DNA from: a phage
DNA: 64,000 bases
Direction: 5' to 3' (one strand)
Assembly: GCA_019326865.1 (NCBI GenBank)
Contig: GCA_019326865.1_4101.1
In this document: positions 1 to 64,000 of the stretch, one piece after another
Numbering within the stretch: position 1 is the first letter of the stretch
How the letters are laid out: every line of letters begins with the position of its first letter
Notes under the pieces: model-generated
The model's input: the letters and a program-made list of their open reading frames with translations, nothing else
Told to the model about the DNA's origin: nothing
Database searches by the model: none
Translations under genes and position numbers: made by a program

Positions 1-27
1 TTTTGTAATTTAAACAAAGGTGATTTA

Positions 28-303
28 ATGCACAGTGCGAATGAGTATATTCATTTTATGGATGGTAAATTCACATTCATTGATTACAGTTCATTACAAT
101 ATCCACATCAAGATATGCCGGACTATACAATAATGAATGAGGCTGAACTATTTCAAGCTTCATTAGTATTTGACAAGAAGTACATCTGTACATTTGAAGA
201 AGTAATTACTATACAAAATGAAATGAAGGAGTATGCATCTTTGAATAAACCCAATGAAGGTATTAATCAAGAATACAAATTCAATATAGAGATTCCAAAA
301 TGA
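28..303 (+). CDS. hypothetical small protein, FamA (acidic-aromatic FQ motif family)
   Basis: 91 aa ORF; C-terminal 'NEAELFQASLVFDKKYICTFEE' matches FamA motif. Confidence 0.55.
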   Translation: MHSANEYIHFMDGKFTFIDYSSLQYPHQDMPDYTIMNEAELFQASLVFDKKYICTFEEVITIQNEMKEYASLNKPNEGINQEYKFNIEIPK

Positions 304-659
304 CATATGATTATTCTATGTACTATTATAAGTTACCTAAAGGATGGGACTTGTGCTGTAATCTTATTAAGGGAGACTCGGAACATGAGTTGAATTTATA
401 TATGCACTACAAAGATTCTTGTTTTAAATTTATTCATGTATCACATGATGACTATGACTATGAATCTGAGAGTCTTATAGATTATACAGTACTGGACGAT
501 GGCGAACTATTTCAGGAAGCATTAGTGTTTGATAAGAATAAGTACTCCTGTACATTTGAAGAAATGGTTTCTTTGCAAACTGAAATGAAGAGATTTGAAA
601 AAGAAAACGTATTTAATCCATCCCCATCAAGAACGAATAATTATTATTTCAATATATGA
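300..659 (+). CDS. hypothetical protein, FamA
   Basis: 119 aa; 'LDDGELFQEALVFDKNKYSCTFEE'; ATGA overlap with upstream ORF. Confidence 0.6.
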   Translation: MTYDYSMYYYKLPKGWDLCCNLIKGDSEHELNLYMHYKDSCFKFIHVSHDDYDYESESLIDYTVLDDGELFQEALVFDKNKYSCTFEEMVSLQTEMKRFEKENVFNPSPSRTNNYYFNI

Positions 660-668
660 GATTATAAA

Positions 669-1151
669 ATGACATTACAGAGTTCATTGGAAAAAGCAAA
701 GAAGATTCATGAGTACATGAATATGGCAAAAGAAGGTTCAGTTTACGGTGTTTTCAAAGACACAAGTACTCAATATTATGTGCCGGATAACCTCCTTTAT
801 AATGACTACTCAGATACAGAAACGTGCGTACTGGATACCGACCCTAAAGATTATGAATGTTTCATTGATATGCATTATGAGTACATGGTCTATATTAATG
901 ATGCAGATATTACCATATACAGTACTGACTGCGATTCTGATGACATTATAATTCCTAGTGAAGTTCTGAATGGCCCGTGGGATAGTGAAGAGTATTACTT
1001 CCAACAAAGTACTGTATACAATGAAGAAGTACTTGATGTTATTATAATTATGTGGTACTTTAAAAATATTGGTTCTGATAACTTCTATTTCGATTACAGA
1101 TACGTAAAGAAAGCTATAGATAACGATATTAATAAACCACACGGGGGTTGA
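669..1151 (+). CDS. hypothetical protein, FamA
   Basis: 160 aa; N-term 'MTLQSSLEKAKKIHEY', C-term 'EEYYFQQSTVYNEEVLDVIIIMWYFK'. Confidence 0.7.
   Translation: MTLQSSLEKAKKIHEYMNMAKEGSVYGVFKDTSTQYYVPDNLLYNDYSDTETCVLDTDPKDYECFIDMHYEYMVYINDADITIYSTDCDSDDIIIPSEVLNGPWDSEEYYFQQSTVYNEEVLDVIIIMWYFKNIGSDNFYFDYRYVKKAIDNDINKPHGG
975..1071 (+). repeat. direct repeat copy A (FamA conserved C-terminal coding segment)
   Basis: about 90 percent identical to 2375-2471 by eye, including identical 26-mer 'ccgtgggatagtgaagagtattactt'. Confidence 0.7.
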
Positions 1152-1152
1152 A

Positions 1153-1623
1153 ATGAGTTTAGAAAGAGCATTAGAGATTGCGAAGTTAATTGATTTATGC
1201 AGCAAAGAAATTGTATCAAATTGTCTCAATGGATATCTATTCAAGGAAGGTAAATCATATTGTCGAATGAGATACGATGACAGTAGTGAGTATATTCACA
1301 TGTATGAAGAAGACCTTGATGATTCCGAAATAACACTGAATGGGTGTGATGTTAATCTGGAAGATAATTACATTTACTTCAGTCGTGGTGCTGATATTTT
1401 AATACAAGAAACATCAATTCAACATGTGAATCCAGATGTATATCTTCCATATTCAGTACTGGATAATGACTGGGGAAGTGAAGAGGTTTACTTTCAGCAT
1501 AATACTATCTACGATGAAGATGTGCTTGACAAGCTTGTCATTCTGTGGTACTTTAAGAACACTGATACTCCCAACTTCTATATGGATTTGGATCTACTAC
1601 GAGTTATAAAAGAGGATATATGA
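1153..1623 (+). CDS. hypothetical protein, FamA
   Basis: 156 aa; 'MSLERALEIAKLI' and 'EEVYFQHNTIYDEDVLDKLVILWYFK'. Confidence 0.7.
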   Translation: MSLERALEIAKLIDLCSKEIVSNCLNGYLFKEGKSYCRMRYDDSSEYIHMYEEDLDDSEITLNGCDVNLEDNYIYFSRGADILIQETSIQHVNPDVYLPYSVLDNDWGSEEVYFQHNTIYDEDVLDKLVILWYFKNTDTPNFYMDLDLLRVIKEDI

Positions 1624-2063
1624 GTTTAGCAAGTGCACTTAAACTGGCACACAAAATACATCACTTCCACGATAACATAAAAAGTGGGTTCAATGGTGAT
1701 AAAGTAAGTGCATTGGGTAATGAGTATTATCTATCAGGTATAAAGACATACTCTGATGATATTTTACTTATGGGACATGATAAAGACAATACTATACAGT
1801 ACTCTTCATGTAGTCAATATACTAGTTTTATGGTATATATTCCAGGTACTAAGATTACGTTTGACACATCAAATTCACCTGTTGACTTCGGGGTACTTGA
1901 TGGCCCGTGGGGTACTGAAGAGTATTACTTCCAACAGAGTCTTATTTTCAACCAAGAAATTCTTGATTCCTTGGTTGTTTTGTGGTACTTTAAGGAATTG
2001 AATTTTGAACCATTCTTTCTTGACTGGGGAGCATGTGAGTATTTAAGTACAGGGGATTTGTAA
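1620..2063 (+). CDS. hypothetical protein, FamA
   Basis: 147 aa; 'MSLASALKLAHKIH' and 'EEYYFQQSLIFNQEILDSLVVLWYFK'; ATGA overlap. Confidence 0.7.
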   Translation: MSLASALKLAHKIHHFHDNIKSGFNGDKVSALGNEYYLSGIKTYSDDILLMGHDKDNTIQYSSCSQYTSFMVYIPGTKITFDTSNSPVDFGVLDGPWGTEEYYFQQSLIFNQEILDSLVVLWYFKELNFEPFFLDWGACEYLSTGDL

Positions 2064-2551
2064 TGTCGTTACAAAGTGCATTAAAAGAAGCAAAGAAAAT
2101 CCATGAGTACATGATTATGGTACAAGAAGGTTCAGTCCCAGGTGTGTATAAAACATCTGATACTGAATTTTTTGTAAAAGACCGTGACGATTATGATGAG
2201 TCAGAGATATGTGCAGAAACGTTAGTACTGCACACTGATACTGGTGATAGTGATAACTGTGAATATCATATGTACAATCAATACATTAGTTATTGCCGTA
2301 ATGAAGATATTACCATCTACAACACAGATATTGATGCTGATGACACTATCATTCCGTATTCAGTACTGGAAGGTCCGTGGGATAGTGAAGAGTATTACTT
2401 TCAGAATAGTACTATCTACAATGAAGAAGAACTGGATGTTATTGTGATTATGTGGTACTTTAAAAGTATTGACTCCAGTAGTTTCTATTTTGATTATGAA
2501 TATGTAGAGAATACAGTAGGAGAAGGTAATGTCATTACAAAGTGCTCTTGA
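2063..2551 (+). CDS. hypothetical protein, FamA (close paralog of 669-1151)
   Basis: 162 aa; 'MSLQSALKEAKKIHEY', 'EEYYFQNSTIYNEEELDVIVIMWYFK'; about 90 percent nt identity to 975-1071. Confidence 0.7.
   Translation: MSLQSALKEAKKIHEYMIMVQEGSVPGVYKTSDTEFFVKDRDDYDESEICAETLVLHTDTGDSDNCEYHMYNQYISYCRNEDITIYNTDIDADDTIIPYSVLEGPWDSEEYYFQNSTIYNEEELDVIVIMWYFKSIDSSSFYFDYEYVENTVGEGNVITKCS
2375..2471 (+). repeat. direct repeat copy B
   Basis: paralogous to 975-1071; N-terminal segments 669-750 and 2063-2145 also similar. Confidence 0.7.
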
Positions 2552-2975
2552 AAAAGCAAAAGAACTACATGGATACTTTGAAGATATAAAGGCAGGAAAG
2601 TTCAAAGAAGTATACAAAGCCGAGAACGGTAACTACTACAAAGATGAAATATATAATAATTCCGTTGGTGTAAGGGTTATTCTTGGGTTGAATTCCAATA
2701 GTCCTGTGTCGTTTTCTGAATACAATAGAGATGCAGAATTCATTAGTTATGTTGAAAATGGTAGCATTCGTTTTATTAATAGACAAAAACCATTAATTTT
2801 GAATTATGAAGTTCTGGATGGTCAATGGGATAATGAAGAGTATTACTTCCAAAACAGTACTGTATACGACGATGAAGTACTTGAAGCATTAGTTATTATG
2901 TGGTACTTCAAGAGTATTAACTGTCCTCGATTTTATTTGGATTTCGAAGAACTTGGTAAAGATCCAGAGGTATAG
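2529..2975 (+). CDS. hypothetical protein, FamA
   Basis: 148 aa; 'MSLQSALEKAKELH', 'EEYYFQNSTVYDDEVLEALVIMWYFK'; GGAG RBS. Confidence 0.7.
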   Translation: MSLQSALEKAKELHGYFEDIKAGKFKEVYKAENGNYYKDEIYNNSVGVRVILGLNSNSPVSFSEYNRDAEFISYVENGSIRFINRQKPLILNYEVLDGQWDNEEYYFQNSTVYDDEVLEALVIMWYFKSINCPRFYLDFEELGKDPEV

Positions 2976-2976
2976 A

Positions 2977-3291
2977 ATGAAAAACTTATTCAGTGTTCAG
3001 TACGTTCCAGGTGAAATTAGTTTATTGTATCTCTTTGACCATGATAATTCATTATTACTAGTAGTAAAGAAATGTCAAGCTAGTTCGTTTGTTGAATACA
3101 TTCACGATAATGAATATATACCTGATTTTTTAGAGTGCGATTATTACGATGATCATGAATCATTTATTTTTCAGGAATCGCTAGTATGGGACAAATCGAT
3201 TAACTTCTTTACGTTAATTGAATTACAAAAGCAAGTGAAGTATCATTGGGATTATTTAATTACACAGGATTACATTGAGATAGAAATATAA
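2977..3291 (+). CDS. hypothetical protein, FamA-like
   Basis: ATG after GAGG (track ORF began at TTG 2953); 'HESFIFQESLVWDK'. Confidence 0.55.
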   Translation: MKNLFSVQYVPGEISLLYLFDHDNSLLLVVKKCQASSFVEYIHDNEYIPDFLECDYYDDHESFIFQESLVWDKSINFFTLIELQKQVKYHWDYLITQDYIEIEI

Positions 3292-3599
3292 TGACTAAAA
3301 ATGAATTTGATTCACTTTGTACTGTTTATAATTCATTAACAGAAATACCTAACTTTATTAGTTATATTTCAGCTTTAAATCACATTATGCATAGTTTTGA
3401 ACAATCGTTTGAGGAGAAATATGCTGGAAGAAAAGTTCTATGTCATATGCCAATGTACTTAGGAGATGGTGAGCCTTACACTACAAGTACTACATGTGAA
3501 ATAAAAAAATATAATATATTATTGGGTACTATAGAATTCACAGTATCCAATGGCGGTAGTTATATGTACTTTAGAGATGGAGTGGTTGAATTATTATGA
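3291..3599 (+). CDS. hypothetical protein
   Basis: 102 aa ORF, stop-start overlap with neighbours, no recognised motif. Confidence 0.45.
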   Translation: MTKNEFDSLCTVYNSLTEIPNFISYISALNHIMHSFEQSFEEKYAGRKVLCHMPMYLGDGEPYTTSTTCEIKKYNILLGTIEFTVSNGGSYMYFRDGVVELL

Positions 3600-4045
3600 G
3601 TTACGAAAGTGCAATCAAGAAAGCAAATGATATTCTACGCGTCGTTCAATTCTTCAAAGAAAATCCTGAATACGTAGATGATAAAAACCAAGAGCACGAT
3701 GAGAGATTGAGACGAAAAATTATCTCTTTATTTGACACTAATAAAGATAATTGGAGTCTAATTGAGTTAGCATACGATTATATTTCATTGAACCGAAATG
3801 ATGATGTAGTTAAGATAGAAAGGCATGAATCAGAAGAATCTTTTAAAATTTCAGATATTTTATCCCTGAGTACTGAAGAAGGGTACTTCCAGGGTAGCAC
3901 TCTTTATAATGAAGAAACACTTGACAATCTATGCACATTCAGTGTAATATATCAGAAATCTGTACTAGATATATTTTATCTTGACACTGCTGAACTGCAT
4001 ACCCTAACCAATTTTGTTACTACCGAAGAGGCTACATTCGAGTGA
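3596..4045 (+). CDS. hypothetical protein, FamA
   Basis: 149 aa; 'MSYESAIKKAN', 'EEGYFQGSTLYNEETLD'. Confidence 0.65.
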   Translation: MSYESAIKKANDILRVVQFFKENPEYVDDKNQEHDERLRRKIISLFDTNKDNWSLIELAYDYISLNRNDDVVKIERHESEESFKISDILSLSTEEGYFQGSTLYNEETLDNLCTFSVIYQKSVLDIFYLDTAELHTLTNFVTTEEATFE

Positions 4046-4578
4046 TGAAAGTTAACATTAATGACTTTGATGCATTACAAGATTTATCAAAAAAGATTCG
4101 CACCATCGTACCAGTACTTAAAAAATGCAGTACTGGTTTAATCGATCCTAGTTCTGTTGTCAATGAGAAGTACAATTTTCATCGTGTATTACAGGGGACA
4201 GGTGCATTTCAGAAGTGTGAGGTACGTGAGAAACATGTAATTGATACATCGTTGTTTTCTATTGGTGCACCTGTGTCAAACAATACTATTTTCCTGGATG
4301 CATCTGGAAATATTCAACAATTAACATTTAAGAAAAGGAAAAAGAATAATAACATTGGTGTGTACGCGATGAAGTGGGGACAGCCAGCGTTGATGCGTGA
4401 CATTCACATTCCTAAGTACAATTTCAATGCATTTGAAGAACAGTGTTTTCAACTTTCTTGTACTGACCCTGACTATGCTATCATTCAATTCTATATGGAA
4501 TTGCAGATTGCATTTAATAGTAATTTGTATATTAACTTATTGGCAATGAACATAGATGAAGTATTCAAAAACATTTAA
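4045..4578 (+). CDS. hypothetical protein, FamA-like
   Basis: ATG 4045 (track start 4042 is GTG); 'EEQCFQLSCTDPDY'. Confidence 0.55.
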   Translation: MKVNINDFDALQDLSKKIRTIVPVLKKCSTGLIDPSSVVNEKYNFHRVLQGTGAFQKCEVREKHVIDTSLFSIGAPVSNNTIFLDASGNIQQLTFKKRKKNNNIGVYAMKWGQPALMRDIHIPKYNFNAFEEQCFQLSCTDPDYAIIQFYMELQIAFNSNLYINLLAMNIDEVFKNI

Positions 4579-4774
4579 TCGAATTGAATACATGAGAACT
4601 GTGAGAGCGGTGTGGAATATATGGTACACTACTAAACCAAAAATGGATTACCATGATTTTAAGCTCTTGTTCTTTGTTGGCTCTAACAAACAGGATGTTG
4701 CAATGAAGGGTTATATTCAGCACTTACAGGAACTAATCCAGAAGAGAATATATGAAAATAATAGACCAAAATGA
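4556..4774 (+). CDS. hypothetical small protein
   Basis: 72 aa ORF, weak RBS, start uncertain (alt ATG 4592). Confidence 0.35.
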   Translation: MKYSKTFNRIEYMRTVRAVWNIWYTTKPKMDYHDFKLLFFVGSNKQDVAMKGYIQHLQELIQKRIYENNRPK

Positions 4775-4943
4775 CATTGCTAAACTATTCAATATATATT
4801 CTACTAGAATGATGCAAACAGATTCATATAGTACTAAATTCAAAGAGTTGAAAGTACTGATGTACTTGGGAACACAATATCAGGAACAAGTTATTTTAGA
4901 ATATATTAATTCATTAAAGAAGGATATCCGTGATGTACGATGA
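4752..4943 (+). CDS. hypothetical small protein
   Basis: 63 aa ORF in co-directional gene train. Confidence 0.35.
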   Translation: MKIIDQNDIAKLFNIYSTRMMQTDSYSTKFKELKVLMYLGTQYQEQVILEYINSLKKDIRDVR

Positions 4944-5493
4944 TTTAGATCTTGCGTTTGAACGCATGAAAATTTTAATGCAATGCAATGAAATGCATGA
5001 GACAATCCGTCGCACCAAAGGGATTGAATATACAAGTAAACTATTCTCATACGAAAGTCGTCGAGGGATGGATCATTTTTACTGCACTGATTGTTCAAAG
5101 TTTTCAGTACTGAAATATTATCATCCTACTGTTTCCAATAATAGTTTAATATCCACATATGACGGTGATCTGTTTAGTGTAATGTATGACACATTACATC
5201 CATCAATTTCAATATATAAAGATTGCGATAGTAGTCTATCGTATATAATTGAAGATTACTTATCTCCTAATACTGAAGAGAATATATTTCAAAACAGTGT
5301 ATTGCATGATGAATTAAGTATAAAATGCATCTATATGTTCAATAAGTTAAAAGAATACGTTGATAATAATTACTTAATTGATGAGTTAGCTGTGTTTTCG
5401 GTTTCAGTTTTCAATACAAATGATGTTGATATGAAATACTATAATGAAATTTGTAAAGTACATAACATGTATAAGGAACTCTTATGCTACTAA
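4930..5493 (+). CDS. hypothetical protein, FamA-like
   Basis: 187 aa; 'TEENIFQNSVLHDE'. Confidence 0.55.
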   Translation: MMYDDLDLAFERMKILMQCNEMHETIRRTKGIEYTSKLFSYESRRGMDHFYCTDCSKFSVLKYYHPTVSNNSLISTYDGDLFSVMYDTLHPSISIYKDCDSSLSYIIEDYLSPNTEENIFQNSVLHDELSIKCIYMFNKLKEYVDNNYLIDELAVFSVSVFNTNDVDMKYYNEICKVHNMYKELLCY

Positions 5494-6086
5494 ATGCCAA
5501 TAAATGTTGTAGTGCAGATGTGCATTTGTTTTTTAAGAAATTGGCAAATGATATTATATATATGCAGGAAATGATTTACCACAAACGAACAGATTTAGAA
5601 AAAGCATTAGTACAGTTCTCCTTTATGCTTGATGGTGATATATTTCTACATGGTGATACATTGCGAACAGTACTGGACGGAAATTCAAATAGAAGTTTCA
5701 TTTGTACAAATAATAAATTTTCTTCCACGATGTGCCGTACTTTTTATAATCCTGATTCGGACTTATATCAAGTGTCGTATTCTAAAGGTGCAGTTGAATC
5801 ATCATATTGTGATAGTTCAGCTTTAGGTAAAAGTCGTCCATATATGCAATCATTTGAAATTGAACTCATCAGTACTGATGAAGATGCAATGTTCACAAAT
5901 GATATAACGATGGATCGTGAATCTGCAATGATATATATTACAAATTCTATGCATACATTCTTTCAACGATTAGAATTTGATAATGTATATATATCAAATG
6001 TAAATATTTTCAATGATCTGTGTCAGTACTTGAAAAGTGTTTGTGATTTTGATGAAAGCTATTGTAAGCTTTATACTGAGGTATAA
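5484..6086 (+). CDS. hypothetical protein
   Basis: 200 aa ORF, weak FamA resemblance. Confidence 0.5.
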   Translation: MLLNANKCCSADVHLFFKKLANDIIYMQEMIYHKRTDLEKALVQFSFMLDGDIFLHGDTLRTVLDGNSNRSFICTNNKFSSTMCRTFYNPDSDLYQVSYSKGAVESSYCDSSALGKSRPYMQSFEIELISTDEDAMFTNDITMDRESAMIYITNSMHTFFQRLEFDNVYISNVNIFNDLCQYLKSVCDFDESYCKLYTEV

Positions 6087-6091
6087 AACAA

Positions 6092-6454
6092 ATGAACACA
6101 TTAAGTATTACATACTATACAACTAAAAAATTAGTTACTTGTTTAATATCATTGAAGTCAAAAAATGATGATATGTTTGATATGGCTGCATATGAATTAG
6201 AATTATCAGAAGATGGTTTCAAGATCTATGAAGTATATAGCTATGTTCGTGAAGATGTAATTGACACTACACTAATGCAAGAGGATGAGTTATTCCAAGA
6301 AAGTTTAGTATGGGATAATAAGTACGATTGTAACTTTGATTTCTTATGTTTAATCCAAAAAGAAATGAAAAGAATCTTTGATAATTATCCAATCAAACGT
6401 TTCAGTACTGCACCTGAGCAATATAAAAGGATTATATTCACCTATGAAGATTGA
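6092..6454 (+). CDS. hypothetical protein, FamA
   Basis: 120 aa; 'QEDELFQESLVWDNKYDCNFD'. Confidence 0.6.
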   Translation: MNTLSITYYTTKKLVTCLISLKSKNDDMFDMAAYELELSEDGFKIYEVYSYVREDVIDTTLMQEDELFQESLVWDNKYDCNFDFLCLIQKEMKRIFDNYPIKRFSTAPEQYKRIIFTYED

Positions 6455-6821
6455 ATTTGAAGTTATTACATATAGTATAGGTGATGGTATCCGTTGCTAC
6501 GTACAAGCAAGGCATATTGTTCCTGATGATAAACTGTCACCCAAAAGTTTCCTTATTACACAAGAACTCTTAGATATTAACAGAGAGAACAAGTATACAT
6601 ATTATCTCACTAAGGGTTATTGTGGTTCGCGTGGTTTTAATATTGTAGCTGTTTCTAGAGATGAAATTGATGATTTAACTGAGTACGGTGAAGAAGAGAT
6701 GTTCCAGTACAGTACTGTTTTTAATGATCTGGATGTGTTTCTGTTACGAAAAATACAACACATTATGCAAGAATGTTTGCATCATAAGAGAGGTATTGTA
6801 TGCGACGTGAAATTGAATTAG
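6444..6821 (+). CDS. hypothetical protein, FamA
   Basis: internal ATG 6444 chosen over overlapping 6378; 'GEEEMFQYSTVFNDLD'. Confidence 0.55.
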   Translation: MKIEFEVITYSIGDGIRCYVQARHIVPDDKLSPKSFLITQELLDINRENKYTYYLTKGYCGSRGFNIVAVSRDEIDDLTEYGEEEMFQYSTVFNDLDVFLLRKIQHIMQECLHHKRGIVCDVKLN

Positions 6822-7141
6822 TTAAAGTAATGTACGCTACTCATATTAAACTACTACTTGTGAAATTTGATTATAATAAAAAACATAATGATTTCTATAC
6901 GTTGATTCGTGATGAAAATTCATTCTCCTTGCGATGCAACAATATACAGTGGACGATAAATGATTTTTCTTCACTTGACGAAGGTGAATTATTTCAAGAA
7001 TCATTAGTTCTTAATAGTAATATAAAAATTGATATAGAAGCTATTAAAAAATACCAGATTTTATTAAACAAAATTATGAATTGTTATCCATGTGAAATAG
7101 GCGGTAATATGCAGTTCAAATCAAAAATGTATGAATTATGA
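6800..7141 (+). CDS. hypothetical protein, FamA
   Basis: 113 aa; 'DEGELFQESLVLN'. Confidence 0.55.
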   Translation: MRREIELVKVMYATHIKLLLVKFDYNKKHNDFYTLIRDENSFSLRCNNIQWTINDFSSLDEGELFQESLVLNSNIKIDIEAIKKYQILLNKIMNCYPCEIGGNMQFKSKMYEL

Positions 7142-7148
7142 GGTTTAT

Positions 7149-7685
7149 ATGTTAGATGAAAAAATGAACGCTGGAACTCAATATAATCATCTTAAGTTGG
7201 ATACATTTGAATCAGCTATCAGTACTGCACAAGATATTATCGATATTATTAAGTACATTAAAGAAAATAAGTTAAAATGTGTGAAAACACCCGAACGTAC
7301 AATGTATAAAGATGACTGTATTCACGTATCTGTTGTTAATCCAAAAGATAAGGATGGTAATAGAGATTTCTATAATAACAGTGAGCAGTTCGAATGTGAA
7401 TATGATCCAGAATTCAGAGGCGGTTTCATGTGTTACAGTATGAAGGATACCTCACACATTGAGATACGTTCATCTAAAGGTGGCATACGTACATTAGAGT
7501 TCATTGATATAGTTTTAAATCAGGAATACTACTTTCAACTATCATTATTGTTTCCTGCATACGATTTAGGAGTTCTATTCATGTATAAGTACTTTTATGA
7601 GCACTTGAATGAAGACTTCTATCTGGACTTAGAAGATTACCAATTAGTTTGGGAAGAAATGGTAGAACTTCGCAACCACCCTTGA
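7149..7685 (+). CDS. hypothetical protein, FamA
   Basis: ATG 7149 after GAGG; 'NQEYYFQLSLLF...FYLDLEDY'. Confidence 0.6.
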   Translation: MLDEKMNAGTQYNHLKLDTFESAISTAQDIIDIIKYIKENKLKCVKTPERTMYKDDCIHVSVVNPKDKDGNRDFYNNSEQFECEYDPEFRGGFMCYSMKDTSHIEIRSSKGGIRTLEFIDIVLNQEYYFQLSLLFPAYDLGVLFMYKYFYEHLNEDFYLDLEDYQLVWEEMVELRNHP

Positions 7686-7711
7686 CACCCACCGATTCTT
7701 TGTGATATAAT
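7682..7711 (+). promoter_or_regulatory. sigma70-like promoter (TTGACA-18-TGATATAAT)
   Basis: -35 TTGACA 7682-7687; extended -10 TGATATAAT 7703-7711; 33 nt upstream of CDS 7745. Confidence 0.6.
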
Positions 7712-7744
7712 CCCTTTATATTAATTTTAAAGGGTTATAACACA

Positions 7745-8221
7745 ATGTCAAACGAACTCACATTCACCAATGCACAAAAGATAGCAAAAGACATTATCAG
7801 GGTTTATAAATTCCTTGCGAATGTTACTGAAGATTTTTTAATTGATAAAAATAAAGTTATTAAGCGAAATGGATACCTTTCCTTTATGGATGGGTTGCTC
7901 TATAGTTCAGATGAGTCAGCTTGTAGTATTAGAGTACTTGATACTGTACCAAGTGGTGATTTTATTTCATACCATTTTCCAAGTTCAGATAAGTTCAAAT
8001 ACTACAATAGTATTCTCATAGCAGAAGACTTTGATACGATTGTAATTAACACTGAAGAAGAGTTCTTCCAGTACAGTACTGTGTACCCAGAGAGGATTGT
8101 TTTCAGTTCAGTGATTTACACTACCCTTAAAAATGAACTAAATTCCGATAGTGATCATTTCTACTTGGACCTGAATAATATCGATTGTATTATTGAGTAC
8201 ATGGAGAAAAATGGTTTATGA
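7745..8221 (+). CDS. hypothetical protein, FamA
   Basis: 158 aa; 'EEEFFQYSTVYPE...HFYLDL'; sigma70-like promoter at 7682-7711. Confidence 0.7.
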   Translation: MSNELTFTNAQKIAKDIIRVYKFLANVTEDFLIDKNKVIKRNGYLSFMDGLLYSSDESACSIRVLDTVPSGDFISYHFPSSDKFKYYNSILIAEDFDTIVINTEEEFFQYSTVYPERIVFSSVIYTTLKNELNSDSDHFYLDLNNIDCIIEYMEKNGL

Positions 8222-8721
8222 TTACTACAGAATATGATTACAATAGTGTCCTTGAATTTGCAGAAAATATATATCGTATTGCAAAGGAGTTCAGAAGTCC
8301 TGAGCCGTTTGGTGGTATGTTCGAATACGATGAGTTTAGTTCATCAAAAGGAAGACTTGCATTTACTAATGGTAGAGGTAATCAAATCTACACAGAGTAC
8401 TTTGATGACAATGACTTTCATCACAAAGCCGAATACATTTCATATTGCCCTGGGTCTGATTTGAAGATTCATATTGAAAGAGATATAGAAAATGTATTTG
8501 TTCCATATACTGATTTAGTCTTCATGTCAGAGGAAATGTACTTTCAGGAATCATTGATTCATGATACAAAAGTACTTAATACTATATTATTATATGGTAC
8601 ACTACTTAATCATTACAAATACAATCAAAGATTCTTTTTAGATTTAGTAGTATACCATCAATGTGTGGATTATTTGAATGCAAAATCAGACAACAATTCA
8701 GTACATGACCGATGGTTCTGA
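8218..8721 (+). CDS. hypothetical protein, FamA
   Basis: 167 aa; 'SEEMYFQESLIHD...RFFLDL'; ATGA overlap. Confidence 0.65.
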   Translation: MITTEYDYNSVLEFAENIYRIAKEFRSPEPFGGMFEYDEFSSSKGRLAFTNGRGNQIYTEYFDDNDFHHKAEYISYCPGSDLKIHIERDIENVFVPYTDLVFMSEEMYFQESLIHDTKVLNTILLYGTLLNHYKYNQRFFLDLVVYHQCVDYLNAKSDNNSVHDRWF

Positions 8722-9040
8722 ATACTTTGTTTCAAGATATGTAATAAATCACAACCATTATGTAACCTATATTCCAGAGTACAATCAATTTTATATCCAG
8801 ATTTATCAACATAATGGAAAGAGAAATGATATATATTCAGAAATAAAAATCCCTGATTATAGTTCTTTATCAGAAGAGGAATTGTTTCAGGAGAGCACTA
8901 TCAGTACTGAAGATGTGTACGAAATAATGGAGTACCAGAAGGTACTTAAACATTTTCATGAAACAAATGATATACAAATAGATATTGTTAAACCGTGGTG
9001 TTACAATACATATGAGGTAAATTATGTTAGAAATGATTAA
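8678..9040 (+). CDS. hypothetical protein, FamA
   Basis: 120 aa; 'SEEELFQESTIS'; start uncertain (alt ATG 8705). Confidence 0.5.
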   Translation: MQNQTTIQYMTDGSEYFVSRYVINHNHYVTYIPEYNQFYIQIYQHNGKRNDIYSEIKIPDYSSLSEEELFQESTISTEDVYEIMEYQKVLKHFHETNDIQIDIVKPWCYNTYEVNYVRND

Positions 9041-9437
9041 AATTATGCAACGCTGTCTTATTGACAAATACGGGATATATGGATATCGTTTAAGTGCTCC
9101 TATTGACAAAAATAAAACAACCTATGTAAGTTATAATGCTGTACAAGGGTTTGATATATTCATTAGTACTAATTATCAAATCAAACAAGCTAAAGATGTG
9201 TCTATAATGACCCCTGATGAGTTATTTCAGTACAGCTTAGTTCTTCCTACATGTATCGATTTACAACGTCTAGGAGCGATACAGAAGGTTTTACGCGAAC
9301 ATAAAGTACAACCCAATAAAGTCACGCACATTCCAGAAACAATCTTCAAAACTATAGAAGTAGAAACCCCTGATTATATGTTAAGTGATGATGAATTCTA
9401 CGAGAAGCACTTCCCTGGTAAAGTTTGGAGAGACTAA
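9024..9437 (+). CDS. hypothetical protein, FamA
   Basis: 137 aa; GAGG RBS; 'TPDELFQYSLVLP'. Confidence 0.55.
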   Translation: MLEMIKIMQRCLIDKYGIYGYRLSAPIDKNKTTYVSYNAVQGFDIFISTNYQIKQAKDVSIMTPDELFQYSLVLPTCIDLQRLGAIQKVLREHKVQPNKVTHIPETIFKTIEVETPDYMLSDDEFYEKHFPGKVWRD

Positions 9438-9919
9438 TGAACCGAAAGTACAGAGAAACTATGAAGTTCGCTAAGGAGTGTTTAGAGACATTTGATTTCA
9501 TTTTCGATAACAAAGACTCACTTGGTCATTACTTCGTAATTACAAAAAAAGAAGATGAGAGATACAAGTGTCAAAGATTAGGATACAGTATTGAGTTATC
9601 CTTAATGAGTGATGGTATGATAAACTCCATATATGAATCTGGTAAGACAGATTACATTTCATTTAGATCATGGAGTGATAATATAATGTTCTTGAGTCCT
9701 AATGGAAGTAAATATCCATTCATTAATGATTTATCAGAAGAAAGTTACTTTCAAAACAGTTTAATTTATACAGAAAAAGAACTCAAAATGTTATTCATAA
9801 TGTCGTACTTTAAAAAGTACTGTAAATTTAAATCATTATCTTTTGAGATTTCTGCGATGAAAGTATTCATTAAAAATGTAAAAGAATTAAAGAGGGCTTT
9901 TAATGTACATAGAAAATGA
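9437..9919 (+). CDS. hypothetical protein, FamA
   Basis: ATG 9437 (TAATG overlap); 'SEESYFQNSLIYTEKELKMLFIMSYFK'. Confidence 0.65.
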   Translation: MNRKYRETMKFAKECLETFDFIFDNKDSLGHYFVITKKEDERYKCQRLGYSIELSLMSDGMINSIYESGKTDYISFRSWSDNIMFLSPNGSKYPFINDLSEESYFQNSLIYTEKELKMLFIMSYFKKYCKFKSLSFEISAMKVFIKNVKELKRAFNVHRK

Positions 9920-10445
9920 GAATGTAAAATGCATCACTGACATTTGTATAAAATTAATGAAAATTTTCATTAACCCAAAATACAAGACTCGTTCTTTACG
10001 TCATAATATTGATGAGCATTGTACCATTAATATCCTAGGTAGTATTCTTGATGTAAAATATGATGGTAAACTGTTATTCGGTATAAGAGAAGAGAAAATG
10101 GATGATGCATTCTTTTCTTGTAAAGATAAATTTGAACCTTCTGATTATAAAGTAATTATTCGTGATGATAGCATCTATATTAGTAGTGATTATTCAAATT
10201 ACTTCGATAAAATATACACTGAAAACGTTGATTACCATTATGAAATGCTAGATTTACCAGTAACAGACATTGATATGGAGAGAATCAAATTTTCATTATC
10301 AGATAATGAGTACTTAGGTATACAAACATATTATTCACTACAAGGAAAGATTCCACCTGCTATGTATATAAGGATTGAGATTGGTAATGTATTCAATGAT
10401 AAGGTTATATCAATTGCTGATAAAATATTGAGGGTTGAATTATGA
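9903..10445 (+). CDS. hypothetical protein
   Basis: 180 aa ORF in array, no clear FamA motif. Confidence 0.5.
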   Translation: MYIENENVKCITDICIKLMKIFINPKYKTRSLRHNIDEHCTINILGSILDVKYDGKLLFGIREEKMDDAFFSCKDKFEPSDYKVIIRDDSIYISSDYSNYFDKIYTENVDYHYEMLDLPVTDIDMERIKFSLSDNEYLGIQTYYSLQGKIPPAMYIRIEIGNVFNDKVISIADKILRVEL

Positions 10446-11005
10446 ATGGCCATGATTACCAATTCCATAGACTAGAATTTAGACACTGTGTTGCATATGC
10501 AAAAACATTAATGTGCATCATTGACACTCTTTCATCCGAACAATTTCGTAAGGATAATGATTTATTGCTGAAAAAAGGTCGTATAACATCATCCGATATC
10601 GGTATTGAACTATTTGTTGAAATCAGTGTTGATACCGGAGACAGTACAAGGGCTGGTTGTATAGGTCATATTGGCACACATTGTTTCACATGGAATCCAA
10701 ATACAAGTCAAGTTAGAATTGATTATAGAAATTCACGTTGGGTTGATCTTAGTACTGAATCAGATTTAGAATCAGTTATGTTCCAGCTAAGTTTAATTCA
10801 CGATCCTAATGAACTTCTTTATATTATTACTTTCAGTTATCTGTTACAAAACTACGATAGTCCATCAGGGTTTTTCATAGAATCAGATATAGATGAAATT
10901 ATGGAAGAGATTCCTAGTTTAAAGAATATTCTGGAAGAAAAAGATTTCTATAAGGACTTCAGAGATTTATACGACATGCACTTGGAGTTATTTAAGAATG
11001 GATAA
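10442..11005 (+). CDS. hypothetical protein, FamA
   Basis: 187 aa; 'LESVMFQLSLIHDPNELLYIITFSY'. Confidence 0.6.
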   Translation: MNGHDYQFHRLEFRHCVAYAKTLMCIIDTLSSEQFRKDNDLLLKKGRITSSDIGIELFVEISVDTGDSTRAGCIGHIGTHCFTWNPNTSQVRIDYRNSRWVDLSTESDLESVMFQLSLIHDPNELLYIITFSYLLQNYDSPSGFFIESDIDEIMEEIPSLKNILEEKDFYKDFRDLYDMHLELFKNG

Positions 11006-11516
11006 AGATGATATTCTAATTAGACTAGTTCAGAGTTTGATAAAGTTCGCAAATAATGATATCAATACATACAAAGTAGGTGATATTGAATTCAAATCAT
11101 TTGGTATGTACGGTGATGACGAAACATATTATGCTTCAATGAAATTTCAAGAATTTCACGAGATGTTAATATCGTTATCATACGAAGATGTTGACCCAAG
11201 ATGGAGTTCCAGTATTTCACTATCGAGAATGGTAATTCGTAGTAAGCATCGTTACATTTCGTCAAAGAATACTCCTAACTTGATTAATATTGTGTTGAAT
11301 GAAAATACAAACCCCCTATCTAAATATGATATCGTACCTTTAACCGATGAAGCAATTTTTCAATTGAGTACCATTTGTGATGAAGATGTGATATCATGTA
11401 TGAAAATTTATGAGAAAGTTGGGGGTGATATTCCCATGAACTATTACCTAACTATAGATGAAACGTATCTCCAAGATGATGTTCTGGCGTACATTGACAG
11501 TGTTTTACCAAAATAA
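10998..11516 (+). CDS. hypothetical protein, FamA
   Basis: 172 aa; 'TDEAIFQLSTICDEDV'; followed by terminator. Confidence 0.6.
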   Translation: MDKDDILIRLVQSLIKFANNDINTYKVGDIEFKSFGMYGDDETYYASMKFQEFHEMLISLSYEDVDPRWSSSISLSRMVIRSKHRYISSKNTPNLINIVLNENTNPLSKYDIVPLTDEAIFQLSTICDEDVISCMKIYEKVGGDIPMNYYLTIDETYLQDDVLAYIDSVLPK

Positions 11517-11540
11517 AGACCCGTTATGGGTCTTTTTGTG
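11516..11540 (+). terminator. rho-independent terminator
   Basis: GACCC-GTTAT-GGGTC hairpin then TTTTTGTGTTT. Confidence 0.7.
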
Positions 11541-11548
11541 TTTATGGC

Positions 11549-11577
11549 TTTACAAGAGCATTCAGGTGTGTTATACT
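11549..11577 (+). promoter_or_regulatory. T4-early-like promoter (TTTACA-17-TGTTATACT)
   Basis: between terminator 11516-11540 and CDS 11593. Confidence 0.45.
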
Positions 11578-11592
11578 TGATTTCAAATAGAG

Positions 11593-12168
11593 TTGGAGGA
11601 ATCTATGAGTACTGAATTAATTAAAGAAGTTACCTTACTTCTGAAGCATTGTTTTAAGTTCATTCCTGATACTGGTTCACGCCAGTACATTAAAGTTAAT
11701 GAGAAATATAACATCAATATCCTTGTATCTGAAACTGCGAGCAGCTATGCTAACATTGAGTTGGATTCTGAAGAAAAATATACAGTATTACAAATCATAG
11801 CAGATGTACAACGTAAACAAGATTATCGTTCTTCATTTGACAACGATTATCTGTGTGTTTGCTCAAACTTCAGTGAGAATAAAATTGTGTATAAGAATTT
11901 ATACACACATGAAGTGATTGATACATATAATTATAAAATTTCATCTGATGAATACAATGTGCTAATGTTCAACGCAAACCTTTTGTATGATGCCAGTACT
12001 GTACGCTGTTTAGAGTTAGCATATAAAATTCCAAAGATCATGGAAAGAAAAGATTTGATTCACTTTAAAACTATTTTAAAATACAGTACAAAAGAATTAG
12101 AAGATTTAGTACAGGCTCTTAAGAATTTCATTAATGAACATGTACCTGTTAAATTAGAGGACTTATAA
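11593..12168 (+). CDS. hypothetical protein
   Basis: 191 aa; GGAGG RBS; promoter-like element upstream. Confidence 0.55.
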   Translation: MEESMSTELIKEVTLLLKHCFKFIPDTGSRQYIKVNEKYNINILVSETASSYANIELDSEEKYTVLQIIADVQRKQDYRSSFDNDYLCVCSNFSENKIVYKNLYTHEVIDTYNYKISSDEYNVLMFNANLLYDASTVRCLELAYKIPKIMERKDLIHFKTILKYSTKELEDLVQALKNFINEHVPVKLEDL

Positions 12169-12752
12169 TGCAAGTTGAACACATTCAAATTATGAAATTG
12201 ATGCATGACATTGCGGAACTATCTGATAAGTACGATATTACTGTTCATGAGCCTATTGGAAATTATCGACTTAAAATTGAAAACAAATCACCACATCGTT
12301 TTGGTTCTGTAACTCTTGAATATTATAAAGTTTACGGTTATGAAACGGCAAAAAAAGGTTTCTGGGATACTATGGCAATGTATATCCGTACATCAAGACG
12401 TAGAGAACAAATCGGTTCAATCACGCCACATATGATATTTGTCAATGCTGTACACAGTGATATTAATCGAATTGTTGAATCTAATTTTGGTGACGTTGAG
12501 AACGATACATATTTAGAAATTCCACCAGAACTAGATCAATGTGAAGACATTCGTGAAGCATACATTTTCCAGAGATCATTACTTGACAACTTCAATGAGT
12601 TTGAGTACTTGATGCTTTGCTATGAAACTGCAAAAGCTATTAAGACTGGTGAATTGGTAATGTATAATAATTTCATTAACTGCAAATCCGATACACTTAA
12701 AGAGTTACACACTGCCATAAAAAACATCAAGGATACATATGAACGCTTATAG
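12168..12752 (+). CDS. hypothetical protein, FamA-like
   Basis: 194 aa; 'REAYIFQRSLLDN'. Confidence 0.55.
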   Translation: MQVEHIQIMKLMHDIAELSDKYDITVHEPIGNYRLKIENKSPHRFGSVTLEYYKVYGYETAKKGFWDTMAMYIRTSRRREQIGSITPHMIFVNAVHSDINRIVESNFGDVENDTYLEIPPELDQCEDIREAYIFQRSLLDNFNEFEYLMLCYETAKAIKTGELVMYNNFINCKSDTLKELHTAIKNIKDTYERL

Positions 12753-13317
12753 TTACATGACAGAACGTCATCAGATATTATATGATATCAGTACTAAAAT
12801 GTTATCAATTGTTAGTAGTGCGAAAGAAATTGAAAAACAATACCTCATCCGTGATGTAGCAATTTCATCTAAATGTTGGTCCAATGAATATTACGATCAT
12901 GGTATTCTTACTATTTCTGGGGCTAGAAATATTTGTATTGTAAAAAATAAGAAAAAATGCAATGAAGAGTGTGAGATTAGAACCGATATACAAATTAAGG
13001 ATGATGGAAGTTTTTCACACCACCCATTCCATATTAGTACTGTTGGTGTTTTATATAATATTAAAGTACTATTCGGTGATGAAGAGTATGTGTTAAAAGC
13101 TATCAATCCAGAATCAAGTACAGTTGAAGAAGAACTGTTCCAGATGAGCACGGTTATACCTGAAGAGGTTCTTAGTACTGTTATTTTTTGTAGTTTAATT
13201 TATCATGAATACAAAAAGAACCAGTTCGATTTCCACATGTTAGGAACGTACATCTTCAATAATTTGAGCGTAGATCGTTTAAAAGCATTAAATTCAGCGA
13301 TGGATAAGGTTCTATAA
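12739..13317 (+). CDS. hypothetical protein, FamA
   Basis: 192 aa; 'VEEELFQMSTVIPEEVL'. Confidence 0.6.
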   Translation: MNAYSYMTERHQILYDISTKMLSIVSSAKEIEKQYLIRDVAISSKCWSNEYYDHGILTISGARNICIVKNKKKCNEECEIRTDIQIKDDGSFSHHPFHISTVGVLYNIKVLFGDEEYVLKAINPESSTVEEELFQMSTVIPEEVLSTVIFCSLIYHEYKKNQFDFHMLGTYIFNNLSVDRLKALNSAMDKVL

Positions 13318-13745
13318 TGACAAGAGATGATTGTTTGTACATATGGGATGTAGTTGAAAATACACTTTCAAATCCAGAAAATTATAAAACACAAAAAAGA
13401 CAGCGACACAAAACATGGATAGATTTGTTCGTTGAGGACATACATGCAGTGACTATTTGGGATTCACCGAGGGCATCAGCATCTACTCTATTGGACAATG
13501 AATGCATTGATTGCATTAATTCCACTTTTCATCTACACGGTTCTACAATTTTTGGTACATTTCTGGATATTGAAAATAAAGATGATATTGATTCACTTGC
13601 GTTACAATATCAAGTACTGTATAATACTAAATTAATTTACGATTTAGTACTAGCTTCTTATGTGTATAAATTAATGATGAAATATAATCACATTTCAGTA
13701 TCAGTTTATACCAAGGATATTCTTTCATTAAGAGACAAAACATGA
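13317..13745 (+). CDS. hypothetical protein
   Basis: 142 aa ORF, ATGA-type junctions. Confidence 0.5.
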   Translation: MTRDDCLYIWDVVENTLSNPENYKTQKRQRHKTWIDLFVEDIHAVTIWDSPRASASTLLDNECIDCINSTFHLHGSTIFGTFLDIENKDDIDSLALQYQVLYNTKLIYDLVLASYVYKLMMKYNHISVSVYTKDILSLRDKT

Positions 13746-14251
13746 GTTTATTAAATGCACGAGAATTAGTTGAGATGTATGAGATCTTATCTTCATATAA
13801 AAATTCCCCAAAAGATGTAATTCTCAACAAAAAGTTCCATGTCAATGTTGATCATATGAAAAATATAGATATGATTTCTTTAGTGGAAAGTAGTAAATCG
13901 GGTCTTGAGCGTGATATCATGCGTTTGATTTATATTACCAAACCATCATATACTAATGATAGTTCAATTAGTAATGAGACATTTTTGTACACTCCTTATA
14001 CTGATTGTACTTTAGTTTCAGTGTCTAATCAGAAACAAGATACTATCCAATTCATCAATACCAGTACTGATAACATTGAAGAAAATGAATTCCAAAACAA
14101 TACATTAAGTTCATGTAGTAGTGTTATAACCTTTATGTCATATCTGTGGTCAATAAAATCAAATGCAATTGTATATAGTTCTAATTACACACAAGATAGT
14201 ATTGTTGAATCATATAAAGCTCTGAAGGAATACTATGAAAATAACAAATGA
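13742..14251 (+). CDS. hypothetical protein, FamA-like
   Basis: 169 aa; 'MSLLNARELVEMYE', 'IEENEFQNNTLSS'. Confidence 0.55.
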   Translation: MSLLNARELVEMYEILSSYKNSPKDVILNKKFHVNVDHMKNIDMISLVESSKSGLERDIMRLIYITKPSYTNDSSISNETFLYTPYTDCTLVSVSNQKQDTIQFINTSTDNIEENEFQNNTLSSCSSVITFMSYLWSIKSNAIVYSSNYTQDSIVESYKALKEYYENNK

Positions 14252-14816
14252 TTTTTTTAAATGTTTAGTACACCCTATGCTGAGTGTTATGAAAAAATTA
14301 CAGAATCTACCGGAAGACAACGATTACAAGTTTAATCGTTTTGATTCAGATGTATTTTGTATTGAAATTGAAATGAATAATAATCGTAATTTGCATTTAA
14401 AATTCAAAGAATCGTCAAGTCCGTATTACAACTTTGATATGAATTTTAAAATAGATACTGACATTGAAGAAAACGTAATATCAAATCATACTAGCAAAAA
14501 TGGTTTTAAGCATAGAACTACTATGTACAATAATAAAAATAGTATTATATCTAAATGGTTTCACCAATTCACCAAAATTGGTGAAATTGAATATAGTGAT
14601 TTTGGTGAAGAGCAATACTTTCAGTTGAGTACAATTCATGAACTTCCACCATATGATTATGTTAAAACATGGTTTGATATTCATAATATAATTGATGATG
14701 CAATCAAACTTCCATTTGGGGTATCAATATCATATACTGCTCCTAAAACATTTGTTTTTACGGAAGATATGATTATGAAAAAGATATGGGCAATTATCCC
14801 ACTTATGATGGATTAA
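14235..14816 (+). CDS. hypothetical protein, FamA
   Basis: 193 aa; 'GEEQYFQLSTIHELPPYDY'; terminator downstream. Confidence 0.6.
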   Translation: MKITNDFFKCLVHPMLSVMKKLQNLPEDNDYKFNRFDSDVFCIEIEMNNNRNLHLKFKESSSPYYNFDMNFKIDTDIEENVISNHTSKNGFKHRTTMYNNKNSIISKWFHQFTKIGEIEYSDFGEEQYFQLSTIHELPPYDYVKTWFDIHNIIDDAIKLPFGVSISYTAPKTFVFTEDMIMKKIWAIIPLMMD

Positions 14817-14820
14817 ATTT

Positions 14821-14848
14821 ATACCAGGGGTTGACTCTGGTATTTTTG
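14821..14848 (+). terminator. rho-independent terminator
   Basis: ATACCAG...CTGGTAT stem, 9-nt loop, TTTT. Confidence 0.55.
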
Positions 14849-14877
14849 TATGATACATTATCCTAAAGGAGAATTTT

Positions 14878-15429
14878 ATGAACTACAATCATGATCTTTT
14901 TACATTATGTGCATCAAAATGTGTTGATGGTTGGGCAGATAAAATCAATACCATAATTCATCGATATCTCGTCTTTAGTTCCCGTGCACGAAGTGAGGGG
15001 GCTATGGATTTCAAATATACACTATCTATTGATGGTGTAACTATCCATGCAGACGAAGAACGTCTGAGCATTAATTTGTATGATTCCTGTGTATTTGCTA
15101 TTCACCAAAAGATGGGGAAAGGATGGGGTTGTAATAACATTAACTCCAAAGCTATCTTTTGGGTTGGTCACCATCAGACAGTACTTGATCCTTCAATTAA
15201 ATCTAATCTTTTATCCGATAATATGGTTTATGATTTATTGTACTCCGAAGAACAACATTTTCAATTAAGTACATTGCATGATCTGGCACAGTACGAGGAT
15301 TGTTACAAAACATTAGAACTATGCCATTCCCTTGAACTCAAAGATAAATTGATACAAGTTTACCCTTCATTCTTTCATGAAGAAGTACAATGCACACTAG
15401 AACATATTTTATATGGGTACGACAAATGA
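14878..15429 (+). CDS. hypothetical protein, FamA
   Basis: 183 aa; AGGAG RBS; 'SEEQHFQLSTLHDLAQYED'. Confidence 0.6.
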   Translation: MNYNHDLFTLCASKCVDGWADKINTIIHRYLVFSSRARSEGAMDFKYTLSIDGVTIHADEERLSINLYDSCVFAIHQKMGKGWGCNNINSKAIFWVGHHQTVLDPSIKSNLLSDNMVYDLLYSEEQHFQLSTLHDLAQYEDCYKTLELCHSLELKDKLIQVYPSFFHEEVQCTLEHILYGYDK

Positions 15430-16028
15430 GAAAAAGTTATCAAAAAACTATTGACCTAATTAGAGAAGTTATTAAAGTGGCTCCTGGTGCGATAGCATTC
15501 AAGAAGTCCCTATATAAAAAGTATGGCTCCATGTCAAATATGTGTTGTCAAAAGAAACGTAGTAAATTCACTACGCAGTACTGGCATGATTCTATTATTC
15601 TTAGTAATGAACATCATCGTATTTTAACAATCGAATCAGTAGATAATCAATATGGTGAAGGAATGATTTGTGTACCTGATTATGATGAAATTAACTTCAA
15701 CTGCGGTGATTTTGAAACAACATTATTACTTCACGAGGGTTATCCAGAAGGTGATGTATTAGCTGAGTACAATCCAAAAACTAAAATTCTCAAAAGAGGA
15801 ATCCAGTTCACTATTAATAACAAAGATGATGTTGAAGCAGCACTAATGCAACTGAGTACAAGTGAACCTATTACTATTAGTGTAGAAGAGTTATGGGGAA
15901 TTATTTCAGTACTTAATGAGTGCTACAAAGTAAAATCATTACGTAATCACACCCTTATATTGCATACTAATATAGCACATATAAAATGTAAGCACATTCA
16001 AGAAATGGCGGTTCCAGATGGACTTTAA
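15426..16028 (+). CDS. hypothetical protein
   Basis: ATGA overlap start at 15426; weak motif 'AALMQLSTSEP'. Confidence 0.5.
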   Translation: MRKSYQKTIDLIREVIKVAPGAIAFKKSLYKKYGSMSNMCCQKKRSKFTTQYWHDSIILSNEHHRILTIESVDNQYGEGMICVPDYDEINFNCGDFETTLLLHEGYPEGDVLAEYNPKTKILKRGIQFTINNKDDVEAALMQLSTSEPITISVEELWGIISVLNECYKVKSLRNHTLILHTNIAHIKCKHIQEMAVPDGL

Positions 16029-16611
16029 AGAAATTGAAAGTAAATTAAAGTACTTCAAAGATATCAAACTTCTTTGGGAAAAGTATAAAATTGATTACAA
16101 ATTCAGTGATGATGAGACAATAAAATCCATTGATATTAATATCAAAATCAAGTTCAAGAATAATAATTATGGTGAAGTAAGCTTAAATCATACTGGTGTA
16201 TCACTCAGGGACTATGATGGTTCAACACTCGCATATTTCGACTTCATTCCAGAACCAGGTGAAACACTACTTAGTGAGATAAATTCCTATGATATGGAAA
16301 TATTCGGCGGGAATCCGTTACTGTTCCGACTGTCCGAAGAGTGGAGTGAAGAATACTACACTTACAAAGATGGTGTAGTACTTGACATTCATGGAGAAGT
16401 TGTGAATGACTTGGAAGAACGTTTGTTCCAAGAATTGTGTGTTTCAAATACTTCATATGCATACAATCATATCCTTGACATGTTTGATTTATATAGTAAA
16501 ATAGATGCTGAAATGAATGCACATGGTATTCATTACCTTACAATTAACGACTATGCACAACTCGAAACCGCTGTGACAGCATTGTCTAAAGTACTGAAAA
16601 TAGGAACGTAA
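16018..16611 (+). CDS. hypothetical protein, FamA-like
   Basis: 197 aa; 'EERLFQELCVSN'. Confidence 0.5.
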   Translation: MDFKEIESKLKYFKDIKLLWEKYKIDYKFSDDETIKSIDINIKIKFKNNNYGEVSLNHTGVSLRDYDGSTLAYFDFIPEPGETLLSEINSYDMEIFGGNPLLFRLSEEWSEEYYTYKDGVVLDIHGEVVNDLEERLFQELCVSNTSYAYNHILDMFDLYSKIDAEMNAHGIHYLTINDYAQLETAVTALSKVLKIGT

Positions 16612-16612
16612 T

Positions 16613-17026
16613 ATGAAACTGTACCATGCGAGTACTGTAAAAATTGATAACTTTTATATCCCGTATGGTGGTCTACATATGGGAGGCAAACACAGTGCTT
16701 TGGAAGCTGCATTACGCAAGCTGAGAAGCCCACTGAACGTCGTAGACGCATGTACAGTATACTTGCATACCTTAGAAGTTGATGTTGATAACGTGCTTCT
16801 GTGTGAAGATTTAGGCAGTGATGATGAGTGGCGTTCACTTATTGAGAATTGCACTGTTCAAGGATATGATGCTGTTCAGTACAAAAATGATTACGAGCCA
16901 GACAATGTTCCTAGTTATATGATTTGGGATGCATCTAAAGTTCGTATAGTTGAAGTTGATGCTATGCATATGGATGATGCTGAAATGATTATCGAAGATT
17001 TTCTTGATGAATATGAAGGTGTATAA
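16613..17026 (+). CDS. hypothetical protein (locally GC-richer)
   Basis: 137 aa ORF; composition visibly GC-richer than neighbours. Confidence 0.5.
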   Translation: MKLYHASTVKIDNFYIPYGGLHMGGKHSALEAALRKLRSPLNVVDACTVYLHTLEVDVDNVLLCEDLGSDDEWRSLIENCTVQGYDAVQYKNDYEPDNVPSYMIWDASKVRIVEVDAMHMDDAEMIIEDFLDEYEGV

Positions 17027-17562
17027 TGTCTGACCCGATGGTAGCACTGGCACGTACTAAATTACTATTAAAGATTGGTGAGATATTCACAGATCTTCTG
17101 TGCAATAAAATTGATATTACCGATCTAGATATTAAGCAACCGTGGGAAGTGACTATGTTCTCGGCGTTCCACCGATTGTCATATAAAGGTGAAAGTGTTC
17201 TTGATTTTAACCCCAAAGCAAAATTCATAGATTATGCCGCGTTGTACCGAGCGTTGCACAAAAATAGTTATTCAGGTTGTATAACCAATAACTTTGAACG
17301 AATTCAAGTTCAAACAGCATCACATGAGTTCAATGATTTACTCTATCCAGAATTTAATCTAACTGAAGAATTACTATTTCAGTACTCGTTAATTCTTACA
17401 AATCTCGAAACGCTAGAGTACTACAAAGAGTTAGTAGATATTTTTATGAATACACGACTTTCAAAAGATATTGTGATATTCTGGTATACAGAGCATATTA
17501 CAGAGGAATTGCTTAATGAATTTCTTCTAAATATGACAGCTATAAAGGAGAAGTTATGTTAG
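17026..17562 (+). CDS. hypothetical protein, FamA
   Basis: 178 aa; 'TEELLFQYSLILTN'. Confidence 0.55.
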   Translation: MSDPMVALARTKLLLKIGEIFTDLLCNKIDITDLDIKQPWEVTMFSAFHRLSYKGESVLDFNPKAKFIDYAALYRALHKNSYSGCITNNFERIQVQTASHEFNDLLYPEFNLTEELLFQYSLILTNLETLEYYKELVDIFMNTRLSKDIVIFWYTEHITEELLNEFLLNMTAIKEKLC

Positions 17563-18029
17563 ATATTTTAGGAAACATCGATACTGCAAATTATTTTATC
17601 CAAGACGCACTATTTAATACACTACAAAAAGGTTTAGAAGTTCGTTACAACGTATATCAAGGTGATGGATATTTTGTTGATATTCTAGAAACACGTAAAA
17701 ATACATTTAATGTTAACATTACGACGTTTGGAAGACAGAACATTGCACGAATTTTAGTAAGTAAAGATGAAATAGTACTGAGATACAGTGCTAAGTTTAT
17801 GTTGACGTACAAGAAAAAAACAGACATGTTCAGTACTAATTTATTTGATGAACCATTTGACCTTGTAGATATTGAAGCTACTTTCTTTACTCAAAGTACT
17901 ATGGTAAAATACACTGATGTTCAATTTTCATCAGACGTTATGTCTGAAACATTACAAATGATCAAGGTATTATTTTATGCATTTGAGCAATTCAGAGAAG
18001 AAAGAAACAAGGTTAACAACCACAGATGA
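17556..18029 (+). CDS. hypothetical protein
   Basis: 157 aa; degenerate motif 'ATFFTQSTMV'. Confidence 0.5.
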   Translation: MLDILGNIDTANYFIQDALFNTLQKGLEVRYNVYQGDGYFVDILETRKNTFNVNITTFGRQNIARILVSKDEIVLRYSAKFMLTYKKKTDMFSTNLFDEPFDLVDIEATFFTQSTMVKYTDVQFSSDVMSETLQMIKVLFYAFEQFREERNKVNNHR

Positions 18030-18390
18030 ACTAATAGAGGCGATCACTAAGGAGTCAAAATACCACAAAGGGATTCGTCTATATTTTATAGATCTTGGTT
18101 CAATGGACGGCATATACATTTATGGTTCACAATCTTTATCTTATGATGTAATGCCAAAAAAATATGTAAAAATCTTTTTAGGGTCAAATAAGAAAACTTT
18201 CTTGACAATTAATGATAAAAACGTTATTATGAATTCTTTGGGTCATGATAAAGTGAAAATTGATCTAAACACGCTGGATGATATTGATTTTTTTCAATAC
18301 GAATGTTTAGGTGTTGACTTACATGGAATCAGTAGTGATATGATAAAATCATTAATCAAATATTTCGAAGGCGTTCATAAATGTATCTAA
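17977..18390 (+). CDS. hypothetical protein
   Basis: 137 aa; 'DIDFFQYECLG'; 53 nt overlap, start uncertain. Confidence 0.45.
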   Translation: MHLSNSEKKETRLTTTDELIEAITKESKYHKGIRLYFIDLGSMDGIYIYGSQSLSYDVMPKKYVKIFLGSNKKTFLTINDKNVIMNSLGHDKVKIDLNTLDDIDFFQYECLGVDLHGISSDMIKSLIKYFEGVHKCI

Positions 18391-18887
18391 CTAAATCGAT
18401 GAAAAATTCATTTGATAAAATCAAGAGTTGTCTTGATGGAGAGAATATTACAAGTGTTACACAATCTGCTGACCAAATTCAATGCAGTTCAAGTGATTGT
18501 ACTGTTATTTTGGGTTTACATAGTCTGCGTTTGTCAATAGTAAATAATATTGACAACACTGCTATTGTAATCACACCGTGCAATATTCAAAATGAGAATG
18601 GTGTATATCTTCATCACATGGGAACCGCATTTTATATTTTCAATACAAACAATACACTCGAAACAATCGTTAAGGAATATAATACACTTAACATTGATCC
18701 TGGTGAGTTATTTCAGATGAGTACGTTGTATTCATGTGATTTTACTGATACCTCACGTATTTTACCATTTTTCTTGGAAATTTTAAAGAAAATGGATAAT
18801 TTAAATCGTCAATACAATAAAAAAATGGTTCCAGAAGCTATATTAAATATTACTGATGCTATGGAAAAATATAAAGCAGTGCCTTAA
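18381..18887 (+). CDS. hypothetical protein, FamA
   Basis: 168 aa; 'DPGELFQMSTLYS'. Confidence 0.55.
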   Translation: MYLTKSMKNSFDKIKSCLDGENITSVTQSADQIQCSSSDCTVILGLHSLRLSIVNNIDNTAIVITPCNIQNENGVYLHHMGTAFYIFNTNNTLETIVKEYNTLNIDPGELFQMSTLYSCDFTDTSRILPFFLEILKKMDNLNRQYNKKMVPEAILNITDAMEKYKAVP

Positions 18888-18930
18888 TAAAAAACGCACA
18901 TGGAGTGCATATGAAGATCAAGGATAGATC

Positions 18931-19404
18931 ATGGAGATTAAAACTGTTGAAAATGGGAAAATTGATGACATTTTAGACTTGGACGCATTCAAAGTTCATG
19001 ATATAATGTTTAATGTGAAGGACATTATTCAATGTCTGTTTTTATGCAGCAAGACTATGCATGATTTTTTTCACAACCCGAATACTAATGTTTTTATACT
19101 TACAATCAGTACTGAAAACTCGTTTATCATGGGTATGCCCATGAGTACAAATGAACAGTATATTGATTGTGTTATTCGCAATAATGATTGTATTACCCCA
19201 CAATCTGAAGTTCGCAAAAAGAAAAACACTTACACAATCAAAGATGATAAAATCATGATGTGTTGCAGTAAAGGATTTATATTGGACAATTTCATCGTCA
19301 AAGATAGTTATCATGACTTTAAAATTTCCGAAAATCAATCCAATGTAGTTCTTTATGCTAGTGATATCGAAAGTTTAACAGTCAAAGATCCTAGTTTGGA
19401 GTAA
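18931..19404 (+). CDS. hypothetical protein
   Basis: 157 aa ORF. Confidence 0.5.
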   Translation: MEIKTVENGKIDDILDLDAFKVHDIMFNVKDIIQCLFLCSKTMHDFFHNPNTNVFILTISTENSFIMGMPMSTNEQYIDCVIRNNDCITPQSEVRKKKNTYTIKDDKIMMCCSKGFILDNFIVKDSYHDFKISENQSNVVLYASDIESLTVKDPSLE

Positions 19405-19406
19405 GT

Positions 19407-19538
19407 ATGGCTAAGAAAGTAAACAATTTCGTACAGAAACACATGAATGAGTTTAACAAGCCTCAGACACATGTGGATCGTAAAAAAGAAATGAAAAATG
19501 GTAAAGTAAAACACAAGTCGAGATTTATTCTCGACTAA
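19407..19538 (+). CDS. small basic protein (43 aa)
   Basis: GGAG RBS 6 nt upstream of ATG; Lys/Arg-rich; terminator overlaps 3' end; not in ORF track (<60 aa). Confidence 0.4.
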   Translation: MAKKVNNFVQKHMNEFNKPQTHVDRKKEMKNGKVKHKSRFILD

Positions 19539-19545
19539 TTTTTTG
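19517..19545 (+). terminator. rho-independent terminator
   Basis: GTCGAGA-TTTAT-TCTCGAC then TAATTTTTT. Confidence 0.6.
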
Positions 19546-19561
19546 TCTAAATTTTTGAGGA

Positions 19562-20416
19562 TTGTATATGTTGGACATTTCAGATTTTCTTAATTTTAAA
19601 AAGTATTCAGTACTTGAACATATCAACGAATTTCTGAATTCCCCAACACCATTTGGTATCAGTACATCAGATTCATACGATGGATATAGAATCTTCCCAT
19701 GCAATGACTTTCAAATTTCTGTCAAAAAAGGTTTTACAAAAGAAGTTGCAATTCGTGATGTAGTAATGTATAGCGATTCTTCTATTTCTTACTGTCATGA
19801 TGTGAACAATTTTGAATCTCTTTCAACACCTAATTGTTCATACTACAAATCCCATGACACGATGATGTATAAAGAACAACATATCAATGGTGTTTCGTTC
19901 TACAAAACTAGCAGTGATAAATCATATACATCTAGAGATGATTTTGGAAAATACACATGTACTATGCACACGGATAATGAAAAAACAAATTACACTCATT
20001 CATTCGAGTCCAAATTCCAAGAGAGTGAAGTTTCAAATATCACTATACAAGAACAGGTTTCAGAAGGCATTGTATATCGTAGTACTGCATTCTTTCGCAT
20101 GAAAGATGTTGCCACAGGCAGACCAATGATGTACAATATTGACATATACATGAAAGGTGATATATCAGAAGTAGTGATTAGTACTGGTTATCGTGAAAAA
20201 TATACAGTTACAATGGAATCACCAGATGCATCGTTAGTTCACCTCTTTAACAATTTATATACATTCCAATTCGAACTTAGTTTAGACTACAATGAATATC
20301 AAATATTCGATATATTAAAAAGTAATATTATTAATAAGTTAGAATATTACTACAAGTTAGGTGGTAAGATGTGCATAGTTAATACTATGTTACATAACAT
20401 AAAAGAAACATTATAA
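19562..20416 (+). CDS. hypothetical protein
   Basis: 284 aa; GAGG RBS. Confidence 0.6.
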   Translation: MYMLDISDFLNFKKYSVLEHINEFLNSPTPFGISTSDSYDGYRIFPCNDFQISVKKGFTKEVAIRDVVMYSDSSISYCHDVNNFESLSTPNCSYYKSHDTMMYKEQHINGVSFYKTSSDKSYTSRDDFGKYTCTMHTDNEKTNYTHSFESKFQESEVSNITIQEQVSEGIVYRSTAFFRMKDVATGRPMMYNIDIYMKGDISEVVISTGYREKYTVTMESPDASLVHLFNNLYTFQFELSLDYNEYQIFDILKSNIINKLEYYYKLGGKMCIVNTMLHNIKETL

Positions 20417-20432
20417 ATCTGGAGGATTTGGT

Positions 20433-20726
20433 ATGGATACTAAATTCAAAATTATTTTTAAAACTAAGCCGTATATTCCACATACAGCAGAACGTTTTAT
20501 ACCACATGATGCAGAGGAAATTATTCATCAAGATGGTACAAAGTTATATCTAGTGCCATGTTCATATGAACGTGCAGTAGAAATGTTACTCATGAATTCT
20601 AAATTATGTACAAACAAGTACATTAGTTACTTATATAATGAACATATTTTAGATTTTAATGATGAAAATATGTTTATTCTGGCAATTGAAGATTTTAATA
20701 ATTGGTACAACATTATTAAAATCTGA
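20433..20726 (+). CDS. hypothetical protein
   Basis: 97 aa; GGAGG RBS. Confidence 0.5.
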   Translation: MDTKFKIIFKTKPYIPHTAERFIPHDAEEIIHQDGTKLYLVPCSYERAVEMLLMNSKLCTNKYISYLYNEHILDFNDENMFILAIEDFNNWYNIIKI

Positions 20727-20733
20727 TAAAATA

Positions 20734-20770
20734 TTGTGAACATATTAAATCTTTATGATATAATGTTCAC
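20734..20770 (+). promoter_or_regulatory. promoter with extended -10 TGATATAAT inside an inverted repeat
   Basis: TTGTGA 20734-20739; TATAAT 20759-20764; arms GTGAACAT 20736-20743 and ATGTTCAC 20763-20770. Confidence 0.45.
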
Positions 20771-20796
20771 ATATTTTTTTGATAATGGAGATATAG

Positions 20797-21183
20797 ATGA
20801 ATACAAGTTCAATCCTAAAAGCAATTGGTGGTGTTTTACTTATTGAAGTGAAAGGTGAACCAAAACTGTGCTGTTTGGAAGATATGAAGAATACAAAACA
20901 CTTCAGTACTGGTCAGATTTTTAATGCCATTCGTGTTCTAAATGATAAATCAATCGCTGATTATGGTAAAGTTTGGCCTGTATATCAAAACGCAGATGGT
21001 GATATCAGTTCTGACTGGAAAACCATTGAAGCAGTCCGACAAAGTTGTGATAGCGACTGGGACTTCATTGTAGAAGTATGTGACCAACTTCAAGAAGATG
21101 TACCAGAAATTGTGGAACGAAAGGAAGTTCTGGCAAATCTAGAAAAGTTCCGTCATGGAACACTACCATATGATACAATCTAA
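20797..21183 (+). CDS. hypothetical protein
   Basis: 128 aa; GGAG RBS; promoter with inverted repeat upstream. Confidence 0.55.
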   Translation: MNTSSILKAIGGVLLIEVKGEPKLCCLEDMKNTKHFSTGQIFNAIRVLNDKSIADYGKVWPVYQNADGDISSDWKTIEAVRQSCDSDWDFIVEVCDQLQEDVPEIVERKEVLANLEKFRHGTLPYDTI

Positions 21184-21233
21184 TCTACTTATTAAAAAAT
21201 AGCTAGTTAACATTATATAAAAAGGAATTTAAA

Positions 21234-21539
21234 ATGGAAGATAATGGAATGAAATTTGATATGTTTGAGGGTGTACCTGAGTTTGATTTTAACAAACTAG
21301 AAAATGGTGAAGAGTCAGAACTCGTTAGTGTTACACTTAAAGCAGATTCTAAGAAGAAATATTCATCAGCAGTACGTTCACGTTCACAAGAAGAATACGA
21401 AACATTTATTGAAAGTATTCATTATGAAACATTCCATCATGCAGATGGAACTCCATATGAAGTACGTGTAACAGTACTGAAGCCTGAAGTAAATCCAATG
21501 GAAAATCTACGTCCTGTTTACTGCTGGGCAAGTCACTAA
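21234..21539 (+). CDS. hypothetical protein
   Basis: 101 aa; AGGAA RBS; terminator downstream. Confidence 0.55.
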   Translation: MEDNGMKFDMFEGVPEFDFNKLENGEESELVSVTLKADSKKKYSSAVRSRSQEEYETFIESIHYETFHHADGTPYEVRVTVLKPEVNPMENLRPVYCWASH

Positions 21540-21547
21540 TAAACCAA

Positions 21548-21580
21548 AGGACGGGATTTGTTATTTCGTCCTTTTTTTTG
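21548..21580 (+). terminator. rho-independent terminator
   Basis: GGACG...CGTCC stem followed by eight T. Confidence 0.65.
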
Positions 21581-21591
21581 TCTGGAGATGT

Positions 21592-22446
21592 ATGAAACTT
21601 TATCTAATCGTTGACTACAATAAGGATTATGCTGGTAACTTCACCGAAGATTCGGATGGATATTGCACATCGACTAATGTCAATGTACGTAGCAGTAGTG
21701 CTCATGAACATGAATCTTGTAAAAATCTAAAAGATTTTATCACATACCGAGCATTTGAAAAGAACTTCTGCCGCAGTAGATATTCTAAGTTTGAGTACCC
21801 ATTAATTGATGTTCCTGATGAATTGATGTTCCAGCTAATGTTAACTGGAGTTCAAGATTATGATTATATTGCTTATAATCACATAACAAAGAAGATTTAC
21901 ATTGGAACATCAGTACACGATACTTCCATGTATGCATCATGCCCAGATGATCGAATGAAGCATAGAAATTCATACTATAGTGGATCAGTTGGTTCAAATA
22001 ATTCATCAAATAAAAATTCATTCTTTGAGTACGTGTATGATTACCATCACGAGAAAAAAGAACGTGAAGATTACTGTATAGAGATTGATAGTACTAATGG
22101 ATATGAAGACGTAAAAGAAGCTCTTATGCCATACATTATAGAAAAATACTACAAAGATTTTCAGTACTGTAGTAATTTTCTAATCAGAAATTCTATTCAA
22201 ATCGGTCGTCAATCCACTGCATACGCTATGTACTACAGTGATTCTCCAGTTGTAGCAGGAAATGAAAGGGGTGATATCCTACCAATTCCACGTGAAGATA
22301 TGACATTCATTTTTACATCTTTTATTGAGGATGATGAATTGTACGTTAAAAATAAGCATCGTTTCATGCCAAGTAAAATTGAGATTATTAGAAGCATCAG
22401 TGTTGATATATTAACCAATTTTACTGAAAAAACTGAATATAACTGA
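21592..22446 (+). CDS. hypothetical protein
   Basis: 284 aa; contains 'DVPDELMFQLML'; strong terminator downstream. Confidence 0.6.
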   Translation: MKLYLIVDYNKDYAGNFTEDSDGYCTSTNVNVRSSSAHEHESCKNLKDFITYRAFEKNFCRSRYSKFEYPLIDVPDELMFQLMLTGVQDYDYIAYNHITKKIYIGTSVHDTSMYASCPDDRMKHRNSYYSGSVGSNNSSNKNSFFEYVYDYHHEKKEREDYCIEIDSTNGYEDVKEALMPYIIEKYYKDFQYCSNFLIRNSIQIGRQSTAYAMYYSDSPVVAGNERGDILPIPREDMTFIFTSFIEDDELYVKNKHRFMPSKIEIIRSISVDILTNFTEKTEYN

Positions 22447-22463
22447 GACAAAATAGAAGTTAA

Positions 22464-22472
22464 TGATATAAT
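22464..22472 (+). promoter_or_regulatory. extended -10-like TGATATAAT element
   Basis: exact motif 5 nt upstream of terminator hairpin; functional status unclear. Confidence 0.25.
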
Positions 22473-22476
22473 GTGA

Positions 22477-22506
22477 GGTGACAGTATATACTGTCACCTT
22501 TTTTTA
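22477..22506 (+). terminator. rho-independent terminator (22-nt perfect palindrome)
   Basis: GGTGACAGTATATACTGTCACC then TTTTTTT. Confidence 0.8.
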
Positions 22507-23123
22507 ATCCTGAAAGGTTCCTATAAGGAAATGATTAAAAGCCTAATCCACTCGAAAATGTAGAGGGTAGATGAGTAGTCCTTTCAGTACGAACAGCAGA
22601 TGAAACCCGTTAGATGATGGCATAGTTTGAACCACTCACGGCAATGCGGCTGTATAAAGAACTCCAATAGGATAAAGAGAGTTCCTAGATAGACATATAA
22701 GGATCGCACCTTACCAATTATCTAAGGGAGATTTCATAAGAAATATGCGGTCGGAATTATACAATATAGTTGCGTCCAAATTTTGTGAAATCAAATACAA
22801 GTACTGGTCATATGGTATTTGTATTATGTGTCGGGATGTTTAAGACCGACGACCGTTGCTACAAGAACCGCGATAGAGAGAAACAGAGCAACCCGCTTTC
22901 GTCTCGTAAGAGAATTCGTGATATGAACTATGTGAAGGCCACCAGCGTCAAACTTTTTTGTTCTTTCCCCTGCGGGGGGATGAAATATGCTCAAGCAAAC
23001 CTCGTCAATATTAATTAAAAGACTTTATAATACTTGTAGAATTGTACATGCACCGCATGGAGAATTCTACTGATGTTGATGTAATCAACATCACGTATAT
23101 TCATTGATGTTTCCATAGGAATA
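22507..23123 (+). other. GC-enriched non-coding island (candidate structured RNA or foreign remnant)
   Basis: no convincing ORF; sampled 60-nt lines 42-48 percent GC vs about 27-33 percent in flanking genes; bounded by terminator and palindrome. Confidence 0.4.
23071..23093. repeat. perfect inverted repeat TGATGTTGAT-gta-ATCAACATCA
   Basis: 10-bp arms, 3-nt spacer, 30 nt upstream of CDS 23124; no T-run. Confidence 0.6.
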
Positions 23124-23669
23124 ATGATGGCATTTATTAAAAAAGAAAAAACTATTACTTATAAAACTTTGAATTTTGATGATTGTATTAATCAATCACA
23201 GGACGAAAATATTTTTACTGGATATGTGGTTATTAAAGAAAAAGGATGCATTTCTTATATAAAGGAATTGCAAAATGGCATTGAAGTCACTTCAGTTAAA
23301 TTACTTCCTACACAAAAACCAACAATATCAAAAGCCCAGTACGGTAATTATTTCGAGGAAAGATACAGTAATAATTTAATAAGTGTTAAAGCTCATATTG
23401 TAAAAGGAGAACTAGAAGGAGAATATAGAAAATTCAACCCACAAGGAAAATGTGTTTGGGTTAAATACTACAATTCAGGTGTTGATATAACATCTGAAAT
23501 TATAGAGTTCTTAGGGTTGTCATGTACACCTGAAACTCTTCATGACTACAAATTTAATACTGAAGAAGAGTTTAATCTGATGATGCGTTATGGATCACAT
23601 TTTAAATTTTTATATGAATATAACGTTGACAGTAGTATTTTTGATAAAATAGTACATAACTGTCTATAA
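23124..23669 (+). CDS. hypothetical protein
   Basis: 181 aa; AGGAA RBS; palindrome just upstream. Confidence 0.55.
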   Translation: MMAFIKKEKTITYKTLNFDDCINQSQDENIFTGYVVIKEKGCISYIKELQNGIEVTSVKLLPTQKPTISKAQYGNYFEERYSNNLISVKAHIVKGELEGEYRKFNPQGKCVWVKYYNSGVDITSEIIEFLGLSCTPETLHDYKFNTEEEFNLMMRYGSHFKFLYEYNVDSSIFDKIVHNCL

Positions 23670-23685
23670 CAAAAGGATTTATATA

Positions 23686-24207
23686 ATGTCGAAGAAGGAT
23701 ACTTCGAATAAGCACTCAGTTCATTTCAGTACTGGAAAAGATAACTGGACAACCCCAAAAGATTTTTTTGAAGATTTAGATGAGTTATGGGGATTTACAC
23801 TTGATGCTGCTTGTGTAGATGAGACTGCATTGTGTGATAATTTTTTCACTCCAGAAGATGATTCACTGTCACAGGATTGGGGAAATAATATAGTTTGGTT
23901 GAATCCACCATATAGTGACTTAAAAACATGGTTATCTAAAGCTGTAGATGCATATAATAACGGAGCAACTGTAGTTATTCTTGTACCCTCAAGAACCGAT
24001 ACAATTGCTTTTCAGGATTATGCTGCTAAAATATGTGATTGTATTTGTTTTATTAAGGGAAGATTGCGATTTGGTATACCAGAAGAACCCGATAAGAAAA
24101 CTGATTCAGCACCATTTCCTTCGTGTCTGATAGTTCTGGATAAGTACTTAACCACTGCTAAAATCAATTGTCTTAAATCTCTCGGATTGGTGATGAAGAA
24201 TTTATGA
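23686..24207 (+). CDS. DNA methyltransferase, phage Dam-like (N6-adenine type by NPPY motif)
   Basis: 173 aa; catalytic 'WLNPPYSD' (D/N-P-P-Y/F) motif; size typical of small phage MTases. Confidence 0.7.
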   Translation: MSKKDTSNKHSVHFSTGKDNWTTPKDFFEDLDELWGFTLDAACVDETALCDNFFTPEDDSLSQDWGNNIVWLNPPYSDLKTWLSKAVDAYNNGATVVILVPSRTDTIAFQDYAAKICDCICFIKGRLRFGIPEEPDKKTDSAPFPSCLIVLDKYLTTAKINCLKSLGLVMKNL

Positions 24208-24737
24208 AAGAAACATGTATATTATCATTTATGAGATGTAACCCAGTCCACAATGGACATGGTTTAGTTTTTGAAAAGGCCAAAACATTACAAGAACAGT
24301 ACAATGCTGATTTAAAAATTTATCTAAGCACTAGTACTGACAATATAAAAAACCCACTACCACCTGAACTAAAAATGTATTATACAGAGGGATTCTATCC
24401 TTCAGTGCAAGAGAACATCTACACAGAGGACAATCTATTTGATATAATGAGAGAACTGGATGGAAAGTACTTAGATGTTCTCTTCATATGTGGTTCTGAC
24501 CGTATTGATTCTTTTCAGAAAACCCTTGACACTTACAATGGGAAGTTGTATAATTTTTGTAATATAAAAGTAATTCAAGCAGGTATTGACCGCCAATCAA
24601 GTCGATATAGCTCAACACAAATGCGTAAGTTTGCCAAAAATGAAGATTTTGATAGTTTTCGTGAGTTTTTGCCTGGAAATGACGAGAACTTAAAAATTCA
24701 ATTATTTGAAGATGTTATAAAATACATGAGGAAATAA
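24204..24737 (+). CDS. HIGH-motif nucleotidyltransferase (NMNAT/PPAT-like)
   Basis: 'SFMRCNPVHNGH' (HxGH) and 'SSTQMR' (ISSTxxR-like) motifs; ATGA overlap with MTase. Confidence 0.65.
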   Translation: MKETCILSFMRCNPVHNGHGLVFEKAKTLQEQYNADLKIYLSTSTDNIKNPLPPELKMYYTEGFYPSVQENIYTEDNLFDIMRELDGKYLDVLFICGSDRIDSFQKTLDTYNGKLYNFCNIKVIQAGIDRQSSRYSSTQMRKFAKNEDFDSFREFLPGNDENLKIQLFEDVIKYMRK

Positions 24738-24739
24738 TT

Positions 24740-25033
24740 ATGTCAGTACTGTTCAAAACTAATCCAGTACTTTGGGAACAAAATGAACAATCAGGATTTC
24801 GTTCCATCCATGTTGAATACAAAGGTAATACAGTAGTTGCAATTATTGCTAACAAAACTCTAGGAAAATGGACCGCACAGGTTGTTCCTATGGGCTATTC
24901 TTATACATCTGATGAGGTTCAATTTTTAGCTGAACTTTATCGTCAAGTTCCTTTTATTATTAATGTGTTAGAAGGCAATGATACATTATCACATGAAGAT
25001 GTGATTGATTTTCTTGGAAACTTACATGTGTGA
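24740..25033 (+). CDS. hypothetical protein
   Basis: 97 aa ORF. Confidence 0.5.
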   Translation: MSVLFKTNPVLWEQNEQSGFRSIHVEYKGNTVVAIIANKTLGKWTAQVVPMGYSYTSDEVQFLAELYRQVPFIINVLEGNDTLSHEDVIDFLGNLHV

Positions 25034-25313
25034 TGAAATAAATCTTACAGGATATTTTTTACAAGAATCTATGATCAAATTTAGTGAACATTTCCCAGTA
25101 CTGGATGGTATCGAAATGTGGCATGTCAAACCACTGTTTCACACTTTCAGTAAAGAGCACAAAATGTTATTGACTGAAGCGAGTAAATCAAATAACATAT
25201 GTGAAATCAAAATTGGTGTAAATGTCTATAAAGGGATGGTTATCTTTTTTGACAATAACAGCAACTACTTTTATATTGTTAAGGAGCAATACGTTGACAA
25301 ATACAAATACTAA
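25005..25313 (+). CDS. hypothetical protein
   Basis: 102 aa; alt in-frame ATG at 25026. Confidence 0.45.
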   Translation: MIFLETYMCDEINLTGYFLQESMIKFSEHFPVLDGIEMWHVKPLFHTFSKEHKMLLTEASKSNNICEIKIGVNVYKGMVIFFDNNSNYFYIVKEQYVDKYKY

Positions 25314-25902
25314 TACATACTTCCGTTATCTTCGTTTAGGTCTTTCCCTTCGACCAATCCGTGGAAAGTGTGATTCACTCGCAGACCTTGACTATGCATA
25401 TGCATTACATCATGAGGGTGTACAGTATGTATTGGGTGATTATGGTGAATTTGAAGAAACAAATGACAGTACTGGAATTAATGCTGGTGTAGAAAATCTC
25501 AACAACATTGCAAACAGTTCGCGTCATGATATTGTGTTACAGATTCAAAACTTTATTGAGCAACACACTGGTAAACGTGTTTGGTGTTATGTCGGAACTG
25601 ATGCACAAATGTCTATTTCATTCGGTAATGATGACGGATATGTCGCACAGCTAATTATGGATTTTGAATCTGAAGAGAAGTTTTTAGAATTTAAAGATAA
25701 AATCATCAAATCACTCGTTGATATGGGTATCCCAGAAGATAAAATGCCAGAAGTTCAAAACATTGATGAATTTGTTTTGATTCCATCTGATGAGAAATAC
25801 GATGCTATGTTTTCTGCTCTTAATATTCCAGGAGTCATTGTGGAGTACTTTGATGATGGTGATGATAGCATCTATATCGATTTAGATGACGATGATGAAT
25901 AA
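25294..25902 (+). CDS. hypothetical acidic protein
   Basis: TTG start 7 nt after AAGGAG (25281-25286); Asp-rich C-terminus 'DLDDDDE'; terminator downstream. Confidence 0.45.
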   Translation: MTNTNTNTYFRYLRLGLSLRPIRGKCDSLADLDYAYALHHEGVQYVLGDYGEFEETNDSTGINAGVENLNNIANSSRHDIVLQIQNFIEQHTGKRVWCYVGTDAQMSISFGNDDGYVAQLIMDFESEEKFLEFKDKIIKSLVDMGIPEDKMPEVQNIDEFVLIPSDEKYDAMFSALNIPGVIVEYFDDGDDSIYIDLDDDDE

Positions 25903-25906
25903 TATA

Positions 25907-25935
25907 TAGCCCGACATAAGTTCGGGCTATTTTTG
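25907..25935 (+). terminator. rho-independent terminator
   Basis: TAGCCCGA-CATAAGT-TCGGGCTA then TTTTT. Confidence 0.75.
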
Positions 25936-25946
25936 TAAGGGGAAAT

Positions 25947-26222
25947 ATGAATTATAAATTTCTACAATATACATACACAATATTATTTGATTTACATCAC
26001 AATGGACGATATATCAACACAATACGAGAAAACACATTTACTCATATGTTATGGATTGATTACTTAGAAACGATTCGTGCATATTTTGTTAATACTGAGA
26101 TAATCATTCGTGGTAAAAAACAGAAGATTCAACATGTTAATAGTTATGGTGGTAAATTAACTCTAACATTTACCGATAATAATACTAATGAAATGTGTTG
26201 TATCGAGTTGGTGAACATATGA
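25947..26222 (+). CDS. hypothetical small protein, FamB
   Basis: 91 aa; 'KFLQYTYTILFDL' N-term and 'GGKLTLTFTDNN' C-term. Confidence 0.55.
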   Translation: MNYKFLQYTYTILFDLHHNGRYINTIRENTFTHMLWIDYLETIRAYFVNTEIIIRGKKQKIQHVNSYGGKLTLTFTDNNTNEMCCIELVNI

Positions 26223-26485
26223 ATTATAAAGATTTCCAATTAACATATAAGATTATTCGCAATCTAGCACACAGCAATAATAGCCCTAGTCTAGAAGACA
26301 CATGCACAGAAATGATCCATACGATTCGTGCAAAGATTGAAGAAAATTTCAGTACTGTTATTATTAATGATGACCATGCAGAATTTTCTGATATAATCAT
26401 TAGACGTGATGGTAAAGTTGAGGTTCAGTACTACACTGATTTTGGATTTACAAGTGTACCGTTGGAGATATTCCCTTGGGATTAA
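26195..26485 (+). CDS. hypothetical small protein, FamB
   Basis: 96 aa; 'DFQLTYKIIRNL', 'DGKVEVQYYTD'. Confidence 0.55.
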   Translation: MLYRVGEHMNYKDFQLTYKIIRNLAHSNNSPSLEDTCTEMIHTIRAKIEENFSTVIINDDHAEFSDIIIRRDGKVEVQYYTDFGFTSVPLEIFPWD

Positions 26486-26787
26486 ATTTAAATGATATAC
26501 AATTCACTTATAAGGTACTATATGATTTGTATGATGCATACCTTGTTAGTAACAAAATAGGTTCACATAACCCAACCAAAGAACAATCATTTATTGATTT
26601 ATATATTGAGTACTTAGATTCTATTGAAAACTATCTCAAAAAGAATTACAGTACTTTTATCGATGGAAATGATACATTCGATTTCTATGGTGTGCAATCA
26701 TATGATGGTATAATCCATGTTCAATTTCAGGAAAGAACCGATAGGGAATTTATCGAAATTAAAGTTGTGAAGTTGGTGAATTTATAA
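26476..26787 (+). CDS. hypothetical small protein, FamB
   Basis: TTG start after GGAG; 'DIQFTYKVLYDL'. Confidence 0.5.
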   Translation: MGLNLNDIQFTYKVLYDLYDAYLVSNKIGSHNPTKEQSFIDLYIEYLDSIENYLKKNYSTFIDGNDTFDFYGVQSYDGIIHVQFQERTDREFIEIKVVKLVNL

Positions 26788-26797
26788 GAGGTTACAT

Positions 26798-27109
26798 ATG
26801 TTATTAAATGATATACAATTTACATACAAATTTTTGTATATCCAATTCGCAACGGTTGATGCTGGTGAATATATCTACAGTGAAGTTTATCGTTCGATAT
26901 GGATAAAGTTTTTAGATGAATTACATGAATATTACCATGATTTGCGTATAGTTCGTAATAATAAAATATACAAATTCCGCGATATTGTTAGTCATAGCGG
27001 TAAGCTACGATTGGAATTAAGTACTGATAGTGATGTTGATTGGATTGGTGTAAATTTACTGGAGTTGGAGAATGAAAAGCAACTTAAAGGAAATACAAGT
27101 ATTTTATAA
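26798..27109 (+). CDS. hypothetical small protein, FamB
   Basis: 103 aa; 'DIQFTYKFLY', 'SGKLRLELSTDSD'. Confidence 0.55.
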   Translation: MLLNDIQFTYKFLYIQFATVDAGEYIYSEVYRSIWIKFLDELHEYYHDLRIVRNNKIYKFRDIVSHSGKLRLELSTDSDVDWIGVNLLELENEKQLKGNTSIL

Positions 27110-27356
27110 ATTCTTATACTTGTCATATGTTAAAGATGAGTACTATGAAAGTGTGTATTATTTTTTATGGCAACATTACCGTACTATAGTAAGAGATTTA
27201 TATCTAGGAAAATCTATCATATACAATGGTGAAAAATGTACATGTACGGATGTAGTTAGTTTTAATGGTTCTTTAACACTGTGTTTCAGATGCGATAATA
27301 ATAGTGGGTCATTTTCATTAAACGTATATCAGTTAGAAGGAATAAATTTTGAATAA
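27072..27356 (+). CDS. hypothetical small protein, FamB
   Basis: 94 aa; GGAG RBS; 'EIQVFYKFLYL', 'NGSLTLCFRCDNN'. Confidence 0.5.
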   Translation: MKSNLKEIQVFYKFLYLSYVKDEYYESVYYFLWQHYRTIVRDLYLGKSIIYNGEKCTCTDVVSFNGSLTLCFRCDNNSGSFSLNVYQLEGINFE

Positions 27357-27549
27357 GTGTCCATATTGTAACAGTACTCAATTAGCTCGTTTCCGTTTAG
27401 ATTCAGACTGGGCAACTGGTGCTGGGGATTTCTTCCCTATTAATGATGATGCGGAATACACCGAAGAACAACACAAAGATTTTGATAAATCATGGCGACC
27501 GGACATTGAGTGCATTTATTGCCTTAATTGTGAGCGTGTCCATGACTAA
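27349..27549 (+). CDS. small zinc-ribbon protein
   Basis: 66 aa; 'CPYCNS...CIYCLNC' paired CxxC. Confidence 0.5.
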   Translation: MNKCPYCNSTQLARFRLDSDWATGAGDFFPINDDAEYTEEQHKDFDKSWRPDIECIYCLNCERVHD

Positions 27550-27805
27550 AGCTGAACTAATAGTTCATACATATAAAATGATATCAAGTACTGAGTTATC
27601 ATATAGTGAAGATAATCCGGTACTGGATTATTTTGTGGAATTATTGAAAGACCATTATATTGGTAAATCACTGAATCTTAATAATATTAATTTCACTGTA
27701 AAGGATGTAGCACCAGGTAAAAACGTACTAATAGTATGTGTTACTTCATCTGATAACCCAGTATACCCAATATCAATAACTTTTGAGATATTAGGGGATG
27801 TATGA
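27542..27805 (+). CDS. hypothetical small protein, FamB/C-like
   Basis: ATG 27542 overlapping upstream stop; 'HYIGKSLNLNN'. Confidence 0.5.
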   Translation: MTKAELIVHTYKMISSTELSYSEDNPVLDYFVELLKDHYIGKSLNLNNINFTVKDVAPGKNVLIVCVTSSDNPVYPISITFEILGDV

Positions 27806-28092
27806 ATATCATTTTAATACAAAAAACATATACTCTACTAATGAAAGAATATGCTAATACTTATGATGAAAGGTGTAGTGCAATTCATAATATGTATGAA
27901 TTTATTACTCAAGAGTACAGGGATTATATATATGCTGCGTTAGTGGGTAGATATTTCAGTACTAGAAAATACCCAAAACTTCAAATAGTTGATGTTTCTT
28001 TTTATTTCAATGGTCATATTACTATTCATAGTTTAGACCAAGATTCAACAACGTACTTAAACTTTTCATTTGATGAGGTAACATTTTTATGA
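27802..28092 (+). CDS. hypothetical small protein, FamB
   Basis: 96 aa; 'IQKTYTLLMKEY', 'NGHITIHSLDQD'. Confidence 0.5.
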   Translation: MNIILIQKTYTLLMKEYANTYDERCSAIHNMYEFITQEYRDYIYAALVGRYFSTRKYPKLQIVDVSFYFNGHITIHSLDQDSTTYLNFSFDEVTFL

Positions 28093-28271
28093 GAACAGTA
28101 TTTTTTATCTGGAGTCTTTTTTCATTGGCAGTACTGACAGTTTCAGGTGCTTATTCATTTTTAACAATGAACACATGGTATGTTAATTTACTATTCCCAA
28201 TTGTTGGTGTTGGTTTAGGATTTAGTTTACATAGTGTATGTAAGGATTACAATGACAAATACAACAAATGA
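28089..28271 (+). CDS. small membrane protein
   Basis: 60 aa, two hydrophobic helices. Confidence 0.4.
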   Translation: MRTVFFIWSLFSLAVLTVSGAYSFLTMNTWYVNLLFPIVGVGLGFSLHSVCKDYNDKYNK

Positions 28272-28536
28272 AGTTCTTATTGCTGAAACAATGAAGATGA
28301 TTTACTTTATTACTACGGCACAGGATTTGTCTTATCCAGTGAAATCGTTACTTAGGTCAATGTATCTTGATATTGTAAAAGAATATTATAAATCTAAACA
28401 CAGAAGCATTATTAGTGTTTATCGTGATTATGAAAGGATTCGTATTTTATTCTGGAACAAGAATCGAGTACGTTCTGAATGTGATCTAGTAGATTTTAAA
28501 TTAGAGAATCTTTATTCTTACAAAGCGGGACAATAG
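28234..28536 (+). CDS. hypothetical small protein, FamB-like
   Basis: 100 aa; alt start ATG 28252. Confidence 0.45.
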   Translation: MYVRITMTNTTNEVLIAETMKMIYFITTAQDLSYPVKSLLRSMYLDIVKEYYKSKHRSIISVYRDYERIRILFWNKNRVRSECDLVDFKLENLYSYKAGQ

Positions 28537-28554
28537 TTTAAATCATGATATAAT
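28527..28554 (+). promoter_or_regulatory. promoter-like element (GGGACA-16-TGATATAAT)
   Basis: upstream of CDS 28595. Confidence 0.4.
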
Positions 28555-28594
28555 AATGGATAAGGAACAATAACTAACACAAGGAGTGTGTAAA

Positions 28595-29323
28595 GTGCTT
28601 GACCGTATCCGTTTCGCTACAGAGATGGCGAATGAATTAAACATGGCAAATTTCCAAATGTTAACATCAGTAATGGCTGAACATGCATGTGCTTATTCTG
28701 TAAGCGGGGTGCAGTGTGGTCAGGAAAATATGTTAGCAGATGTTTATAGTGAAGTTCAAAGTAAACAATATAGTGTAAAGACTTACAAGGACAAGTTTGT
28801 CAGTCTTTACATGAATGAAGATATTAAAGAAGATCGTAAATTCACTGATTTTATTATTGAACGTCGAGTATCGGGTGTATCTAATCCTAATGCATCAAGT
28901 GATGAAGTATTTGTGGAAGTACTTCAAGATATATATGAAAATGAATTGAAAAGTAAGAATCATTACAATGTACGTGAAACTAGCACAGTGCTCTTGGGAT
29001 ATGATGAAGACGAACAATATTATTATTTCCGTATGACTGAAGTTCCATTTGAATATAAATCACCAAACACCACATCAGTTAAAGAATTTACTGAAAAAAG
29101 TAAAAATTACATGAAACATGAAGGTAATCGCTGTAGTGTGAATGGTTATGATGAAAATGGTGTTCATGTTTACGAGTGGATTCATCCTAACTGTCAGACA
29201 TACACCCGTTGCTTGAAAAAACGTTATAATTTAGAAGAGCATGACTCATTCTATTTTAAGGTAAAGAAACAAGATTACCGTCGCCCTGATGATTCTGAAT
29301 TAATGGGGATGGTCTATTTCTAA
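28595..29323 (+). CDS. hypothetical protein
   Basis: GTG start 8 nt after AAGGAG; 243 aa; promoter-like element upstream. Confidence 0.6.
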   Translation: MLDRIRFATEMANELNMANFQMLTSVMAEHACAYSVSGVQCGQENMLADVYSEVQSKQYSVKTYKDKFVSLYMNEDIKEDRKFTDFIIERRVSGVSNPNASSDEVFVEVLQDIYENELKSKNHYNVRETSTVLLGYDEDEQYYYFRMTEVPFEYKSPNTTSVKEFTEKSKNYMKHEGNRCSVNGYDENGVHVYEWIHPNCQTYTRCLKKRYNLEEHDSFYFKVKKQDYRRPDDSELMGMVYF

Positions 29324-29333
29324 AGGAATCGTC

Positions 29334-29618
29334 ATGGATTTATACTCACATGCTTGGACATTCGAACAGTATATTTCATTATATAATGAAATTTACAATA
29401 CTGATATGTCATACTGCAATTATTTTCGCAATATGATCGATGAATATTCAAAGGAATTTAATAGTTTATACCTTTATGTTAATAAAGAAGTTACACATAA
29501 GACTATGAATAAAACAGGTACAATTGATGAAATTTCATTTGATTCCTATGGTGTGTATTTCTATATTACATTTTCTGATGATACTTTAGGTATACACACT
29601 TATAGTGAGTTAAAATAA
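29334..29618 (+). CDS. hypothetical small protein, FamB-like
   Basis: 94 aa; 'SYGVYFYITFSDD'; terminator downstream. Confidence 0.5.
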   Translation: MDLYSHAWTFEQYISLYNEIYNTDMSYCNYFRNMIDEYSKEFNSLYLYVNKEVTHKTMNKTGTIDEISFDSYGVYFYITFSDDTLGIHTYSELK

Positions 29619-29625
29619 AAATATA

Positions 29626-29650
29626 GGCCAGCGTTTGCTGGTCTTTTTTC
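29626..29650 (+). terminator. rho-independent terminator
   Basis: CCAGC-GTTT-GCTGG then TCTTTTTT. Confidence 0.65.
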
Positions 29651-29662
29651 GCAGGTACAAAG

Positions 29663-29965
29663 ATGATCAGTATAGATTTAATTGATAGTACTATAAAAAT
29701 GTTGGCTGATTTAGTGAGACAATCCAATGAAACTTTATACCAATCAATGTATAAAATGTTTGACCGATACATCAAGGATTGTAACATATCATTATATGGA
29801 CTTGCTGTTGATATAGACGATTACTATGGTATTAATACTTCATATGAAACAGGAATTTTAATTGGTATTAATATAAAGATGGGATATTATCCTTATTACT
29901 GTATAGGATTACCAGATAATACGTTGGTAGAATATCCAGCCAGTACTATTAAATTAAGAGGATAA
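29663..29965 (+). CDS. hypothetical protein
   Basis: 100 aa ORF. Confidence 0.5.
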   Translation: MISIDLIDSTIKMLADLVRQSNETLYQSMYKMFDRYIKDCNISLYGLAVDIDDYYGINTSYETGILIGINIKMGYYPYYCIGLPDNTLVEYPASTIKLRG

Positions 29966-29972
29966 AACTAAA

Positions 29973-30551
29973 ATGAATGTATTAGAATTAAGTACGAAGC
30001 TGATTAGTATGCGTAACGAGTGGTACGATTGGTTTTATAATGGTACTGATATGGATTTTTCAAAATATCCATTTATGGAATCAGGATGTGATTCAAGATA
30101 CCGCTGGTTGAGCAAAAGTGGTTCTGGTTTATTCATTCGTGTTGATGATAGTGGTCGAGGAATTATAAAAGATTTCATTCAAGTTGAAGAACTCGTCTAT
30201 GATAATTGGGGTGATAACGATCCATACCTTGGAAATATGATTTATGTAAGTGAAAATGATTGCATATTCGTTATCCAGCGTCATGGTGATTCTATGTTTT
30301 ATGTAGCGGACAACAATACACCTGACGGTGCAGCAGCCGATGGACTTATGCCTAAGATTGATATATTGGAATTTGGATTACCTGAGCATTTTCAGATTAG
30401 TACTTTATACGATATCCCACCACTTGAGTTCTTTGAAGAATTTAAATTATACTACAATGAACTTCAAAAATTGAGTACTGAACATCGAATTGAAATAACA
30501 GTCAAGTACATAGATGGGACAAAATTAACCGATACGGGGATAGAATTTTGA
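29973..30551 (+). CDS. hypothetical protein, FamA-like
   Basis: 192 aa; 'GLPEHFQISTLYDIPPLEFFEEF'. Confidence 0.55.
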   Translation: MNVLELSTKLISMRNEWYDWFYNGTDMDFSKYPFMESGCDSRYRWLSKSGSGLFIRVDDSGRGIIKDFIQVEELVYDNWGDNDPYLGNMIYVSENDCIFVIQRHGDSMFYVADNNTPDGAAADGLMPKIDILEFGLPEHFQISTLYDIPPLEFFEEFKLYYNELQKLSTEHRIEITVKYIDGTKLTDTGIEF

Positions 30552-31237
30552 TTAAAGATTTAGATAGAATTTTATATGTACTAAGGGGTGTAATTACATT
30601 ACATCCACACATCAATCGAATTGAAAGTACATTTCAGTTGGAGTCAAGAGAAACTCAATATTCACATATATCAAATGTAGTTGGCTCACTTAGTACTGAA
30701 GACTCGCCTTACGATATTTGTGTATGTGAAGTACAACCAAGTTCGGATCTTGGATTTGCTATTTTTGATAAAAATCAAAATCTCATTAGTATGTTTCAGT
30801 GCAATAATCCTTTTTGGAAAACATGCCTGTATCCAGAGTGGGCTATGCTTGATCCAACCAAGAGCACCATTAAAGTTTATGACTCTAAAAATGATGAAGT
30901 CGTTATTGATTTGGATGAGTCAATGTCCGAGGAAGAACACTTTCAGCTAATGATGATGCGTGCTATGCCTGAATACAATGCAATGATTAACACTGTGCAA
31001 TACATTAAGGATACCATGCCATCATTGCGTACACATGAGTTTTGTCATCCGGTATTGTATGAACATTTAGATTTAGATTTCAGTACTATTAAATTTAAAG
31101 ATAGTGTCATTGAGTATATCCAAGAGGTTACTAAATTCGATTTCATTAGTACAATGAATAATAACCCTGAAACAAATTTCAGACGACAATACAATGAATC
31201 TTTGTCTAATGGACGTGATACAAGTTGGTGGAAATAA
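30548..31237 (+). CDS. hypothetical protein, FamA-like
   Basis: 229 aa; 'SEEEHFQLMMMRAMPEY'; ATGA overlap. Confidence 0.55.
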   Translation: MIKDLDRILYVLRGVITLHPHINRIESTFQLESRETQYSHISNVVGSLSTEDSPYDICVCEVQPSSDLGFAIFDKNQNLISMFQCNNPFWKTCLYPEWAMLDPTKSTIKVYDSKNDEVVIDLDESMSEEEHFQLMMMRAMPEYNAMINTVQYIKDTMPSLRTHEFCHPVLYEHLDLDFSTIKFKDSVIEYIQEVTKFDFISTMNNNPETNFRRQYNESLSNGRDTSWWK

Positions 31238-31238
31238 T

Positions 31239-31502
31239 ATGAATATTCAAGATAGATTACAATTACTATACACTATTGAACAGGCTGCTTTTGAACTTGT
31301 TAATAAAATCTCCGAAGAACTTCCCAAAGGAACTATAGTTCGTGTACGTGAGAGGGATTATGAATCTGGAGAAATTGAAGAACTAGTACTGACCGTGAAT
31401 AAAGTAACATACTATGAATCTGAGTTGGCTATCCAATGTAGATCGGAAGATGGTAAAATATACTATTATGACACTGGTGTAGATATAGAGGTAATAAAAT
31501 GA
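31239..31502 (+). CDS. hypothetical small protein, FamC
   Basis: ATG 31239 (TAATATG junction); 'LPKGTIVRVRERD'. Confidence 0.5.
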   Translation: MNIQDRLQLLYTIEQAAFELVNKISEELPKGTIVRVRERDYESGEIEELVLTVNKVTYYESELAIQCRSEDGKIYYYDTGVDIEVIK

Positions 31503-32641
31503 CCCTTTTGCAAATATATGAAGATTTAATGCACTTGTGCAATACAAACGATGCGTTCTTTTATGTGGATCATAAAAGTCCTGCTGGTGGAACGTATCGT
31601 GTATTCAGTTATCGTCTAGCATCATATACTGATTTCATGCAACCCAATGCATTAGAAACCCGTGGATCTATGTGGGAAATTGATGAAGAAGGTAATATGA
31701 TTCGTTGTGCTGCTCGTACTATGAAAAAGTTCTTTAATGCTTACGAGAATCCTGCTACAATGTTCCCTGCTAACACCACATGCGATGACATTGCAGTAGT
31801 GATGCCTAAATTGGATGGTTCAGTGATCAGTACTTACCGTGACAATGATGGTGAGATTCGTTGTAAATCACATACTGCATTGTATTCTGACCATGCGATT
31901 AACAGTACTCGACTTATTAACGAGAACCAGAATCTATATCAGTACATCGATGAAGCTGAACGTTTAGGTTACACAGTTAATATGGAGTATACAAGCCCAG
32001 AGTACCGAATTGTATTACCGTATCAGGTAGAACAATTGTTTGTGCTGAACGTTCGTCATCGTGTAAGTGGTGAGTTGCTATGTGGTAAAGCATTACGTGA
32101 TAAGTTTCCATGTCTTTCACAGTACAGCACTAATATGACAGGAAAAGATATTCATCACACTTTTCCTGTGCGAAATTCATTCCGTGAAAGCGTTGATGAA
32201 GTTCATAAAATGCTTGACATTGAGGGTTTTGTTTGCATTTTAAAAGATGGGACAATGTGTAAAATAAAGACTGACTGGTACAGTTCATTACATCTTACAA
32301 AAGATAGTATTATTATTGATTCTCATTTATATGAAGCTGTATTAAATGGTTCAAGTGATGATTTAAAACAATTGTTCAGTTCTGACGAATATGCTATGCA
32401 AAAGATATTAAGAATGGAACAGTTGGTTTTTTCGTGCTATAATGCATTACAAGATGAAGTAGAAAGCTTCGTCAATGAACACAAGCACTTAGAGCGAAAG
32501 GAATTCGCATTGAAGGTTCAGACGTGCTTATCTAGTGAACTGAATCGTCAGGGCTTGGCATTTGCAATGTATAATAATAAGAAAGTTGATTACAAAGATA
32601 CACTTATCAAATACATGAAAATTATACTAAAAGATTTTTAG
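31499..32641 (+). CDS. rnlA: RNA ligase 1 (T4 RnlA-like)
   Basis: 380 aa; KxDG motif 'MPKLDGSVIS'; N-term 'FYVDHKSPAGGTYRVFSYRLASYTDF' parallels T4 Rnl1. Confidence 0.9.
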   Translation: MTLLQIYEDLMHLCNTNDAFFYVDHKSPAGGTYRVFSYRLASYTDFMQPNALETRGSMWEIDEEGNMIRCAARTMKKFFNAYENPATMFPANTTCDDIAVVMPKLDGSVISTYRDNDGEIRCKSHTALYSDHAINSTRLINENQNLYQYIDEAERLGYTVNMEYTSPEYRIVLPYQVEQLFVLNVRHRVSGELLCGKALRDKFPCLSQYSTNMTGKDIHHTFPVRNSFRESVDEVHKMLDIEGFVCILKDGTMCKIKTDWYSSLHLTKDSIIIDSHLYEAVLNGSSDDLKQLFSSDEYAMQKILRMEQLVFSCYNALQDEVESFVNEHKHLERKEFALKVQTCLSSELNRQGLAFAMYNNKKVDYKDTLIKYMKIILKDF

Positions 32642-32671
32642 TACTAACTAGCCTAAGCACAAGGAGAAGTG

Positions 32672-32926
32672 ATGGCTAAACCTAAGTATAAAAATGACGG
32701 TTCCCTTTCTCCAACTGAGTTCAGGAAAATACAACAAGAAATCGATGAATTACAGCACAAACGCTCAATGAAAGGTGTGAAGATAAGTAAGAAGAGAATC
32801 GAGAATACTTTCGGATGTAGTAGTACTGAATATAAGAAGAAAAGGAAACCGAAGGGTGTTAAGCCGAGAATACATGATGTAACTCGCTATACATCAAAAC
32901 GTGAAAATAAATTTGATCCACTATAA
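32672..32926 (+). CDS. small basic protein
   Basis: ATG 32672 after AAGGAG; Lys/Arg-rich 84 aa. Confidence 0.5.
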   Translation: MAKPKYKNDGSLSPTEFRKIQQEIDELQHKRSMKGVKISKKRIENTFGCSSTEYKKKRKPKGVKPRIHDVTRYTSKRENKFDPL

Positions 32927-32935
32927 GGAGTTCAT

Positions 32936-33166
32936 ATGAAAGTTGAAGTTCAGCATAGTATTGTTCAAGATATGTCTGTAGTTAAATTTCTTTCATTAAA
33001 AGATTACTTTAGATGTATCAAGTTCCTAGAAGAATCTCATTTAAAATGGACTCCATTAAAGTACAGTTCATCCAAAGACACTGCTAGTATTCGTTGTGAT
33101 GAAGCTGTACTCGTAAAAATCTCTAAAAGATTTGGGATAGGTAAAGTGAATGAGCACAGTAAATGA
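32936..33166 (+). CDS. hypothetical small protein
   Basis: 76 aa; AGGAG RBS. Confidence 0.45.
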   Translation: MKVEVQHSIVQDMSVVKFLSLKDYFRCIKFLEESHLKWTPLKYSSSKDTASIRCDEAVLVKISKRFGIGKVNEHSK

Positions 33167-33404
33167 ACTAAAATACTACAACAAAATTGCGGATACGTTT
33201 ATTACTCATTTATATGAAGAATTCAGTAGTATCCGCAAGGAATATACAGGTAAATGTATTTTATATAGTTCTTATCTTAGTGGAAGAATTGAACGTGCTT
33301 ACATTACTAAAGTGAAGTTTTCTGATGATTATCAATTACTATTTGAATTGGATGATTGTTTAGTCATTGAAGCTGATTTAATAGTAGATGTGCTGAACAA
33401 TTGA
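33150..33404 (+). CDS. hypothetical small protein, FamC
   Basis: 84 aa; 'KEYTGKCILYSS'. Confidence 0.45.
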   Translation: MSTVNELKYYNKIADTFITHLYEEFSSIRKEYTGKCILYSSYLSGRIERAYITKVKFSDDYQLLFELDDCLVIEADLIVDVLNN

Positions 33405-33410
33405 GGACAT

Positions 33411-33725
33411 ATGAATAAAGAACTTGCATATAAGGGTATCGAAAAGCTAAAGTTCGTTGAAAAGGAACTAATAGAATCAGTTGAAACAATGGTTGAAGAT
33501 TACGTTTTTGATTTTAAGAAAACATTAATTGGATGTAAAGTCAAATGCTGGGATCATACCATTAGAGAATGGTTCAGTGCTATAATTCTTGATGTTAAAG
33601 TATCTCGAACTGGTATTGGTAACTTAGTAAATGGTGAATGCTTTGTATACACTGAATACAATAACGGTACAAGACACCTTTCAAAAGGATGGCACAATCT
33701 CGAAGATGTAGAATTCATTGAGTAA
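33411..33725 (+). CDS. hypothetical small protein, FamC
   Basis: 104 aa; 'KKTLIGCKVKCWDH'. Confidence 0.5.
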   Translation: MNKELAYKGIEKLKFVEKELIESVETMVEDYVFDFKKTLIGCKVKCWDHTIREWFSAIILDVKVSRTGIGNLVNGECFVYTEYNNGTRHLSKGWHNLEDVEFIE

Positions 33726-33737
33726 CAAGGAGTAATA

Positions 33738-34670
33738 ATGCCAACTATCACCTTAACAATTGGGTTGCCTGGGTGTGGTAAAACTACATGGGCAGTGCAA
33801 GAGATTAAAAACGCCAAATCTAAGACTATCAACATCAACCGTGATGATATTCGTGAATCTATGGCGGGGTCACATGATGCTTACAAATTCAACGATGCTA
33901 ATGAGCAGTACGTAACTACTTTACAGTTCAGTGCAGCAAATTTAGCAGCAGAGAATGGTTGGAACATCATCATATCCGATACGAACCTTAAACAACATTT
34001 CCGTGATCTCTGGAAAGTATGGGCTAAAGATAATGATTATGATTACAAAGAAAAGAACTTCTATGATGATTTTGTACCTAATGAAGACCGTGGTGCAGAT
34101 GTTCATGAATTCTTTAAGATTAAAGAGTTCGTAAAACTTTGTAAGAAATATAACCGCCAGCGTGAGCGTTCAGTACAAGATAATATCATTGACACTATGG
34201 CAGATACTTACTATTATAGTAAAGCAATGCACATTGGTTACTATGGTAATTCAAGAGAAGCCGCTGTTATCGTTGATATTGACGGAACTCTTGCTCATAA
34301 ATGGGGTCGTAATCCTTACGATGAAAGTACTGTACTACAAGATACACCAGATGAAGAAGTTATTTTGTCTATTATCGCTGAAGCAGTTTTCCATAAACGT
34401 AAGATTATTGTAATGAGTGGGCGTACTGAAGGGTGTCGTGCAGACACAGAACAGTGGCTTAAGAATTGGGGTGTTCCTTACGATGCATTGTTTATGCGAG
34501 GCATCGATGATAAACGACCCGATGATGTGGTAAAATATGAGTTGTATATGAATAACGTCGTGCATCATTACGATGTTAAAAAAGTATACGATGACAGATC
34601 ACAAGTCGTATTCATGTGGCGTAAACTACTTGGATTAAAAGTGATGCAAGTTGCAGAAGGAAATTTCTGA
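33738..34670 (+). CDS. pseT: polynucleotide 5'-kinase/3'-phosphatase (T4 Pnk/PseT-like)
   Basis: 310 aa; Walker A 'GLPGCGKTT'; HAD motif 'VIVDIDGTLA'; terminator downstream. Confidence 0.9.
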   Translation: MPTITLTIGLPGCGKTTWAVQEIKNAKSKTININRDDIRESMAGSHDAYKFNDANEQYVTTLQFSAANLAAENGWNIIISDTNLKQHFRDLWKVWAKDNDYDYKEKNFYDDFVPNEDRGADVHEFFKIKEFVKLCKKYNRQRERSVQDNIIDTMADTYYYSKAMHIGYYGNSREAAVIVDIDGTLAHKWGRNPYDESTVLQDTPDEEVILSIIAEAVFHKRKIIVMSGRTEGCRADTEQWLKNWGVPYDALFMRGIDDKRPDDVVKYELYMNNVVHHYDVKKVYDDRSQVVFMWRKLLGLKVMQVAEGNF

Positions 34671-34677
34671 CACAAAA

Positions 34678-34705
34678 GGGATCAATGTATGATCCCTTTT
34701 TCTTT
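34678..34705 (+). terminator. rho-independent terminator
   Basis: GGGATC-AATGTAT-GATCCC then TTTTTCTTTT; follows pseT. Confidence 0.7.
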
Positions 34706-34719
34706 TAAGGTATATTATA

Positions 34720-34895
34720 ATGAATGTAAAAACACAGATGTTATTACAAAAAGAATACTTAGAAAATATAGAAATGTTCTATAGATTGTCTTTATACGAA
34801 AATAAACATAAAAAATATAACTTTTCTAAACAACTAACCACAAGTACTAATGATTATCTATTTTCATCAATGTTTTATGTGAGAGGTTTATTATA
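34720..34895 (+). CDS. possible small protein (58 aa)
   Basis: ORF below track cutoff; TAATG junction with next gene; weak RBS. Confidence 0.25.
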
Positions 34896-35153
34896 ATGGA
34901 TAAATTTCACACAGATATAACACAGATAGGTAATCTTATCAATAGTCTAATTACTGATTTAGAAGAAAAGTACTTAGGTCGAAATGTATACGTTGAAATG
35001 TATGAAACATATGGTGTTATTGATATGATTTATTACAGTGCATTGAAGTGTGAAATACGTTTAACAGTATGTTTGTTTGAAAAAGATACATTCAACAGAA
35101 GTACTGCAATTCGTCAGGTTGGTGTAGATGACATTGAATTATATGAGGAATAA
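34896..35153 (+). CDS. hypothetical small protein, FamC
   Basis: 85 aa; 'EEKYLGRNVYVEMYE'. Confidence 0.5.
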   Translation: MDKFHTDITQIGNLINSLITDLEEKYLGRNVYVEMYETYGVIDMIYYSALKCEIRLTVCLFEKDTFNRSTAIRQVGVDDIELYEE

Positions 35154-35407
35154 TGATGTTTGAACAGGACGTAGAGCTATTCAAAAGACATATTGAATAT
35201 TTGACTGTTTTAGAGAATGATTTAACCACAAAATACAAAGGAATTAGAGTCCAGTGTTGGTATGATGACTGGGATTATAAAAGGGAACTTACTATTGACC
35301 GAATTTATTTCAGTGATGGTGTACTGAATGTACATGGTGTAAATGATTTTGGTCATTCATATACATATTCTAATAATGCTAAATTTAAAAGGATCTGCAA
35401 TGAATGA
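35153..35407 (+). CDS. hypothetical small protein, FamC
   Basis: 84 aa; 'TTKYKGIRVQCWYD'. Confidence 0.5.
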   Translation: MMFEQDVELFKRHIEYLTVLENDLTTKYKGIRVQCWYDDWDYKRELTIDRIYFSDGVLNVHGVNDFGHSYTYSNNAKFKRICNE

Positions 35408-35702
35408 ATATTATCATAATTTATTCGATTACATAAAACTAATAGATGATCTTTCTTTTGAATTTCTCAGTACTGAAAAAGTTGATGAACCTCTCTATTA
35501 TGATTGTATTAGTTCACTGTGTTTAGATGAAAAAGAGATATTAGCAAATAACTTACCATCCACGGTCTGTGTAATCAATGGTTCCAAGGCTGTGGTGTCT
35601 GAGGTTAATTTTCATAAATCACTTAATACAATTGTTTACAAGTTCGATAACACTTGGTTTAATCACGTAACTAGTAATATTAAATCTGTGAGATTTTTAT
35701 GA
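35400..35702 (+). CDS. hypothetical protein
   Basis: ATG 35400 after AAGGA; 100 aa. Confidence 0.45.
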   Translation: MNEYYHNLFDYIKLIDDLSFEFLSTEKVDEPLYYDCISSLCLDEKEILANNLPSTVCVINGSKAVVSEVNFHKSLNTIVYKFDNTWFNHVTSNIKSVRFL

Positions 35703-35995
35703 ATATAAAAAAATTATTTGAACAAGTAAATTTATTGTACTGGTGTTCAGACGGCTCAGATAAGGAATATAGTGAAGTTTATTTAGAACTATTTAGAACT
35801 GAAATACATCTAATTCGAAGATACCTAATTGATAACAAAACTGAAGTAAAAGTTAGATACCATAATGGTACTTTAAAGAATGGTATAATTATTGGATTGA
35901 TAGTTACACGAATGTCCAGTAATATTAAAGTTGCAGTAAGATTAATGACTGATGATGGTGTCTACACAATAGAAGCTAATGAGATTATATATTAA
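35699..35995 (+). CDS. hypothetical small protein, FamC
   Basis: 98 aa; 'RRYLIDNKTEVKVRYHNGT'; ATGA overlap. Confidence 0.5.
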   Translation: MNIKKLFEQVNLLYWCSDGSDKEYSEVYLELFRTEIHLIRRYLIDNKTEVKVRYHNGTLKNGIIIGLIVTRMSSNIKVAVRLMTDDGVYTIEANEIIY

Positions 35996-36301
35996 ATGGA
36001 TATACAAACATTCAATAAACTAAAGTACTATGATAATGGTTTTGTATTAATAATTAACGAACTTGATAGTATACCATACGAATATCATAATCAAGTAATG
36101 AATATAGTAAAAAATATATGTGAAGAACTAAAAAGTATATTTAAAAATGAATATGTTTATGATTTAGGTAATAATAGAACAAAACTATACATAAAGAAAT
36201 TCTGGGGAACACATTGTGGTTTGATGGTCGATTTGGGTTTAAGTTTAGACAATAATTTCGAATCATGTTCATTATATTTGGACGAAATGAGAATCTCATG
36301 A
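35996..36301 (+). CDS. hypothetical protein
   Basis: 101 aa ORF. Confidence 0.5.
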   Translation: MDIQTFNKLKYYDNGFVLIINELDSIPYEYHNQVMNIVKNICEELKSIFKNEYVYDLGNNRTKLYIKKFWGTHCGLMVDLGLSLDNNFESCSLYLDEMRIS

Positions 36302-36318
36302 GACATAAGGACATTCGG

Positions 36319-36327
36319 TGATATAAT
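36319..36327 (+). promoter_or_regulatory. extended -10 element TGATATAAT
   Basis: 32 nt upstream of CDS 36359; no clear -35. Confidence 0.35.
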
Positions 36328-36358
36328 TTGATTATATCATTAATAAGGAGAGGTTGAA

Positions 36359-36685
36359 GTGAATGGGTCGTTTTTAGAAATACTAGAAAAGACAACTGGG
36401 ATGCTTTCAAGTTCACTAATGCACATTTTCAGTACTAGTAATTTTTACGATTCGCGTGTGTTAGATGTAATTTGTAATAGCTATGTTGAATGTGTGTCTA
36501 ATACAATATGTCCATTTAACGCTTATTCAAATGATGGTGTTGAAAAGTTTATTATATCCAAGATTCAATGTGGTTTTGGTGATTGGATAGTTCTATGTGA
36601 ACGTAGTGGTGTGTCTTTATACATCGAAGAAATTGGAAAATTTATATACAAAGGAGTAGAATATGTTAGTCCCAATTATTATTAG
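36359..36685 (+). CDS. hypothetical protein
   Basis: GTG start after AAGGAGAGG; 108 aa. Confidence 0.5.
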   Translation: MNGSFLEILEKTTGMLSSSLMHIFSTSNFYDSRVLDVICNSYVECVSNTICPFNAYSNDGVEKFIISKIQCGFGDWIVLCERSGVSLYIEEIGKFIYKGVEYVSPNYY

Positions 36686-37310
36686 TAGTGCATATGTCAT
36701 CGGTATTATTATTTCTGGTATGCTTGCATATAACTATAACAGAAGTATTCTAGGTTATGCAGTACTTGGTGCAGTTCTAAGTCCAGTAATTGCAATTGGT
36801 GTTCTTATCATCTTAGGTGAGAAAAACACAAAATATTTTATTACTGAAGAACTTGATAAAATCACTCCAGCACCGGAGACGGTTATTCCAGAAGTTGAAG
36901 AAGAAGTAAAAGAAGTTGAAGTTCAAATGCAAGTTAAAGTACATAATACACTCGAAGAAACTGATCCTAAAGTTGTGGTGAATGTAGTTCCTGTCGTTGA
37001 AGATGTAAAACCAAAAGCCCAAAGATCCAAAAAAACCACTAAAACACAGAAAAATACTAAAACTGCAAAAAAATCACGTAACACTAAAGGTAAGAATAAA
37101 GGGAAATCGACGGATGAACAACAACTAGGTGTTCATAACCATACTGCACAAATTACATCGGCAGCGGCAGCGGGGGCAATCGTAACATCACCAATCTACA
37201 ACAATGATGATTACAGTGATTATAGTCGTCACAGTAGTTCCCCTTCTGATTCTTGTTCTTATGATAGTTCTAGCTCTGATTCAAGTTCATCTTCTGGAAG
37301 TTGTGATTAA
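36663..37310 (+). CDS. membrane protein with low-complexity Lys/Glu and Ser/Asp-rich tail
   Basis: two N-terminal hydrophobic helices; KKTTKTQKNTKTAKK stretch; C-term 'SSSDSSSSSGSCD'. Confidence 0.6.
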   Translation: MLVPIIISSAYVIGIIISGMLAYNYNRSILGYAVLGAVLSPVIAIGVLIILGEKNTKYFITEELDKITPAPETVIPEVEEEVKEVEVQMQVKVHNTLEETDPKVVVNVVPVVEDVKPKAQRSKKTTKTQKNTKTAKKSRNTKGKNKGKSTDEQQLGVHNHTAQITSAAAAGAIVTSPIYNNDDYSDYSRHSSSPSDSCSYDSSSSDSSSSSGSCD

Positions 37311-37639
37311 TGTCAATGAAACCACTAATTCAACATAATATTTTTTATAGTTCATTATTCAAAATACAAGATGATTTTTATCAGACGTTGAGTAATGATC
37401 TTATAGGTAAAACTGTACGATATTCGGACCAATACATCAAACGTATGACAAGTCAGTATATTGACCCTGAATACGAATACGACATTGAACACATTAATCC
37501 CAATACTAGAATGAAAATCATTGAGATATTTAAGAATGGGAGAACTATAGGTGCTGAAATTGAGTACTTGAATTGTGATTGTTATATAGATACAGAGTTG
37601 AGTTTGGATTATCTTGTTTTAGTGGATGATGAGGAATAA
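37310..37639 (+). CDS. hypothetical small protein, FamC
   Basis: 109 aa; 'NDLIGKTVRYSD'. Confidence 0.5.
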   Translation: MSMKPLIQHNIFYSSLFKIQDDFYQTLSNDLIGKTVRYSDQYIKRMTSQYIDPEYEYDIEHINPNTRMKIIEIFKNGRTIGAEIEYLNCDCYIDTELSLDYLVLVDDEE

Positions 37640-37641
37640 TT

Positions 37642-37857
37642 ATGATAACATTTTTCGCAATATATGGATTTGTGGTATTTGTCACATTTATAACCAACTT
37701 TTTAGTACTTAATTGGGGTTGTTTTAAAGATGAAATCATGATTGCCATGAATCTCCAAACAGCCGCACTAATGGCTATTATTTGGCCTGTAACGTTAGTA
37801 TACCTTTTTATTTCACTTACTCAAGATATTATTAACAAATATAAGAGAAAGAACTAA
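37642..37857 (+). CDS. small membrane protein
   Basis: 71 aa, two hydrophobic helices. Confidence 0.45.
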   Translation: MITFFAIYGFVVFVTFITNFLVLNWGCFKDEIMIAMNLQTAALMAIIWPVTLVYLFISLTQDIINKYKRKN

Positions 37858-38114
37858 TGTTCAAAACCGACTTATCACATTTTCGATATCTTAGGTCTTT
37901 GGCTGATGATTTTATAAATGATCTTAAGCCAAAATATATTGGTCAAGAAGTACGATTAATAAACTCCAGAGGGTATGGAAAGTATATTATATCGGATATG
38001 TATATTAGTGCAGGTGAGTGGCGTTTTAAAATTAACACTTATCTTAAAGATGGTTCTTTTGCTGGAACACAAGTTACTAAACATACTAATATTATATGGT
38101 TGGAGCAACAATGA
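37857..38114 (+). CDS. hypothetical small protein, FamC
   Basis: 85 aa; 'KPKYIGQEVRLIN'. Confidence 0.5.
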   Translation: MFKTDLSHFRYLRSLADDFINDLKPKYIGQEVRLINSRGYGKYIISDMYISAGEWRFKINTYLKDGSFAGTQVTKHTNIIWLEQQ

Positions 38115-38854
38115 AACACTTTTTAGAAGTAACCGTGCCTGATGATAAAGATTTATATATTGTAGGTGATTTGCATGGTAATGGTAAACTATGGGATGCT
38201 ACAGTAAAAGAATTTGGTATTACACACAATGATTATGTTTTCAGTGTAGGTGATGTTATCGACCGTGGAGAACAAAATTCAAAGCTCCTATTTGAATTTT
38301 TGTTCGGAGAAAATCGTTACATGATTGCTGGAAATCATGAGATGATGTGTGTTGATTCAGAAACACTTCGAGATTGGTATCATTGTTGGATAAGTAATGG
38401 CGGTGATAAATTCCTTGATGAAGTTGGGGGAACAGGCATTCAATTCTTTCGTCAGTACTTGAAAGATTTACCTATGATTATCCAAATCAACCATAGAGGC
38501 TTGAAGATCGGGTTAGTTCATGCTGGAGTTCCTTTGGAATATACAACATGGGAACGATTTGTTAATGGGACAAAATCACTTAGTGCTGATATAGTTGATA
38601 AGTGCTTGTGGGATAGGAAAACATTCGATTATTGTAGAACAAATAATACCTATTATGCACCTAAGTTAGATGGTGTGCATTGTGTCTTTAGTGGACATAC
38701 TGCCGTTACTGATCCACTCATTTATGGTAATCGCATTTGGATTGATAGTCAGTTCTTGACGGGTGACTTAACTCTCGCTACTCCACAAAGTGGTGGGATG
38801 AGATACTTACGTAAAGAAAAAGATGAGTACTCATTCAGTCGTTTCAAAAGGTAA
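38111..38854 (+). CDS. PPP-family Ser/Thr protein phosphatase-like metallophosphoesterase
   Basis: 'GDLHGN', 'GDVIDRG', 'GNHE' signature; ATG 38111 after GGAG. Confidence 0.8.
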   Translation: MKHFLEVTVPDDKDLYIVGDLHGNGKLWDATVKEFGITHNDYVFSVGDVIDRGEQNSKLLFEFLFGENRYMIAGNHEMMCVDSETLRDWYHCWISNGGDKFLDEVGGTGIQFFRQYLKDLPMIIQINHRGLKIGLVHAGVPLEYTTWERFVNGTKSLSADIVDKCLWDRKTFDYCRTNNTYYAPKLDGVHCVFSGHTAVTDPLIYGNRIWIDSQFLTGDLTLATPQSGGMRYLRKEKDEYSFSRFKR

Positions 38855-38859
38855 TAATT

Positions 38860-39129
38860 ATGCATGATGTAGTTAAAAAATATTTGAATGATAGATATAT
38901 CATGGAAAAATCTATTAATTCTATCCTAAAAGATCATGATAATCAAATACGTGAGATTCTATCAAATAAACTTATTGGTTGTTCAGTTGAGTTCAACTAC
39001 AAAAAGAATGTAGTGAAGATTGGAGTTATTAAACGTGTAGTTGCTGTTTATGTCCAAAATGTATATGTTGAAATTGAATATGATGGTAAATTATCACAAT
39101 TAAGTACTGAAGATTTAACATTTTTATAA
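38860..39129 (+). CDS. hypothetical small protein, FamC
   Basis: 89 aa; 'NKLIGCSVEFNYKK'. Confidence 0.5.
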   Translation: MHDVVKKYLNDRYIMEKSINSILKDHDNQIREILSNKLIGCSVEFNYKKNVVKIGVIKRVVAVYVQNVYVEIEYDGKLSQLSTEDLTFL

Positions 39130-39139
39130 GGAAATAGAA

Positions 39140-39367
39140 ATGAAAGTAATTCAAGTTATGGTAGAAAAATACCAAACTGAAGATGGTCGTATTTTTGATT
39201 CAGCTAAACAAGCTGAACATCATGAACGTATTATTTCGGGTACACGTAAAGTGTGTCCTACATGTAATGGAACACAACAAGTGCCGTCAGAAGATTACCG
39301 CAGCTTTTATGCTTGTCCATACTGTGATGGGAAAGGCTATGTAGAAAAACAAGAGGTATGGAAATGA
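39140..39367 (+). CDS. small zinc-finger protein (DnaJ-type CxxCxGxG repeats)
   Basis: 'CPTCNGTQ' and 'CPYCDGKG'. Confidence 0.5.
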   Translation: MKVIQVMVEKYQTEDGRIFDSAKQAEHHERIISGTRKVCPTCNGTQQVPSEDYRSFYACPYCDGKGYVEKQEVWK

Positions 39368-39777
39368 AATTGTATTGCTTAACTAATATGTACTGTCAAG
39401 GTGTCCAAGCTGGTATTCAAGCATTTCATGCTGGTGTTAAACTAATCAAAGAATATGAAGGTACTGCTTTCAGTACTATGATTGATGAATGGTATAATGA
39501 GCACGAAACTATTGTAGTACTAAATGCGGGTGGACATGATAAATTAAATTCTTATTATAAAGACCTTAACAAACAGGGAACAGTTCCGTTTGCCAAATTC
39601 AATGAAGCTGGATTGAATGATGCTATTACATGTATCGCAGTACTGTGTACATCTGAAATGATTGAAGACATGGCTGTTATGCGTATGAATCTTCCTGCTG
39701 GTGATCAGCTAATGCAAGTGAAATATGGTGCATTGTTTGACACACTTAAAGCAATCAGTACGATGAGGACAATTTGA
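39358..39777 (+). CDS. hypothetical protein
   Basis: 139 aa ORF. Confidence 0.5.
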   Translation: MEMKLYCLTNMYCQGVQAGIQAFHAGVKLIKEYEGTAFSTMIDEWYNEHETIVVLNAGGHDKLNSYYKDLNKQGTVPFAKFNEAGLNDAITCIAVLCTSEMIEDMAVMRMNLPAGDQLMQVKYGALFDTLKAISTMRTI

Positions 39778-40976
39778 TGGATTTTCCAGAGAAGTTATTT
39801 GTTGCACGTTCCTATGTAAACCACAACCAAGTTGATGGTTTTATCATTGATGCAACCAAATCACACACAAAAGCATTTGAGACAAAGAAAGAAAGAGCAG
39901 AGTATTGGGCAAAGAAGAACAATCTTCCATCGTTGTTTATTGACAACGTTCCAACCACTGGATTTTGTGTAGTTGATAAATTAACAATTCATGCACGAGA
40001 AACATATTTCACAATCCGTCACCCAGAAGGATTTGAATTTATGATTAGTGCAAAAAACATGAATGATTTAATTATCAATAATGATATCATTAAAGGTGTT
40101 TTTGTAGACCCAATGTTTTTTAACAATAACTTAGAATTGATTAATGGTAAAACAAAAACATTTGCTAAGTTAGTTGAAAAACAAAATAAAAAAGAACAAC
40201 AAAAAGAAACTGTGGCAAGTCTTAAAGTTGGTGATGGTTTCACTTATCTTAAAGAAGATTACTATTACTGCGGTAAAGTACATGCAATTTGTATCAAGAA
40301 AACTAAAGAATTTGCATATCCAGATAAAAGTTCAATATATCATTTAGTTTTTAATAGTACTCGTGGAACTTATGCATTGAATCAACGTTTGGATAATTAC
40401 AATCTGGAACCTCGTGCACTCTTGAATAAGAAGACTACGACAGATGAAGAAATTAAACTTGCTAATGAATTTTGGCAAAGCTATAGAACAAACAGACATA
40501 ACCCATTAGGTGAATCTAACATTCCAGTACTGGTACACAATAAATCATTTAAAGCAAAAGACCTAAAAATTAAATACGAAGAAATAAATGTTGATGACCT
40601 TATGAATAATGGACGTTTTAACGAGAACGTACCATTCATGACTAAAGATAATGAACAATCTTATCGCGTATTTTTTGGTGTAAGTAATAATACAACGCGT
40701 AGTTATTATGGACGTAACGGGGATTATACTATTCATTATATTGATAAATTTGAACGCTTTAGTGCATACCCAGTTCAAATTGATGATAATGGAATTATGT
40801 CAATGGATGTTGATATTAATGAGCACACATCATTTAGTACATGGAATGGTTATCGTTCTCCATTCTTTCCACCAAATGAACGCAAAACATCAAGTACTCG
40901 TTACTATCAGGATAAACCATGTCACGTCCAATTATCAATTAGCAATCCACTTTTTATTGGAAAGTATTATCTATAA
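39777..40976 (+). CDS. hypothetical protein
   Basis: 399 aa; ATG 39777 overlapping upstream TGA. Confidence 0.6.
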   Translation: MDFPEKLFVARSYVNHNQVDGFIIDATKSHTKAFETKKERAEYWAKKNNLPSLFIDNVPTTGFCVVDKLTIHARETYFTIRHPEGFEFMISAKNMNDLIINNDIIKGVFVDPMFFNNNLELINGKTKTFAKLVEKQNKKEQQKETVASLKVGDGFTYLKEDYYYCGKVHAICIKKTKEFAYPDKSSIYHLVFNSTRGTYALNQRLDNYNLEPRALLNKKTTTDEEIKLANEFWQSYRTNRHNPLGESNIPVLVHNKSFKAKDLKIKYEEINVDDLMNNGRFNENVPFMTKDNEQSYRVFFGVSNNTTRSYYGRNGDYTIHYIDKFERFSAYPVQIDDNGIMSMDVDINEHTSFSTWNGYRSPFFPPNERKTSSTRYYQDKPCHVQLSISNPLFIGKYYL

Positions 40977-40987
40977 AGGAATATACA

Positions 40988-42406
40988 ATGAGCATTTTAG
41001 CAATTCTTGAAAGCATTAAAAATACTAGCAGTACTCTGGGTAAAAAAGCTATCCTTGAACAAAACAAAGATAACCAAACATTACAAAAAGTACTGAAATA
41101 TACACTAGATCCTTCAATTGTAAGTGGGTATAAAAAGCTACCACAAGCTGATGATGTATACCAACATATGACATTAGATGAAGCAATTGATAAGCTAGAA
41201 TGCATTTACAAACGTGGTGTAACCGGAAATGCTGGACGTGACTTCATTGCTTCAGTACTGGGTTCTGTATCTGAAGATGATCAGGAAGTTCTACGAAGAA
41301 TGCTCACTAAGAACCTTGATTGTGGTATTCAAGAAAAGAACTGCAATGATGTGTTCGGGAAAGGTTTTATCAAAGACGAACCATACATGCGTTGTTCTTT
41401 GATTGACAAAAAGACTGCAAAGAACATTAACTTCAAAGATTATGGTTATGCTATATCAGAAGTGAAAATGGATGGTCAGTACTTGAACCACGTTGTCATT
41501 AATGGTTCATTAACTTCTACATCCCGTAATGGTAAACTATACGACTTCCTGGGTTGTCGTGATGGTGAGATGGCAGGTCTTGCTCACATCATCCAAAGTA
41601 AAGATGAACGTTTTAGTAGTGGTGTAGTCTTTATGGGTGAAGGTGTAGTACTGGACAATGATGGAGAAACCATTCTCCCACGCACTACTGGCAATGGTAT
41701 AATTCAGAAAGCTGGAAAAGATAGTATCAGTCAGAATGAAGCAATGCGTACTGTATTTGTTCTATGGGATGTTGTTCCATATGATGCATTTTGTGAAGGT
41801 GTATGGGATGTAAAACGTAAAGAACGTCGCGAGATCTTAGTAGATGCAATTAACGAACTCAGTAGTGATTTTGTTCGTATGGTTGGATTCCGTAAAGTTC
41901 TAAACATCAAAGAAGCATTTGAGTACAATAGTGAACTAATGAACGAAGGTGAAGAGGGTTCAGTACTGAAATGTGAAGATGGTATCTGGAAATCTCACAC
42001 TTCTCCTAAGCAATTGAAAATGAAACTCAAAATGCAACTGGACTTGCGTATTGTTGGTTTCAATGAAGGTGAAGGTAAGCGTAAAGGTAGCCTTGGTTCT
42101 TTACAACTGGAAAGTGCGTGTGGTACATTGAAAGTTAATGTAGGTACAGGTATCCGTGAAAAAGATGCCGAATGGACATTTAAAACTATCTGGGAAAGAA
42201 TGCAAGAACTTATTGGTAAAGTGGTTACAGTTGAGTGTAATGACATTGTATTCGATAAGCGTACTGGTGAACCATCACTATTTTTACCTGTATTTATTGA
42301 ATTTAGATTTGACAAAAACACTTGCGACGATTATACTCGTATCTTAGAAATTCGTGATAGTGCAGTTGAAGTGTTTTCAAACAGTATTATTGAAGCATTA
42401 GGTTAA
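40988..42406 (+). CDS. lig: ATP-dependent DNA ligase (T4 gp30-like)
   Basis: 472 aa; KxDG adenylation motif 'EVKMDGQY'; N-term 'GKKAILEQNKDNQTLQKV' parallels T4 ligase. Confidence 0.9.
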   Translation: MSILAILESIKNTSSTLGKKAILEQNKDNQTLQKVLKYTLDPSIVSGYKKLPQADDVYQHMTLDEAIDKLECIYKRGVTGNAGRDFIASVLGSVSEDDQEVLRRMLTKNLDCGIQEKNCNDVFGKGFIKDEPYMRCSLIDKKTAKNINFKDYGYAISEVKMDGQYLNHVVINGSLTSTSRNGKLYDFLGCRDGEMAGLAHIIQSKDERFSSGVVFMGEGVVLDNDGETILPRTTGNGIIQKAGKDSISQNEAMRTVFVLWDVVPYDAFCEGVWDVKRKERREILVDAINELSSDFVRMVGFRKVLNIKEAFEYNSELMNEGEEGSVLKCEDGIWKSHTSPKQLKMKLKMQLDLRIVGFNEGEGKRKGSLGSLQLESACGTLKVNVGTGIREKDAEWTFKTIWERMQELIGKVVTVECNDIVFDKRTGEPSLFLPVFIEFRFDKNTCDDYTRILEIRDSAVEVFSNSIIEALG

Positions 42407-42425
42407 CCATTTATTGGAGGTAATT

Positions 42426-43217
42426 ATGAAATTTGTCGTAACATCTGATGTACACGGTAGCACTGATTACCTTCATAGTGGGGATTACAGCGATACAGTA
42501 CTGTTCATTGCTGGAGACTTCGATGAAGTTAAACGCAGTCGTTACCGTACTGGTATCGAATCACTATGTAAGCAGTTCAAAAATGTAGTGCTGGTTCCTG
42601 GCAATCACGAATACTATGGTTCTAATATCCACAAAACGCATAAAGTTCTGTCTGACATGCAAGATGAGATTCCCAATTTCATCTTTTTGCAAAACAAATT
42701 TGTATGGCTGGATGGGGTACTTCTTGTTGGTAGTACTCTGTGGACAGACTTCGATAAAGGTAACTCTTTGACTAAGTTTGATGCTCGTCAGAAGATGAAT
42801 GATTATAAACATATCCGTCATGGAACAACATCCGAGCCTTGGCGTAAGAAGTTGACACCAGATGATACGGAGTTCATGCATTATAAAGATAAACAATTTA
42901 TTAAAAATTCTATTGACACGGCTCGCTTTATGCATGATAATGATTTCAAGGTAATTGTGATTACACATCACGCACCAAGTTATCAAAGTGTTTCACCAAA
43001 ATATAAAAATGATTCCCTGAATGGCTGTTACTGTTCAGATATGGATCAGTACATTGAAGATTTGGGTGCTGATATTTGGATTCATGGTCATGTTCATAGT
43101 AGCTTTGACTACCACATTGGTAAGACACGTATCATTTGTAATCCACGAGGCTATGAATCGTACAGTGGTGCTTGTGAAAATTTTGATTACAATCCTAAAT
43201 TAGTATTTGAAATTTAA
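42426..43217 (+). CDS. calcineurin-like metallophosphoesterase
   Basis: 'SDVHGS', 'GDFDE', 'GNHEYYG' motifs; ATG after GGAGG. Confidence 0.75.
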   Translation: MKFVVTSDVHGSTDYLHSGDYSDTVLFIAGDFDEVKRSRYRTGIESLCKQFKNVVLVPGNHEYYGSNIHKTHKVLSDMQDEIPNFIFLQNKFVWLDGVLLVGSTLWTDFDKGNSLTKFDARQKMNDYKHIRHGTTSEPWRKKLTPDDTEFMHYKDKQFIKNSIDTARFMHDNDFKVIVITHHAPSYQSVSPKYKNDSLNGCYCSDMDQYIEDLGADIWIHGHVHSSFDYHIGKTRIICNPRGYESYSGACENFDYNPKLVFEI

Positions 43218-43229
43218 TAAGAGGATATT

Positions 43230-43613
43230 GTGTCATTAATTTATTTTGAACTACCAGAATATACCAATTATCCAAGCCGAGTTATTTGCTCAATATATAG
43301 TAATGCATATCATCACTTGTTATTGAATAGTAATAAAGCTGTGCATTATTATCGAGATAAAGAACCAATTATATTAAAGAATCGTTATGGATTTAACTCA
43401 ACTGATCCTGAAGTTAAACTCTGTGATTTATCAGGGGAAGTGTTGGTTGTGATGAAATGTGATACTAATCTTTTCCATACATACAAACTTAATCAGTACT
43501 TTATGGAAACACTTTCTATACGTTCACATTCTCCGATGATTAAAGTTGATTTGAATGATGTTGAAGATAAATTGAAATACGATTTTATTAACTCAATTGT
43601 GTATTTGGAGTAA
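43230..43613 (+). CDS. hypothetical protein
   Basis: GTG start after AGAGGA; 127 aa. Confidence 0.5.
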   Translation: MSLIYFELPEYTNYPSRVICSIYSNAYHHLLLNSNKAVHYYRDKEPIILKNRYGFNSTDPEVKLCDLSGEVLVVMKCDTNLFHTYKLNQYFMETLSIRSHSPMIKVDLNDVEDKLKYDFINSIVYLE

Positions 43614-43614
43614 T

Positions 43615-44019
43615 ATGAATATGCGTTCAGTACGAATATTTTCATTTGTTGATAAGAATGAAAAACACTCTTATGTGTTTGAAAGTGTCAATAAGTTAAA
43701 TCCACATACATCAAAAATGCTTGAAACAATGAAAATCTTTAGTTGGCAGATAGAACAGTACTGTCTCCATGATGATTCTGTTTTTATATATGATGATGGA
43801 TGGTATGACGGTGTATTTTATGAGGACATTTTCACATCAGCAGATTACTACTTTCTAGTGAGTAATCCACTTTTCAGTACTAACACGTTGTTTGACATTA
43901 CCATTTCAAACGCGTATGAAACAAGTCATGTTGAGTTACTTAAGTTTGATCCCGTATTATTCAATAAAGAAACAGCTTACTGGATGACTGATTTCTTTTC
44001 AAATATTCCAGTAAAATAG
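43615..44019 (+). CDS. hypothetical protein
   Basis: ATG 43615 after GGAG; 134 aa. Confidence 0.5.
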   Translation: MNMRSVRIFSFVDKNEKHSYVFESVNKLNPHTSKMLETMKIFSWQIEQYCLHDDSVFIYDDGWYDGVFYEDIFTSADYYFLVSNPLFSTNTLFDITISNAYETSHVELLKFDPVLFNKETAYWMTDFFSNIPVK

Positions 44020-44020
44020 T

Positions 44021-44049
44021 TTGGACATTTTAAATCTTAGTGATATAAT
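44021..44049 (+). promoter_or_regulatory. sigma70-like promoter (TTGGAC-17-TATAAT, extended TG)
   Basis: TTGGAC 44021-44026; TGATATAAT 44041-44049; upstream of clpP. Confidence 0.6.
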
Positions 44050-44083
44050 ACTCACAACAACGAAATAATAGAGGAAATTAATA

Positions 44084-44779
44084 ATGGTTGAACAATTCAA
44101 TTTTGGTGGTTATGCTAATGGTGAAGTAAGTAACATTTCTATTCCGTATGTAGTTGAAAAAGTTAATGGTTCAGAGCGTACATATGATCTAGCATCTCGT
44201 ATGATGCAAGACCGTATCATTTTCCTTGATACTGATTTCAATGACCAGATGGCACATATCATCAAACAACAATTGGTGTGGTTAGACTCACAAGGTGATT
44301 CCCCTATTACATTCTATATTAGTTCACCAGGTGGTTCAGTACATGCAGGTTTGGGCATCGCTGATATTGCTAAATCTTGTGTATCACCAATCCGTACTGT
44401 AGTAATGGGTTATGCAGCATCAATGGGGTGTTATACACAATCTGTTATTGGGACTAAAGGTTTCCGTTTGGGTGGTAAACGTTCCTACTTCATGTGTCAC
44501 CAAGTAAGTTCTGGTACGAAAGGTCTAATTACTGACCAGAAAATTTCACTTAAACATTCTGATGAACTGAACACGTTGCTGACGAAAGAAATCGCTGAAG
44601 CTGTTGGCGTTTCTCATGAACAACTACTGAAAGATGCAGACCGTGATTTGTGGTTGAATGCTGAAGAAGCACTCGAATATGGTGAAAAAGGATTTATCGA
44701 TGGTATTATCCTTGGACCACGCAACGAGAAAGGTCAATACCTAGTCAAGCGTCGTGGTGGTGTTGAAGAGTGGGTTTGA
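44084..44779 (+). CDS. clpP: ClpP-family serine protease
   Basis: 'SSPGGSVHAGLGI', Ser in 'GYAASMGC', His in 'MCHQVSSG'; strong promoter at 44021-44049. Confidence 0.85.
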   Translation: MVEQFNFGGYANGEVSNISIPYVVEKVNGSERTYDLASRMMQDRIIFLDTDFNDQMAHIIKQQLVWLDSQGDSPITFYISSPGGSVHAGLGIADIAKSCVSPIRTVVMGYAASMGCYTQSVIGTKGFRLGGKRSYFMCHQVSSGTKGLITDQKISLKHSDELNTLLTKEIAEAVGVSHEQLLKDADRDLWLNAEEALEYGEKGFIDGIILGPRNEKGQYLVKRRGGVEEWV

Positions 44780-44834
44780 TTTAGTGATGATTACACTTTA
44801 TACCCACATTGTGTGGTATTTCTAAGGAGCAAAA

Positions 44835-45131
44835 ATGACAAAAACTTTAGTTCGTAATAATTCAGCACAAGAGGCTGATGTTCTTGAAGATTCAGAATTC
44901 ATCACTGTTGCACTGGAACAAATTAGTACTCAAGCATTGGCACTAAAAGATACTACACAGTCAGAAGACCTACTGGTTGGGATGGCTAATATCCTTGAAC
45001 TAATGCAGGAAGTTCTAGTAAAGAACAATATTACACCAATTGATGCAGTACAATATGCTGCAAATCTACGAGCAGAATTCGGTTCATTCTGTGATAAGAA
45101 ATATATCAGCACTGAAGAGGAAAAAGAATAA
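44835..45131 (+). CDS. hypothetical protein
   Basis: 98 aa; AGGAG RBS. Confidence 0.5.
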   Translation: MTKTLVRNNSAQEADVLEDSEFITVALEQISTQALALKDTTQSEDLLVGMANILELMQEVLVKNNITPIDAVQYAANLRAEFGSFCDKKYISTEEEKE

Positions 45132-45132
45132 T

Positions 45133-45579
45133 ATGTCTAATGCACAATACAAAGAAGGTTCTGCCGCGTTTAAAAACAAAGTAGTTTTTAACAATGAACA
45201 GCTAAAATCACAGCACCCACTATTCCGTCAAGGTTATCGTGCTGCACAAGCTGAAGCAATGAAGAAAAGTAATGTGACATTCCCAACTACATTATATGAT
45301 ATTCCTAAACGTCCACATATTTTTAAAGCAGAATGGACTGATATTATGGCAGCGACAAAGCGACCTCGTTTTGCTAAACTTCATACTGATCAAGGACGTT
45401 GGCTACTAATTGGTATTATGAAAGCAGTAGAAAATCAATCACATAAGATTTCCCGATATAAAGATGTTATTGCTATGGTCGATAAAGCATTTGATCTTGT
45501 TCTGCAATATGGTTATGACGAAGGTGTTCTAACTGTTGCTGATTGTGAGCAATATCAGTACACTCCATATCAAAAATGA
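45133..45579 (+). CDS. hypothetical protein
   Basis: ATG 45133 preferred over overlapping 45040; terminator downstream. Confidence 0.5.
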   Translation: MSNAQYKEGSAAFKNKVVFNNEQLKSQHPLFRQGYRAAQAEAMKKSNVTFPTTLYDIPKRPHIFKAEWTDIMAATKRPRFAKLHTDQGRWLLIGIMKAVENQSHKISRYKDVIAMVDKAFDLVLQYGYDEGVLTVADCEQYQYTPYQK

Positions 45580-45587
45580 TATAAAAA

Positions 45588-45620
45588 ATAGGAATCCCAC
45601 ACAAGGATTCCTATTTTTAT
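45588..45620 (+). terminator. rho-independent terminator
   Basis: ATAGGAATCC-CACACAA-GGATTCCTAT then TTTTT. Confidence 0.8.
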
Positions 45621-45670
45621 TATTGCACGTCAAATTGGATTCATTGATGTTTATAATCTAGAGGGACATA

Positions 45671-46195
45671 ATGAAATATACACACCTAAGTATAGATGAT
45701 ACTAATATCTGGTTAGATAACATAATCAAGACATTAGAATTAATTAAGCTTACATTACAGAAATCAATTGATATTGAAACTAATATTAAACACGAAATAT
45801 TAAATTATTATCACAAAAACAAATATTGTAAGTTTTTCTCTAAATTAATTTATGGATTATATGATAGTGAAGATATTTGTATCGGTTACAGTACTGGTAT
45901 TTGCTTTACAATTAATGGTCTTATGAATGATTTAAATTTCCGTCTTTCAGAAGAACAGCGAAATTTTCGTCTATTTTGTAAGGATATTATGGATGAAGAT
46001 GAAATATCATTTGTTGTTGAATTGAATAGAACATGGTCTACATATGCAGATAAACCATTTGAAATCAATGAAACCGATGTGTTAAACTATTTTCGAGTTA
46101 TGAAAATTCATGATTTGTGTAAAAACGCATTGTTAAGTATTGGAGCTTATAATGAAACATACGACTTGGTTGAAGATAGCAGAAGTAGTTGCTGA
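45671..46195 (+). CDS. hypothetical protein
   Basis: 174 aa; GAGGG RBS. Confidence 0.5.
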   Translation: MKYTHLSIDDTNIWLDNIIKTLELIKLTLQKSIDIETNIKHEILNYYHKNKYCKFFSKLIYGLYDSEDICIGYSTGICFTINGLMNDLNFRLSEEQRNFRLFCKDIMDEDEISFVVELNRTWSTYADKPFEINETDVLNYFRVMKIHDLCKNALLSIGAYNETYDLVEDSRSSC

Positions 46196-46631
46196 AGAAA
46201 GTAAATGTATTTCACAAAAAGTTGGTTGTGTTATTGTTAAAAATAATCGAGTATTGAGTACTGGATATAACGGTACACCATCAAAGCAACCTAACTGTTG
46301 TGATGTTAATAAACATCTCGTAAACAATGGTCAATTTCAAAATTGGATTGATGACGATGCTAAACACTTACATCACGAGTGGAGTAATATTCATGAGATC
46401 CATGCAGAAATGAATGCATTACTATATAGTTCACCACAAGAACGTCAAGGTGCAACACTTTACACCACACTCCAACCGTGCTATACTTGTTCTAAGTTAA
46501 TTGCCGGTAGTGGTATTTCTCGTGTAATTTACGAAAAATCGTATCGTCGTACTCCACCAGAAGCTATTAAAGTACTGGAAGATGCTGGAATTATTGTTAA
46601 TTGCATTTATGATAAGGGTCTTGATAAATGA
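46152..46631 (+). CDS. cd: deoxycytidylate (dCMP) deaminase
   Basis: 'HAEMNAL' and 'PCYTCSKLI' zinc-binding motifs; ATG after GGAG. Confidence 0.85.
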   Translation: MKHTTWLKIAEVVAEESKCISQKVGCVIVKNNRVLSTGYNGTPSKQPNCCDVNKHLVNNGQFQNWIDDDAKHLHHEWSNIHEIHAEMNALLYSSPQERQGATLYTTLQPCYTCSKLIAGSGISRVIYEKSYRRTPPEAIKVLEDAGIIVNCIYDKGLDK

Positions 46632-46885
46632 CAGTAATAATTATTATTGCTTTTCTAATAACAGTGTTTTTTATTTTTATGTTATATATAGTTGCTATGG
46701 ATGAACCTAATAGTTCTTTTAGAAATTATGAAGTTCGTTTTTCTGCACAAAATAATAAGTACTATATTGTAAACTGTGTACATTGTAGTGAGAAAAAGGT
46801 AACTGGTAGGTTTGGGTTTACAATTTATTATAAAGATCGAGTAGAAGCTGATATGGTTTGTCAAAAACTTAACACAGTAGAATAA
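46628..46885 (+). CDS. small membrane protein
   Basis: 85 aa; N-terminal TM 'VIIIIAFLITVFFIFMLYIVAM'; bidirectional terminator follows. Confidence 0.5.
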   Translation: MTVIIIIAFLITVFFIFMLYIVAMDEPNSSFRNYEVRFSAQNNKYYIVNCVHCSEKKVTGRFGFTIYYKDRVEADMVCQKLNTVE

Positions 46886-46912
46886 AAAAAGGAGCCGCAT
46901 GGCTCCTTTTTT
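46884..46912. terminator. bidirectional rho-independent terminator
   Basis: AAAAAAA-GGAGCC-GCAT-GGCTCC-TTTTTT between convergent genes. Confidence 0.75.
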
Positions 46913-47111
46913 ATGTTTTTACGTAAGATGTATAGATCATTATGTAATTTGATTTTGTTAATCATATACATAGTACAAAAACCTTCAACATCTGCTTTTT
47001 CATCTTTCAATTTAATGAAGAAAGTATCATCTCTTAGACTTTCATCTGAATTTTCGATACTATCAATAGAAAAAGGAAGTCTTCCGGTTAATGTAATTAT
47101 TCTTCTCTAAG

Positions 47112-47135
47112 GAAAGTGCATGATAATTATCATGC
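47112..47135. repeat. 24-bp perfect palindrome AGTGCATGATAATTATCATGCACT
   Basis: 17 nt downstream of the stop of minus-strand gene 47152-49824. Confidence 0.6.
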
Positions 47136-47151
47136 ACTATATTATTAAAAA

Positions 47152-49824
47152 TTACGCACTGATTGTTACAGTTGCAGTATCTTTTTTATTACCATCCACA
47201 GTAGTCACTGTAATGATTACAGAACCTTCTTCTAGAGCAGTTACTAATCCATCATCACTAATAGATACTTTAGTAGGTTCATCTGCACTATAAGTTACTG
47301 ATTTGTTAGTTGCTTTAGCTGGAAGAACTTCAGGAACTAGTTGAACTGTTTTAGTTCCTGATAGTGAAAGTTCAGTAGTTTTAGGTGTTAAACTAACACT
47401 GGATACTGGAACTGGAATATTAACGATTACTGATGTTTGACCAGTAACATCACTACCATCAGCGGCAGTAGCGATAATATTTGCAGTACCATTAGTTAGT
47501 GCAGTTACGATACCAGTATTAGCATCTACTTTAGCAATTTCTGGAGCACTGGATGACCAAATTACTTTTTTATTGGTTGCATTACTTGGGGTAATTGCAG
47601 CAGTCATCTGTTTAGTTGCATTCAATGTAGTCAAAGTTTGATCTTTAGGAGTTACATCAATTGCAGTTACTGGCACTGGAATATTAACAGTAATAACACC
47701 TTGACCTGTTTTACCACTTCCATCAGCAGCAGTTGCGATAATGTTTGCAGAACCGTTAGTTAACGCAGTTACAACACCAGTACTAGCATCTACTTTCGCT
47801 ACAGCAGGTTTACTGGAAGACCATGTTACAGATTTATTTGTTGCGTTAGTTGGAAGAACTTCAGCAGCCATTGCTTGAGTTGCGTTAACAGCAGTCAATG
47901 TTTTAGTTGCTGGAGTAACATTAATAGATGCGACTGGAACTGGAATTGCTACAGTTACCGCACATTTTGCAGTTTTTGCTCCATCAGCAGTTGTTACTGT
48001 GATATCAGCAGTGCCATTTGCTACAGCAGTGATTAAACCAGTTGGACTAACAGTTGCCACTCCATCAGCAGAAGTACTATAAGTTACTGCTTTGTTGGTA
48101 GCATTAGGTGGTAGTACAGTTGGTGTTAGTTGTTGAGTATCACCGACTGAAGTTAATTTAGCACTTGTTGGAGATACTGATACACTTGCAACAGGAACTG
48201 GAATATTAACATTTACCACGCAAACTTTAGTAAATCCACCATCAGATGTGGTTGCTGTAATATTTGCAGTACCGTTTGCAACAGCAGTGATTAAACCAGT
48301 TGGACTTACCGTTGCGACACCCTCAGCAGAAGTAGTGTATGAAATATCTTTACGACGAGCGTTATCTGGAATAACAGATGCAGTTAGTTGTTGAGTAGCA
48401 CCTACAGAAGTTAGGGTTGCTGTCAACGGAGTCATATTAATACCAGTTACTGGGATCGTTACATCAATCACTGATTCAGCAGTTTTAGCACCATCATCAG
48501 TGGTAACAGTAATAGTTGTAGTACCGTTATCAACCGAAGTTACTAGACCAGTATTACTAACTTTTGCCACGTCTGGATATGAAGAAACATATGAAACTGC
48601 TTTATTGGATGCAGTTGTAGGAGCAACGGTTGTTTCTAATTGTTTAGTATCACCTAATGTTGAGAATGTATAAGTACTAGGAGTCATAGTGACACCAGAT
48701 ACAGGTGTTTTCACAGTGATAGTAGTAGTATCAGTTTTAGCACCATCTTCGGTTGTTGCTGTAATCACCACTGTACCGTTAGCAACACCAGTTACTAGAC
48801 CAGAAGTAGGGTTAACAGTTGCTATATCAGGTGTTGCTGAAGACCACGTGACGTTTTTATTAGTTGCATCATCAGGAGATATTGTAGCAGTTAATTGTTG
48901 AGTACCGCCAACGTTAATTGTTGCAGTTTTAGGAGAAACAACAACACCACTAACTGGAGTTGTTACAGTAACAGTACATTTTGAAACAAATATGCCATCA
49001 ACAGTAGTTGCAATTACATCAGTACTACCATCTGCAACACCAGTTACCATACCAGTTGGACTTACAGTTGCGACGCGTGGTATACTAGATAACCAATTAA
49101 CACGTTTATCACTTGCATCATCGGGTGATACGGTAGCTGTTAGTTGTTGAGTTTTACCAACACTAAGAGATAGAGTTGAAGGAGAAACAACAACACCACT
49201 AACTGGAGTTGTTACGGTAAATGCACAAACATCCGTGAAACCACCATCATGAGTAGTAACTGTTACATTTGCGTTACCATTAGCACGGGCAATTGCTAAA
49301 CCAGTTTGAGCATCAACTTCAACTATTGTTGGAGCAGAGGAACTATAACTTACTGTTTTATCATTTGCATAATCTGGATCAATTGTAGCTGATAGCTGTT
49401 GTGTACTACCAACTTTAAGTGCTACTACTTTAGGTGAAATAATTACACCATCAACTGGAGTAGTATAATCACGTTTAACCACACGACCATTGTTCAATTT
49501 AATAATACGACCCATATAAAGAGTAGTATATCCTTTACTAATCCCATCATCTACATAAATCATGAATGAATTGTCTTGAACCATATTAATTGCGTCTACT
49601 GGTTTAACGGAATTTGGAATGTCGATACCACGGGTATCATACCAACACATGGAAACTTTGTAATAGATATCACCATTATCATTTATGAGATCATAAACGT
49701 TACTGGAACGTTGACGGTTAATATATAAAGTTTCGGTTAACACCTTACCATCGATTTTAGCGACAGAAACTTTAATACCACCAATACCAAATGGCAATTT
49801 ACCTTCACTAGATATTGCTTTCAT
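47152..49824 (-). CDS. virion surface/decoration protein with nine Big_2 Ig-like repeats (Hoc-like or fibre-associated candidate)
   Basis: 890 aa; nine copies of 'NATNK.V.WSSS.P..A.V...G.VTA...G.A.I.AT..DG' pattern; only minus-strand gene; TATAAATA upstream. Confidence 0.8.
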   Translation of the reverse strand: MKAISSEGKLPFGIGGIKVSVAKIDGKVLTETLYINRQRSSNVYDLINDNGDIYYKVSMCWYDTRGIDIPNSVKPVDAINMVQDNSFMIYVDDGISKGYTTLYMGRIIKLNNGRVVKRDYTTPVDGVIISPKVVALKVGSTQQLSATIDPDYANDKTVSYSSSAPTIVEVDAQTGLAIARANGNANVTVTTHDGGFTDVCAFTVTTPVSGVVVSPSTLSLSVGKTQQLTATVSPDDASDKRVNWLSSIPRVATVSPTGMVTGVADGSTDVIATTVDGIFVSKCTVTVTTPVSGVVVSPKTATINVGGTQQLTATISPDDATNKNVTWSSATPDIATVNPTSGLVTGVANGTVVITATTEDGAKTDTTTITVKTPVSGVTMTPSTYTFSTLGDTKQLETTVAPTTASNKAVSYVSSYPDVAKVSNTGLVTSVDNGTTTITVTTDDGAKTAESVIDVTIPVTGINMTPLTATLTSVGATQQLTASVIPDNARRKDISYTTSAEGVATVSPTGLITAVANGTANITATTSDGGFTKVCVVNVNIPVPVASVSVSPTSAKLTSVGDTQQLTPTVLPPNATNKAVTYSTSADGVATVSPTGLITAVANGTADITVTTADGAKTAKCAVTVAIPVPVASINVTPATKTLTAVNATQAMAAEVLPTNATNKSVTWSSSKPAVAKVDASTGVVTALTNGSANIIATAADGSGKTGQGVITVNIPVPVTAIDVTPKDQTLTTLNATKQMTAAITPSNATNKKVIWSSSAPEIAKVDANTGIVTALTNGTANIIATAADGSDVTGQTSVIVNIPVPVSSVSLTPKTTELSLSGTKTVQLVPEVLPAKATNKSVTYSADEPTKVSISDDGLVTALEEGSVIITVTTVDGNKKDTATVTISA
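47155..49452 (-). repeat. intragenic tandem repeats encoding nine Big_2 Ig-like domains
   Basis: about 255 nt coding unit repeated nine times within CDS 47152-49824. Confidence 0.7.
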
Positions 49825-49860
49825 ATACTTTCCTTTATAAATTGTATTGTATTGTTATAT

Positions 49861-49868
49861 TATTTATA
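49861..49868 (-). promoter_or_regulatory. T4-type late promoter motif TATAAATA (minus strand)
   Basis: plus-strand 'tatttata' 37-44 nt upstream of minus-strand start 49824; AAGGAAAG RBS between. Confidence 0.5.
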
Positions 49869-50136
49869 TTATAACAAAATTATTTTAGTATTAAAAAGGA
49901 GTTCTAATGTTCCTTTATATTTTAAAGGAACATACTGTGTAAATCTGGTTTGGTCAGGTAAATCTTTCGGAGAGAAGGAAGTAGTGAATGACATTTTATC
50001 ATTAAAATCATCTCCTTACCTTTAAAATAGAATTGTAAACTGCCTCCTAATATGATACCATAGTTCAAATGGTAAATCAATGAACTTAACAAAAAAAACA
50101 CTTGATACTACAGTCATAATTGTTCAGTTTTTGTGC

Positions 50137-50165
50137 TTGACATAATTAATCAATTATTGTACTAT
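50137..50165 (+). promoter_or_regulatory. candidate promoter (TTGACA-17-TACTAT)
   Basis: in 376 bp divergent intergenic region upstream of CDS 50201. Confidence 0.35.
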
Positions 50166-50200
50166 TAATAATGTTCCTTAACTCAAATCCGAGGTAATTA

Positions 50201-50806
50201 ATGAAACGATTATTGAAAGAGATTATACAAACCGTTGTTATAATTGCTGCATTAAACTTTCCAGCGGCGGCAGAAGTTTCAAAAAAAGCATCTGTTTTTC
50301 TATTAAATGATCATGTTGGGTCAATTGATGGTGAACTAAATGATAAAACTGTACAAGATGTGGAGCAGTTGTGGAAAGAAAAAAAATTTAAAATTTTAAC
50401 AATTACATCACCTGGGGGTGATTTTGATGCTGGTATTAAAATGGGAAATTTTGTTAGAGACAATGGTATAAATTTAATTGTTTCTAGATATTGCAATTCA
50501 GCATGTACTGTGGTATTCTTTAGTGTGTCCCCTGAAAAACGATATATGACAAATCAATCAGTACTGGGATTACATAACATTTCAATCAAAAGTAACGTTA
50601 GAGATAGGGATAATACTTTTGTATCTGTTAGACAATTATCAACATTTACTGAAGAAATGGCAACAAAAGTAGGATTTTTATTTACACTATATTCAGCTAA
50701 TGGAATTCCACCTAGCGTTCTATATAGAGTTAGTCGTGCACGTGGTGAAGATGTTGTTATCTTAACAAAAAAAGACCTAATTCATTACGGTTCGGTAAAT
50801 CCATAA
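50201..50806 (+). CDS. secreted ClpP-fold (S14/S49-like) serine peptidase-like protein
   Basis: N-terminal signal-like 'VVIIAALNFPAAA'; 'ITSPGGDFDAGIKMGNFV' resembles ClpP SPGG core. Confidence 0.55.
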   Translation: MKRLLKEIIQTVVIIAALNFPAAAEVSKKASVFLLNDHVGSIDGELNDKTVQDVEQLWKEKKFKILTITSPGGDFDAGIKMGNFVRDNGINLIVSRYCNSACTVVFFSVSPEKRYMTNQSVLGLHNISIKSNVRDRDNTFVSVRQLSTFTEEMATKVGFLFTLYSANGIPPSVLYRVSRARGEDVVILTKKDLIHYGSVNP

Positions 50807-50874
50807 AAATAATTATAATAACAGGATGATTATGTTGTTCTTCCTTTGTTATTAACTATATCGGAAATATAACT

Positions 50875-51135
50875 ATGACAAACATCCAGAATTTGACGTC
50901 TATTATTTTTTATGCTACAGTGGTGATGTATGCTATTGTACTTATTTTAACAGTTTTTATTTACAAAGATTACAAAAAAGGCTTTATTAATAGTACAACA
51001 ATGAAGTTCAATTCTAAATTTGAAGCAATTATATTTTATGTTTTGACAACATCATATTTGTTGTGTATAATGTTACTAGGGTCATTGATTTATATTTTAT
51101 ATACAACATTATTTGCAATTGGAGCTATTTTATGA
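50875..51135 (+). CDS. small membrane protein
   Basis: 86 aa, multiple hydrophobic helices. Confidence 0.5.
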   Translation: MTNIQNLTSIIFYATVVMYAIVLILTVFIYKDYKKGFINSTTMKFNSKFEAIIFYVLTTSYLLCIMLLGSLIYILYTTLFAIGAIL

Positions 51136-51728
51136 CATGTATTATTGCACACACTGATGGTGTAACTTCATTTATTGCAGGGGACAAGATGGGGAGTGAT
51201 GGTTTTACGAAATCAATCCAAACAGAGCCTAAAGTGTTTGAGAAAGAATTTGTAAAGATTAGTGGTGATGACGGCTTGACTCGTACAAAAGATGTTATGA
51301 CAATTGGATTCACTACATCATTTCGTATGGGTCAACTGCTAACTTATAATTTAAATTTACCAGACCAAAATTCAAATGAGACGTTTCTACAGTATTTAGT
51401 ACTGAAAGTTATTCCTCTTATTCGTCAAATGTTTAAAGACGAATGGGGTGCACGTGATACAACACAAGATGTTGGTGGTGGTCAATTTATTATTTTACAC
51501 AATCATACGATTTATGAAATTCAGGAAGATTTTTCGGTTCTCCAGTCAAAATCAAGAGTTGCATCTGTTGGTAGTGGTACATATCATGCAATTGCAGCTA
51601 TGCAAGCATATATTGATCTTGAGAAAGAAACTAACGTACAACTACATGAACGTATCAAATCCATTTTCAAAATTGTTAGTGATAATGTATCGAGTGTAAG
51701 CGAAGAGTTTGATGTATTAAAATATTAA
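51132..51728 (+). CDS. HslV/proteasome beta-like Ntn-hydrolase peptidase
   Basis: ATGA start; 'MTCIIAHTDGVTSFIAGDKMGSDG' vs HslV 'TTIVSV...VIAGDGQATLG'; 'VGSGTYHAIAAMQAY' vs HslV GSGG motif. Confidence 0.55.
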   Translation: MTCIIAHTDGVTSFIAGDKMGSDGFTKSIQTEPKVFEKEFVKISGDDGLTRTKDVMTIGFTTSFRMGQLLTYNLNLPDQNSNETFLQYLVLKVIPLIRQMFKDEWGARDTTQDVGGGQFIILHNHTIYEIQEDFSVLQSKSRVASVGSGTYHAIAAMQAYIDLEKETNVQLHERIKSIFKIVSDNVSSVSEEFDVLKY

Positions 51729-51743
51729 AATTATAAGAGAGAA

Positions 51744-51938
51744 ATGATGGCATACACAATTTATGAATGGATTTTGAGTTTTATTATAGTATTTTTTATG
51801 GTTGTAATTTACAATAATGCTAAATGCTTATATAGAGATTTAAAATCCAATGGTTATCATGCAAACAATAATTTAATGTATGCCTATCATATTGGAATCA
51901 TTCTATTATTATCAATATATTTAATTGGTTTTATTTAA
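51744..51938 (+). CDS. small membrane protein
   Basis: 64 aa, two hydrophobic helices. Confidence 0.45.
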   Translation: MMAYTIYEWILSFIIVFFMVVIYNNAKCLYRDLKSNGYHANNNLMYAYHIGIILLLSIYLIGFI

Positions 51939-51947
51939 GGATTGCGT

Positions 51948-52700
51948 ATGATATCAGAAAAATTTATAAGTAATGAGGGAAACAAGAGATTACTTATTAT
52001 CTCAGGAGCAGGTCTTTCCGTTGAAAGTGGGATGGAGCCATTTCGATTTGATGATGGCTTATGGGATACATTTAAAATTAATGACGTATGTAATATTGCA
52101 AATTTAGATACAAAATATCATGTTGTTCATTCGTTTTATAACACACTGCGTGTTAAACTGGGTCAATGTGAACCAAATGCAATGCATTATTTTATAAAAT
52201 CCTTAGAGGACCAATATGGTGATTGTTTTCTTCATATGACCTCCAATATGGATGATCTTTATACACGTATTGGTGGCAAAGAACTAAAACTTCATGGTAA
52301 TTTATGTGAAGTGATAGAAAATTATAGTATTAATGGTGATGATTATAACATTGTTAACTGTGGTTATGAGCCATATATACCAAAACATGATGTTTTTGCT
52401 AAACCAAATGTAGTGATGATTGGTGAATATCACCGTTATGTTGATGGTGTTCGTTTGCCAATATATGAAGAAAGAAATAATGTTTTAAAAACACTTAATG
52501 AAAACGATACTGTGATTGTTATTGGAAGTAGTGATACAGTACTTGTGTGGTCCAGATTAGCTGCGGCATTACCCTGTTATAGCGTTAATGTTAACATTCG
52601 TAAAAATGATAATGATTTTCTGTTCAATGAAAAAATTATTCAACCAGCTACCAAAGCAATACCACAATTAGAGACTATAATTAAGGAACGTATGAAATGA
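51948..52700 (+). CDS. Sir2-family (sirtuin-like) NAD-dependent enzyme
   Basis: 'ISGAGLSVESGMEPFR', 'TSNMDDL', catalytic 'LHGNL', 'PNVVMIGEY'; ATG after AAGG. Confidence 0.75.
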   Translation: MISEKFISNEGNKRLLIISGAGLSVESGMEPFRFDDGLWDTFKINDVCNIANLDTKYHVVHSFYNTLRVKLGQCEPNAMHYFIKSLEDQYGDCFLHMTSNMDDLYTRIGGKELKLHGNLCEVIENYSINGDDYNIVNCGYEPYIPKHDVFAKPNVVMIGEYHRYVDGVRLPIYEERNNVLKTLNENDTVIVIGSSDTVLVWSRLAAALPCYSVNVNIRKNDNDFLFNEKIIQPATKAIPQLETIIKERMK

Positions 52701-53248
52701 GTGTTAAAGAAGTTCCCTTTGGTGAATATGGTTCACGTGCCAATTTTGTATTTTGCTATTTCTTTGCAAGAAAATGTAACCCTTACGAAAATTACGAATT
52801 GAATGATATACCAGAAGTAAATTTAGTATTACTTCAATTACGTTGGGATGGCCTTCTAGGGGGATGTGGTGGGACAGTTGAAAGTACTGATATCTCACTA
52901 GAAGATGCGTTACGTCGTGAAATTCAAGAAGAGATGGATTACAATATTTTTGTTTCCCATCTTCGACCACTTAAAACTTTTGAAATTTACCCAGGTGCAA
53001 ACAGTCATAGTTTTAGCTATGAAGTAACCTATGATGAGTTGAAACACATTAGAGATGGATACACTAATGCTAAACATGCGAGTGCTGAAGTGGCTGGTGT
53101 AAATTTATGTCATATTTCTCGTTATTCTAAGGGACAAAATCGAGAAGCGGGATATAATAATCTTATGACTCAGAACTTCATTGGTACAGCAAAACAAGAA
53201 TTGGAGTATCTGGTTCAAAAAGAAAACTTACTAATTAGTTATCTATAG
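52697..53248 (+). CDS. Nudix hydrolase-like protein
   Basis: Nudix-box-like 'GGCGGTVESTDISLEDALRREIQEEMDY'; ATGA overlap with Sir2. Confidence 0.6.
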   Translation: MSVKEVPFGEYGSRANFVFCYFFARKCNPYENYELNDIPEVNLVLLQLRWDGLLGGCGGTVESTDISLEDALRREIQEEMDYNIFVSHLRPLKTFEIYPGANSHSFSYEVTYDELKHIRDGYTNAKHASAEVAGVNLCHISRYSKGQNREAGYNNLMTQNFIGTAKQELEYLVQKENLLISYL

Positions 53249-53257
53249 GAGTTTAAC

Positions 53258-53578
53258 ATGTCTTACTCAATGTTTTTGGATGATATCCGTGATGCAAATC
53301 TATATTATCCAAACCAAGATATGGTGGTATGTCGTGACTTTAAAAGTGCATGTGAATATGTTATTGAAAATGGAATTCCAGCATTTGTATCATTCGACCA
53401 TGACTTGGGTGATGTGAGCGAAGACGAAAAGACTGGATATTCTTTTGCTAAGTTTCTTATTGATTATATGTTTGATAATAATATTAAAGAACCGTTTGAG
53501 TACTTTGTTCACAGTAGTAATCCTGTTGGTAAAATTAATATTGAAACATACTTAAACAATGGGTTTAACGCATTATGA
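53258..53578 (+). CDS. hypothetical protein (possible receiver-like domain)
   Basis: 106 aa; acidic 'FLDDIRD' and 'SFDHDLGD' pattern; assignment tentative. Confidence 0.45.
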   Translation: MSYSMFLDDIRDANLYYPNQDMVVCRDFKSACEYVIENGIPAFVSFDHDLGDVSEDEKTGYSFAKFLIDYMFDNNIKEPFEYFVHSSNPVGKINIETYLNNGFNAL

Positions 53579-53877
53579 TTCAAACACACATCAAAAGTCT
53601 TATTTGTACTGTTCTGTTAGGTGTAGGTGTTCTTTGGTTCGGATATTATCACGAGAACACTAAGCGTACTAACATTCACTACAATACCGCAGAAGTTGTT
53701 AGTTTAGGGCAATGTAGTGAGTCAAAATGTGCATTTACGTACAAAACCAGTAATGGTGAAATACGTAATGGACTATCAAGAGAACCAGTTTCGATTGGTC
53801 AACTTGTTTACCAGGAGTGCTGGGAAGAAAAGGTTCGAGGTTCACGTTGCTATGTTGAATACGAACCAAATATGTAA
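53575..53877 (+). CDS. small membrane-anchored protein
   Basis: 100 aa; N-terminal TM 'LICTVLLGVGVLWFGYY'. Confidence 0.5.
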   Translation: MIQTHIKSLICTVLLGVGVLWFGYYHENTKRTNIHYNTAEVVSLGQCSESKCAFTYKTSNGEIRNGLSREPVSIGQLVYQECWEEKVRGSRCYVEYEPNM

Positions 53878-53937
53878 TAATCCAAGTCAATAACATTAGT
53901 CGAGTACAAGGATGTACTCATAACTCAAGGATGTTTT

Positions 53938-55377
53938 ATGAAAAAATATACAATTGACACAAACGTACTACTATCTGATCCAAATGCGTCTGTTGCTTTT
54001 GATGGTGCTGCAATCATTCTACCATTTACAGTACTGGAAGAATTGGATTCGATTAAGAGTCGCAATGTTGATGTTTCACGTGATGCTCGTGTTGCGATTC
54101 GTAACATTGAAGCAATTATTGCAGAGGCATCACATAATGAGATTAGTTGTACTGGTGTTAATATTGCTGATGTTCATACCAATATGAATCCTGATAGCAA
54201 ATTGTTTGTTATTACAACCGAAGAAGCTGAGGCACTAATTCGTACTAAAGGTTCAGACGAGAAAGTTCAAACCCTTCTTAAAAGTACTGTACCTGATGAT
54301 AAAATTATTCTGGTTGCTTTAGCAACCGAATCAGTACTGGTAACTCGTGATATCAACATGCGTATCAAAGCACTAAGTTATGGTGTCGAGGTACAAGACT
54401 ATCGTCATGATATTGTTATTGGTGATAGTGATTTGATGCACATTGGTCAACATCATTTGGAACTCAATTTTTGGGATGTATATAGCAATTTAGCAAATAC
54501 AAATATTAAAACTGAACAAATTGGTCGTCGATTGTATCATTACATTCCTAAAAGCTTGATTGGTCATTTACTTCCACAAAATCTATGCATTGGTGATTAT
54601 CTATATGATGATGCTGATGTATTATTTGTATATGAAGGCCAATCAGCCATTGAGGAAGATGATGGCACACTAACACCAGAAGATATTTTGGTATTCCAAG
54701 ACATTGGTCAATCTGTAGCTTTGCGTGCTAAAGTATGGGATATTAAAGCAAAGAATATTCAACAAGCACTTGCAATCAACAGTATTCTCGATCCTGATGT
54801 ACACCTAACAGTGCTGCTAGGTTCTGCTGGAACTGGCAAAACATTAATTACGATTGCTACTGCACTAGAGTTAGTACTGGAAAAACGCAAATACGACCGT
54901 ATTATCTTCTCTAAAACACAAGATTCACAGTTTGAAGATATAGGATTCTTGCCAGGTTCTGAGACAGAGAAAGTTATCCCATTCTGTGGACCTGCAATTG
55001 ATGCTCTTGAGTATCTTCATAAAGATGATGTATCACCACAAGGTAGCATCGAAGAGATTCTCAAACGTAACGTGATGCAATTTAAAGCATTGAACTTTAT
55101 TCGTGGTCGTTCTTTTGCCAATACAATTCTAATTGTGGATGAAGCACAGAACTTAACACCAGCCCAGTTAAAAACTGTCTTGACAAGAGCCGGAGAAAAC
55201 TGTAAAGTAATCATACTTGGTAACCTAGCACAGATTGATAACAAGTTTATCAGTCCAGTAAACAGTGGTTTGACATATGTAACTGAAAAATTCAAGGATT
55301 GGAGTGGTTGTCGTATCATTGAATTAGAAGGTGTTGTTCGTTCACCACTTGCTGAATTTGCTGAAGAAAATATGTAA
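53938..55377 (+). CDS. phoH: PhoH-like ATPase with N-terminal PIN domain
   Basis: PIN 'YTIDTNVLLSDP'; Walker A 'GSAGTGKT'; Walker B 'LIVDEAQN'. Confidence 0.85.
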   Translation: MKKYTIDTNVLLSDPNASVAFDGAAIILPFTVLEELDSIKSRNVDVSRDARVAIRNIEAIIAEASHNEISCTGVNIADVHTNMNPDSKLFVITTEEAEALIRTKGSDEKVQTLLKSTVPDDKIILVALATESVLVTRDINMRIKALSYGVEVQDYRHDIVIGDSDLMHIGQHHLELNFWDVYSNLANTNIKTEQIGRRLYHYIPKSLIGHLLPQNLCIGDYLYDDADVLFVYEGQSAIEEDDGTLTPEDILVFQDIGQSVALRAKVWDIKAKNIQQALAINSILDPDVHLTVLLGSAGTGKTLITIATALELVLEKRKYDRIIFSKTQDSQFEDIGFLPGSETEKVIPFCGPAIDALEYLHKDDVSPQGSIEEILKRNVMQFKALNFIRGRSFANTILIVDEAQNLTPAQLKTVLTRAGENCKVIILGNLAQIDNKFISPVNSGLTYVTEKFKDWSGCRIIELEGVVRSPLAEFAEENM

Positions 55378-55405
55378 TATAATATGGGATGTACTGTCCC
55401 ATACA

Positions 55406-55414
55406 TGATATAAT
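55406..55414 (+). promoter_or_regulatory. extended -10 element TGATATAAT
   Basis: 31 nt upstream of CDS 55446. Confidence 0.35.
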
Positions 55415-55445
55415 GTTGTTATCATAATACAAAAGGAGATATAAA

Positions 55446-55634
55446 ATGGCTAAACAACCCAAGAAAAAAGAACCAGTAGCTAAAGTTAAAAAAGAAAAAG
55501 TTATTCAATCCAAAGAACAACGTATGTACGAACAACGTAAGAGTGAAACTCTATCTGGGCTACAAGCTCTACGCAAACAAGGTATTCTAACTCGTGCACA
55601 ATATCGTGAACTAGTATCTATGAAAGGTTTTTGA
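55446..55634 (+). CDS. small basic protein
   Basis: 62 aa Lys-rich; AAGGAG RBS; TGATATAAT element upstream. Confidence 0.5.
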   Translation: MAKQPKKKEPVAKVKKEKVIQSKEQRMYEQRKSETLSGLQALRKQGILTRAQYRELVSMKGF

Positions 55635-55737
55635 TTCATTTGAAGCAATATTATGGAGTTCTTAATAAATACTTTTATAAGAATAATAATACTTTTTATT
55701 AAATTAAAAAGAACTCCATGTGTTATTTCAGTTTTTT

Positions 55738-55765
55738 ATCCCTGTCAATTGGCAGGGATTTTTTC
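55738..55765 (+). terminator. rho-independent terminator
   Basis: ATCCCTG-TCAATTGG-CAGGGAT then TTTTT. Confidence 0.7.
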
Positions 55766-55860
55766 TATCTCTATCTTGACAAAAGGTTTAAAACATGAGA
55801 ACATACATTAAAGGTAGAATGACATTCCATTAGGTTATTTTTAACTTAAAGGAGATATAT

Positions 55861-56418
55861 ATGTTTTTTGACCAAACATTTACGTTGTATCACGATTCTG
55901 GTAAAGTTGAGATTATTGATAATCTGCTACTGTACATTTCTGAGCATGAAGGGATAGACCGTTTTCATAGTAAGATGAAATTCGATTTAGCTGAATTCAA
56001 CAAAAAGAATCGTGAAACTTTTTGGAAGAACCGATTCTATTATGAAATGTTCCCAGAAAGGTTTGTTGGTTATTATCTTTGTACTGAGAAAGGTTTATTA
56101 GTATCTCCAGATTTACTTATGGGTGAATACATGGTTCTCTATAATGAGTACTGGAAAAATAAACGTAACGCTCGTGACATTGAATGGAGACACAAGCGTT
56201 CGTACATGTACAAACACAACCACTCCCGATACAAACGTCCTAAGACTCAACAAGAGCGTCGTATGGCGTGTGCGGTATTGAAGGATGAGGGGGAACCTGA
56301 TATACGTGGTAAGCGTAAAATGCGTTCAATACCTTCATACTGGGATGATATCAGAACAAGACACAGTACTGGCTGGAAATACAGTACTAAGCGTAAAAAA
56401 CAATACAAAGGGAGCTAA
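55861..56418 (+). CDS. hypothetical protein with basic C-terminus
   Basis: 185 aa; AGGAG RBS; terminator overlaps stop. Confidence 0.55.
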   Translation: MFFDQTFTLYHDSGKVEIIDNLLLYISEHEGIDRFHSKMKFDLAEFNKKNRETFWKNRFYYEMFPERFVGYYLCTEKGLLVSPDLLMGEYMVLYNEYWKNKRNARDIEWRHKRSYMYKHNHSRYKRPKTQQERRMACAVLKDEGEPDIRGKRKMRSIPSYWDDIRTRHSTGWKYSTKRKKQYKGS

Positions 56419-56433
56419 TGCTCCCTATTTTAT
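56410..56433 (+). terminator. rho-independent terminator
   Basis: GGGAGC-TAAT-GCTCCC then TATTTTA; overlaps stop of 55861-56418. Confidence 0.6.
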
Positions 56434-56445
56434 AGGTTAAACTTT

Positions 56446-56775
56446 ATGAGCAAAATTAATGTTGATGTAGTTATTGGTTATATTGAAATTGAACCGTGTA
56501 GTATTGATACAATGATTGACACTCTTAGTAAGTATCGTTTAGAGTACAGGGGACATATTAGTATTTCGCCCGACGGTGGTTACGGTGGATTCCATGGATA
56601 CAATGTAATTTGGACCAGAGAAGAAACTGACGAAGAATATAATACACGAATTGAAGCTGAATCTAAAAGACGTGAAGAAATTGATCGTCAAGAAATGAAA
56701 CAATTAATGAACAAGAAATCATTAAGTTCCGAAGAGAAAGAAAAACTTCTAACATACATCAAGGATTACATGTAA
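56446..56775 (+). CDS. hypothetical protein
   Basis: 109 aa ORF. Confidence 0.5.
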   Translation: MSKINVDVVIGYIEIEPCSIDTMIDTLSKYRLEYRGHISISPDGGYGGFHGYNVIWTREETDEEYNTRIEAESKRREEIDRQEMKQLMNKKSLSSEEKEKLLTYIKDYM

Positions 56776-57614
56776 TGAAAAATGTAACTCAAGAAAAGAT
56801 TCTGTACCTTGCAAAGTACAATGGTGGTTTCAATATCATTAGCCGTGAGTATCGTGGTAATTTGGCTAAGTTGATTGACAGCTTGTTAGAATTCGATTTC
56901 ATTAAATGGGAAACTAATGAACTTTGGTATGAATATGCTGGTCAGAAATGGGAAAGTGATTATGATAATGCAACACATACCTATACTATCACCAAAGCAG
57001 GTGAAGTTCGTCTATTGATTTATCGTCTAGCATATGCTTATAAGAATCATAAAGATACTGATAAGCACCAACGTAGGATTGATGAATTACAGCAAGCACT
57101 TCAACAATATGATTTAGATATTAATAATTTCAAAGATTGTTGTTCTAAGAATGAACTTAAAGCAATTAATGATTTCAATAGTAAGACCACAAATGTTGAA
57201 TTAACTGATTCTGTTGACTTAGAACTTTCACCATACAATACCAATCCTACTTGGGGAAGAACTCTTACTAATATCAATGATATTGATTTCAGCCAACCAG
57301 CACTGAATAATATGTTCCAAATGAGTTCAATGCTGGGTGCTAAAGGTTTTGATGCGTCAAGAACTGATGATTATGTTCTTCGTAAAATAAATGAAGAACT
57401 TGGTGAAATGACACTTGAAATGAACATCCGTGATGGGTTATCATATAAAGAAGCAGGTAAAGATGGTGTCAAAGGTGAAGCTGTAGATCTTTGCATTTGT
57501 GCACTTGACATGTTCGCTTTGCAATGCGATAATATGAGTCCAGAAGAGATGGAACGTGAGTTCCTTACTTACATGAATGTTAAACTAGCCAAATGGCGTA
57601 AATCAATTCAATAG
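56775..57614 (+). CDS. protein with MazG-like NTP pyrophosphohydrolase domain
   Basis: C-terminal 'INEELGEMTLEM...KGEAVDLCICALDMFA' (EExxE...ExxD pattern). Confidence 0.55.
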   Translation: MKNVTQEKILYLAKYNGGFNIISREYRGNLAKLIDSLLEFDFIKWETNELWYEYAGQKWESDYDNATHTYTITKAGEVRLLIYRLAYAYKNHKDTDKHQRRIDELQQALQQYDLDINNFKDCCSKNELKAINDFNSKTTNVELTDSVDLELSPYNTNPTWGRTLTNINDIDFSQPALNNMFQMSSMLGAKGFDASRTDDYVLRKINEELGEMTLEMNIRDGLSYKEAGKDGVKGEAVDLCICALDMFALQCDNMSPEEMEREFLTYMNVKLAKWRKSIQ

Positions 57615-57622
57615 GTTTTTTA

Positions 57623-58594
57623 ATGAAAACTAAAATTATTTCTGAACAAAAAATCGGCAATACTACAGTACTGAATCTTGAAGTTCAAGATCTTAGTAAT
57701 GTTCGTTCTCTTACTGTTTGTACTCAGAGAGATGATTTGACTGATTTTTATAACTCCGAATACATGTCAGAAGAACATTGGGATATGGGATGGTTAGACG
57801 GTAGTAGTTATATCAGTTCTCGTTATAGTTTTGGTTCTCATGAAAATATTGAACAAGTAAAAAATGAGTATATTAAACTCAGTGATACTATTGAAATGAA
57901 AGAAGAAGATTGTGTAGAACTTTTCATTTTTGAATTCGATGCAGGAAATGGTAATTCATTACTAGTAAGTAATATTGAAGAACATTTAATGTATCATGAT
58001 ATTGAAGATGTAGATTTTAAAAGTATTAAAAATGTTGTTCATATGGTTGGTGGTAGTATTACTGATGATTCAGATATCGGTCATAATATTTCACTGTGCT
58101 TAATTTCTCATCCAAAAACTCGTGGTTTTAAAGTTCCACAAGATGAAACTTACGTGTTTGAAACTGCTGATGAAGGAATTTATCCTTGGAATGATTATGT
58201 AGAATACTATGGTCATTTCTGTTCTGATATAAAAGAACTGAAAAAAGGCGAACGATATTTTGATATGTTCCGTGCTGCACAGCGTTTAGTACTGAATAAT
58301 ACTGAACTATTTCCTGAACGCGGTGAAGAAAATATGATTGATATTATCTTCAAGAACTATGATTATGTGCAGAACATTCCTGATAATGTACATTTGGAAT
58401 ATGTTCACGGTTCTTCAAACAAATTCTATAATATTGAATTGAATGCTCCAGTGTGTGAAGTAATCATTGAGTACGGTGCTATTGGTAAAACCAGTACTAC
58501 CGATGGTGAAGAATTCGAAACTATTGAAGAAGCACGTAAGTTCTTCGAGAAGAAAGTAATTTCCAAAATTAAAAGTGGTTATATCCCAAAATGA
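57623..58594 (+). CDS. protein with C-terminal WGR-like domain
   Basis: 'SSNKFYNIELNAPVCEVIIEYGAIGKTSTTDGEEFETIEEARKFFEKKVISKIKSGY' fits WGR pattern. Confidence 0.5.
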   Translation: MKTKIISEQKIGNTTVLNLEVQDLSNVRSLTVCTQRDDLTDFYNSEYMSEEHWDMGWLDGSSYISSRYSFGSHENIEQVKNEYIKLSDTIEMKEEDCVELFIFEFDAGNGNSLLVSNIEEHLMYHDIEDVDFKSIKNVVHMVGGSITDDSDIGHNISLCLISHPKTRGFKVPQDETYVFETADEGIYPWNDYVEYYGHFCSDIKELKKGERYFDMFRAAQRLVLNNTELFPERGEENMIDIIFKNYDYVQNIPDNVHLEYVHGSSNKFYNIELNAPVCEVIIEYGAIGKTSTTDGEEFETIEEARKFFEKKVISKIKSGYIPK

Positions 58595-58604
58595 GAAAAA
58601 TATC

Positions 58605-58838
58605 ATGAAAAATATATTCATTACATTAACAATATTTGTATCCATTATTCTCTGTGGTTGTGCTCCTAAAGTTGATGAGATGGATGCTGAAATCATCCGT
58701 CAAGGTTTAACAAAACTAAATCACCAAGGAACACTATACGCATGTCATACTATGCGTCATGGGCAAGATCTTAATCTCATGTGCAGGAAGATTGTGAACC
58801 GCAAACGTCTTAATACTATTCCGAAGGATGCACAATGA
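58605..58838 (+). CDS. putative small lipoprotein
   Basis: signal plus lipobox-like 'FVSIILCGCAPK'; start chosen at ATG 58605. Confidence 0.45.
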   Translation: MKNIFITLTIFVSIILCGCAPKVDEMDAEIIRQGLTKLNHQGTLYACHTMRHGQDLNLMCRKIVNRKRLNTIPKDAQ

Positions 58839-59005
58839 AAGAAGTAATTGGCTACAAATGTAAAAATTGTGGCAAAGATATGGGTAAGCATTCAGTACAA
58901 GGTATGGCTTGTCCAAATCCAGGACGTGGTAATTTTAGAGGGTTCAGCACTGAAAAGTCTTACGAACCGGATCATACCAAACCTGTAATGGGTTATAAAT
59001 TATGA
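58835..59005 (+). CDS. possible small zinc-ribbon protein (56 aa)
   Basis: ATGA-coupled at both ends; 'CKNCGK...CPNPG'; below ORF-track cutoff. Confidence 0.35.
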   Translation: MKEVIGYKCKNCGKDMGKHSVQGMACPNPGRGNFRGFSTEKSYEPDHTKPVMGYKL

Positions 59006-59361
59006 GTGATTATGTAGCATTTCTTCATCGCTTTGGAGAAGCTAAAGAAAAACATATTATCCGTATGCCATTATATGGTGAAAAAGACTGGTACAAAAGT
59101 ACTATAAGTGTAGGTGCATTTCGTGACCGTGAAGCTGGATTCTTTCTGAGTAAGCAACATGAACGAGAGGTACTTTGCTCACTGTGGCGTTTGGATGAAT
59201 GGGATAGTGAGAACGTAAGAACTGCTGAATCAATGCTGGCTATTGTTGGTATTGCGAACTATCAGCACCCATATGACCTATTACCTACATTTGAACATGC
59301 TTCTTTGTTTGACTTTTACAAAGCAGTAGGGTATGATTATACAAAGAAACGTTACATTTAA
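59002..59361 (+). CDS. hypothetical protein
   Basis: 119 aa; terminator downstream. Confidence 0.5.
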   Translation: MSDYVAFLHRFGEAKEKHIIRMPLYGEKDWYKSTISVGAFRDREAGFFLSKQHEREVLCSLWRLDEWDSENVRTAESMLAIVGIANYQHPYDLLPTFEHASLFDFYKAVGYDYTKKRYI

Positions 59362-59364
59362 TAT

Positions 59365-59393
59365 CAGTACTGTCATAGTGGCAGTACTTTTTA
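59365..59393 (+). terminator. rho-independent terminator built on AGTACT motif
   Basis: AGTACTG-TCATAGTGG-CAGTACT then TTTT. Confidence 0.6.
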
Positions 59394-59406
59394 ATTGGAG
59401 ATTACT

Positions 59407-60021
59407 ATGACTACATCGGAAAAGTACTGGTGGATTTTGGGTCATCCTAAATTCATAAACAAAGATATGGTTCCAGCTAGGATTGATATAGAACCTCATG
59501 ATGTGTGTCCAATGACAAATCGAATTGAAGATTTCAAAGCATTGAATACAAAGACTCAATTTTGGGTAGAATTTCTTTCACCAATGTATATTGAGCAAGA
59601 CGACGAATGGGTACAAGCACATGATTATGAGTTAGATTGCGGTGGTGATACTTATGATGAGGCAATTGACGCACTATACAAAAATGTGCTAAACACTTAT
59701 GGTGATTACACCCAACAAGAAGCAGACGATACGTTTAATAAGATCCATGCAGCCATTTCTACATCATCAATTTACAATCCAGCAAAAACAGTTTGGGAAG
59801 AACGTCACGGGTGGAGTTCATCTGTAATTGATGCAGAAGCCAAAGAAACAATTCTCGAAGACATAAAAAATATAAAAAGTACAATAGAAGCCTTGCGTGA
59901 ATTTATAAAGTCTTGTACAATAGAACAACAGAAAGAGGCAAAGATGCATTTGGAAAGTGAAGAATGTAAACTTTGGGTTCTAGAGAAATCTATTGAAAAG
60001 GGTATAGACTTAGACTTATGA
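59407..60021 (+). CDS. hypothetical protein
   Basis: ATG 59407 after GGAG; 204 aa. Confidence 0.5.
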   Translation: MTTSEKYWWILGHPKFINKDMVPARIDIEPHDVCPMTNRIEDFKALNTKTQFWVEFLSPMYIEQDDEWVQAHDYELDCGGDTYDEAIDALYKNVLNTYGDYTQQEADDTFNKIHAAISTSSIYNPAKTVWEERHGWSSSVIDAEAKETILEDIKNIKSTIEALREFIKSCTIEQQKEAKMHLESEECKLWVLEKSIEKGIDLDL

Positions 60022-60386
60022 ATAGTAAATTGGAGAAATTAATCGAAGAATTACGCCAGATGCCGCCGATTGAACAAGTAGGTAATTATAAACGGTATCG
60101 TATTATTGCTCGTGCACTTGATAAAAAAGGTCGAGTTCTGGCAACTCGCACCAATTCTTATACACAGACACATCCAGTACAGAAGGGTTTCGCCATCCGT
60201 GCTGGAAGACCACAAGGTGAGTTTCTTCATGCTGAAATTTCATGTTTATTAGCTGCACGTGCTGATGTTCATACTTTGTTGATTGCACGGATAAGTAAAG
60301 ATGGAATTCCTGTTCCAGCCAAGCCTTGTGAGATTTGTACGTTGGCAATAGCAGAATATGGTGTGAAAGAGATTATCCACACATGA
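60018..60386 (+). CDS. cytidine/deoxycytidylate deaminase-fold protein (small, second deaminase)
   Basis: 'LHAEISCL' and 'PCEICTLAI' zinc-binding motifs about 30 aa apart; 122 aa. Confidence 0.65.
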   Translation: MNSKLEKLIEELRQMPPIEQVGNYKRYRIIARALDKKGRVLATRTNSYTQTHPVQKGFAIRAGRPQGEFLHAEISCLLAARADVHTLLIARISKDGIPVPAKPCEICTLAIAEYGVKEIIHT

Positions 60387-60607
60387 AGAAAATCGAACGC
60401 CACAAAAACCATACAGTTGTGGCTGAAGATGATATATTTTATTATTATATTTTCAGACCCACACACTGTTTACAAATAACGACATTTGAGAATGATAATT
60501 TCAAAGATGTCAACTTCCATATAACAGATTTAGCTAAATATTCCAGTACTGAACACTTTAGTAATCTAGTATTTGTGTACTGTATTCCAAACTCAAATAA
60601 TAAGTAG
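60383..60607 (+). CDS. hypothetical small protein
   Basis: ATGA-coupled start at 60383; 74 aa. Confidence 0.4.
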   Translation: MKKIERHKNHTVVAEDDIFYYYIFRPTHCLQITTFENDNFKDVNFHITDLAKYSSTEHFSNLVFVYCIPNSNNK

Positions 60608-60616
60608 GAGATTAAA

Positions 60617-60976
60617 ATGGCTAAAACAATTTCTTTAAAAAATGAAAAGGTAGGACAACGAAAAGATGGCTTCTATGGCTTTTCTTGGACTACATTATTT
60701 TTTGGACCTTTCCCTGCATTGTTCCGTGGTGACTTTATTACGTTTATCGGTGCATTTGTAATTTACTTCATCCTAAACGCAGTGTCTTTTTGGATTGTAG
60801 GTTCTATTGCCATGATCGTATGGGCATTTCTTTATAATAAGTACTACACAGTGAATCTCATCAAGAATGGGTATAAATTCAATGGCACACATGAAGAAAA
60901 TGCTGAAGCTGCAATGGCTTTGCAAATTGATTTGAATAAAAACAACACAGTTGATAAAAATAAAGATCCTGAGTAA
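60617..60976 (+). CDS. membrane protein
   Basis: 119 aa; GGAG RBS; hydrophobic helices. Confidence 0.5.
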   Translation: MAKTISLKNEKVGQRKDGFYGFSWTTLFFGPFPALFRGDFITFIGAFVIYFILNAVSFWIVGSIAMIVWAFLYNKYYTVNLIKNGYKFNGTHEENAEAAMALQIDLNKNNTVDKNKDPE

Positions 60977-61195
60977 ATGGAAAAATACGATATAATTTAC
61001 GATTATTATGGTAAGGCTTATATGAAGTGTGGGCGTTATGTTGAACTCTCTAATAGAGATTCAATAGATCCTCACACTATTATAACAATTCACAACTCTT
61101 ACTATAAAAAAGTTACAATAGCTAATTTTGCAACATACGTAAATAATCCTTTATTTCCTTACATTATTCAGTACTACTGTCGAGTTATAAAATAA
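60977..61195 (+). CDS. hypothetical small protein
   Basis: 72 aa ORF. Confidence 0.45.
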   Translation: MEKYDIIYDYYGKAYMKCGRYVELSNRDSIDPHTIITIHNSYYKKVTIANFATYVNNPLFPYIIQYYCRVIK

Positions 61196-61206
61196 GGTAA
61201 AAAGAC

Positions 61207-61617
61207 ATGTTAGCCGATGATTTTATGTCTCTAAGTACCAAAATATTTGATATATTAGGAGATGAAATCGATTTTCATCTAAATGATGCAACTATACCGT
61301 TAGAAGATGGTGGTTATTTTTTCGCAATTGGTTATAAGTACAATGTTGATTTTTCAATTCCGATTCCTGATGGAAGTGATTACACATCATCAACATATTT
61401 TGAATTTCAGTTCAGAGGACACAAAGAGCGTTTACTAACATATAGACGTAAAGGTAATTTCAGTAGACCAGAGATTATATTAATGGATATTGAAAAACGC
61501 ATAGAAATTGCAAAGAATAATCCATTCTTCAGTTCTTATGCGTTAAATCAACTTATTGAACTATTTGATGGCTATCCAGACAGAATACGAGGGTCGTTAC
61601 GTATAAATGCAGAATGA
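61207..61617 (+). CDS. hypothetical protein
   Basis: 136 aa ORF. Confidence 0.5.
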   Translation: MLADDFMSLSTKIFDILGDEIDFHLNDATIPLEDGGYFFAIGYKYNVDFSIPIPDGSDYTSSTYFEFQFRGHKERLLTYRRKGNFSRPEIILMDIEKRIEIAKNNPFFSSYALNQLIELFDGYPDRIRGSLRINAE

Positions 61618-61792
61618 AATCTTTAAAAAAGAATATGATGGTGAAAGCCTTTATGATATTCAGAGAGATGTTCATGAAGCCTTTGATTCAAAATTTAACC
61701 CATTAGCTGAACAAATCCCACAAGATGAATTTGGTTTTCAGGAAGGCACTTTCACAGTGACTATTACATGGAGTCCAGATGAGACTAGCTAA
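61607..61792 (+). CDS. hypothetical small protein
   Basis: 61 aa ORF. Confidence 0.4.
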   Translation: MQNEIFKKEYDGESLYDIQRDVHEAFDSKFNPLAEQIPQDEFGFQEGTFTVTITWSPDETS

Positions 61793-61896
61793 ACTTGTCA
61801 TAGGGTGTAGTGCAATTGCTGCATATATGATTTTTTCACCTCCAACCAATGTATTACTGCTAATTTGGGCGGTTGTTATATTAGCAGTACTTTAAA

Positions 61897-61918
61897 AGCA
61901 CCTTAGTGGTGCTTTTTA
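61897..61918 (+). terminator. rho-independent terminator
   Basis: AGCACC-TTAGT-GGTGCT then TTTT. Confidence 0.6.
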
Positions 61919-61951
61919 TATTTGTGCAAATAAAAACCAATGTGACTTTTC

Positions 61952-61994
61952 CTTGATATATATCAAGAGAAATAGCCTGTTCTGACGCTATAAT
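61952..61994 (+). promoter_or_regulatory. 16-bp palindrome CTTGATATATATCAAG plus TATAAT upstream of nrdD
   Basis: perfect palindrome 61952-61967; TATAAT 61989-61994. Confidence 0.35.
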
Positions 61995-62055
61995 ATTGTC
62001 TGGTGATATTAAATATCTTCACCCCCAGATGATTTCAAAATACAAGGAATGTACA

Positions 62056-63861
62056 ATGCAGCTAGATAAATTATATAATGACGTAACGAATTTCCTAAAT
62101 CAGAGTAATACAGATCTCACAAATGAAAATGCGAACAAAGATGCGAAGTGCGTCAATACACACAGGGATTTACTTGCAGGTATCCTATCTAAACATTATT
62201 CACAAGATGTTATCCCAAATGAACTAATGCAGTGGCATAATGATGGTTATGGACATATTCATGATTTAGACTACTATATCAGTCCATTAACCAACTGTTG
62301 CTTAGTCAACTACCCAGATATGCTAAAAAATGGATTTACTATTGGCTGTGCTAAAATTGAAGAACCAAAAAGTTTTAGTGTTGCATGTACAGTACTAACA
62401 CAGATTGTACAAGCTGTAGCTAGTTCACAATACGGAGGTCAATCGTTGGCTCACATTGATGTCGGGTTGGAACCTTACGTTAAAAAGTCATGGTATAAAC
62501 TATTAGAAAAACAAAAGAAATATAATCTAAGTGATGAATACATTGAAGAAGAATTACGAAAAGAAGTATACGATGGATGTCAAACATTACTTTATCAAAC
62601 TAATTCAATGATTAGTACTAATGGTCAAGCTGCATTTATTTCTCTTAGTTTAGGTTTGAATACTTCCAAATTTGGTAAATTAATCACCGAACAGTACTTA
62701 AAAGTTCATGAGAATGGTTTAGGTAAAGATAAGATTACTCCAGTGTTTCCTAAAGTTATTTTCTTTTTACAAGATGGTATAAACATGAATACCAATGATT
62801 GTAATTATGACCTTAAACAGTTAGCTATGCGTTGTGCATCAAAGCGAATCTACCCAGACTTTGTTTCAGTTCCATTAAATCACAAAGTGACGGGAAGTAG
62901 TAGTACTGCGGTAACACCAATGGGTTGTCGTTCATTCTTAGGAAAATGGGAAGATTCAAATGGAAATGAACAATATAACGGTCGCTTCAATTTAGGTGTA
63001 GTTTCTATCAATTTACCACTAATTGCTCTTGAAAGTGCTACAGATGGAGAGTTTTTTGATAAGATAGATGAGCATATGAATATTGCATATCGTGCTCAGA
63101 TGAACCGCGTAGAGCGTTTAAAAGGTACAAAAGCGAAACAGAATCCAATTTTGTTTATGGAAGGTGCATTAGCACGTTTAGATGCAGAAGAAACTATTGA
63201 CAAGCTATTTTACAATGGTTATGCTAGTATTAGTATTGGTTATGTTGGACTTGTTGAATGTTCGGAAATCCTCACTGGTTCTATCAGTAAGGAGTTTTGT
63301 ATGTCAGTACTGAATTATATGAAAGTAAAATGCGATGAGTTTAAAAAAGAAAGTAATATTGCTTTTAGTTTATATGGAACTCCAGCAGAGTCACTTTGTT
63401 ATAAATTTGCACGTTGCATTGAAGCAAAGTATCCGTCTGTTCTAAAACGTAATTATATTACAAATTCATTCCATCAACCAGTATGGGTTGAAAGTTCTGC
63501 TTTTGAAAAGTGGGATTATGAGGAAAACTTTGCTTATCTAAGCAATGGTGGTAATATTAGCTATGTCGAAACACCAAACTTAACAAACAACATTCAAGCA
63601 CTTGAAACATTAATCAATTATGCCTATAAAAAAATTCCATATTTTGGAATAAACCAGCCTATAGATCATTGTCATAAATGTAATTTTGAAGGTGAATTCA
63701 GCGTCGATAAAAACGGTTTCCACTGTCCAGTTTGTAATAATAGAGATGAAAAATCTATGTCAGTTATTCGAAGAGTTAGCGGATATCTTAGTGCACCAAA
63801 TAGTCGCCCATTCAATAAAGGAAAGCAAGATGAAGTGATTCAGAGAATTCGCCATTTATAA
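62056..63861 (+). CDS. nrdD: anaerobic ribonucleoside-triphosphate reductase
   Basis: ATG 62056 after AAGGA; 'DLTNENANKD...RDLLAGILSKH' parallels T4 NrdD; glycyl-radical 'RRVSGYL'; C-terminal 'CHKC...CPVC'; uninterrupted. Confidence 0.9.
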   Translation: MQLDKLYNDVTNFLNQSNTDLTNENANKDAKCVNTHRDLLAGILSKHYSQDVIPNELMQWHNDGYGHIHDLDYYISPLTNCCLVNYPDMLKNGFTIGCAKIEEPKSFSVACTVLTQIVQAVASSQYGGQSLAHIDVGLEPYVKKSWYKLLEKQKKYNLSDEYIEEELRKEVYDGCQTLLYQTNSMISTNGQAAFISLSLGLNTSKFGKLITEQYLKVHENGLGKDKITPVFPKVIFFLQDGINMNTNDCNYDLKQLAMRCASKRIYPDFVSVPLNHKVTGSSSTAVTPMGCRSFLGKWEDSNGNEQYNGRFNLGVVSINLPLIALESATDGEFFDKIDEHMNIAYRAQMNRVERLKGTKAKQNPILFMEGALARLDAEETIDKLFYNGYASISIGYVGLVECSEILTGSISKEFCMSVLNYMKVKCDEFKKESNIAFSLYGTPAESLCYKFARCIEAKYPSVLKRNYITNSFHQPVWVESSAFEKWDYEENFAYLSNGGNISYVETPNLTNNIQALETLINYAYKKIPYFGINQPIDHCHKCNFEGEFSVDKNGFHCPVCNNRDEKSMSVIRRVSGYLSAPNSRPFNKGKQDEVIQRIRHL

Positions 63862-64000
63862 TATAGTATAACATGATTACCTCGATTTAACATAAATATT
63901 TAAAATTAAATCGAGTAAACTAATTATGAAATGAAAAATGAACAAAGAATCTAATTTTTTGTTCATTTGTTTATGAAATATCGTTTGATGATAGAATATT

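What the first reader, a model, noticed from the sequence alone, without database searches (positions are those of the whole stretch)
25947..29618. Second tandem paralog family (FamB) of about 90-100 aa proteins
At least eight consecutive small ORFs share an N-terminal 'D-I-Q-F-T-Y-K-x-L-Y' motif (DIQFTYKVLYDL, DIQFTYKFLY, EIQVFYKFLYL, DFQLTYKIIRNL) and a C-terminal 'G-x-L-x-L-x-F/Y-x-D' motif (GGKLTLTFTDNN, SGKLRLELSTDSD, NGSLTLCFRCDNN). Zinc-ribbon and membrane mini-proteins are interspersed. This is a distinct expansion from FamA.
Basis: seen in the sequence. Interest (0 to 1): 0.55.

Follow-up and report, generated by a model that had tools for sequence, protein, structure and literature searches.

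The report
Tandem small-protein family in jumbo phage
A giant E. coli phage carries a tightly packed row of seven to eight related genes for ~90-residue proteins with a predicted two-helix plus four-strand fold that matches no solved structure. The family is real and fast-evolving, is found only in this phage group and its Klebsiella relatives, and has no known function; a role in binding host proteins is only a guess.

Summary
The window comes from an Asteriusvirus-type jumbo coliphage (about 91% nt identity to SP27, UE-S1 and 121Q).

**Membership**
- Seven small ORFs between 25947 and 28092 (g1-g5, g7, g8; 87-103 aa) are homologous by pairwise, profile and reverse-profile tests with decoys.
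- An eighth ORF, g12 (29334-29618), has no significant sequence score. It has the same predicted fold order (H-H-E-E-E-E), its best viral fold matches are family members, and it carries the C-terminal motif.
- g10 and g13 remain unresolved.
- A conserved Zn-ribbon gene, a 2-TM mini-gene and a 245-aa core gene interrupt the array.

**Evidence on what the family is**
- The AF2 model of g4 (pLDDT 86) has no full-length PDB match.
- Pfam, NCBIfam, PADLOC and PDB sequence searches find nothing. PHROGs splits the family into at least six families, all of unknown function.
- An exhaustive HMM search of 1.84 billion proteins found only 18 small relatives. The two divergent ones I traced by tblastn map only to Asteriusvirus.
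- Four remote copies exist in Klebsiella phage RaK2.
- The genes are under purifying but relaxed selection (dN/dS 0.14-0.62, against 0.02-0.14 for most flanking genes).
- Copy number varies from 4 to 7, and alleles are mosaic.
- The orthologues are absent from the phAPEC6 virion proteome.

**Best inference (unproven):** these are non-structural, acidic proteins that bind host or defence proteins. The finding is ordinary in kind but uncharacterised.

The parts
25906..25930 (+). Terminator-like hairpin followed by a T-run, 16 nt before the g1 start. It marks the upstream boundary of the array.
   Evidence: Found by the scan. Folds at -13.6 kcal/mol, z -2.8. The stem is conserved with differing loops in all six Asteriusvirus loci.
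25947..26222 (+). g1, family member (91 aa).
   Evidence: PHROG 32291 and 21004. dN/dS 0.16-0.62.
26219..26485 (+). g2, family member (88 aa). Its ATG overlaps the g1 stop (ATGA).
   Evidence: PHROG 35943, with a weak hit to 21004.
26476..26787 (+). g3, family member (103 aa, TTG start). It has a long insertion in the loop between the two helices.
   Evidence: PHROG 21004.
26798..27109 (+). g4, family member (103 aa) and the one modelled. The last ~13 residues are a low-confidence tail that overlaps g5.
   Evidence: AF2 pLDDT 86.4, pTM 0.77, with H3-19 H25-46 E50-53 E56-66 E69-75 E82-86. The A4 orthologue is 87 aa and ends at the g5 start.
27072..27356 (+). g5, family member (94 aa). It overlaps g4 by 38 nt. 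It is missing or truncated in several public annotations.
   Evidence: The N-motif EIQVFYKFLY lies upstream of the start annotated in 121Q. A GGAG ribosome-binding site is present. dN/dS 0.16-0.53. HMM support.
27349..27549 (+). g6, a 66-aa four-Cys Zn-ribbon protein. It is not a family member but is always embedded in the array.
   Evidence: No similarity to the family. dN/dS 0.00-0.04 within most of the genus, 0.14 against Turkey5. 127 bits to RaK2 ORF454.
27542..27805 (+). g7, family member (87 aa) and the most divergent of the seven sequence-supported members.
   Evidence: g5-g7 E 0.0015. hhalign 65-79%. The top 9 reverse-HMM hits are all family members. PHROG 33961.
27802..28092 (+). g8, family member (96 aa).
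   Evidence: The core HMM hits it at 9e-5. Its probable slurp01 orthologue matches the g4 model at TM 0.69/0.74. PHROG 28826.
28089..28271 (+). g9, a 60-aa protein with two hydrophobic segments. Not a family member.
28252..28536 (+). g10, a 94-aa basic protein. Membership is unresolved.
   Evidence: E 0.02-0.3, at decoy level. A weak link to RaK2 ORF453 at 0.0034. A paralog exists in Turkey5.
28546..28554 (+). Extended -10 promoter-like element TGATATAAT upstream of g11.
   Evidence: It is conserved in most Asteriusvirus loci and in RaK2. A promoter is annotated at the g11 orthologue in Yersinia phage fHe-Yen9-03.
28586..29323 (+). g11, a 245-aa conserved core gene of Rak2-like jumbo phages. 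It is not a family member and serves as the synteny anchor.
   Evidence: Present in 71 phage records across 9 host genera at 58-92% aa identity. dN/dS 0.05-0.08.
29334..29618 (+). g12, a distant member (94 aa) supported by predicted fold and the C-terminal motif.
   Evidence: AF2 pLDDT 83.2, with H3-23 H25-48 E52-55 E60-70 E73-80 E85-88. Its best BFVD hit is a family member, and another member matches at TM 0.65/0.67. Its DSYGVYFYITFSD resembles g1 NSYGGKLTLTFTD, read from the sequences. It shares a 29-nt repeat with g3. Sequence E-values are only 0.02-0.3.
29625..29644 (+). Terminator-like hairpin followed by a T-run. It marks the downstream boundary.
   Evidence: -12.9 kcal/mol, z -2.8. Conserved in all six loci. 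Annotated as a terminator in UE-S1.

Best explanation
This is a lineage-restricted family of small, mostly acidic cytoplasmic proteins. The predicted fold is an N-terminal two-helix hairpin packed against a four-stranded antiparallel sheet.

The family expanded by tandem duplication in a variable slot of Rak2-like jumbo phage genomes. That slot lies between the conserved Dam / nucleotidyltransferase / u1-u3 unit and the core gene g11. The genes overlap or abut and are probably translated as one coupled operon.

Shown here:
- homology among the members;
- protein-level constraint;
- rapid turnover of the repertoire between otherwise similar phages;
- restriction to Asteriusvirus plus remote copies in RaK2;
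- absence from the phAPEC6 virion proteome;
- no match to any characterised family or solved structure.

Inferred, not shown: the proteins are made early and act as protein-binding modulators of host factors, for host takeover or counter-defence. On this reading the conserved helix-1 motif (I-Q-x-T-Y-K-x-L) and the hydrophobic core form the scaffold. The variable inter-helix loop and the sheet surface would carry each paralog's specificity.

My confidence of 0.4 is for this functional inference. My confidence that the family is real and homologous is about 0.95.
For: **Family is real:**. Same fold for g4, g8 and g12.

**Coding and constrained, but relaxed:** dN/dS is 0.14-0.62 for the members. 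It is 0.02-0.14 for dam, rnlA, g11, u3 and the Zn-ribbon gene, and up to 0.18 for the nucleotidyltransferase.

**Repertoire turnover:**
- Copy number runs from 4 to 7.
- The Turkey5 and A4 copies are at most 43% identical to any window paralog, except for the g5, g7 and g8 slots of A4. The flanking genes are 73-90% identical.
- g12 is 43% identical to its UE-S1 counterpart, while neighbouring genes are 92-100% identical.

**Operon-like packing:** ATGA or 8-38 nt overlaps, with a Shine-Dalgarno motif encoded in the preceding gene's C-terminus.

**Bracketing signals:** conserved hairpins at both ends. Conserved sigma-70 consensus promoters lie upstream at 24526 and 25249.

**Protein properties:** acidic, pI 4.6-5.8 for six of the seven members and 4.5 for g12. 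This argues against nucleic-acid binding.

**Not virion-associated:** phAPEC6 gp380c-gp390c are absent from the 62 virion proteins found by mass spectrometry (PMC7247149).

**Neighbourhood:** it holds known counter-defence functions, namely Dam methylase, RnlA and PseT/PNKP. PMC7247149 notes these counter the Prr system.

**Narrow distribution:**
Against: - There is no functional evidence of any kind. No homolog or structural analog with a known role was found.
- Expression timing is untested. The array has no clear promoter of its own and sits directly behind a terminator-like hairpin. Promoter-like sites are no more frequent than in shuffled sequence (50 found, 46.8 expected).
- dN/dS is below 1 throughout, so positive selection is not demonstrated.
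- Small proteins are easily missed by virion mass spectrometry.
- The link to neighbouring counter-defence genes is weak guilt by association. The wider region mostly holds nucleic-acid metabolism genes.
Confidence: 0.4

Rival explanations
1. The proteins serve the phage's own machinery rather than targeting the host. They could be small adaptors or regulators for replication, transcription or RNA repair proteins. They could also be partners of the invariably co-located Zn-ribbon protein g6 or of the core protein g11, with paralogs tuned to different phage partners.
For: The Zn-ribbon gene is embedded in the array in every Asteriusvirus locus and in RaK2, where it is flanked by family-like ORFs 453 and 456. 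g12 appears to be co-transcribed with core gene g11, between a conserved -10 element and a terminator. The conserved N-terminal helix motif across all paralogs could be a shared docking site.
Against: The presumed phage partners are highly conserved (dN/dS 0.00-0.14), while the family turns over quickly and varies in copy number. GAP32 and Munch keep g11 and the flanking genes but have no detectable family member or Zn-ribbon in the slot. The family is therefore dispensable for the core machinery.
Confidence: 0.2
2. The proteins are nucleic-acid-binding regulators, for example translational repressors or small DNA- or RNA-binding factors that use the beta-sheet subdomain.
For: The C-terminal sheet of the g12 model matches many ~50-residue beta domains at TM 0.4-0.47, including a DUF2158 protein and an SH3-C-like domain. 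g10 and g1 are basic or neutral.
Against: Six of the seven members, and g12, are acidic with net charge -1 to -8. No helix-turn-helix, Zn or known RNA-binding signature was found. The beta-domain matches are partial and unannotated.
Confidence: 0.1
3. The array acts in superinfection exclusion or an envelope-associated function together with the interspersed 2-TM mini-protein g9.
For: A conserved membrane mini-protein sits inside the array. Small early membrane and cytoplasmic pairs of this sort occur in T-even phages; this comes from my general knowledge and was not tested here.
Against: Family members have no signal peptide or hydrophobic segment (GRAVY -0.4 to +0.15). g9 is only one of twelve genes. 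There is no homology to known exclusion proteins.
Confidence: 0.08
4. The array is largely neutral duplicated ORFan material with little current function.
For: Copy number is variable. Salmonella phage records show truncated or chimeric copies (P0031, P0035, P0040). Annotations often omit members.
Against: All copies keep intact ORFs, ribosome-binding sites and dN/dS well below 1 across genomes with dS up to above 1. The fold-defining residues are conserved between paralogs only 15-28% identical.
Confidence: 0.05

Closest known systems
PHROG families 21004, 32291, 35943, 33961, 28826 and 32812 (all of unknown function)
   Same: These are the existing database bins for these exact proteins. g3 and g4 fall in 21004, g1 in 32291, g2 in 35943, g7 in 33961, g8 in 28826 and g12 in 32812. 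Weak cross-hits between bins already appear for g1, g2, g4 and g5.
   Different: PHROGs treats them as at least six unrelated families. Here they are shown to be one family or fold. No function is attached to any of the bins.
[quoted passage not shown]
   Same: The phenomenon is the same: lineage-specific duplication of ORFan genes in a giant myovirus. Four remote copies of this family are in RaK2 itself.
   Different: Those papers give counts, not this family. I found no description of its membership, fold, boundaries or turnover in the held literature.
Variable accessory-gene slots between conserved core genes in T4-like phages (from my own knowledge, not tested here)
   Same: A slot between conserved core genes holds different small early genes in different relatives. 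Dam ... u3 | slot | g11 ... RnlA-PseT is syntenic in RaK2, GAP32 and Munch, with different slot contents.
   Different: Here the slot is filled mainly by one family amplified in tandem rather than by unrelated ORFans.
Tandem amplification of host-antagonist genes in other viruses, such as poxvirus gene 'accordions' or phage anti-defence gene clusters (from my own knowledge; a functional analogy only)
   Same: Tandem copies, fast divergence, copy-number differences between close relatives, and small acidic non-virion proteins.
   Different: No target, no anti-defence activity and no positive selection have been shown. The paralogs are old (15-28% identity), not recent amplifications.
Small beta-domain proteins (DUF2158-like, SH3-C-like) hit by the C-terminal half of the g12 model
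   Same: The four-strand meander superposes on ~46-57 residues at TM 0.41-0.47 normalised to the query.
   Different: The matches cover only half of the protein, the targets are uncharacterised, and the g4 model did not retrieve them. The full two-helix plus four-strand arrangement matched only members of this family and RaK2 proteins.

Membership tests
This family itself (working name FamB; two helices plus four strands) | Significant sequence similarity to the g1-g5 core profile | tested here: met
   g1-g5, g7 and g8 meet it. g10, g12 and g13 do not, with E 0.02-0.9, close to the best decoys.
This family itself (working name FamB; two helices plus four strands) | Predicted fold H-H-E-E-E-E, with full-length structural matches to other members | tested here: met
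   Two members were modelled: g4 (pLDDT 86.4) and g12 (pLDDT 83.2). Both hit the slurp01 96-aa protein and A0A411BGM0 at TM 0.65-0.76.
Any Pfam / NCBIfam family | Score above the curated cut-off | tested here: not met
   The best Pfam hits score 10-17 bits against cut-offs of 21-30. The only NCBIfam hit is a 13.9-bit chance match against a cut-off of 148.
Any protein with a solved structure | Sequence-profile or fold match covering both the helical and the sheet parts | tested here: not met
Known anti-phage defence proteins (PADLOC) | HMM match | tested here: not met
   Only two marginal hits at about 14 bits.
Known anti-defence proteins (anti-CRISPR, anti-restriction, anti-CBASS and similar) | Homology to a characterised inhibitor, or a demonstrated inhibition of a defence system | not testable with these tools
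   No anti-defence library is available here. Nothing annotated as such appeared in the PHROGs, PDB or BFVD hits.
Virion (structural) proteins | Detection in purified particles | tested here: not met
   The phAPEC6 orthologues gp381c-gp389c are not among the 62 proteins identified by mass spectrometry (PMC7247149 Table 1). This is weak negative evidence for proteins of about 10 kDa.
PKD-domain repeat proteins (the two giant hits P0052 and P0053) | Domain-level significant similarity | tested here: not met
   Each repeat scores only 5-13 bits over the beta-hairpin motif. The whole-protein E-value is inflated by 6-10 repeats.

The most novel reading that the evidence does not exclude
The array is a repertoire of inhibitors built on a previously unseen small fold. 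Each paralog would neutralise a different host defence or host-takeover target through its variable loop and sheet surface. The invariant helix-1 motif would dock all of them onto one common partner, possibly the co-located Zn-ribbon protein. Repertoire turnover between phages would then track the defence content of their E. coli and Salmonella hosts.
Probability: 0.2. Interest if true: 0.7.

Novelty: new member of a known kind. Interest (0 to 1): 0.35.

Why it matters
More than 80% of jumbo phage genes have no known function, and these phages are being developed for therapy. This analysis merges at least six unlinked "unknown" PHROG bins into one family with a confident fold model, defined boundaries and a clear evolutionary signature: fast turnover inside a conserved genomic frame. 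That gives a compact, testable target set. The whole ~2.2 kb g1-g8 block could be deleted or expressed to screen for host-range, defence-evasion or toxicity phenotypes. If the proteins do bind host factors, they would add a new scaffold to the catalogue of phage counter-defence or takeover proteins. If they do not, this remains an ordinary example of ORFan duplication.

Tried and rejected
- **Word-indexed homolog search with g4 alone** found only close orthologues.
- **hhalign on shallow orthologue alignments** was too insensitive. It scored g8 at 0-7% even though HMM and fold evidence support it, so I did not use it to exclude g10, g12 or g13.
- **The two giant-protein hits** from the exhaustive search were rejected as PKD-like repeat artefacts.
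- **Adding the g12 group to the profile** did not recruit g10 or g13, and it let one decoy pass the 1e-3 threshold. I stopped extending the family at that point.
- **A DNA-level explanation for the conserved 5' ends** (embedded promoter or recombination site) was considered and judged unlikely. The codons for I-Q-x-T-Y-K vary at synonymous sites (TAT/TAC, ACA/ACT, AAA/AAG), and the -10-like matches arise from the coding sequence.
- **The promoter scan** is uninformative in this AT-rich DNA (50 sites found, 46.8 expected).
- **Literature searches** for expression data or a description of the family found nothing. One search was badly framed and returned irrelevant papers.
- **Weak Pfam hits** (KTSC, Cwp8_D2, KH and others) were dismissed as sub-threshold and inconsistent between paralogs.

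Full report
**Source and gene models**

The window is low in GC (about 32%) and almost entirely + strand coding. The region 25900-29700 matches 36 phage records at 82-92% nt identity. Every record I opened that carries a taxonomy line is classified as Asteriusvirus. These are jumbo E. coli and Salmonella myoviruses of about 350 kb, such as SP27, UE-S1, 121Q, PBECO4 and phAPEC6.

I set the gene models from ORFs, ribosome-binding sites and the annotations of UE-S1 and 121Q:

| Gene | Coordinates | Note |
|---|---|---|
| g1 | 25947-26222 | |
| g2 | 26219-26485 | |
| g3 | 26476-26787 | TTG start |
| g4 | 26798-27109 | |
| g5 | 27072-27356 | |
| g6 | 27349-27549 | four-Cys Zn-ribbon |
| g7 | 27542-27805 | |
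| g8 | 27802-28092 | |
| g9 | 28089-28271 | two hydrophobic segments |
| g10 | 28252-28536 | |
| g11 | 28586-29323 | 245 aa |
| g12 | 29334-29618 | |
| g13 | 29663-29965 | |

Most junctions are ATGA overlaps or overlaps of 8-38 nt. The Shine-Dalgarno motif of each gene lies in the codons for the previous gene's C-terminal "L-x-x-L" motif. The block therefore looks like a translationally coupled operon.

**Is the family real?**

- phmmer of each candidate against all 355 ORFs of the window (both strands) links g1-g5 to each other at E 1e-8 to 1e-3. It links g7 to g5 at 0.0015. g8 and g10 reach only 0.07-0.2, and g12 and g13 link to nothing.
- An HMM of g1-g5 recruits g8 at 9e-5, with the next ORF at 0.017.
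- I fetched the syntenic arrays of six relatives: UE-S1, 121Q, A4, ph0011, Turkey5 and WPEC5. An iterated HMM search with reversed and shuffled decoys converges on the g1-g5 and g8 slots, 40 ORFs in all. The best decoys sit at 0.1-0.3, and g7 orthologues at 0.02-0.36.
- Reverse searches settle g7 and g8. For the g7 HMM, the nine best non-self hits are all family members (4e-6 to 8e-3). For the g8 HMM, seven of the nine best are.
- Profile-profile comparison gives 65-99% for nine of the ten g1-g5 pairs (g2-g5 scores 1%). It gives 79% for g4-g7 and 65% for g5-g7.
They never occur together in 200 shuffles. This is a post-hoc pattern.
- The family HMM finds nothing else in the window above decoy level.

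**Structure**

AlphaFold2 on g4, with a 38-sequence alignment of paralogs and orthologues, gives pLDDT 86.4 and pTM 0.77. The elements are H3-19, H25-46, E50-53, E56-66, E69-75 and E82-86.

- The profile search against PDB sequences finds nothing.
- Foldseek against BFVD returns family members. One is a 96-aa vB_Eco_slurp01 protein, 16% identical, at TM 0.69/0.74. It is most likely the g8 orthologue P0011.
- An 89-aa RaK2 protein also matches, at TM 0.58/0.65.

g12 had only weak g1-type sequence hits, so I modelled it with its own orthologues. The result is pLDDT 83.2 with H3-23, H25-48, E52-55, E60-70, E73-80 and E85-88. That is the same element order and nearly the same lengths as g4. Its best hit in all of BFVD is the same slurp01 family member (E 3.4e-4, TM 0.66/0.65 over 97 columns). 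Another member matches at TM 0.65/0.67.

g12 also carries the C-terminal motif: DSYGVYFYITFSD against g1 NSYGGKLTLTFTD. It shares a 29-nt stretch with g3 at 79% identity. I count g12 as a distant member.

g10 and g13 stay unresolved. Their E-values are 0.02-0.9, close to the best decoys, even after adding the RaK2 and g12 sequences to the profile.

**Distribution**

- tblastn of g4 finds 36 phage records, all named Escherichia or Salmonella phages.
- A profile search of 5.8 billion clustered proteins returns 40 clusters. All the named ones come from these phages, or from E. coli assemblies that contain them.
- An exhaustive HMM search of 1.84 billion representatives returns 18 small proteins and two giant ones.
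- The giant hits are artefacts. Each PKD-like repeat scores 5-13 bits on the beta-hairpin motif.
- Two divergent representatives, P0054 and P0048, map by tblastn only to Asteriusvirus.

The 245-aa g11 is a core gene in 71 Rak2-like jumbo phages from nine host genera. It anchors a conserved frame: Dam, nucleotidyltransferase, u1, (u2), u3, a variable slot, g11, then RnlA and PseT.

- In RaK2 the slot holds the Zn-ribbon orthologue (127 bits) flanked by ORF453 and ORF456. A search restricted to these loci places ORF453, ORF456 and two further ORFs (469 and 478) in the family, with no decoy below 1e-3.
- GAP32 and Munch have other genes in the slot and no detectable member.

**Evolutionary behaviour**

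| Measure | Family members | Flanking genes |
|---|---|---|
| Pairwise dN/dS (Nei-Gojobori) | 0.14-0.62 | 0.02-0.14 for dam, rnlA, g11, u3 and the Zn-ribbon gene; up to 0.18 for the nucleotidyltransferase |
| Copy number by sequence | 7 in the window, UE-S1, 121Q and A4; 6 in ph0011 and WPEC5; 4 in Turkey5 | not applicable |

- The first three copies in A4 are all g1-like at 32-40% identity. The Turkey5 copies are at most 36% identical to any window paralog. The flanking genes in those phages remain 73-90% identical.
- Identity is mosaic. g5 is 96% identical to WPEC5 and 94% to A4, but 59% to ph0011. g12 is 43% identical to UE-S1 although its neighbours are 92-100% identical.
- The genes are therefore functional coding sequences whose repertoire turns over much faster than the surrounding genome.

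**Transcription context**

Each folds at about -13 kcal/mol with z -2.8.
- A perfect sigma-70 consensus promoter at 24526-24554 is conserved in all six Asteriusvirus loci and in RaK2, and Munch has a comparable match at the corresponding position. An 11/12 match lies at 25249-25277. Both are upstream of u1-u3.
- An extended -10 element, TGATATAAT at 28546-28554, precedes g11 in most of the Asteriusvirus loci and in RaK2.
- No clear promoter lies between the first hairpin and g1, which are 16 nt apart. g1-g10 would therefore be expressed by read-through or from weak internal promoters.
- Overall promoter-like counts do not exceed the shuffled expectation. Expression timing is not established.

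**Function**

Nothing in Pfam, NCBIfam, PADLOC, PHROGs annotations, PDB or BFVD assigns a role.

The indirect evidence is as follows:
- The proteins are acidic: pI 4.6-5.8 for six of the seven members and 4.5 for g12.
- They have no hydrophobic segments.
- The orthologues are absent from the phAPEC6 virion proteome.
- The neighbourhood includes Dam, RnlA and PseT/PNKP. PMC7247149 links these to protection against restriction and the Prr system.
- The repertoire turns over rapidly.
- The conserved positions are the helix-1 motif, core hydrophobic residues, and a D and G-x-L in the third strand. The inter-helix loop carries length differences of up to about 14 residues.

I take the most likely role to be non-structural, protein-binding modulators of host factors, for takeover or counter-defence. 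This is an inference at about 0.4 confidence. Alternatives are a role with phage partners such as the co-located Zn-ribbon protein, nucleic-acid binding, an envelope or exclusion function, or near-neutral ORFan material.

**Novelty**

Paralog families in these phages are known in general terms. [quoted passage not shown] I found no description of this family in the literature I could search.

All members are annotated as hypothetical proteins and are split over at least six PHROGs. g5 is missing or truncated in several records.

The finding is a real, well-delimited and uncharacterised family with a fold that has no solved counterpart. It belongs to a familiar category, lineage-specific expansion of small accessory genes in a variable phage slot. 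I score interest at 0.35.

Noticed in passing
At least 14 ORFs of 113-192 aa are linked by phmmer at E<1e-4. It is unrelated in sequence to the family studied here.
   Followed up: partly
window 24526-24554 (+), inside the 3' end of the nucleotidyltransferase gene: A perfect 12/12 sigma-70 consensus promoter (TTGACA-17-TATAAT). It is conserved in all six Asteriusvirus loci and in RaK2, and Munch has a comparable match at the corresponding position. It is probably a strong early promoter for u1-u3. A second match of 11/12 lies at 25249-25277.
   Followed up: partly
window 27072-27356 (g5); L001 4173-4457; L007: g5 is not annotated at all in UE-S1 and phAPEC6. In 121Q it is annotated with a start 48 nt too far downstream, apparently because it overlaps the 3' extension of g4. 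The conserved N-terminal motif and the GGAG site support the longer ORF.
   Followed up: yes
P0035, P0031, P0040 (Salmonella phages SD-6_S16, SD-15_S21, SD-1_S14): These records show chimeric or truncated copies. P0035 joins the first ~65 residues of a g2-type protein to pieces of a g3-type protein. This could be recombination between tandem paralogs, or an assembly error in these shorter (310-326 kb) records.
   Followed up: no
window 29334-29618 versus L001 6429-6710: There is an allele replacement at g12. It is only 43% identical in protein to UE-S1 and 121Q, while adjacent genes are 92-100% identical. The closest allele in the protein collection is a metagenomic cluster (P0058, 97%).
   Followed up: partly
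L004 (ph0011) 7781-9265: ph0011 has an extra 494-aa ORF inserted between g10 and g11 that is absent from the window and the other loci. This shows that the same slot accepts insertions.
   Followed up: no
window 28586-29323 (g11): This 245-aa protein of unknown function is conserved at 58-92% identity in 71 jumbo phage records across nine host genera. One record (WPEC3) labels it 'RNA ligase I'. Pfam finds nothing.
   Followed up: partly
window 27349-27549 (g6): The 66-aa Zn-ribbon protein is almost invariant across the genus (dN/dS 0.00-0.04, 0.14 against Turkey5) and is conserved in RaK2. It always sits inside the fast-evolving array, which makes it a possible functional partner.
   Followed up: partly
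L005 (Turkey5) 7699-7968 and 7969-8247: Turkey5 carries two tandem g10-type genes (E 5.5e-9 between them). g10 is therefore itself subject to duplication.
   Followed up: no
P0002, P0017, P0020, P0027, P0033 (sources named Escherichia coli): Several family proteins are deposited as E. coli proteins on contigs of up to ~350 kb. Whole jumbo-phage genomes appear to be present in bacterial isolate assemblies, through a carrier state or contamination.
   Followed up: no
window 47152-49824 (-): This is one of the few minus-strand genes in the window. It encodes an 890-aa protein with nine Big_2 Ig-like domains, which may relate to the hair-like fibres described for these phages.
   Followed up: no
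window 33150-33404, 34896-35153, 35153-35407, 35699-35995, 35996-36301, 37857-38114 (+): Several other ~85-100 aa ORFs downstream of RnlA/PseT score in the twilight zone (E 0.01-1) with the family or g12 profiles. Real ORFs outnumber decoys in that zone although decoys are five times more numerous. They may be further remote members of the same fold.
   Followed up: no

Follow-up and report, generated by a model that had tools for sequence, protein, structure and literature searches.

A genus-specific family of small proteins with a predicted helix-plus-barrel fold, interleaved with RNA-repair genes in Asteriusvirus jumbo phages

The stretch of DNA analysed here (64,000 nucleotides, hereafter the window) belongs to an Asteriusvirus jumbo coliphage with 98% identity to UE-S1 and ~92% identity to 121Q/PBECO4. 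Three conserved enzyme genes, each confirmed by Pfam, anchor the region of interest:

31499..32641, plus strand: rnlA, T4 Rnl1-type RNA ligase (Pfam RNA_lig_T4_1 and T4_Rnl1_C)
33738..34670, plus strand: pseT, polynucleotide kinase/3'-phosphatase (Pfam HAD_PNKP and AAA_33)
38096..38854, plus strand: calcineurin-like (PPP-type) phosphoesterase (Pfam Metallophos)

A preliminary description had proposed that about ten small ORFs at 31239-39129, interleaved with these genes, share a K-Y-x-G-x-x-V signature and form a family (FamC). The interleaving is real, and all six of the motif strings quoted are found in plus-strand ORFs at the positions given. The number holds for the window as a whole, where there are ten members, but not for that range, which contains eight. 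The members and one more distant relative are as follows:

33411..33725, plus strand: firm FamC member, 104 aa, KKTLIGCKV; quoted string KKTLIGCKVKCW
34896..35153, plus strand: firm FamC member, 85 aa, EEKYLGRNV; quoted string EEKYLGRNVYVE
35153..35407, plus strand: firm FamC member, 84 aa, TTKYKGIRV; quoted string TTKYKGIRVQCW
37310..37639, plus strand: firm FamC member, 109 aa, NDLIGKTV, with a longer insert between strands
37857..38114, plus strand: firm FamC member and the one modelled, 85 aa, KPKYIGQEV, basic (pI 9.3); quoted string KPKYIGQEVRLIN
33150..33404, plus strand: supported FamC member, 84 aa, KEYTGKCI; quoted string KEYTGKCILYSS
38860..39129, plus strand: supported to marginal FamC member, 89 aa, NKLIGCSV, basic; quoted string NKLIGCSVEFNY
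31239..31502, plus strand: marginal FamC member, 87 aa, ELPKGTIVRV
3291..3599, plus strand: FamC member outside the range first described, 102 aa, EEKYAGRKV
29334..29618, plus strand: probable FamC member, also outside that range, 94 aa
35996..36301, plus strand: divergent relative, joined by a transitive link only, 101 aa

Pairwise identities within FamC are 15-30%, and 34896-37857 is the only FamC pair that blastp finds at E<1e-3 (E=6e-4). Blastp within the window is therefore too insensitive for this question, and profile comparison was used instead. This confirms FamC, at the level of sequence, as a real paralogous family whose similarity goes beyond chance. When 50 ortholog-group profiles from the neighbourhood at 24.7-39.4 kb, together with the syntenic singletons of that stretch, were compared all against all with hhalign, 40 real pairs had P<1e-3 compared with none among decoys, which were reversed sequences of the same composition (best decoy P=1.4e-3). 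The alignments span up to 66-84 columns and so extend beyond the motif alone. The preliminary description had staked the family on profile similarity among the ORFs, and these 40 pairs supply it. A family HMM built with one ortholog group left out recovers 33411, 35153, 37310 and 37857 at E 1e-4 to 1e-8, and iterated searches converge on the ten members in the window. Across the whole genome of EC22.5-2 there are exactly 10 HMM matches at E<1e-3, nine of them within ~10 kb, and the first decoy appears at 0.41. A post hoc regular expression for the motif gives 10 matches where 0.9 are expected, nine of them at residues 25-43 of proteins of 84-109 aa, although there is some circularity here, the pattern having been taken from the members themselves.

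Database classification is consistent with this result. Window members match PHROGs 37322, 29519, 33398, 31355, 29135, 38615, 28139 and 11429 over their full length (E 1e-32 to 1e-74). These entries are the same proteins as the FamC members, and all are labelled 'unknown function'. In PHROGs they stand as eight families with no relation to one another; here they are joined into one. In agreement with a single family, phrog_11429 and phrog_29519 cross-match other FamC members (E 0.008-0.07); phrog_11429, the group of 3291, is also weakly matched by 35153. The PHROG search with 33150 gave no match.

Support differs from member to member. 33411 has leave-out E values of 4e-5 to 2e-8 and aligns with 37857 (P=2.8e-5) and 35153 (P=8e-5). 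35153 (leave-out E=8e-5) and 37310 (3e-5 to 4e-6) also align with 37857, at P=4.8e-5 and P=1.5e-5, respectively. The leave-out score of 34896 is weak (0.04), and its hhalign P is 5.5e-6 to 35153 and 6.3e-5 to 37857. For 33150 the leave-out E is 0.03 and that of its A4 orthologue (RAKYINKRV) is 4.4e-5. 38860 aligns with 37310 (P=2.4e-4) and 33411 (P=6e-4); its leave-out E is 0.11 for the window sequence and 0.63 and 0.004 for the orthologues in A4 and JNE01, respectively. The marginal member 31239 aligns with 35153 at P=1.4e-3 over 81 columns and has a leave-out E of 0.08, the best decoy being at 0.16. Outside the cluster, 3291 is detected at E=2e-6 by an HMM built without it, and 29334 has E=1e-3 (3e-5 for its A4 orthologue) and aligns with 37857 at P=9e-4. 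Scored directly against the FamC HMM, 35996 is non-significant. Its link runs through the JNE01 ORF L003_18260 (RDKYYGKPI), with which it aligns at P=3.9e-6 over 93 columns and which itself matches the FamC HMM at 6.5e-5. Three other ORFs (35400, 35699 and 36401) were not recruited, scoring at decoy level (E>0.1) in the iterated searches.

What kind of protein is this? The AF2 model of 37857 has one N-terminal helix followed by a five-stranded, strongly bent antiparallel barrel of the SH3-like type (Tudor/KOW-like); the predicted fold rests on this one modelled member, with pLDDT ~50 in three of the five AF2 models. Each copy would thus comprise an amphipathic helix of ~22 residues and then the barrel. 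The recurring signature is accounted for in the model as the junction of the fold, with Tyr as the helix end, the invariant Gly as a cap and Val/Ile at the start of strand 1. This would make it structural, and neither a catalytic nor a ligand-binding motif. Across the paralogs Gly29 is the sole invariant residue, and the motif Tyr/Leu is semi-conserved. The Tudor/chromo/PWWP/KOW group has the SH3-like barrel in common with the model. However, those are domains of larger proteins, whereas FamC proteins are free-standing, with 84-109 aa and a long N-terminal helix. A Pfam search with the ten proteins at E<=1 matched no model of that group, KOW included, and the barrel has no aromatic set conserved across paralogs of the kind that forms the cage of the royal family (readers of methylated Lys/Arg), nor is any other surface of it conserved across them. 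Sequence searches of Pfam, PHROGs and the PDB pointed to no informative family; with the family profile the PDB gave nothing below E=0.27. Foldseek against viral predicted structures gave no match at E<=1e-3.

The family appears to be confined to one genus. Protein searches found 24 matches in 5.8 billion proteins and 10 in 1.84 billion representatives, all on Asteriusvirus-type contigs; no relative from elsewhere was among the representatives. By tblastn only 36 records were found, all Asteriusvirus. The sister genus Eneladusvirus keeps the rnlA-pseT-phosphatase order with no detectable FamC members. A candidate from fHe-Yen9-04, of the sister genus, was rejected (best match E=0.025 versus decoy 0.18). 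FamC is undescribed in the UE-S1 paper, the jumbo-phage comparative survey and the phAPEC6 structural paper (PMC7247149). Like the variable small-ORF regions of T4-like phages and other jumbo-phage expansions, it consists of many same-strand unknowns between conserved enzymes, with fast turnover in a single lineage, and a published parallel is the ~35-copy zinc-ribbon expansion of Bacillus phage G (PMC7824862). It differs from other lineage-specific expansions in its stable copy number (9-10) and in the orthologous positions of the copies throughout the genus; the duplications are therefore old and not recent.

The sequences nevertheless diverge quickly. Most members are 30-55% identical to their counterparts in A4 and JNE01, compared with 74-88% for the three anchor enzymes. 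FamC dN/dS is 0.02-0.54 versus 0.04-0.15 for most flanking large genes, which suggests that selection is purifying but relaxed. With dN/dS below 1 no positive selection is seen, although these pairwise averages could miss individual sites. Alleles are shuffled between phages, and TH47 carries a natural in-frame chimera in which the 34896 helix is fused to the 35153 barrel, with the junction just before the motif. A plausible history is that old tandem duplications gave rise to the copies in a variable stretch of small plus-strand genes, strung between the conserved anchors rnlA, pseT, PPP phosphatase, PTH2 and DNA ligase. Positions would then have been kept throughout the genus while the sequences changed several times faster than the enzymes, with alleles exchanged between phages and adjacent copies recombining into in-frame chimeras.

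A further aspect is the relationship to a neighbouring family (FamB), which the preliminary description had suggested on the basis of HYIGKSLNL, a string that is indeed present in the ORF named:

25947..27356, plus strand: FamB core of five tandem ORFs, with two helices and a barrel of the same kind; may belong to one superfamily with FamC
27542..27805, plus strand: bridging ORF (HYIGKSLNL) between FamB and FamC; aligned by hhalign with the FamB core (P=3.9e-4) and with 37857 (P=4.3e-4)

Here the outcome is divided. The model of FamB 27072 (pLDDT 90) has two helices and a barrel of the FamC kind, with a Y-x-G-[KQ]-x-[VI] helix-to-strand junction equivalent to that of FamC. In sequence the linkage is borderline: the bridges (27542, 29334 and JNE01 ORFs) have P values of 3e-4 to 1e-3, just below that of the best decoy (1.4e-3). 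Comparison of the two superprofiles gave P=0.12, the same as a reversed decoy, and direct sequence proof of a FamB-FamC superfamily is therefore rejected. The models thus support kinship at the level of fold only, and the earlier interpretation as a whole is partly supported.

As it stands, FamC is an ordinary case of small proteins that have expanded in a single lineage, within a variable early-gene region. The best explanation as a whole, to which we give a probability of roughly 0.55, is an Asteriusvirus-specific expansion of a helix-plus-barrel design with a structural signature, yielding diversified binders. Judging by fold class and evolutionary pattern, these are most likely intracellular binder proteins that have diversified in an early-gene region where change is fast. 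In phAPEC6 the orthologues of the FamC region are gp361c-gp377c. The mass-spectrometry table of its virion proteins passes from gp347 to gp549 with no entry in between (PMC7247149), and these orthologues are thus absent from the virion proteome. Eight of the ten members are acidic (pI 4.4-5.5), which is not distinctive because the window median is 5.3. The proteins would be non-virion, mostly acidic and intracellular, the variable barrel surface would be the binding module, and each paralog might have a separate host or phage target in takeover or counter-defence. Adjacency to the RNA-repair genes would then reflect a common early-gene region and not a common pathway.

A broader version unites FamB, FamC and the 35996 group into one superfamily of ~20 genus-specific helix-plus-Tudor-like-barrel proteins, a toolkit diversified against different host proteins. 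Its targets would include, for example, RNA polymerase (by mimicry of the CarD/Mfd/UvrD Tudor domains) and host defence components, and new specificities would arise when neighbouring copies recombine, as they have in the TH47 chimera. This broader version is rather doubtful. It is also unlikely that the FamC proteins are RNA-polymerase-binding modulators that mimic the Tudor-like domains of CarD, Mfd RID and the UvrD/PcrA C-terminus and redirect host transcription. The barrel of the model is of the Tudor-like type. Identity to the CarD/CdnL N-terminus, Mfd RID and UvrD/PcrA C-terminus is 4-19%, and these domains are not among the top matches of the FamC model. Pfam CarD_TRCF_RID gave no match, and no CarD_CdnL_TRCF RNAP-interaction domain was found.

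Quite unlikely is a role as nucleic-acid-binding accessories of RNA repair, with KOW-, Sm- or Hfq-like barrels holding tRNA or RNA ends for RnlA and PseT. Sm and Hfq proteins have an N-terminal helix and then five strands in an SH3-like barrel, which is the order of elements in FamC. However, the Sm1/Sm2 motifs (Pfam LSM or Hfq) that mark these ring-forming proteins were not found for FamC. The interleaving as such does not establish a functional link to RNA repair.

It is very unlikely that FamC is unreal, the short motif recurring through chance or convergence among small AT-rich ORFs with no more than an alpha-then-beta layout in common. The low identities, the single blastp pair, the placing of every member in a different PHROG family and the noise-level FamB superprofile comparison are all what this would predict. 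For the FamC core it is already largely refuted by the 40 real pairs below a P that no decoy reaches, alignments far longer than the motif, leave-out recovery down to E=1e-8, independent detection of 3291 and a natural chimera joined in register. That the ORFs are decaying or non-coding filler is scarcely credible: restriction to one genus, annotation as hypothetical proteins throughout and presence/absence polymorphism of 33150 (missing from PBECO4, Turkey3 and TH47) would fit, but dN/dS falls well short of 1 in almost every comparison, all eight genomes compared have the ORFs intact and in conserved positions, and the AF2 models are confident.

In Asteriusvirus jumbo phages ~83% of genes are annotated as unknown (the phAPEC6 figure, PMC7247149). 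That fraction shrinks when at least ten 'hypothetical proteins', split over eight PHROGs, become one family with a predicted fold, and the small, soluble FamC proteins are a tractable set with which to screen for interactions. Should they turn out to be diversified binders of host proteins, new inhibitors could come from this compact source, and the TH47 chimera would exemplify how phages make new ones. As to transcription signals, a promoter scan was uninformative, with 97 sites where 93 are expected, and only terminator-like hairpins stand out, at 25906, 29625 and 34674.

Plain pairwise comparison is nearly blind to FamC, the set of small proteins grouped by a K-Y-x-G-x-x-V signature. All six motif strings quoted in the preliminary description, as well as the string HYIGKSLNL of the neighbouring family FamB, do occur in the ORFs named for them (ORFs are designated by start coordinate). 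Among the candidates, blastp gives a single significant match, 34896 against 37857 (E=6e-4). PHROGs assigns each candidate to its own separate family of unknown function, and a Pfam search of the candidate small ORFs gives no match. Therefore, ortholog-group profiles were built from eight Asteriusvirus genomes. Two of them, A4 and JNE01, are divergent, with only 30-55% identity to the window in most of these small ORFs. In an all-against-all hhalign comparison of 50 profiles, with reversed sequences as decoys, 40 real pairs fell below P=1e-3 and none of the decoys did (best decoy P=1.4e-3). The profile similarity on which the proposed family depended is thus significant. At P<1e-4 there is a single cluster (33411, 34896, 35153, 37310 and 37857), to which 38860 is added at P=2.4e-4. 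A family HMM was tested with left-out ortholog groups (best decoys E 0.05-1), and its iterated search converged on ten window members. FamC is a genus-restricted paralogous family, counting seven firm or supported members at minimum and eleven at most. The ORFs, all on the + strand, fare as follows:

33411, 35153, 37310, 37857: recovered when left out, E 1e-4 to 1e-8
33150: left-out E=4e-5 via the A4 orthologue, 0.03 for the window sequence
34896: left-out E=0.04
31239: left-out E=0.08
38860: left-out E=0.11 (window sequence), 0.63 (A4 orthologue), 0.004 (JNE01 orthologue)
3291-3599, outside the originally described range: EEKYAGRKV, clear member, family HMM E=2e-6
29334-29618, outside that range: probable member by the family HMM

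ORF 35996 is linked only via the JNE01 paralog L003_18260 (hhalign P=3.9e-6), which itself matches the family HMM at E=6.5e-5. Three other candidates, 35400, 35699 and 36401, were rejected, with scores that remain at decoy level.

The window comes from a jumbo coliphage of the genus Asteriusvirus. Over positions 31000-39500 it shares 98.3% identity with Escherichia phage UE-S1 and ~92% with 121Q, PBECO4 and relatives. For the ORFs of the described region, the UE-S1 annotation reads 'hypothetical protein', except for three enzymes. It also reduces the 37857 orthologue, an intact 258-nt ORF at 12858-13115 of the UE-S1 locus, to a 117-nt CDS (UES1_405), and leaves out the orthologue of the FamB ORF 27072 (2082-2366). 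Recognizable genes nearby are:

31499-32641, + strand: T4 Rnl1-type RNA ligase, rnlA (Pfam)
33738-34670, + strand: PNKP/PseT, polynucleotide kinase/3'-phosphatase, pseT (Pfam)
38096-38854, + strand: calcineurin-like phosphoesterase (Pfam)
39358-39777: PTH2 peptidyl-tRNA hydrolase, directly after the phosphatase block (Pfam PTH2 E=4e-6)
40988-42406: ORF matching the annotated DNA ligase of UE-S1

ORF 23124-23669 is a weak paralog of the hydrolase ORF (blastp E=1.2e-4). Strong terminator-like hairpins with T-runs occur on the + strand at 25906-25930, 29625-29644 and 34674-34700; 12 sites of this sort were found against 4.0 expected. They split the small-ORF region into FamB plus 29334, 29663 to pseT, and 34720 onward, which suggests three transcription units. 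A promoter scan was uninformative.

FamC proteins are predicted to consist of a helix followed by an SH3-like barrel. In the model of 37857, the helix runs up to Lys26 and Tyr27, its C-cap is occupied by Gly29 (the sole invariant residue besides Met1), and strand 1 consists of Glu31 to Leu34 (E-V-R-L). The K-Y-x-G signature, as modelled, is the fold junction, a structural role that would explain why it is kept at 15-30% overall identity.

Pairwise dN/dS in FamC is 0.02-0.54 (typically 0.1-0.4), against mostly 0.04-0.15 for the flanking large genes. These ORFs are therefore real genes under purifying selection. That selection is relaxed, alleles are exchanged and copies recombine. The 29334 allele is 92% identical to Turkey3 and 40% to 121Q, that of 33411 shares 89% identity with 121Q and JNE01 and ~35% with PBECO4 and Turkey3, and 33150 is missing in PBECO4, Turkey3 and TH47. 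In TH47 an 86-aa ORF (L004 13130-13390; window 34896-35407) matches 34896 exactly over residues 1-23, and the remainder is 85% identical to 35153. At the DNA level ~235 bp are gone (window ~34969-35203), with the junction immediately before K-Y-x-G. This looks like an in-register product of unequal recombination between tandem paralogs, although the TH47 record is flagged UNVERIFIED and an assembly artefact is possible. If genuine, it is independent evidence of FamC homology and makes helix and barrel interchangeable modules.

A relationship with FamB (five tandem core ORFs, 25947-27356) had also been raised. Common ancestry is probable but unproven. The two families merge into one component only at hhalign P between 3e-4 and 1e-3, via three bridges: 27542 (P ~4e-4 toward each), 29334, and the JNE01 ORFs L003_11370 and L003_18260. 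A superprofile comparison gives noise (P=0.12). A superfamily of ~20 Tudor-like host-targeting adaptors diversifying by recombination is unlikely.

In the complete genome of EC22.5-2 (352 kb, six frames), exactly ten ORFs score at family-HMM E<1e-3 (first decoy 0.41). Nine cluster within ~10 kb at the rnlA, pseT and phosphatase genes; the tenth is ~27 kb upstream of the closest of these nine. In public protein collections, a word-indexed search (5.8 billion proteins) returned 24 matches and an exhaustive profile search (1.84 billion representatives) 10, all Asteriusvirus-type. Matches by tblastn with the concatenated small ORFs are confined to 36 Asteriusvirus records. Yersinia phage fHe-Yen9-04, of the sister genus Eneladusvirus, keeps the order rnlA, small ORFs, pseT, small ORFs, phosphatase, hydrolase, ligase, and the family HMM finds no significant member there (best E=0.025, KQYVGRTLNL; decoy 0.18). 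Thus the expansion is genus-specific. The orthologous positions and the uniform count of 9-10 copies also mark it as old within the genus. The E=0.025 ORF (L018 15675-15929, 84 aa) has a setting like that of 37857, beside the phosphatase and a small membrane ORF, and may be a lone distant relative. No description of FamC was found in the UE-S1, jumbo-phage survey or phAPEC6 literature. The fold is already known, as are lineage-specific small-protein expansions in variable regions of large phages. What is new is FamC as a sequence family, so far split across eight PHROGs.

The virion proteome of phAPEC6 lists nothing between gp347 and gp549 (PMC7247149), the stretch that holds the FamC orthologues gp361c-gp377c, so these proteins are not components of the particle. 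Within infected cells they would work as diversified binding modules that each have a separate target. We infer this because proteins of this fold class overwhelmingly serve in macromolecular recognition and because there is no conserved surface or catalytic residue. Fast, mosaic evolution in a variable small-gene stretch also fits, as does the location, since the adjoining genes are early or middle in T4. Other explanations are weaker. A role as RNA-repair accessory proteins is disfavoured, as most members are acidic (eight of ten at pI 4.4-5.5, window median 5.3; the exceptions are 37857 at 9.3 and 38860 at 7.8), KOW or Sm signatures are absent and the family is missing at the syntenic sister-genus locus. 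Mimicry of RNAP has generic fold matches in its favour and nothing else. For the core, the decoy controls and dN/dS rule out chance and junk.

Better candidates for RNA-repair accessory proteins are two basic small ORFs between rnlA and pseT, 32669-32926 (pI 10.2) and 32936-33166 (pI 9.4). They are far more conserved than FamC (~88-100% identity across the genus, dN/dS 0.03-0.14) and have clear orthologues in fHe-Yen9-04 (L018 11320-11556 and 11789-12013). The product of ORF 39140-39367 is small and Cys-rich, carries a DnaJ CXXCXGXG/Anti-TRAP-like zinc finger, and shares a CxxC segment with 27349-27549 (66 aa; hhalign P=1.5e-5 over 9 columns only). Small membrane proteins are predicted within the FamB block (28089-28271) and the FamC block (37642-37857); their C-termini are alike (hhalign P=1.9e-4), and L018 14649-14849 is similar. 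ORF 36663-37310 (215 aa), without a Pfam match, combines a membrane segment at the N-terminus with a Lys-rich middle and a low-complexity tail rich in Ser and Asp, and differs in sequence and length among phages. Finally, the ORFs at 669-2975, which are 147-162 aa long, are strong paralogs of one another (blastp down to 3e-56) and presumably represent the 'FamA' of the preliminary description. Weaker blastp links extend to further ORFs (~120-190 aa) as far as roughly 13 kb, and ORFs of similar size continue to ~19 kb. A separate related trio lies at 28-303, 300-659 and 6092-6454.

What the first reader, a model, noticed from the sequence alone, without database searches (positions are those of the whole stretch)
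31499..34670. RnlA plus Pnk tRNA-repair pair
RNA ligase 1 and polynucleotide kinase/phosphatase are both present, 1.1 kb apart. In T4 these two enzymes repair tRNA cleaved by the host anticodon nuclease PrrC. Their presence implies this phage meets anticodon-nuclease defences, and the small genes between them (basic protein 32672-32926 and FamC members) are candidates for accessory roles.
Basis: established knowledge. Interest (0 to 1): 0.4.

Follow-up and report, generated by a model that had tools for sequence, protein, structure and literature searches.

The report
Known phage tRNA-repair gene cassette
This jumbo E. coli phage carries the same RNA ligase and RNA end-healing kinase/phosphatase that phage T4 uses to mend tRNA cut by host defences. 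The pair is already annotated and published for this phage group, so it is ordinary; the only new detail is that small unknown proteins always travel with the two enzymes.

Summary
ORF 31499-32641 is a T4-type RNA ligase 1, with both the adenylyltransferase domain and the tRNA-specificity C-domain. ORF 33738-34670 is a T4-type polynucleotide kinase/3'-phosphatase. They lie 1096 nt apart on the same strand and a hairpin terminator follows. Nearly all catalytic residues known from T4 are kept.

The window is an Asteriusvirus jumbo coliphage, 97.5% identical to UE-S1. GenBank already annotates both genes there, and the RaK2 paper of 2013 called the orthologues tRNA-repair proteins. The pair is therefore already known. 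That it counters anticodon nucleases is inferred by homology and has not been tested.

The "accessory genes" idea is partly supported:
- The basic protein s1 (32672-32926) directly follows rnlA in every related locus I examined. These include contigs whose ligase is only 38-49% identical.
- s2 (32936-33166) is 63-73% identical across genera, more conserved than either enzyme, and usually overlaps the pnk start.
- Almost none of the other 14 neighbouring genes tested is retained outside the genus.
- s3 and s4 are variable fillers: s3 is absent and s4 only 37% identical in PBECO4.
- No sequence-level "FamC" paralogy was found.

s1 and s2 are clade-restricted ORFans with no assignable function.

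The parts
31499..32641 (+). rnlA: T4-type RNA ligase 1 (380 aa), made of an adenylyltransferase domain and the C-terminal tRNA-specificity domain
   Evidence: Pfam PF09511 and PF20819; PHROG 562 at 7e-108; TIGR02308 equivalog above cutoff; PDB 2c5u at 5.7e-58. It is 37% identical to T4 Rnl1. K104 (motif I), D106, G107, E163, E242, G243, K255, K257, R55, K77, F78, Y261 and D287 are all kept. T4 K119 is His here and in every clade member aligned.
32672..32926 (+). s1: conserved basic 84-aa protein of unknown function that always directly follows rnlA
   Evidence: pI 10.2; PHROG 15306, function unknown. It is 98.8% identical in PBECO4 and 57-62% identical in other genera. Relatives at 39-48% identity still lie between an Rnl1 and a Pnkp. 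AF2 model: helix 14-45, helix 51-58 and a basic tail, pLDDT 79.5, pTM 0.46. No Pfam, NCBIfam or PDB match.
32936..33166 (+). s2: conserved basic 76-aa protein of unknown function, with a beta-beta-alpha-beta-beta-alpha fold
33150..33404 (+). s3: variable 84-aa acidic ORF, a filler gene
   Evidence: No PHROG or Pfam match. Absent from PBECO4-type genomes and from all other genera.
33411..33725 (+). s4: 104-aa ORF in a hypervariable slot just upstream of pnk
   Evidence: PHROG 31355. The gene at this position in PBECO4 (gp126) is only 37% identical, while the flanking DNA is more than 92% identical. Not found outside the genus.
33738..34670 (+). pnk (pseT-like): bifunctional 5'-kinase / 3'-phosphatase (310 aa), with an N-terminal P-loop kinase and a C-terminal DxDxT HAD phosphatase
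   Evidence: Pfam AAA_33 and HAD_PNKP at 3.5e-44; PHROG 505 at 2.4e-94; PDB 1ltq at 7.8e-38 and Pnkp1 4xrp at 1.4e-30. Kinase residues kept: P-loop GLPGCGKT (K15, T16), D36, R39, E56, D81. Phosphatase residues kept: D180xD182GT, R191, R229, D262, D286. The lid Arg (T4 R126) is displaced by one residue to R142, which is invariant in the clade.
34674..34710 (+). intrinsic-terminator-like hairpin (11-bp stem) followed by a T tract, closing the unit after pnk
   Evidence: The same site is annotated as a terminator in UE-S1, and an equivalent one follows the kinase gene in phage Munch.
29625..29644 (+). upstream terminator-like hairpin; genes from 29663 to 34670 are tightly packed between the two hairpins
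   Evidence: annotated as a terminator in UE-S1. ORF spacing.

Best explanation
This is the T4-type RNA break-repair cassette of a RaK2-like jumbo coliphage (genus Asteriusvirus).

Proposed mechanism. [quoted passage not shown] Pnk heals both ends: its C-terminal DxDxT phosphatase domain removes the 2',3'-cyclic or 3' phosphate, and its N-terminal P-loop kinase domain adds a 5' phosphate. Rnl1 then seals the break through a lysyl-AMP intermediate on K104. Its helical C-domain directs it to tRNA anticodon loops.

Gene organisation. The two genes lie on the same strand in a tightly packed gene run that ends at a terminator just after pnk. In this phage clade the cassette also always carries a basic helical protein (s1), and usually a small alpha/beta protein (s2) and a third small protein (x, absent here).

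Shown: enzyme identities, domain order, conservation of catalytic residues, gene order, and conservation of s1 and s2.

Inferred: enzymatic activity, tRNA as the substrate, anticodon nucleases as the selective pressure, co-transcription, and any role of s1 or s2.
For: Profile and structure-sequence matches for both enzymes.

All T4-essential residues are invariant in the clade alignment. The residue lists are taken from PMC2831316 for the Pnkp kinase and from PMC6379707 for Rnl1 R54 and K75. PMC6379707 also gives the C-domain as the tRNA anticodon-loop specificity determinant.

T4 has the same layout, rnlA then four small genes then pseT, on one strand.

The cassette is conserved in 36 Asteriusvirus records, 16 viral-contig loci and 3 distant contigs. 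Terminator-like hairpins bracket the unit.

The closest relative has no tRNA-Lys among its 8 tRNAs (PMC12805682), so it cannot bypass cleavage of tRNA-Lys with its own copy.

The same interpretation is published for RaK2 gp464 and gp470 (PMC3622015) and for jumbo phages in general (PMC7824862, section 3.4.9).
Against: There is no experimental evidence for any phage of this clade.

Two T4 positions differ. Rnl1 K119 is His. I recall K119 as functionally important in T4 but could not confirm that in the searchable literature. The Pnkp lid Arg126 column is not Arg; an invariant Arg sits one residue later.

The host nuclease is unknown. No tRNA or known RNA family lies in the window. T4 Rnl1 also has a second, non-catalytic role in tail-fibre attachment, which cannot be excluded here.
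Confidence: 0.8

Rival explanations
1. The cassette is a broad-spectrum RNA repair system, not one aimed at PrrC/RloC anticodon nucleases. It would mend any RNA (tRNA, rRNA or mRNA) cut by metal-independent RNases that leave cyclic-phosphate / 5'-OH ends. Examples are HEPN toxins, type III CRISPR or Cas13 collateral RNases, and colicin-like tRNases.
For: The chemistry of the two enzymes depends on the type of RNA end, not on the nuclease that made it (established knowledge; PMC7824862 section 3.4.9). The clade infects many genera, including Escherichia, Klebsiella, Erwinia, Yersinia, Serratia and Xanthomonas, which are unlikely to share a single anticodon nuclease.
Against: The Rnl1 C-domain that confers tRNA anticodon-loop specificity in T4 is present and scores above the Pfam cutoff (PMC6379707).
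Confidence: 0.3
2. The small proteins s1 and s2 have nothing to do with RNA repair. They are conserved 'backbone' genes of this phage clade, and their position between rnlA and pnk simply reflects inherited gene order.
For: Other backbone genes (Dam methylase, metallophosphoesterase, DNA ligase) also keep their order around the cassette in a distant contig. s2 is missing from two distant contigs, and x is missing from Asteriusvirus and RaK2, with the enzyme pair intact. Stop/start overlaps are common throughout these genomes. No domain or fold ties s1 or s2 to RNA.
Against: Of 18 genes tested around the cassette, only Rnl1, s1, s2 and Pnk are consistently retained outside the genus; the others give at most isolated 26-31% matches. 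s1 is adjacent to rnlA in every locus examined, even where Rnl1 is only 38% identical. s2 is more conserved than either enzyme. Both small proteins are basic (pI 10.2 and 9.4) while both enzymes are acidic.
Confidence: 0.55
3. The main role of Rnl1 here is morphogenetic, as a gp63-like catalyst of tail-fibre attachment. Pnk would serve nucleotide or DNA-end metabolism, and RNA repair would be marginal.
For: T4 gp63 has both functions (T4 annotation; PHROG 562 name). A DNA ligase and a metallophosphoesterase lie a few kb downstream.
Against: All ligase catalytic residues are invariant across the clade, which would not be needed for a non-catalytic assembly role. The tight linkage to pnk matches the repair pathway. 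The gene lies among small early-type ORFs, and no structural gene is annotated in the flanks examined.
Confidence: 0.1

Closest known systems
Phage T4 Rnl1 (gp63, rnlA) plus Pnkp (pseT): the tRNA-Lys repair pathway that counters the PrrC anticodon nuclease
   Same: Same two domain architectures and the same catalytic residues. Same strand and order, with rnlA upstream and four small genes in between: a 1.43 kb gap in T4 against 1.10 kb here.
   Different: Only 37% (Rnl1) and 42% (Pnk) identity over aligned residues. T4 Rnl1 K119 is His here. The kinase lid Arg is shifted by one residue, and the region between the kinase core and the lid is longer, so that HMMER splits the alignment at query residues 108/131. 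The intervening genes are not homologous: alc, pseT.3, pseT.2 and pseT.1 against s1-s4. No activity or host nuclease is known for this phage.
Orthologues already annotated in the RaK2-like jumbo phages: RaK2 gp464/gp470, 121Q 438/443, PBECO4 gp129/gp125, UE-S1_389/394
   Same: Direct orthologues. Protein identity is 94-96% in PBECO4 and 121Q, and the locus is 97.5% identical in DNA to UE-S1. Protein identity is 54-64% in other genera. RaK2 and UE-S1 carry equivalent annotations, and the RaK2 paper proposes a tRNA-repair role (PMC3622015).
   Different: Nothing substantive for the enzymes. The set of small genes between them differs: s1-s2-s3-s4 here; s1-s2-gp126 in PBECO4; s1-x-s2 in most other genera; a truncated s1, then s2, then three other genes in RaK2.
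Bacterial Pnkp1-Rnl-Hen1 (and Pnkp-Hen1) RNA repair complexes
   Same: They heal and seal ribotoxin-cut RNA. The HAD-type Pnkp1 is a full-length sequence relative of the window Pnk (4xrp, 1.4e-30). They set a precedent for extra protein subunits assembling with the kinase/phosphatase and the ligase (PMC4411300).
   Different: No Hen1 methyltransferase is present here. s1 and s2 are unrelated small ORFans, and no complex has been demonstrated.

Membership tests
Rnl1 family (T4 RNA ligase 1) | Covalent nucleotidyltransferase core with motif I lysine (KxDG) and motifs III, IV and V | tested here: met
   K104-L-D106-G107, E163, E242-G243 and K255/K257 align to T4 K99, D101, G102, E159, E227, G228, K240 and K242, and are invariant in 9 clade and T4 sequences.
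Rnl1 family (T4 RNA ligase 1) | Rnl1-type N-terminal sub-domain supplying Arg54, Lys75 and Phe76 for ATP gamma-phosphate and adenine contacts (PMC6379707) | tested here: met
   R55, K77 and F78 are conserved.
Rnl1 family (T4 RNA ligase 1) | All-helical C-terminal domain specific to Rnl1, the tRNA anticodon-loop specificity determinant | tested here: met
   Pfam PF20819 T4_Rnl1_C at 6.1e-17, 62.5 bits against a cutoff of 27, residues 268-379. The full-length NCBIfam equivalog TIGR02308 is above its cutoff.
Rnl1 family (T4 RNA ligase 1) | ATP-dependent sealing of 3'-OH / 5'-phosphate RNA ends | not testable with these tools
   Needs biochemistry.
T4-type Pnkp (bifunctional polynucleotide kinase/phosphatase) | N-terminal P-loop kinase with the essential residues K15, S16, D35, R38, D85 and R126 (PMC2831316) | tested here: met
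   K15, T16, D36, R39 and D81 are kept, as is E56 (T4 E57). The R126 column is Q141, but the next residue, R142, is Arg in all 10 clade sequences aligned. I therefore count the lid Arg as present but shifted by one position; this last point is an inference.
T4-type Pnkp (bifunctional polynucleotide kinase/phosphatase) | C-terminal DxDxT acylphosphatase (HAD) domain with the D165 nucleophile, D167, R176, R213, D254 and D278 | tested here: met
   D180, D182, R191, R229, D262 and D286 are invariant. Pfam HAD_PNKP at 3.5e-44.
T4-type Pnkp (bifunctional polynucleotide kinase/phosphatase) | Homotetrameric quaternary structure and 2',3'-cyclic phosphate healing activity | not testable with these tools
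   No multimer prediction or assay was available.
T4-type anti-anticodon-nuclease tRNA repair pathway | Both the healing and the sealing enzyme are encoded by the phage and linked | tested here: met
   Same strand, 1096 nt apart, with a terminator after pnk. The linkage is conserved across the clade.
T4-type anti-anticodon-nuclease tRNA repair pathway | A host anticodon nuclease (PrrC/RloC type) whose damage the pair reverses, with mutants restricted on such hosts | not testable with these tools
   Needs genetics. No host information is in the window.

The most novel reading that the evidence does not exclude
In RaK2-like jumbo phages the RNA repair unit would be a multi-protein cassette, rnlA-s1-(x)-(s2)-pnk, not a two-enzyme pair. 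Under this reading the clade-specific basic proteins are dedicated subunits or regulators. s1 is universal and helical; s2 has 21 invariant columns, many of them polar. They might recruit the tRNA substrate, bridge ligase and kinase/phosphatase in the way Hen1 does in bacterial complexes, or directly inhibit the host anticodon nuclease.
Probability: 0.25. Interest if true: 0.5.

Novelty: already known. Interest (0 to 1): 0.2.

Why it matters
The enzyme pair adds nothing new. It is annotated in GenBank for near-identical phages and was discussed in print in 2013 and 2021.

It is useful mainly as a marker that this phage clade invests in countering RNA-cutting defences. That is relevant when choosing therapeutic jumbo coliphages for hosts that carry tRNA-targeting systems.

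The modest added value is the conserved small-protein content of the cassette. If s1 and s2 prove to be partners of Rnl1 and Pnkp, they would be the first phage-encoded accessory factors for this classic repair pathway, and cheap to test.

Tried and rejected
1. 'FamC' paralogy. All-vs-all BLASTP of 137 plus-strand ORFs (E<=1e-3) and phmmer --max gave no link from s1-s4 to any other ORF; the best E-values were about 0.1. PHROGs also places the small genes in separate families. Rejected at sequence level; shared fold was not tested.

2. Homology of s1-s4 to the T4 intervening genes alc, pseT.3, pseT.2 and pseT.1, or to cd.4/cd.5. No significant BLASTP hit.

3. Whether gene x of other genera equals s3 or s4. 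hhalign probability is below 1%. There is only a weak hint for window ORF 35996-36301: hmmsearch E 0.0011, hhalign probability 10%. Not accepted.

5. Function of s1. No Pfam, NCBIfam or PDB hit. The model is non-globular, so no fold search was attempted.

6. A remote search for s2 outside the clade (full HMMER scan) found only 3 genuine clusters. The other 6 hits are multi-stretch matches in long proteins, which I judge to be compositional.

7. tRNA genes and Rfam families in the window: none.

8. A literature check of whether T4 Rnl1 Lys119 is essential found nothing in the searchable library. That point rests on my memory and is flagged as such.

9. The sigma-70 promoter scan gave no enrichment over shuffles: 48 found against 46.9 expected. 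No promoter is claimed.
Full report
**Observation**

The two large ORFs lie exactly where the finding says: 31499-32641 (+, 380 aa) and 33738-34670 (+, 310 aa).

The first ORF is an RNA ligase 1.
- Pfam RNA_lig_T4_1 (1.1e-14) and T4_Rnl1_C (6.1e-17), both above gathering score.
- PHROG 562, 'RNA ligase and tail fiber protein attachment catalyst' (7e-108).
- NCBIfam equivalog TIGR02308 'T4 RnlA family RNA ligase' (297.7 bits, cutoff 242.25).
- The solved T4 Rnl1 structures (2c5u, 5.7e-58).

The second ORF is a polynucleotide kinase/phosphatase.
- Pfam AAA_33 plus HAD_PNKP (3.5e-44).
- PHROG 505, 'polynucleotide kinase' (2.4e-94).
- T4 Pnkp (1ltq, 7.8e-38) and the bacterial Pnkp1 (4xrp, 1.4e-30).

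The two genes are 1096 nt apart on the same strand.

**What genome this is**

The region is 97.5% identical to Escherichia phage UE-S1 and 88-93% identical to 121Q, PBECO4, G17, phAPEC6 and about 30 other records. All are roughly 350-kb jumbo phages of genus Asteriusvirus.

UE-S1 already annotates UES1_389 as 'RnlA family RNA ligase' and UES1_394 as '3'-phosphatase, 5'-polynucleotide kinase'. The RaK2 genome paper names the orthologues gp464 and gp470 as 'two RNA repair proteins' and suggests a tRNA repair pathway (PMC3622015). A comparative survey of jumbo phages reviews Rnl1, Rnl2 and RtcB ligases together with PNK-HAD healing enzymes as counter-measures to tRNA-cutting defences (PMC7824862, section 3.4.9). 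The pair and its interpretation are therefore already known.

**Are the enzymes likely active?**

I aligned both proteins to T4 and to eight to ten clade members.

- **Rnl1.** Every residue I could source as essential is invariant: the motif I lysine (K104 = T4 K99), D106, G107, E163, E242, G243, K255 and K257. The N-subdomain residues R55, K77 and F78 are also kept. T4 R54 and K75 are essential, and F76 contacts adenine (PMC6379707).
- **Pnk kinase.** The essential T4 residues are K15, S16, D35, R38, D85 and R126 (PMC2831316). Here they are K15, T16, D36, R39 and D81, so five of the six are kept.
- **Pnk phosphatase.** D180xD182GT, R191, R229, D262 and D286 are all kept.

There are two small departures.
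- The column of T4 R126 is not Arg in this clade, but the next residue (R142) is Arg in all ten clade sequences. I read this as a one-residue shift of the lid arginine; that is an inference.
- T4 Rnl1 K119 is an invariant His in this clade. I recall K119 as functionally important in T4 but could not confirm it in the searchable literature.

The Rnl1 C-domain is present. In T4 it is responsible for specificity toward anticodon-loop breaks (PMC6379707).

**Gene organisation**

Genes from 29663 to 34670 are tightly packed on the plus strand. Within the cassette, junctions range from a 30-nt gap to a 17-nt overlap. Two terminator-like hairpins bracket the run, at 29625-29644 and 34674-34700. Seven such sites were found in the 8-kb scan against 2.2 expected. 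UE-S1 annotates both as terminators, and phage Munch has one directly after its kinase gene. Promoter-like matches are not enriched, so I claim no promoter.

T4 has essentially the same layout: rnlA, then alc, pseT.3, pseT.2 and pseT.1, then pseT, on one strand with a 1.43-kb gap. The T4 intervening proteins show no similarity to the four small proteins here.

**The small genes between the enzymes**

Four ORFs fill the gap.

| ORF | Coordinates | Length | pI |
|---|---|---|---|
| s1 | 32672-32926 | 84 aa | 10.2 |
| s2 | 32936-33166 | 76 aa | 9.4 |
| s3 | 33150-33404 | 84 aa | 4.7 |
| s4 | 33411-33725 | 104 aa | 5.4 |

The four ORFs behave very differently.

- **Within the genus.** Compared with PBECO4, s1 is 98.8% identical and s2 is 90% identical, against 96% for Rnl1 and 95% for Pnk. 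s3 is absent, and the s4 slot holds a 37%-identical allele although the flanking DNA is more than 92% identical. Of the 25 Asteriusvirus records listed, 11 have the window's s3+s4 arrangement and 14 match in two pieces like PBECO4.
- **Across genera.** tblastn finds s1 in 62 phage records and s2 in 71, all of them RaK2-like jumbo phages of Escherichia, Salmonella, Klebsiella, Cronobacter, Erwinia, Yersinia, Serratia, Pectobacterium and Xanthomonas.
- **Retention test.** I tested 18 window genes (29334-36685) against 15 loci from other genera, each with 6 kb of flank on both sides. Four genes are found in essentially every locus, always in the same order: Rnl1 (54-63%), s1 (57-62%, below the tblastn threshold in RaK2), s2 (63-70%) and Pnk (54-64%). 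The other 14 give at most isolated 26-31% matches (up2, up3, dn1).
- **Layout in other genera.** In most genera the cassette is rnlA-s1-x-s2-pnk with overlapping stops and starts. x is a conserved 74-76-aa protein.
- **Most divergent s1 relatives.** At 39-48% identity, with Rnl1 at only 38-49%, s1 still sits directly after an Rnl1 and before a Pnkp. One contig keeps the full five-gene set, and two keep rnlA-s1-x-pnk without s2.

In summary, s1 is universal. In RaK2 it is truncated to a 57-aa ORF with a marginal match (32% identity over 37 aa, E 2.6e-4). x and s2 are usual but dispensable. s3 and s4 are genus-level fillers.

**What are s1 and s2?**

Neither has a Pfam, NCBIfam or PDB sequence match.

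- **s2.** It models confidently (pLDDT 85.9) as a beta-beta-alpha-beta-beta-alpha two-layer sandwich. Its best structural neighbours are generic ACT/ferredoxin-like and BMC domains at Z no higher than 7.0. Among viral models only the RaK2 orthologue is significant. A full HMMER scan of 1.84 billion representatives recovers only three genuine clusters. Many of its 21 invariant columns are polar (H7, S8, Q11, D12, K17, Y43, S44, S45, S51, R53, E56). That suggests a binding or catalytic surface but does not identify it.
- **s1.** It models as one long helix (14-45), a short helix (51-58) and a basic tail (pLDDT 79.5, pTM 0.46). This is the look of a partner-binding or nucleic-acid-binding peptide, not a globular enzyme.

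Both small proteins are basic while both enzymes are acidic.

**How strong is the accessory-role case?**

I regard a functional link to the repair enzymes as plausible but unproven, at about 0.25-0.3. The counter-argument is that other backbone genes also keep their order in these collinear genomes. A distant contig shows Dam, then rnlA...pnk, then a metallophosphoesterase, then DNA ligase. In addition, s2 and x can each be lost without loss of the enzymes.

**'FamC'**

I found no sequence support for a paralogous family that includes the genes between rnlA and pnk.
- All-vs-all BLASTP of 137 plus-strand ORFs recovers several real paralog families elsewhere in the window but none involving s1-s4.
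- Permissive phmmer gives best E-values of about 0.1.
- PHROGs, which is built by remote-homology clustering, puts the small genes in separate families.
- x is not s3 or s4.

**Mechanism and rivals**

[quoted passage not shown] It would act as a counter-defence (confidence about 0.8 for repair in general).

That the relevant nucleases are PrrC or RloC-type is only the T4 precedent. The wide host range of the clade argues that the pair may serve against several RNase defences. UE-S1 carries eight tRNAs (Gly, Ser, Arg, undetermined, Ser, Met, Asn, Thr) but no tRNA-Lys (PMC12805682). So this phage type cannot replace cleaved tRNA-Lys with its own copy, which fits a need for repair.

A purely morphogenetic gp63-like role for Rnl1 is unlikely, because the catalytic residues are invariant.

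**Verdict**

The finding is real, correctly identified and ordinary: an already annotated and published tRNA/RNA repair pair. The extra result is a conserved cassette in which s1, and usually s2, is locked between the two enzymes. That offers an inexpensive experimental lead but does not change the classification.

Noticed in passing
window 28-13317 (+): A tandem array of 16 paralogous ORFs of about 90-190 aa, linked by BLASTP at E<=1e-3. Two members tested fall in PHROGs 9317 and 12674, both of unknown function.
   Followed up: partly
window 25947-27356 (+): Five tandem paralogous small ORFs of about 90-103 aa. The one member tested matches PHROG 21004, function unknown.
   Followed up: partly
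window 47451-47946 and 47741-49150: A 264-nt tandem repeat (1.9 copies, 75% match) lies in the most GC-rich part of the window. Five mutually similar short plus-strand ORFs in the same area are probably artefacts of repetitive coding sequence in another frame or strand, not genes.
   Followed up: partly
window 38096-38854 (+): A calcineurin-like metallophosphoesterase (Pfam Metallophos 2.7e-11; PHROG 246, NinI-like Ser/Thr phosphatase) lies 3.4 kb downstream of pnk. It has a weak match (1e-6) to the phosphoesterase part of a PHROG named 'RNA ligase'. A Metallophos-domain gene also lies one gene downstream of pnk in distant contig L026. It could be a second RNA end-healing enzyme or an ordinary protein phosphatase.
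   Followed up: partly
window 33411-33725 (s4 slot); L003 2651-2962: The slot just upstream of pnk is hypervariable within the genus. PBECO4 gp126 is only 37% identical to s4 while the flanking DNA is more than 92% identical, which suggests allelic replacement by recombination.
   Followed up: partly
window 35996-36301 (+): This 101-aa ORF gives a weak match to gene x, which sits between s1 and s2 in other genera (hmmsearch E 0.0011 among 137 ORFs; hhalign probability only 10%). It may be a displaced, diverged x or it may be chance.
   Followed up: yes
window about 23700-24750, 40988-42409 and 42421-43491 (coordinates mapped from UE-S1): The backbone genes around the cassette are a Dam-type N6-adenine methyltransferase, an ORF annotated as 'putative cytidylyltransferase' with no Pfam support, an ATP-dependent DNA ligase, and a CapR-domain protein. 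The order Dam, rnlA..pnk, Metallophos, DNA ligase is kept in distant contig L026 with far fewer small ORFs in between.
   Followed up: partly
window 34896-35153 and 37857-38114 (+); 14235-14816 and 14878-15429 (+): Two further pairs of paralogous ORFs of unknown function.
   Followed up: no
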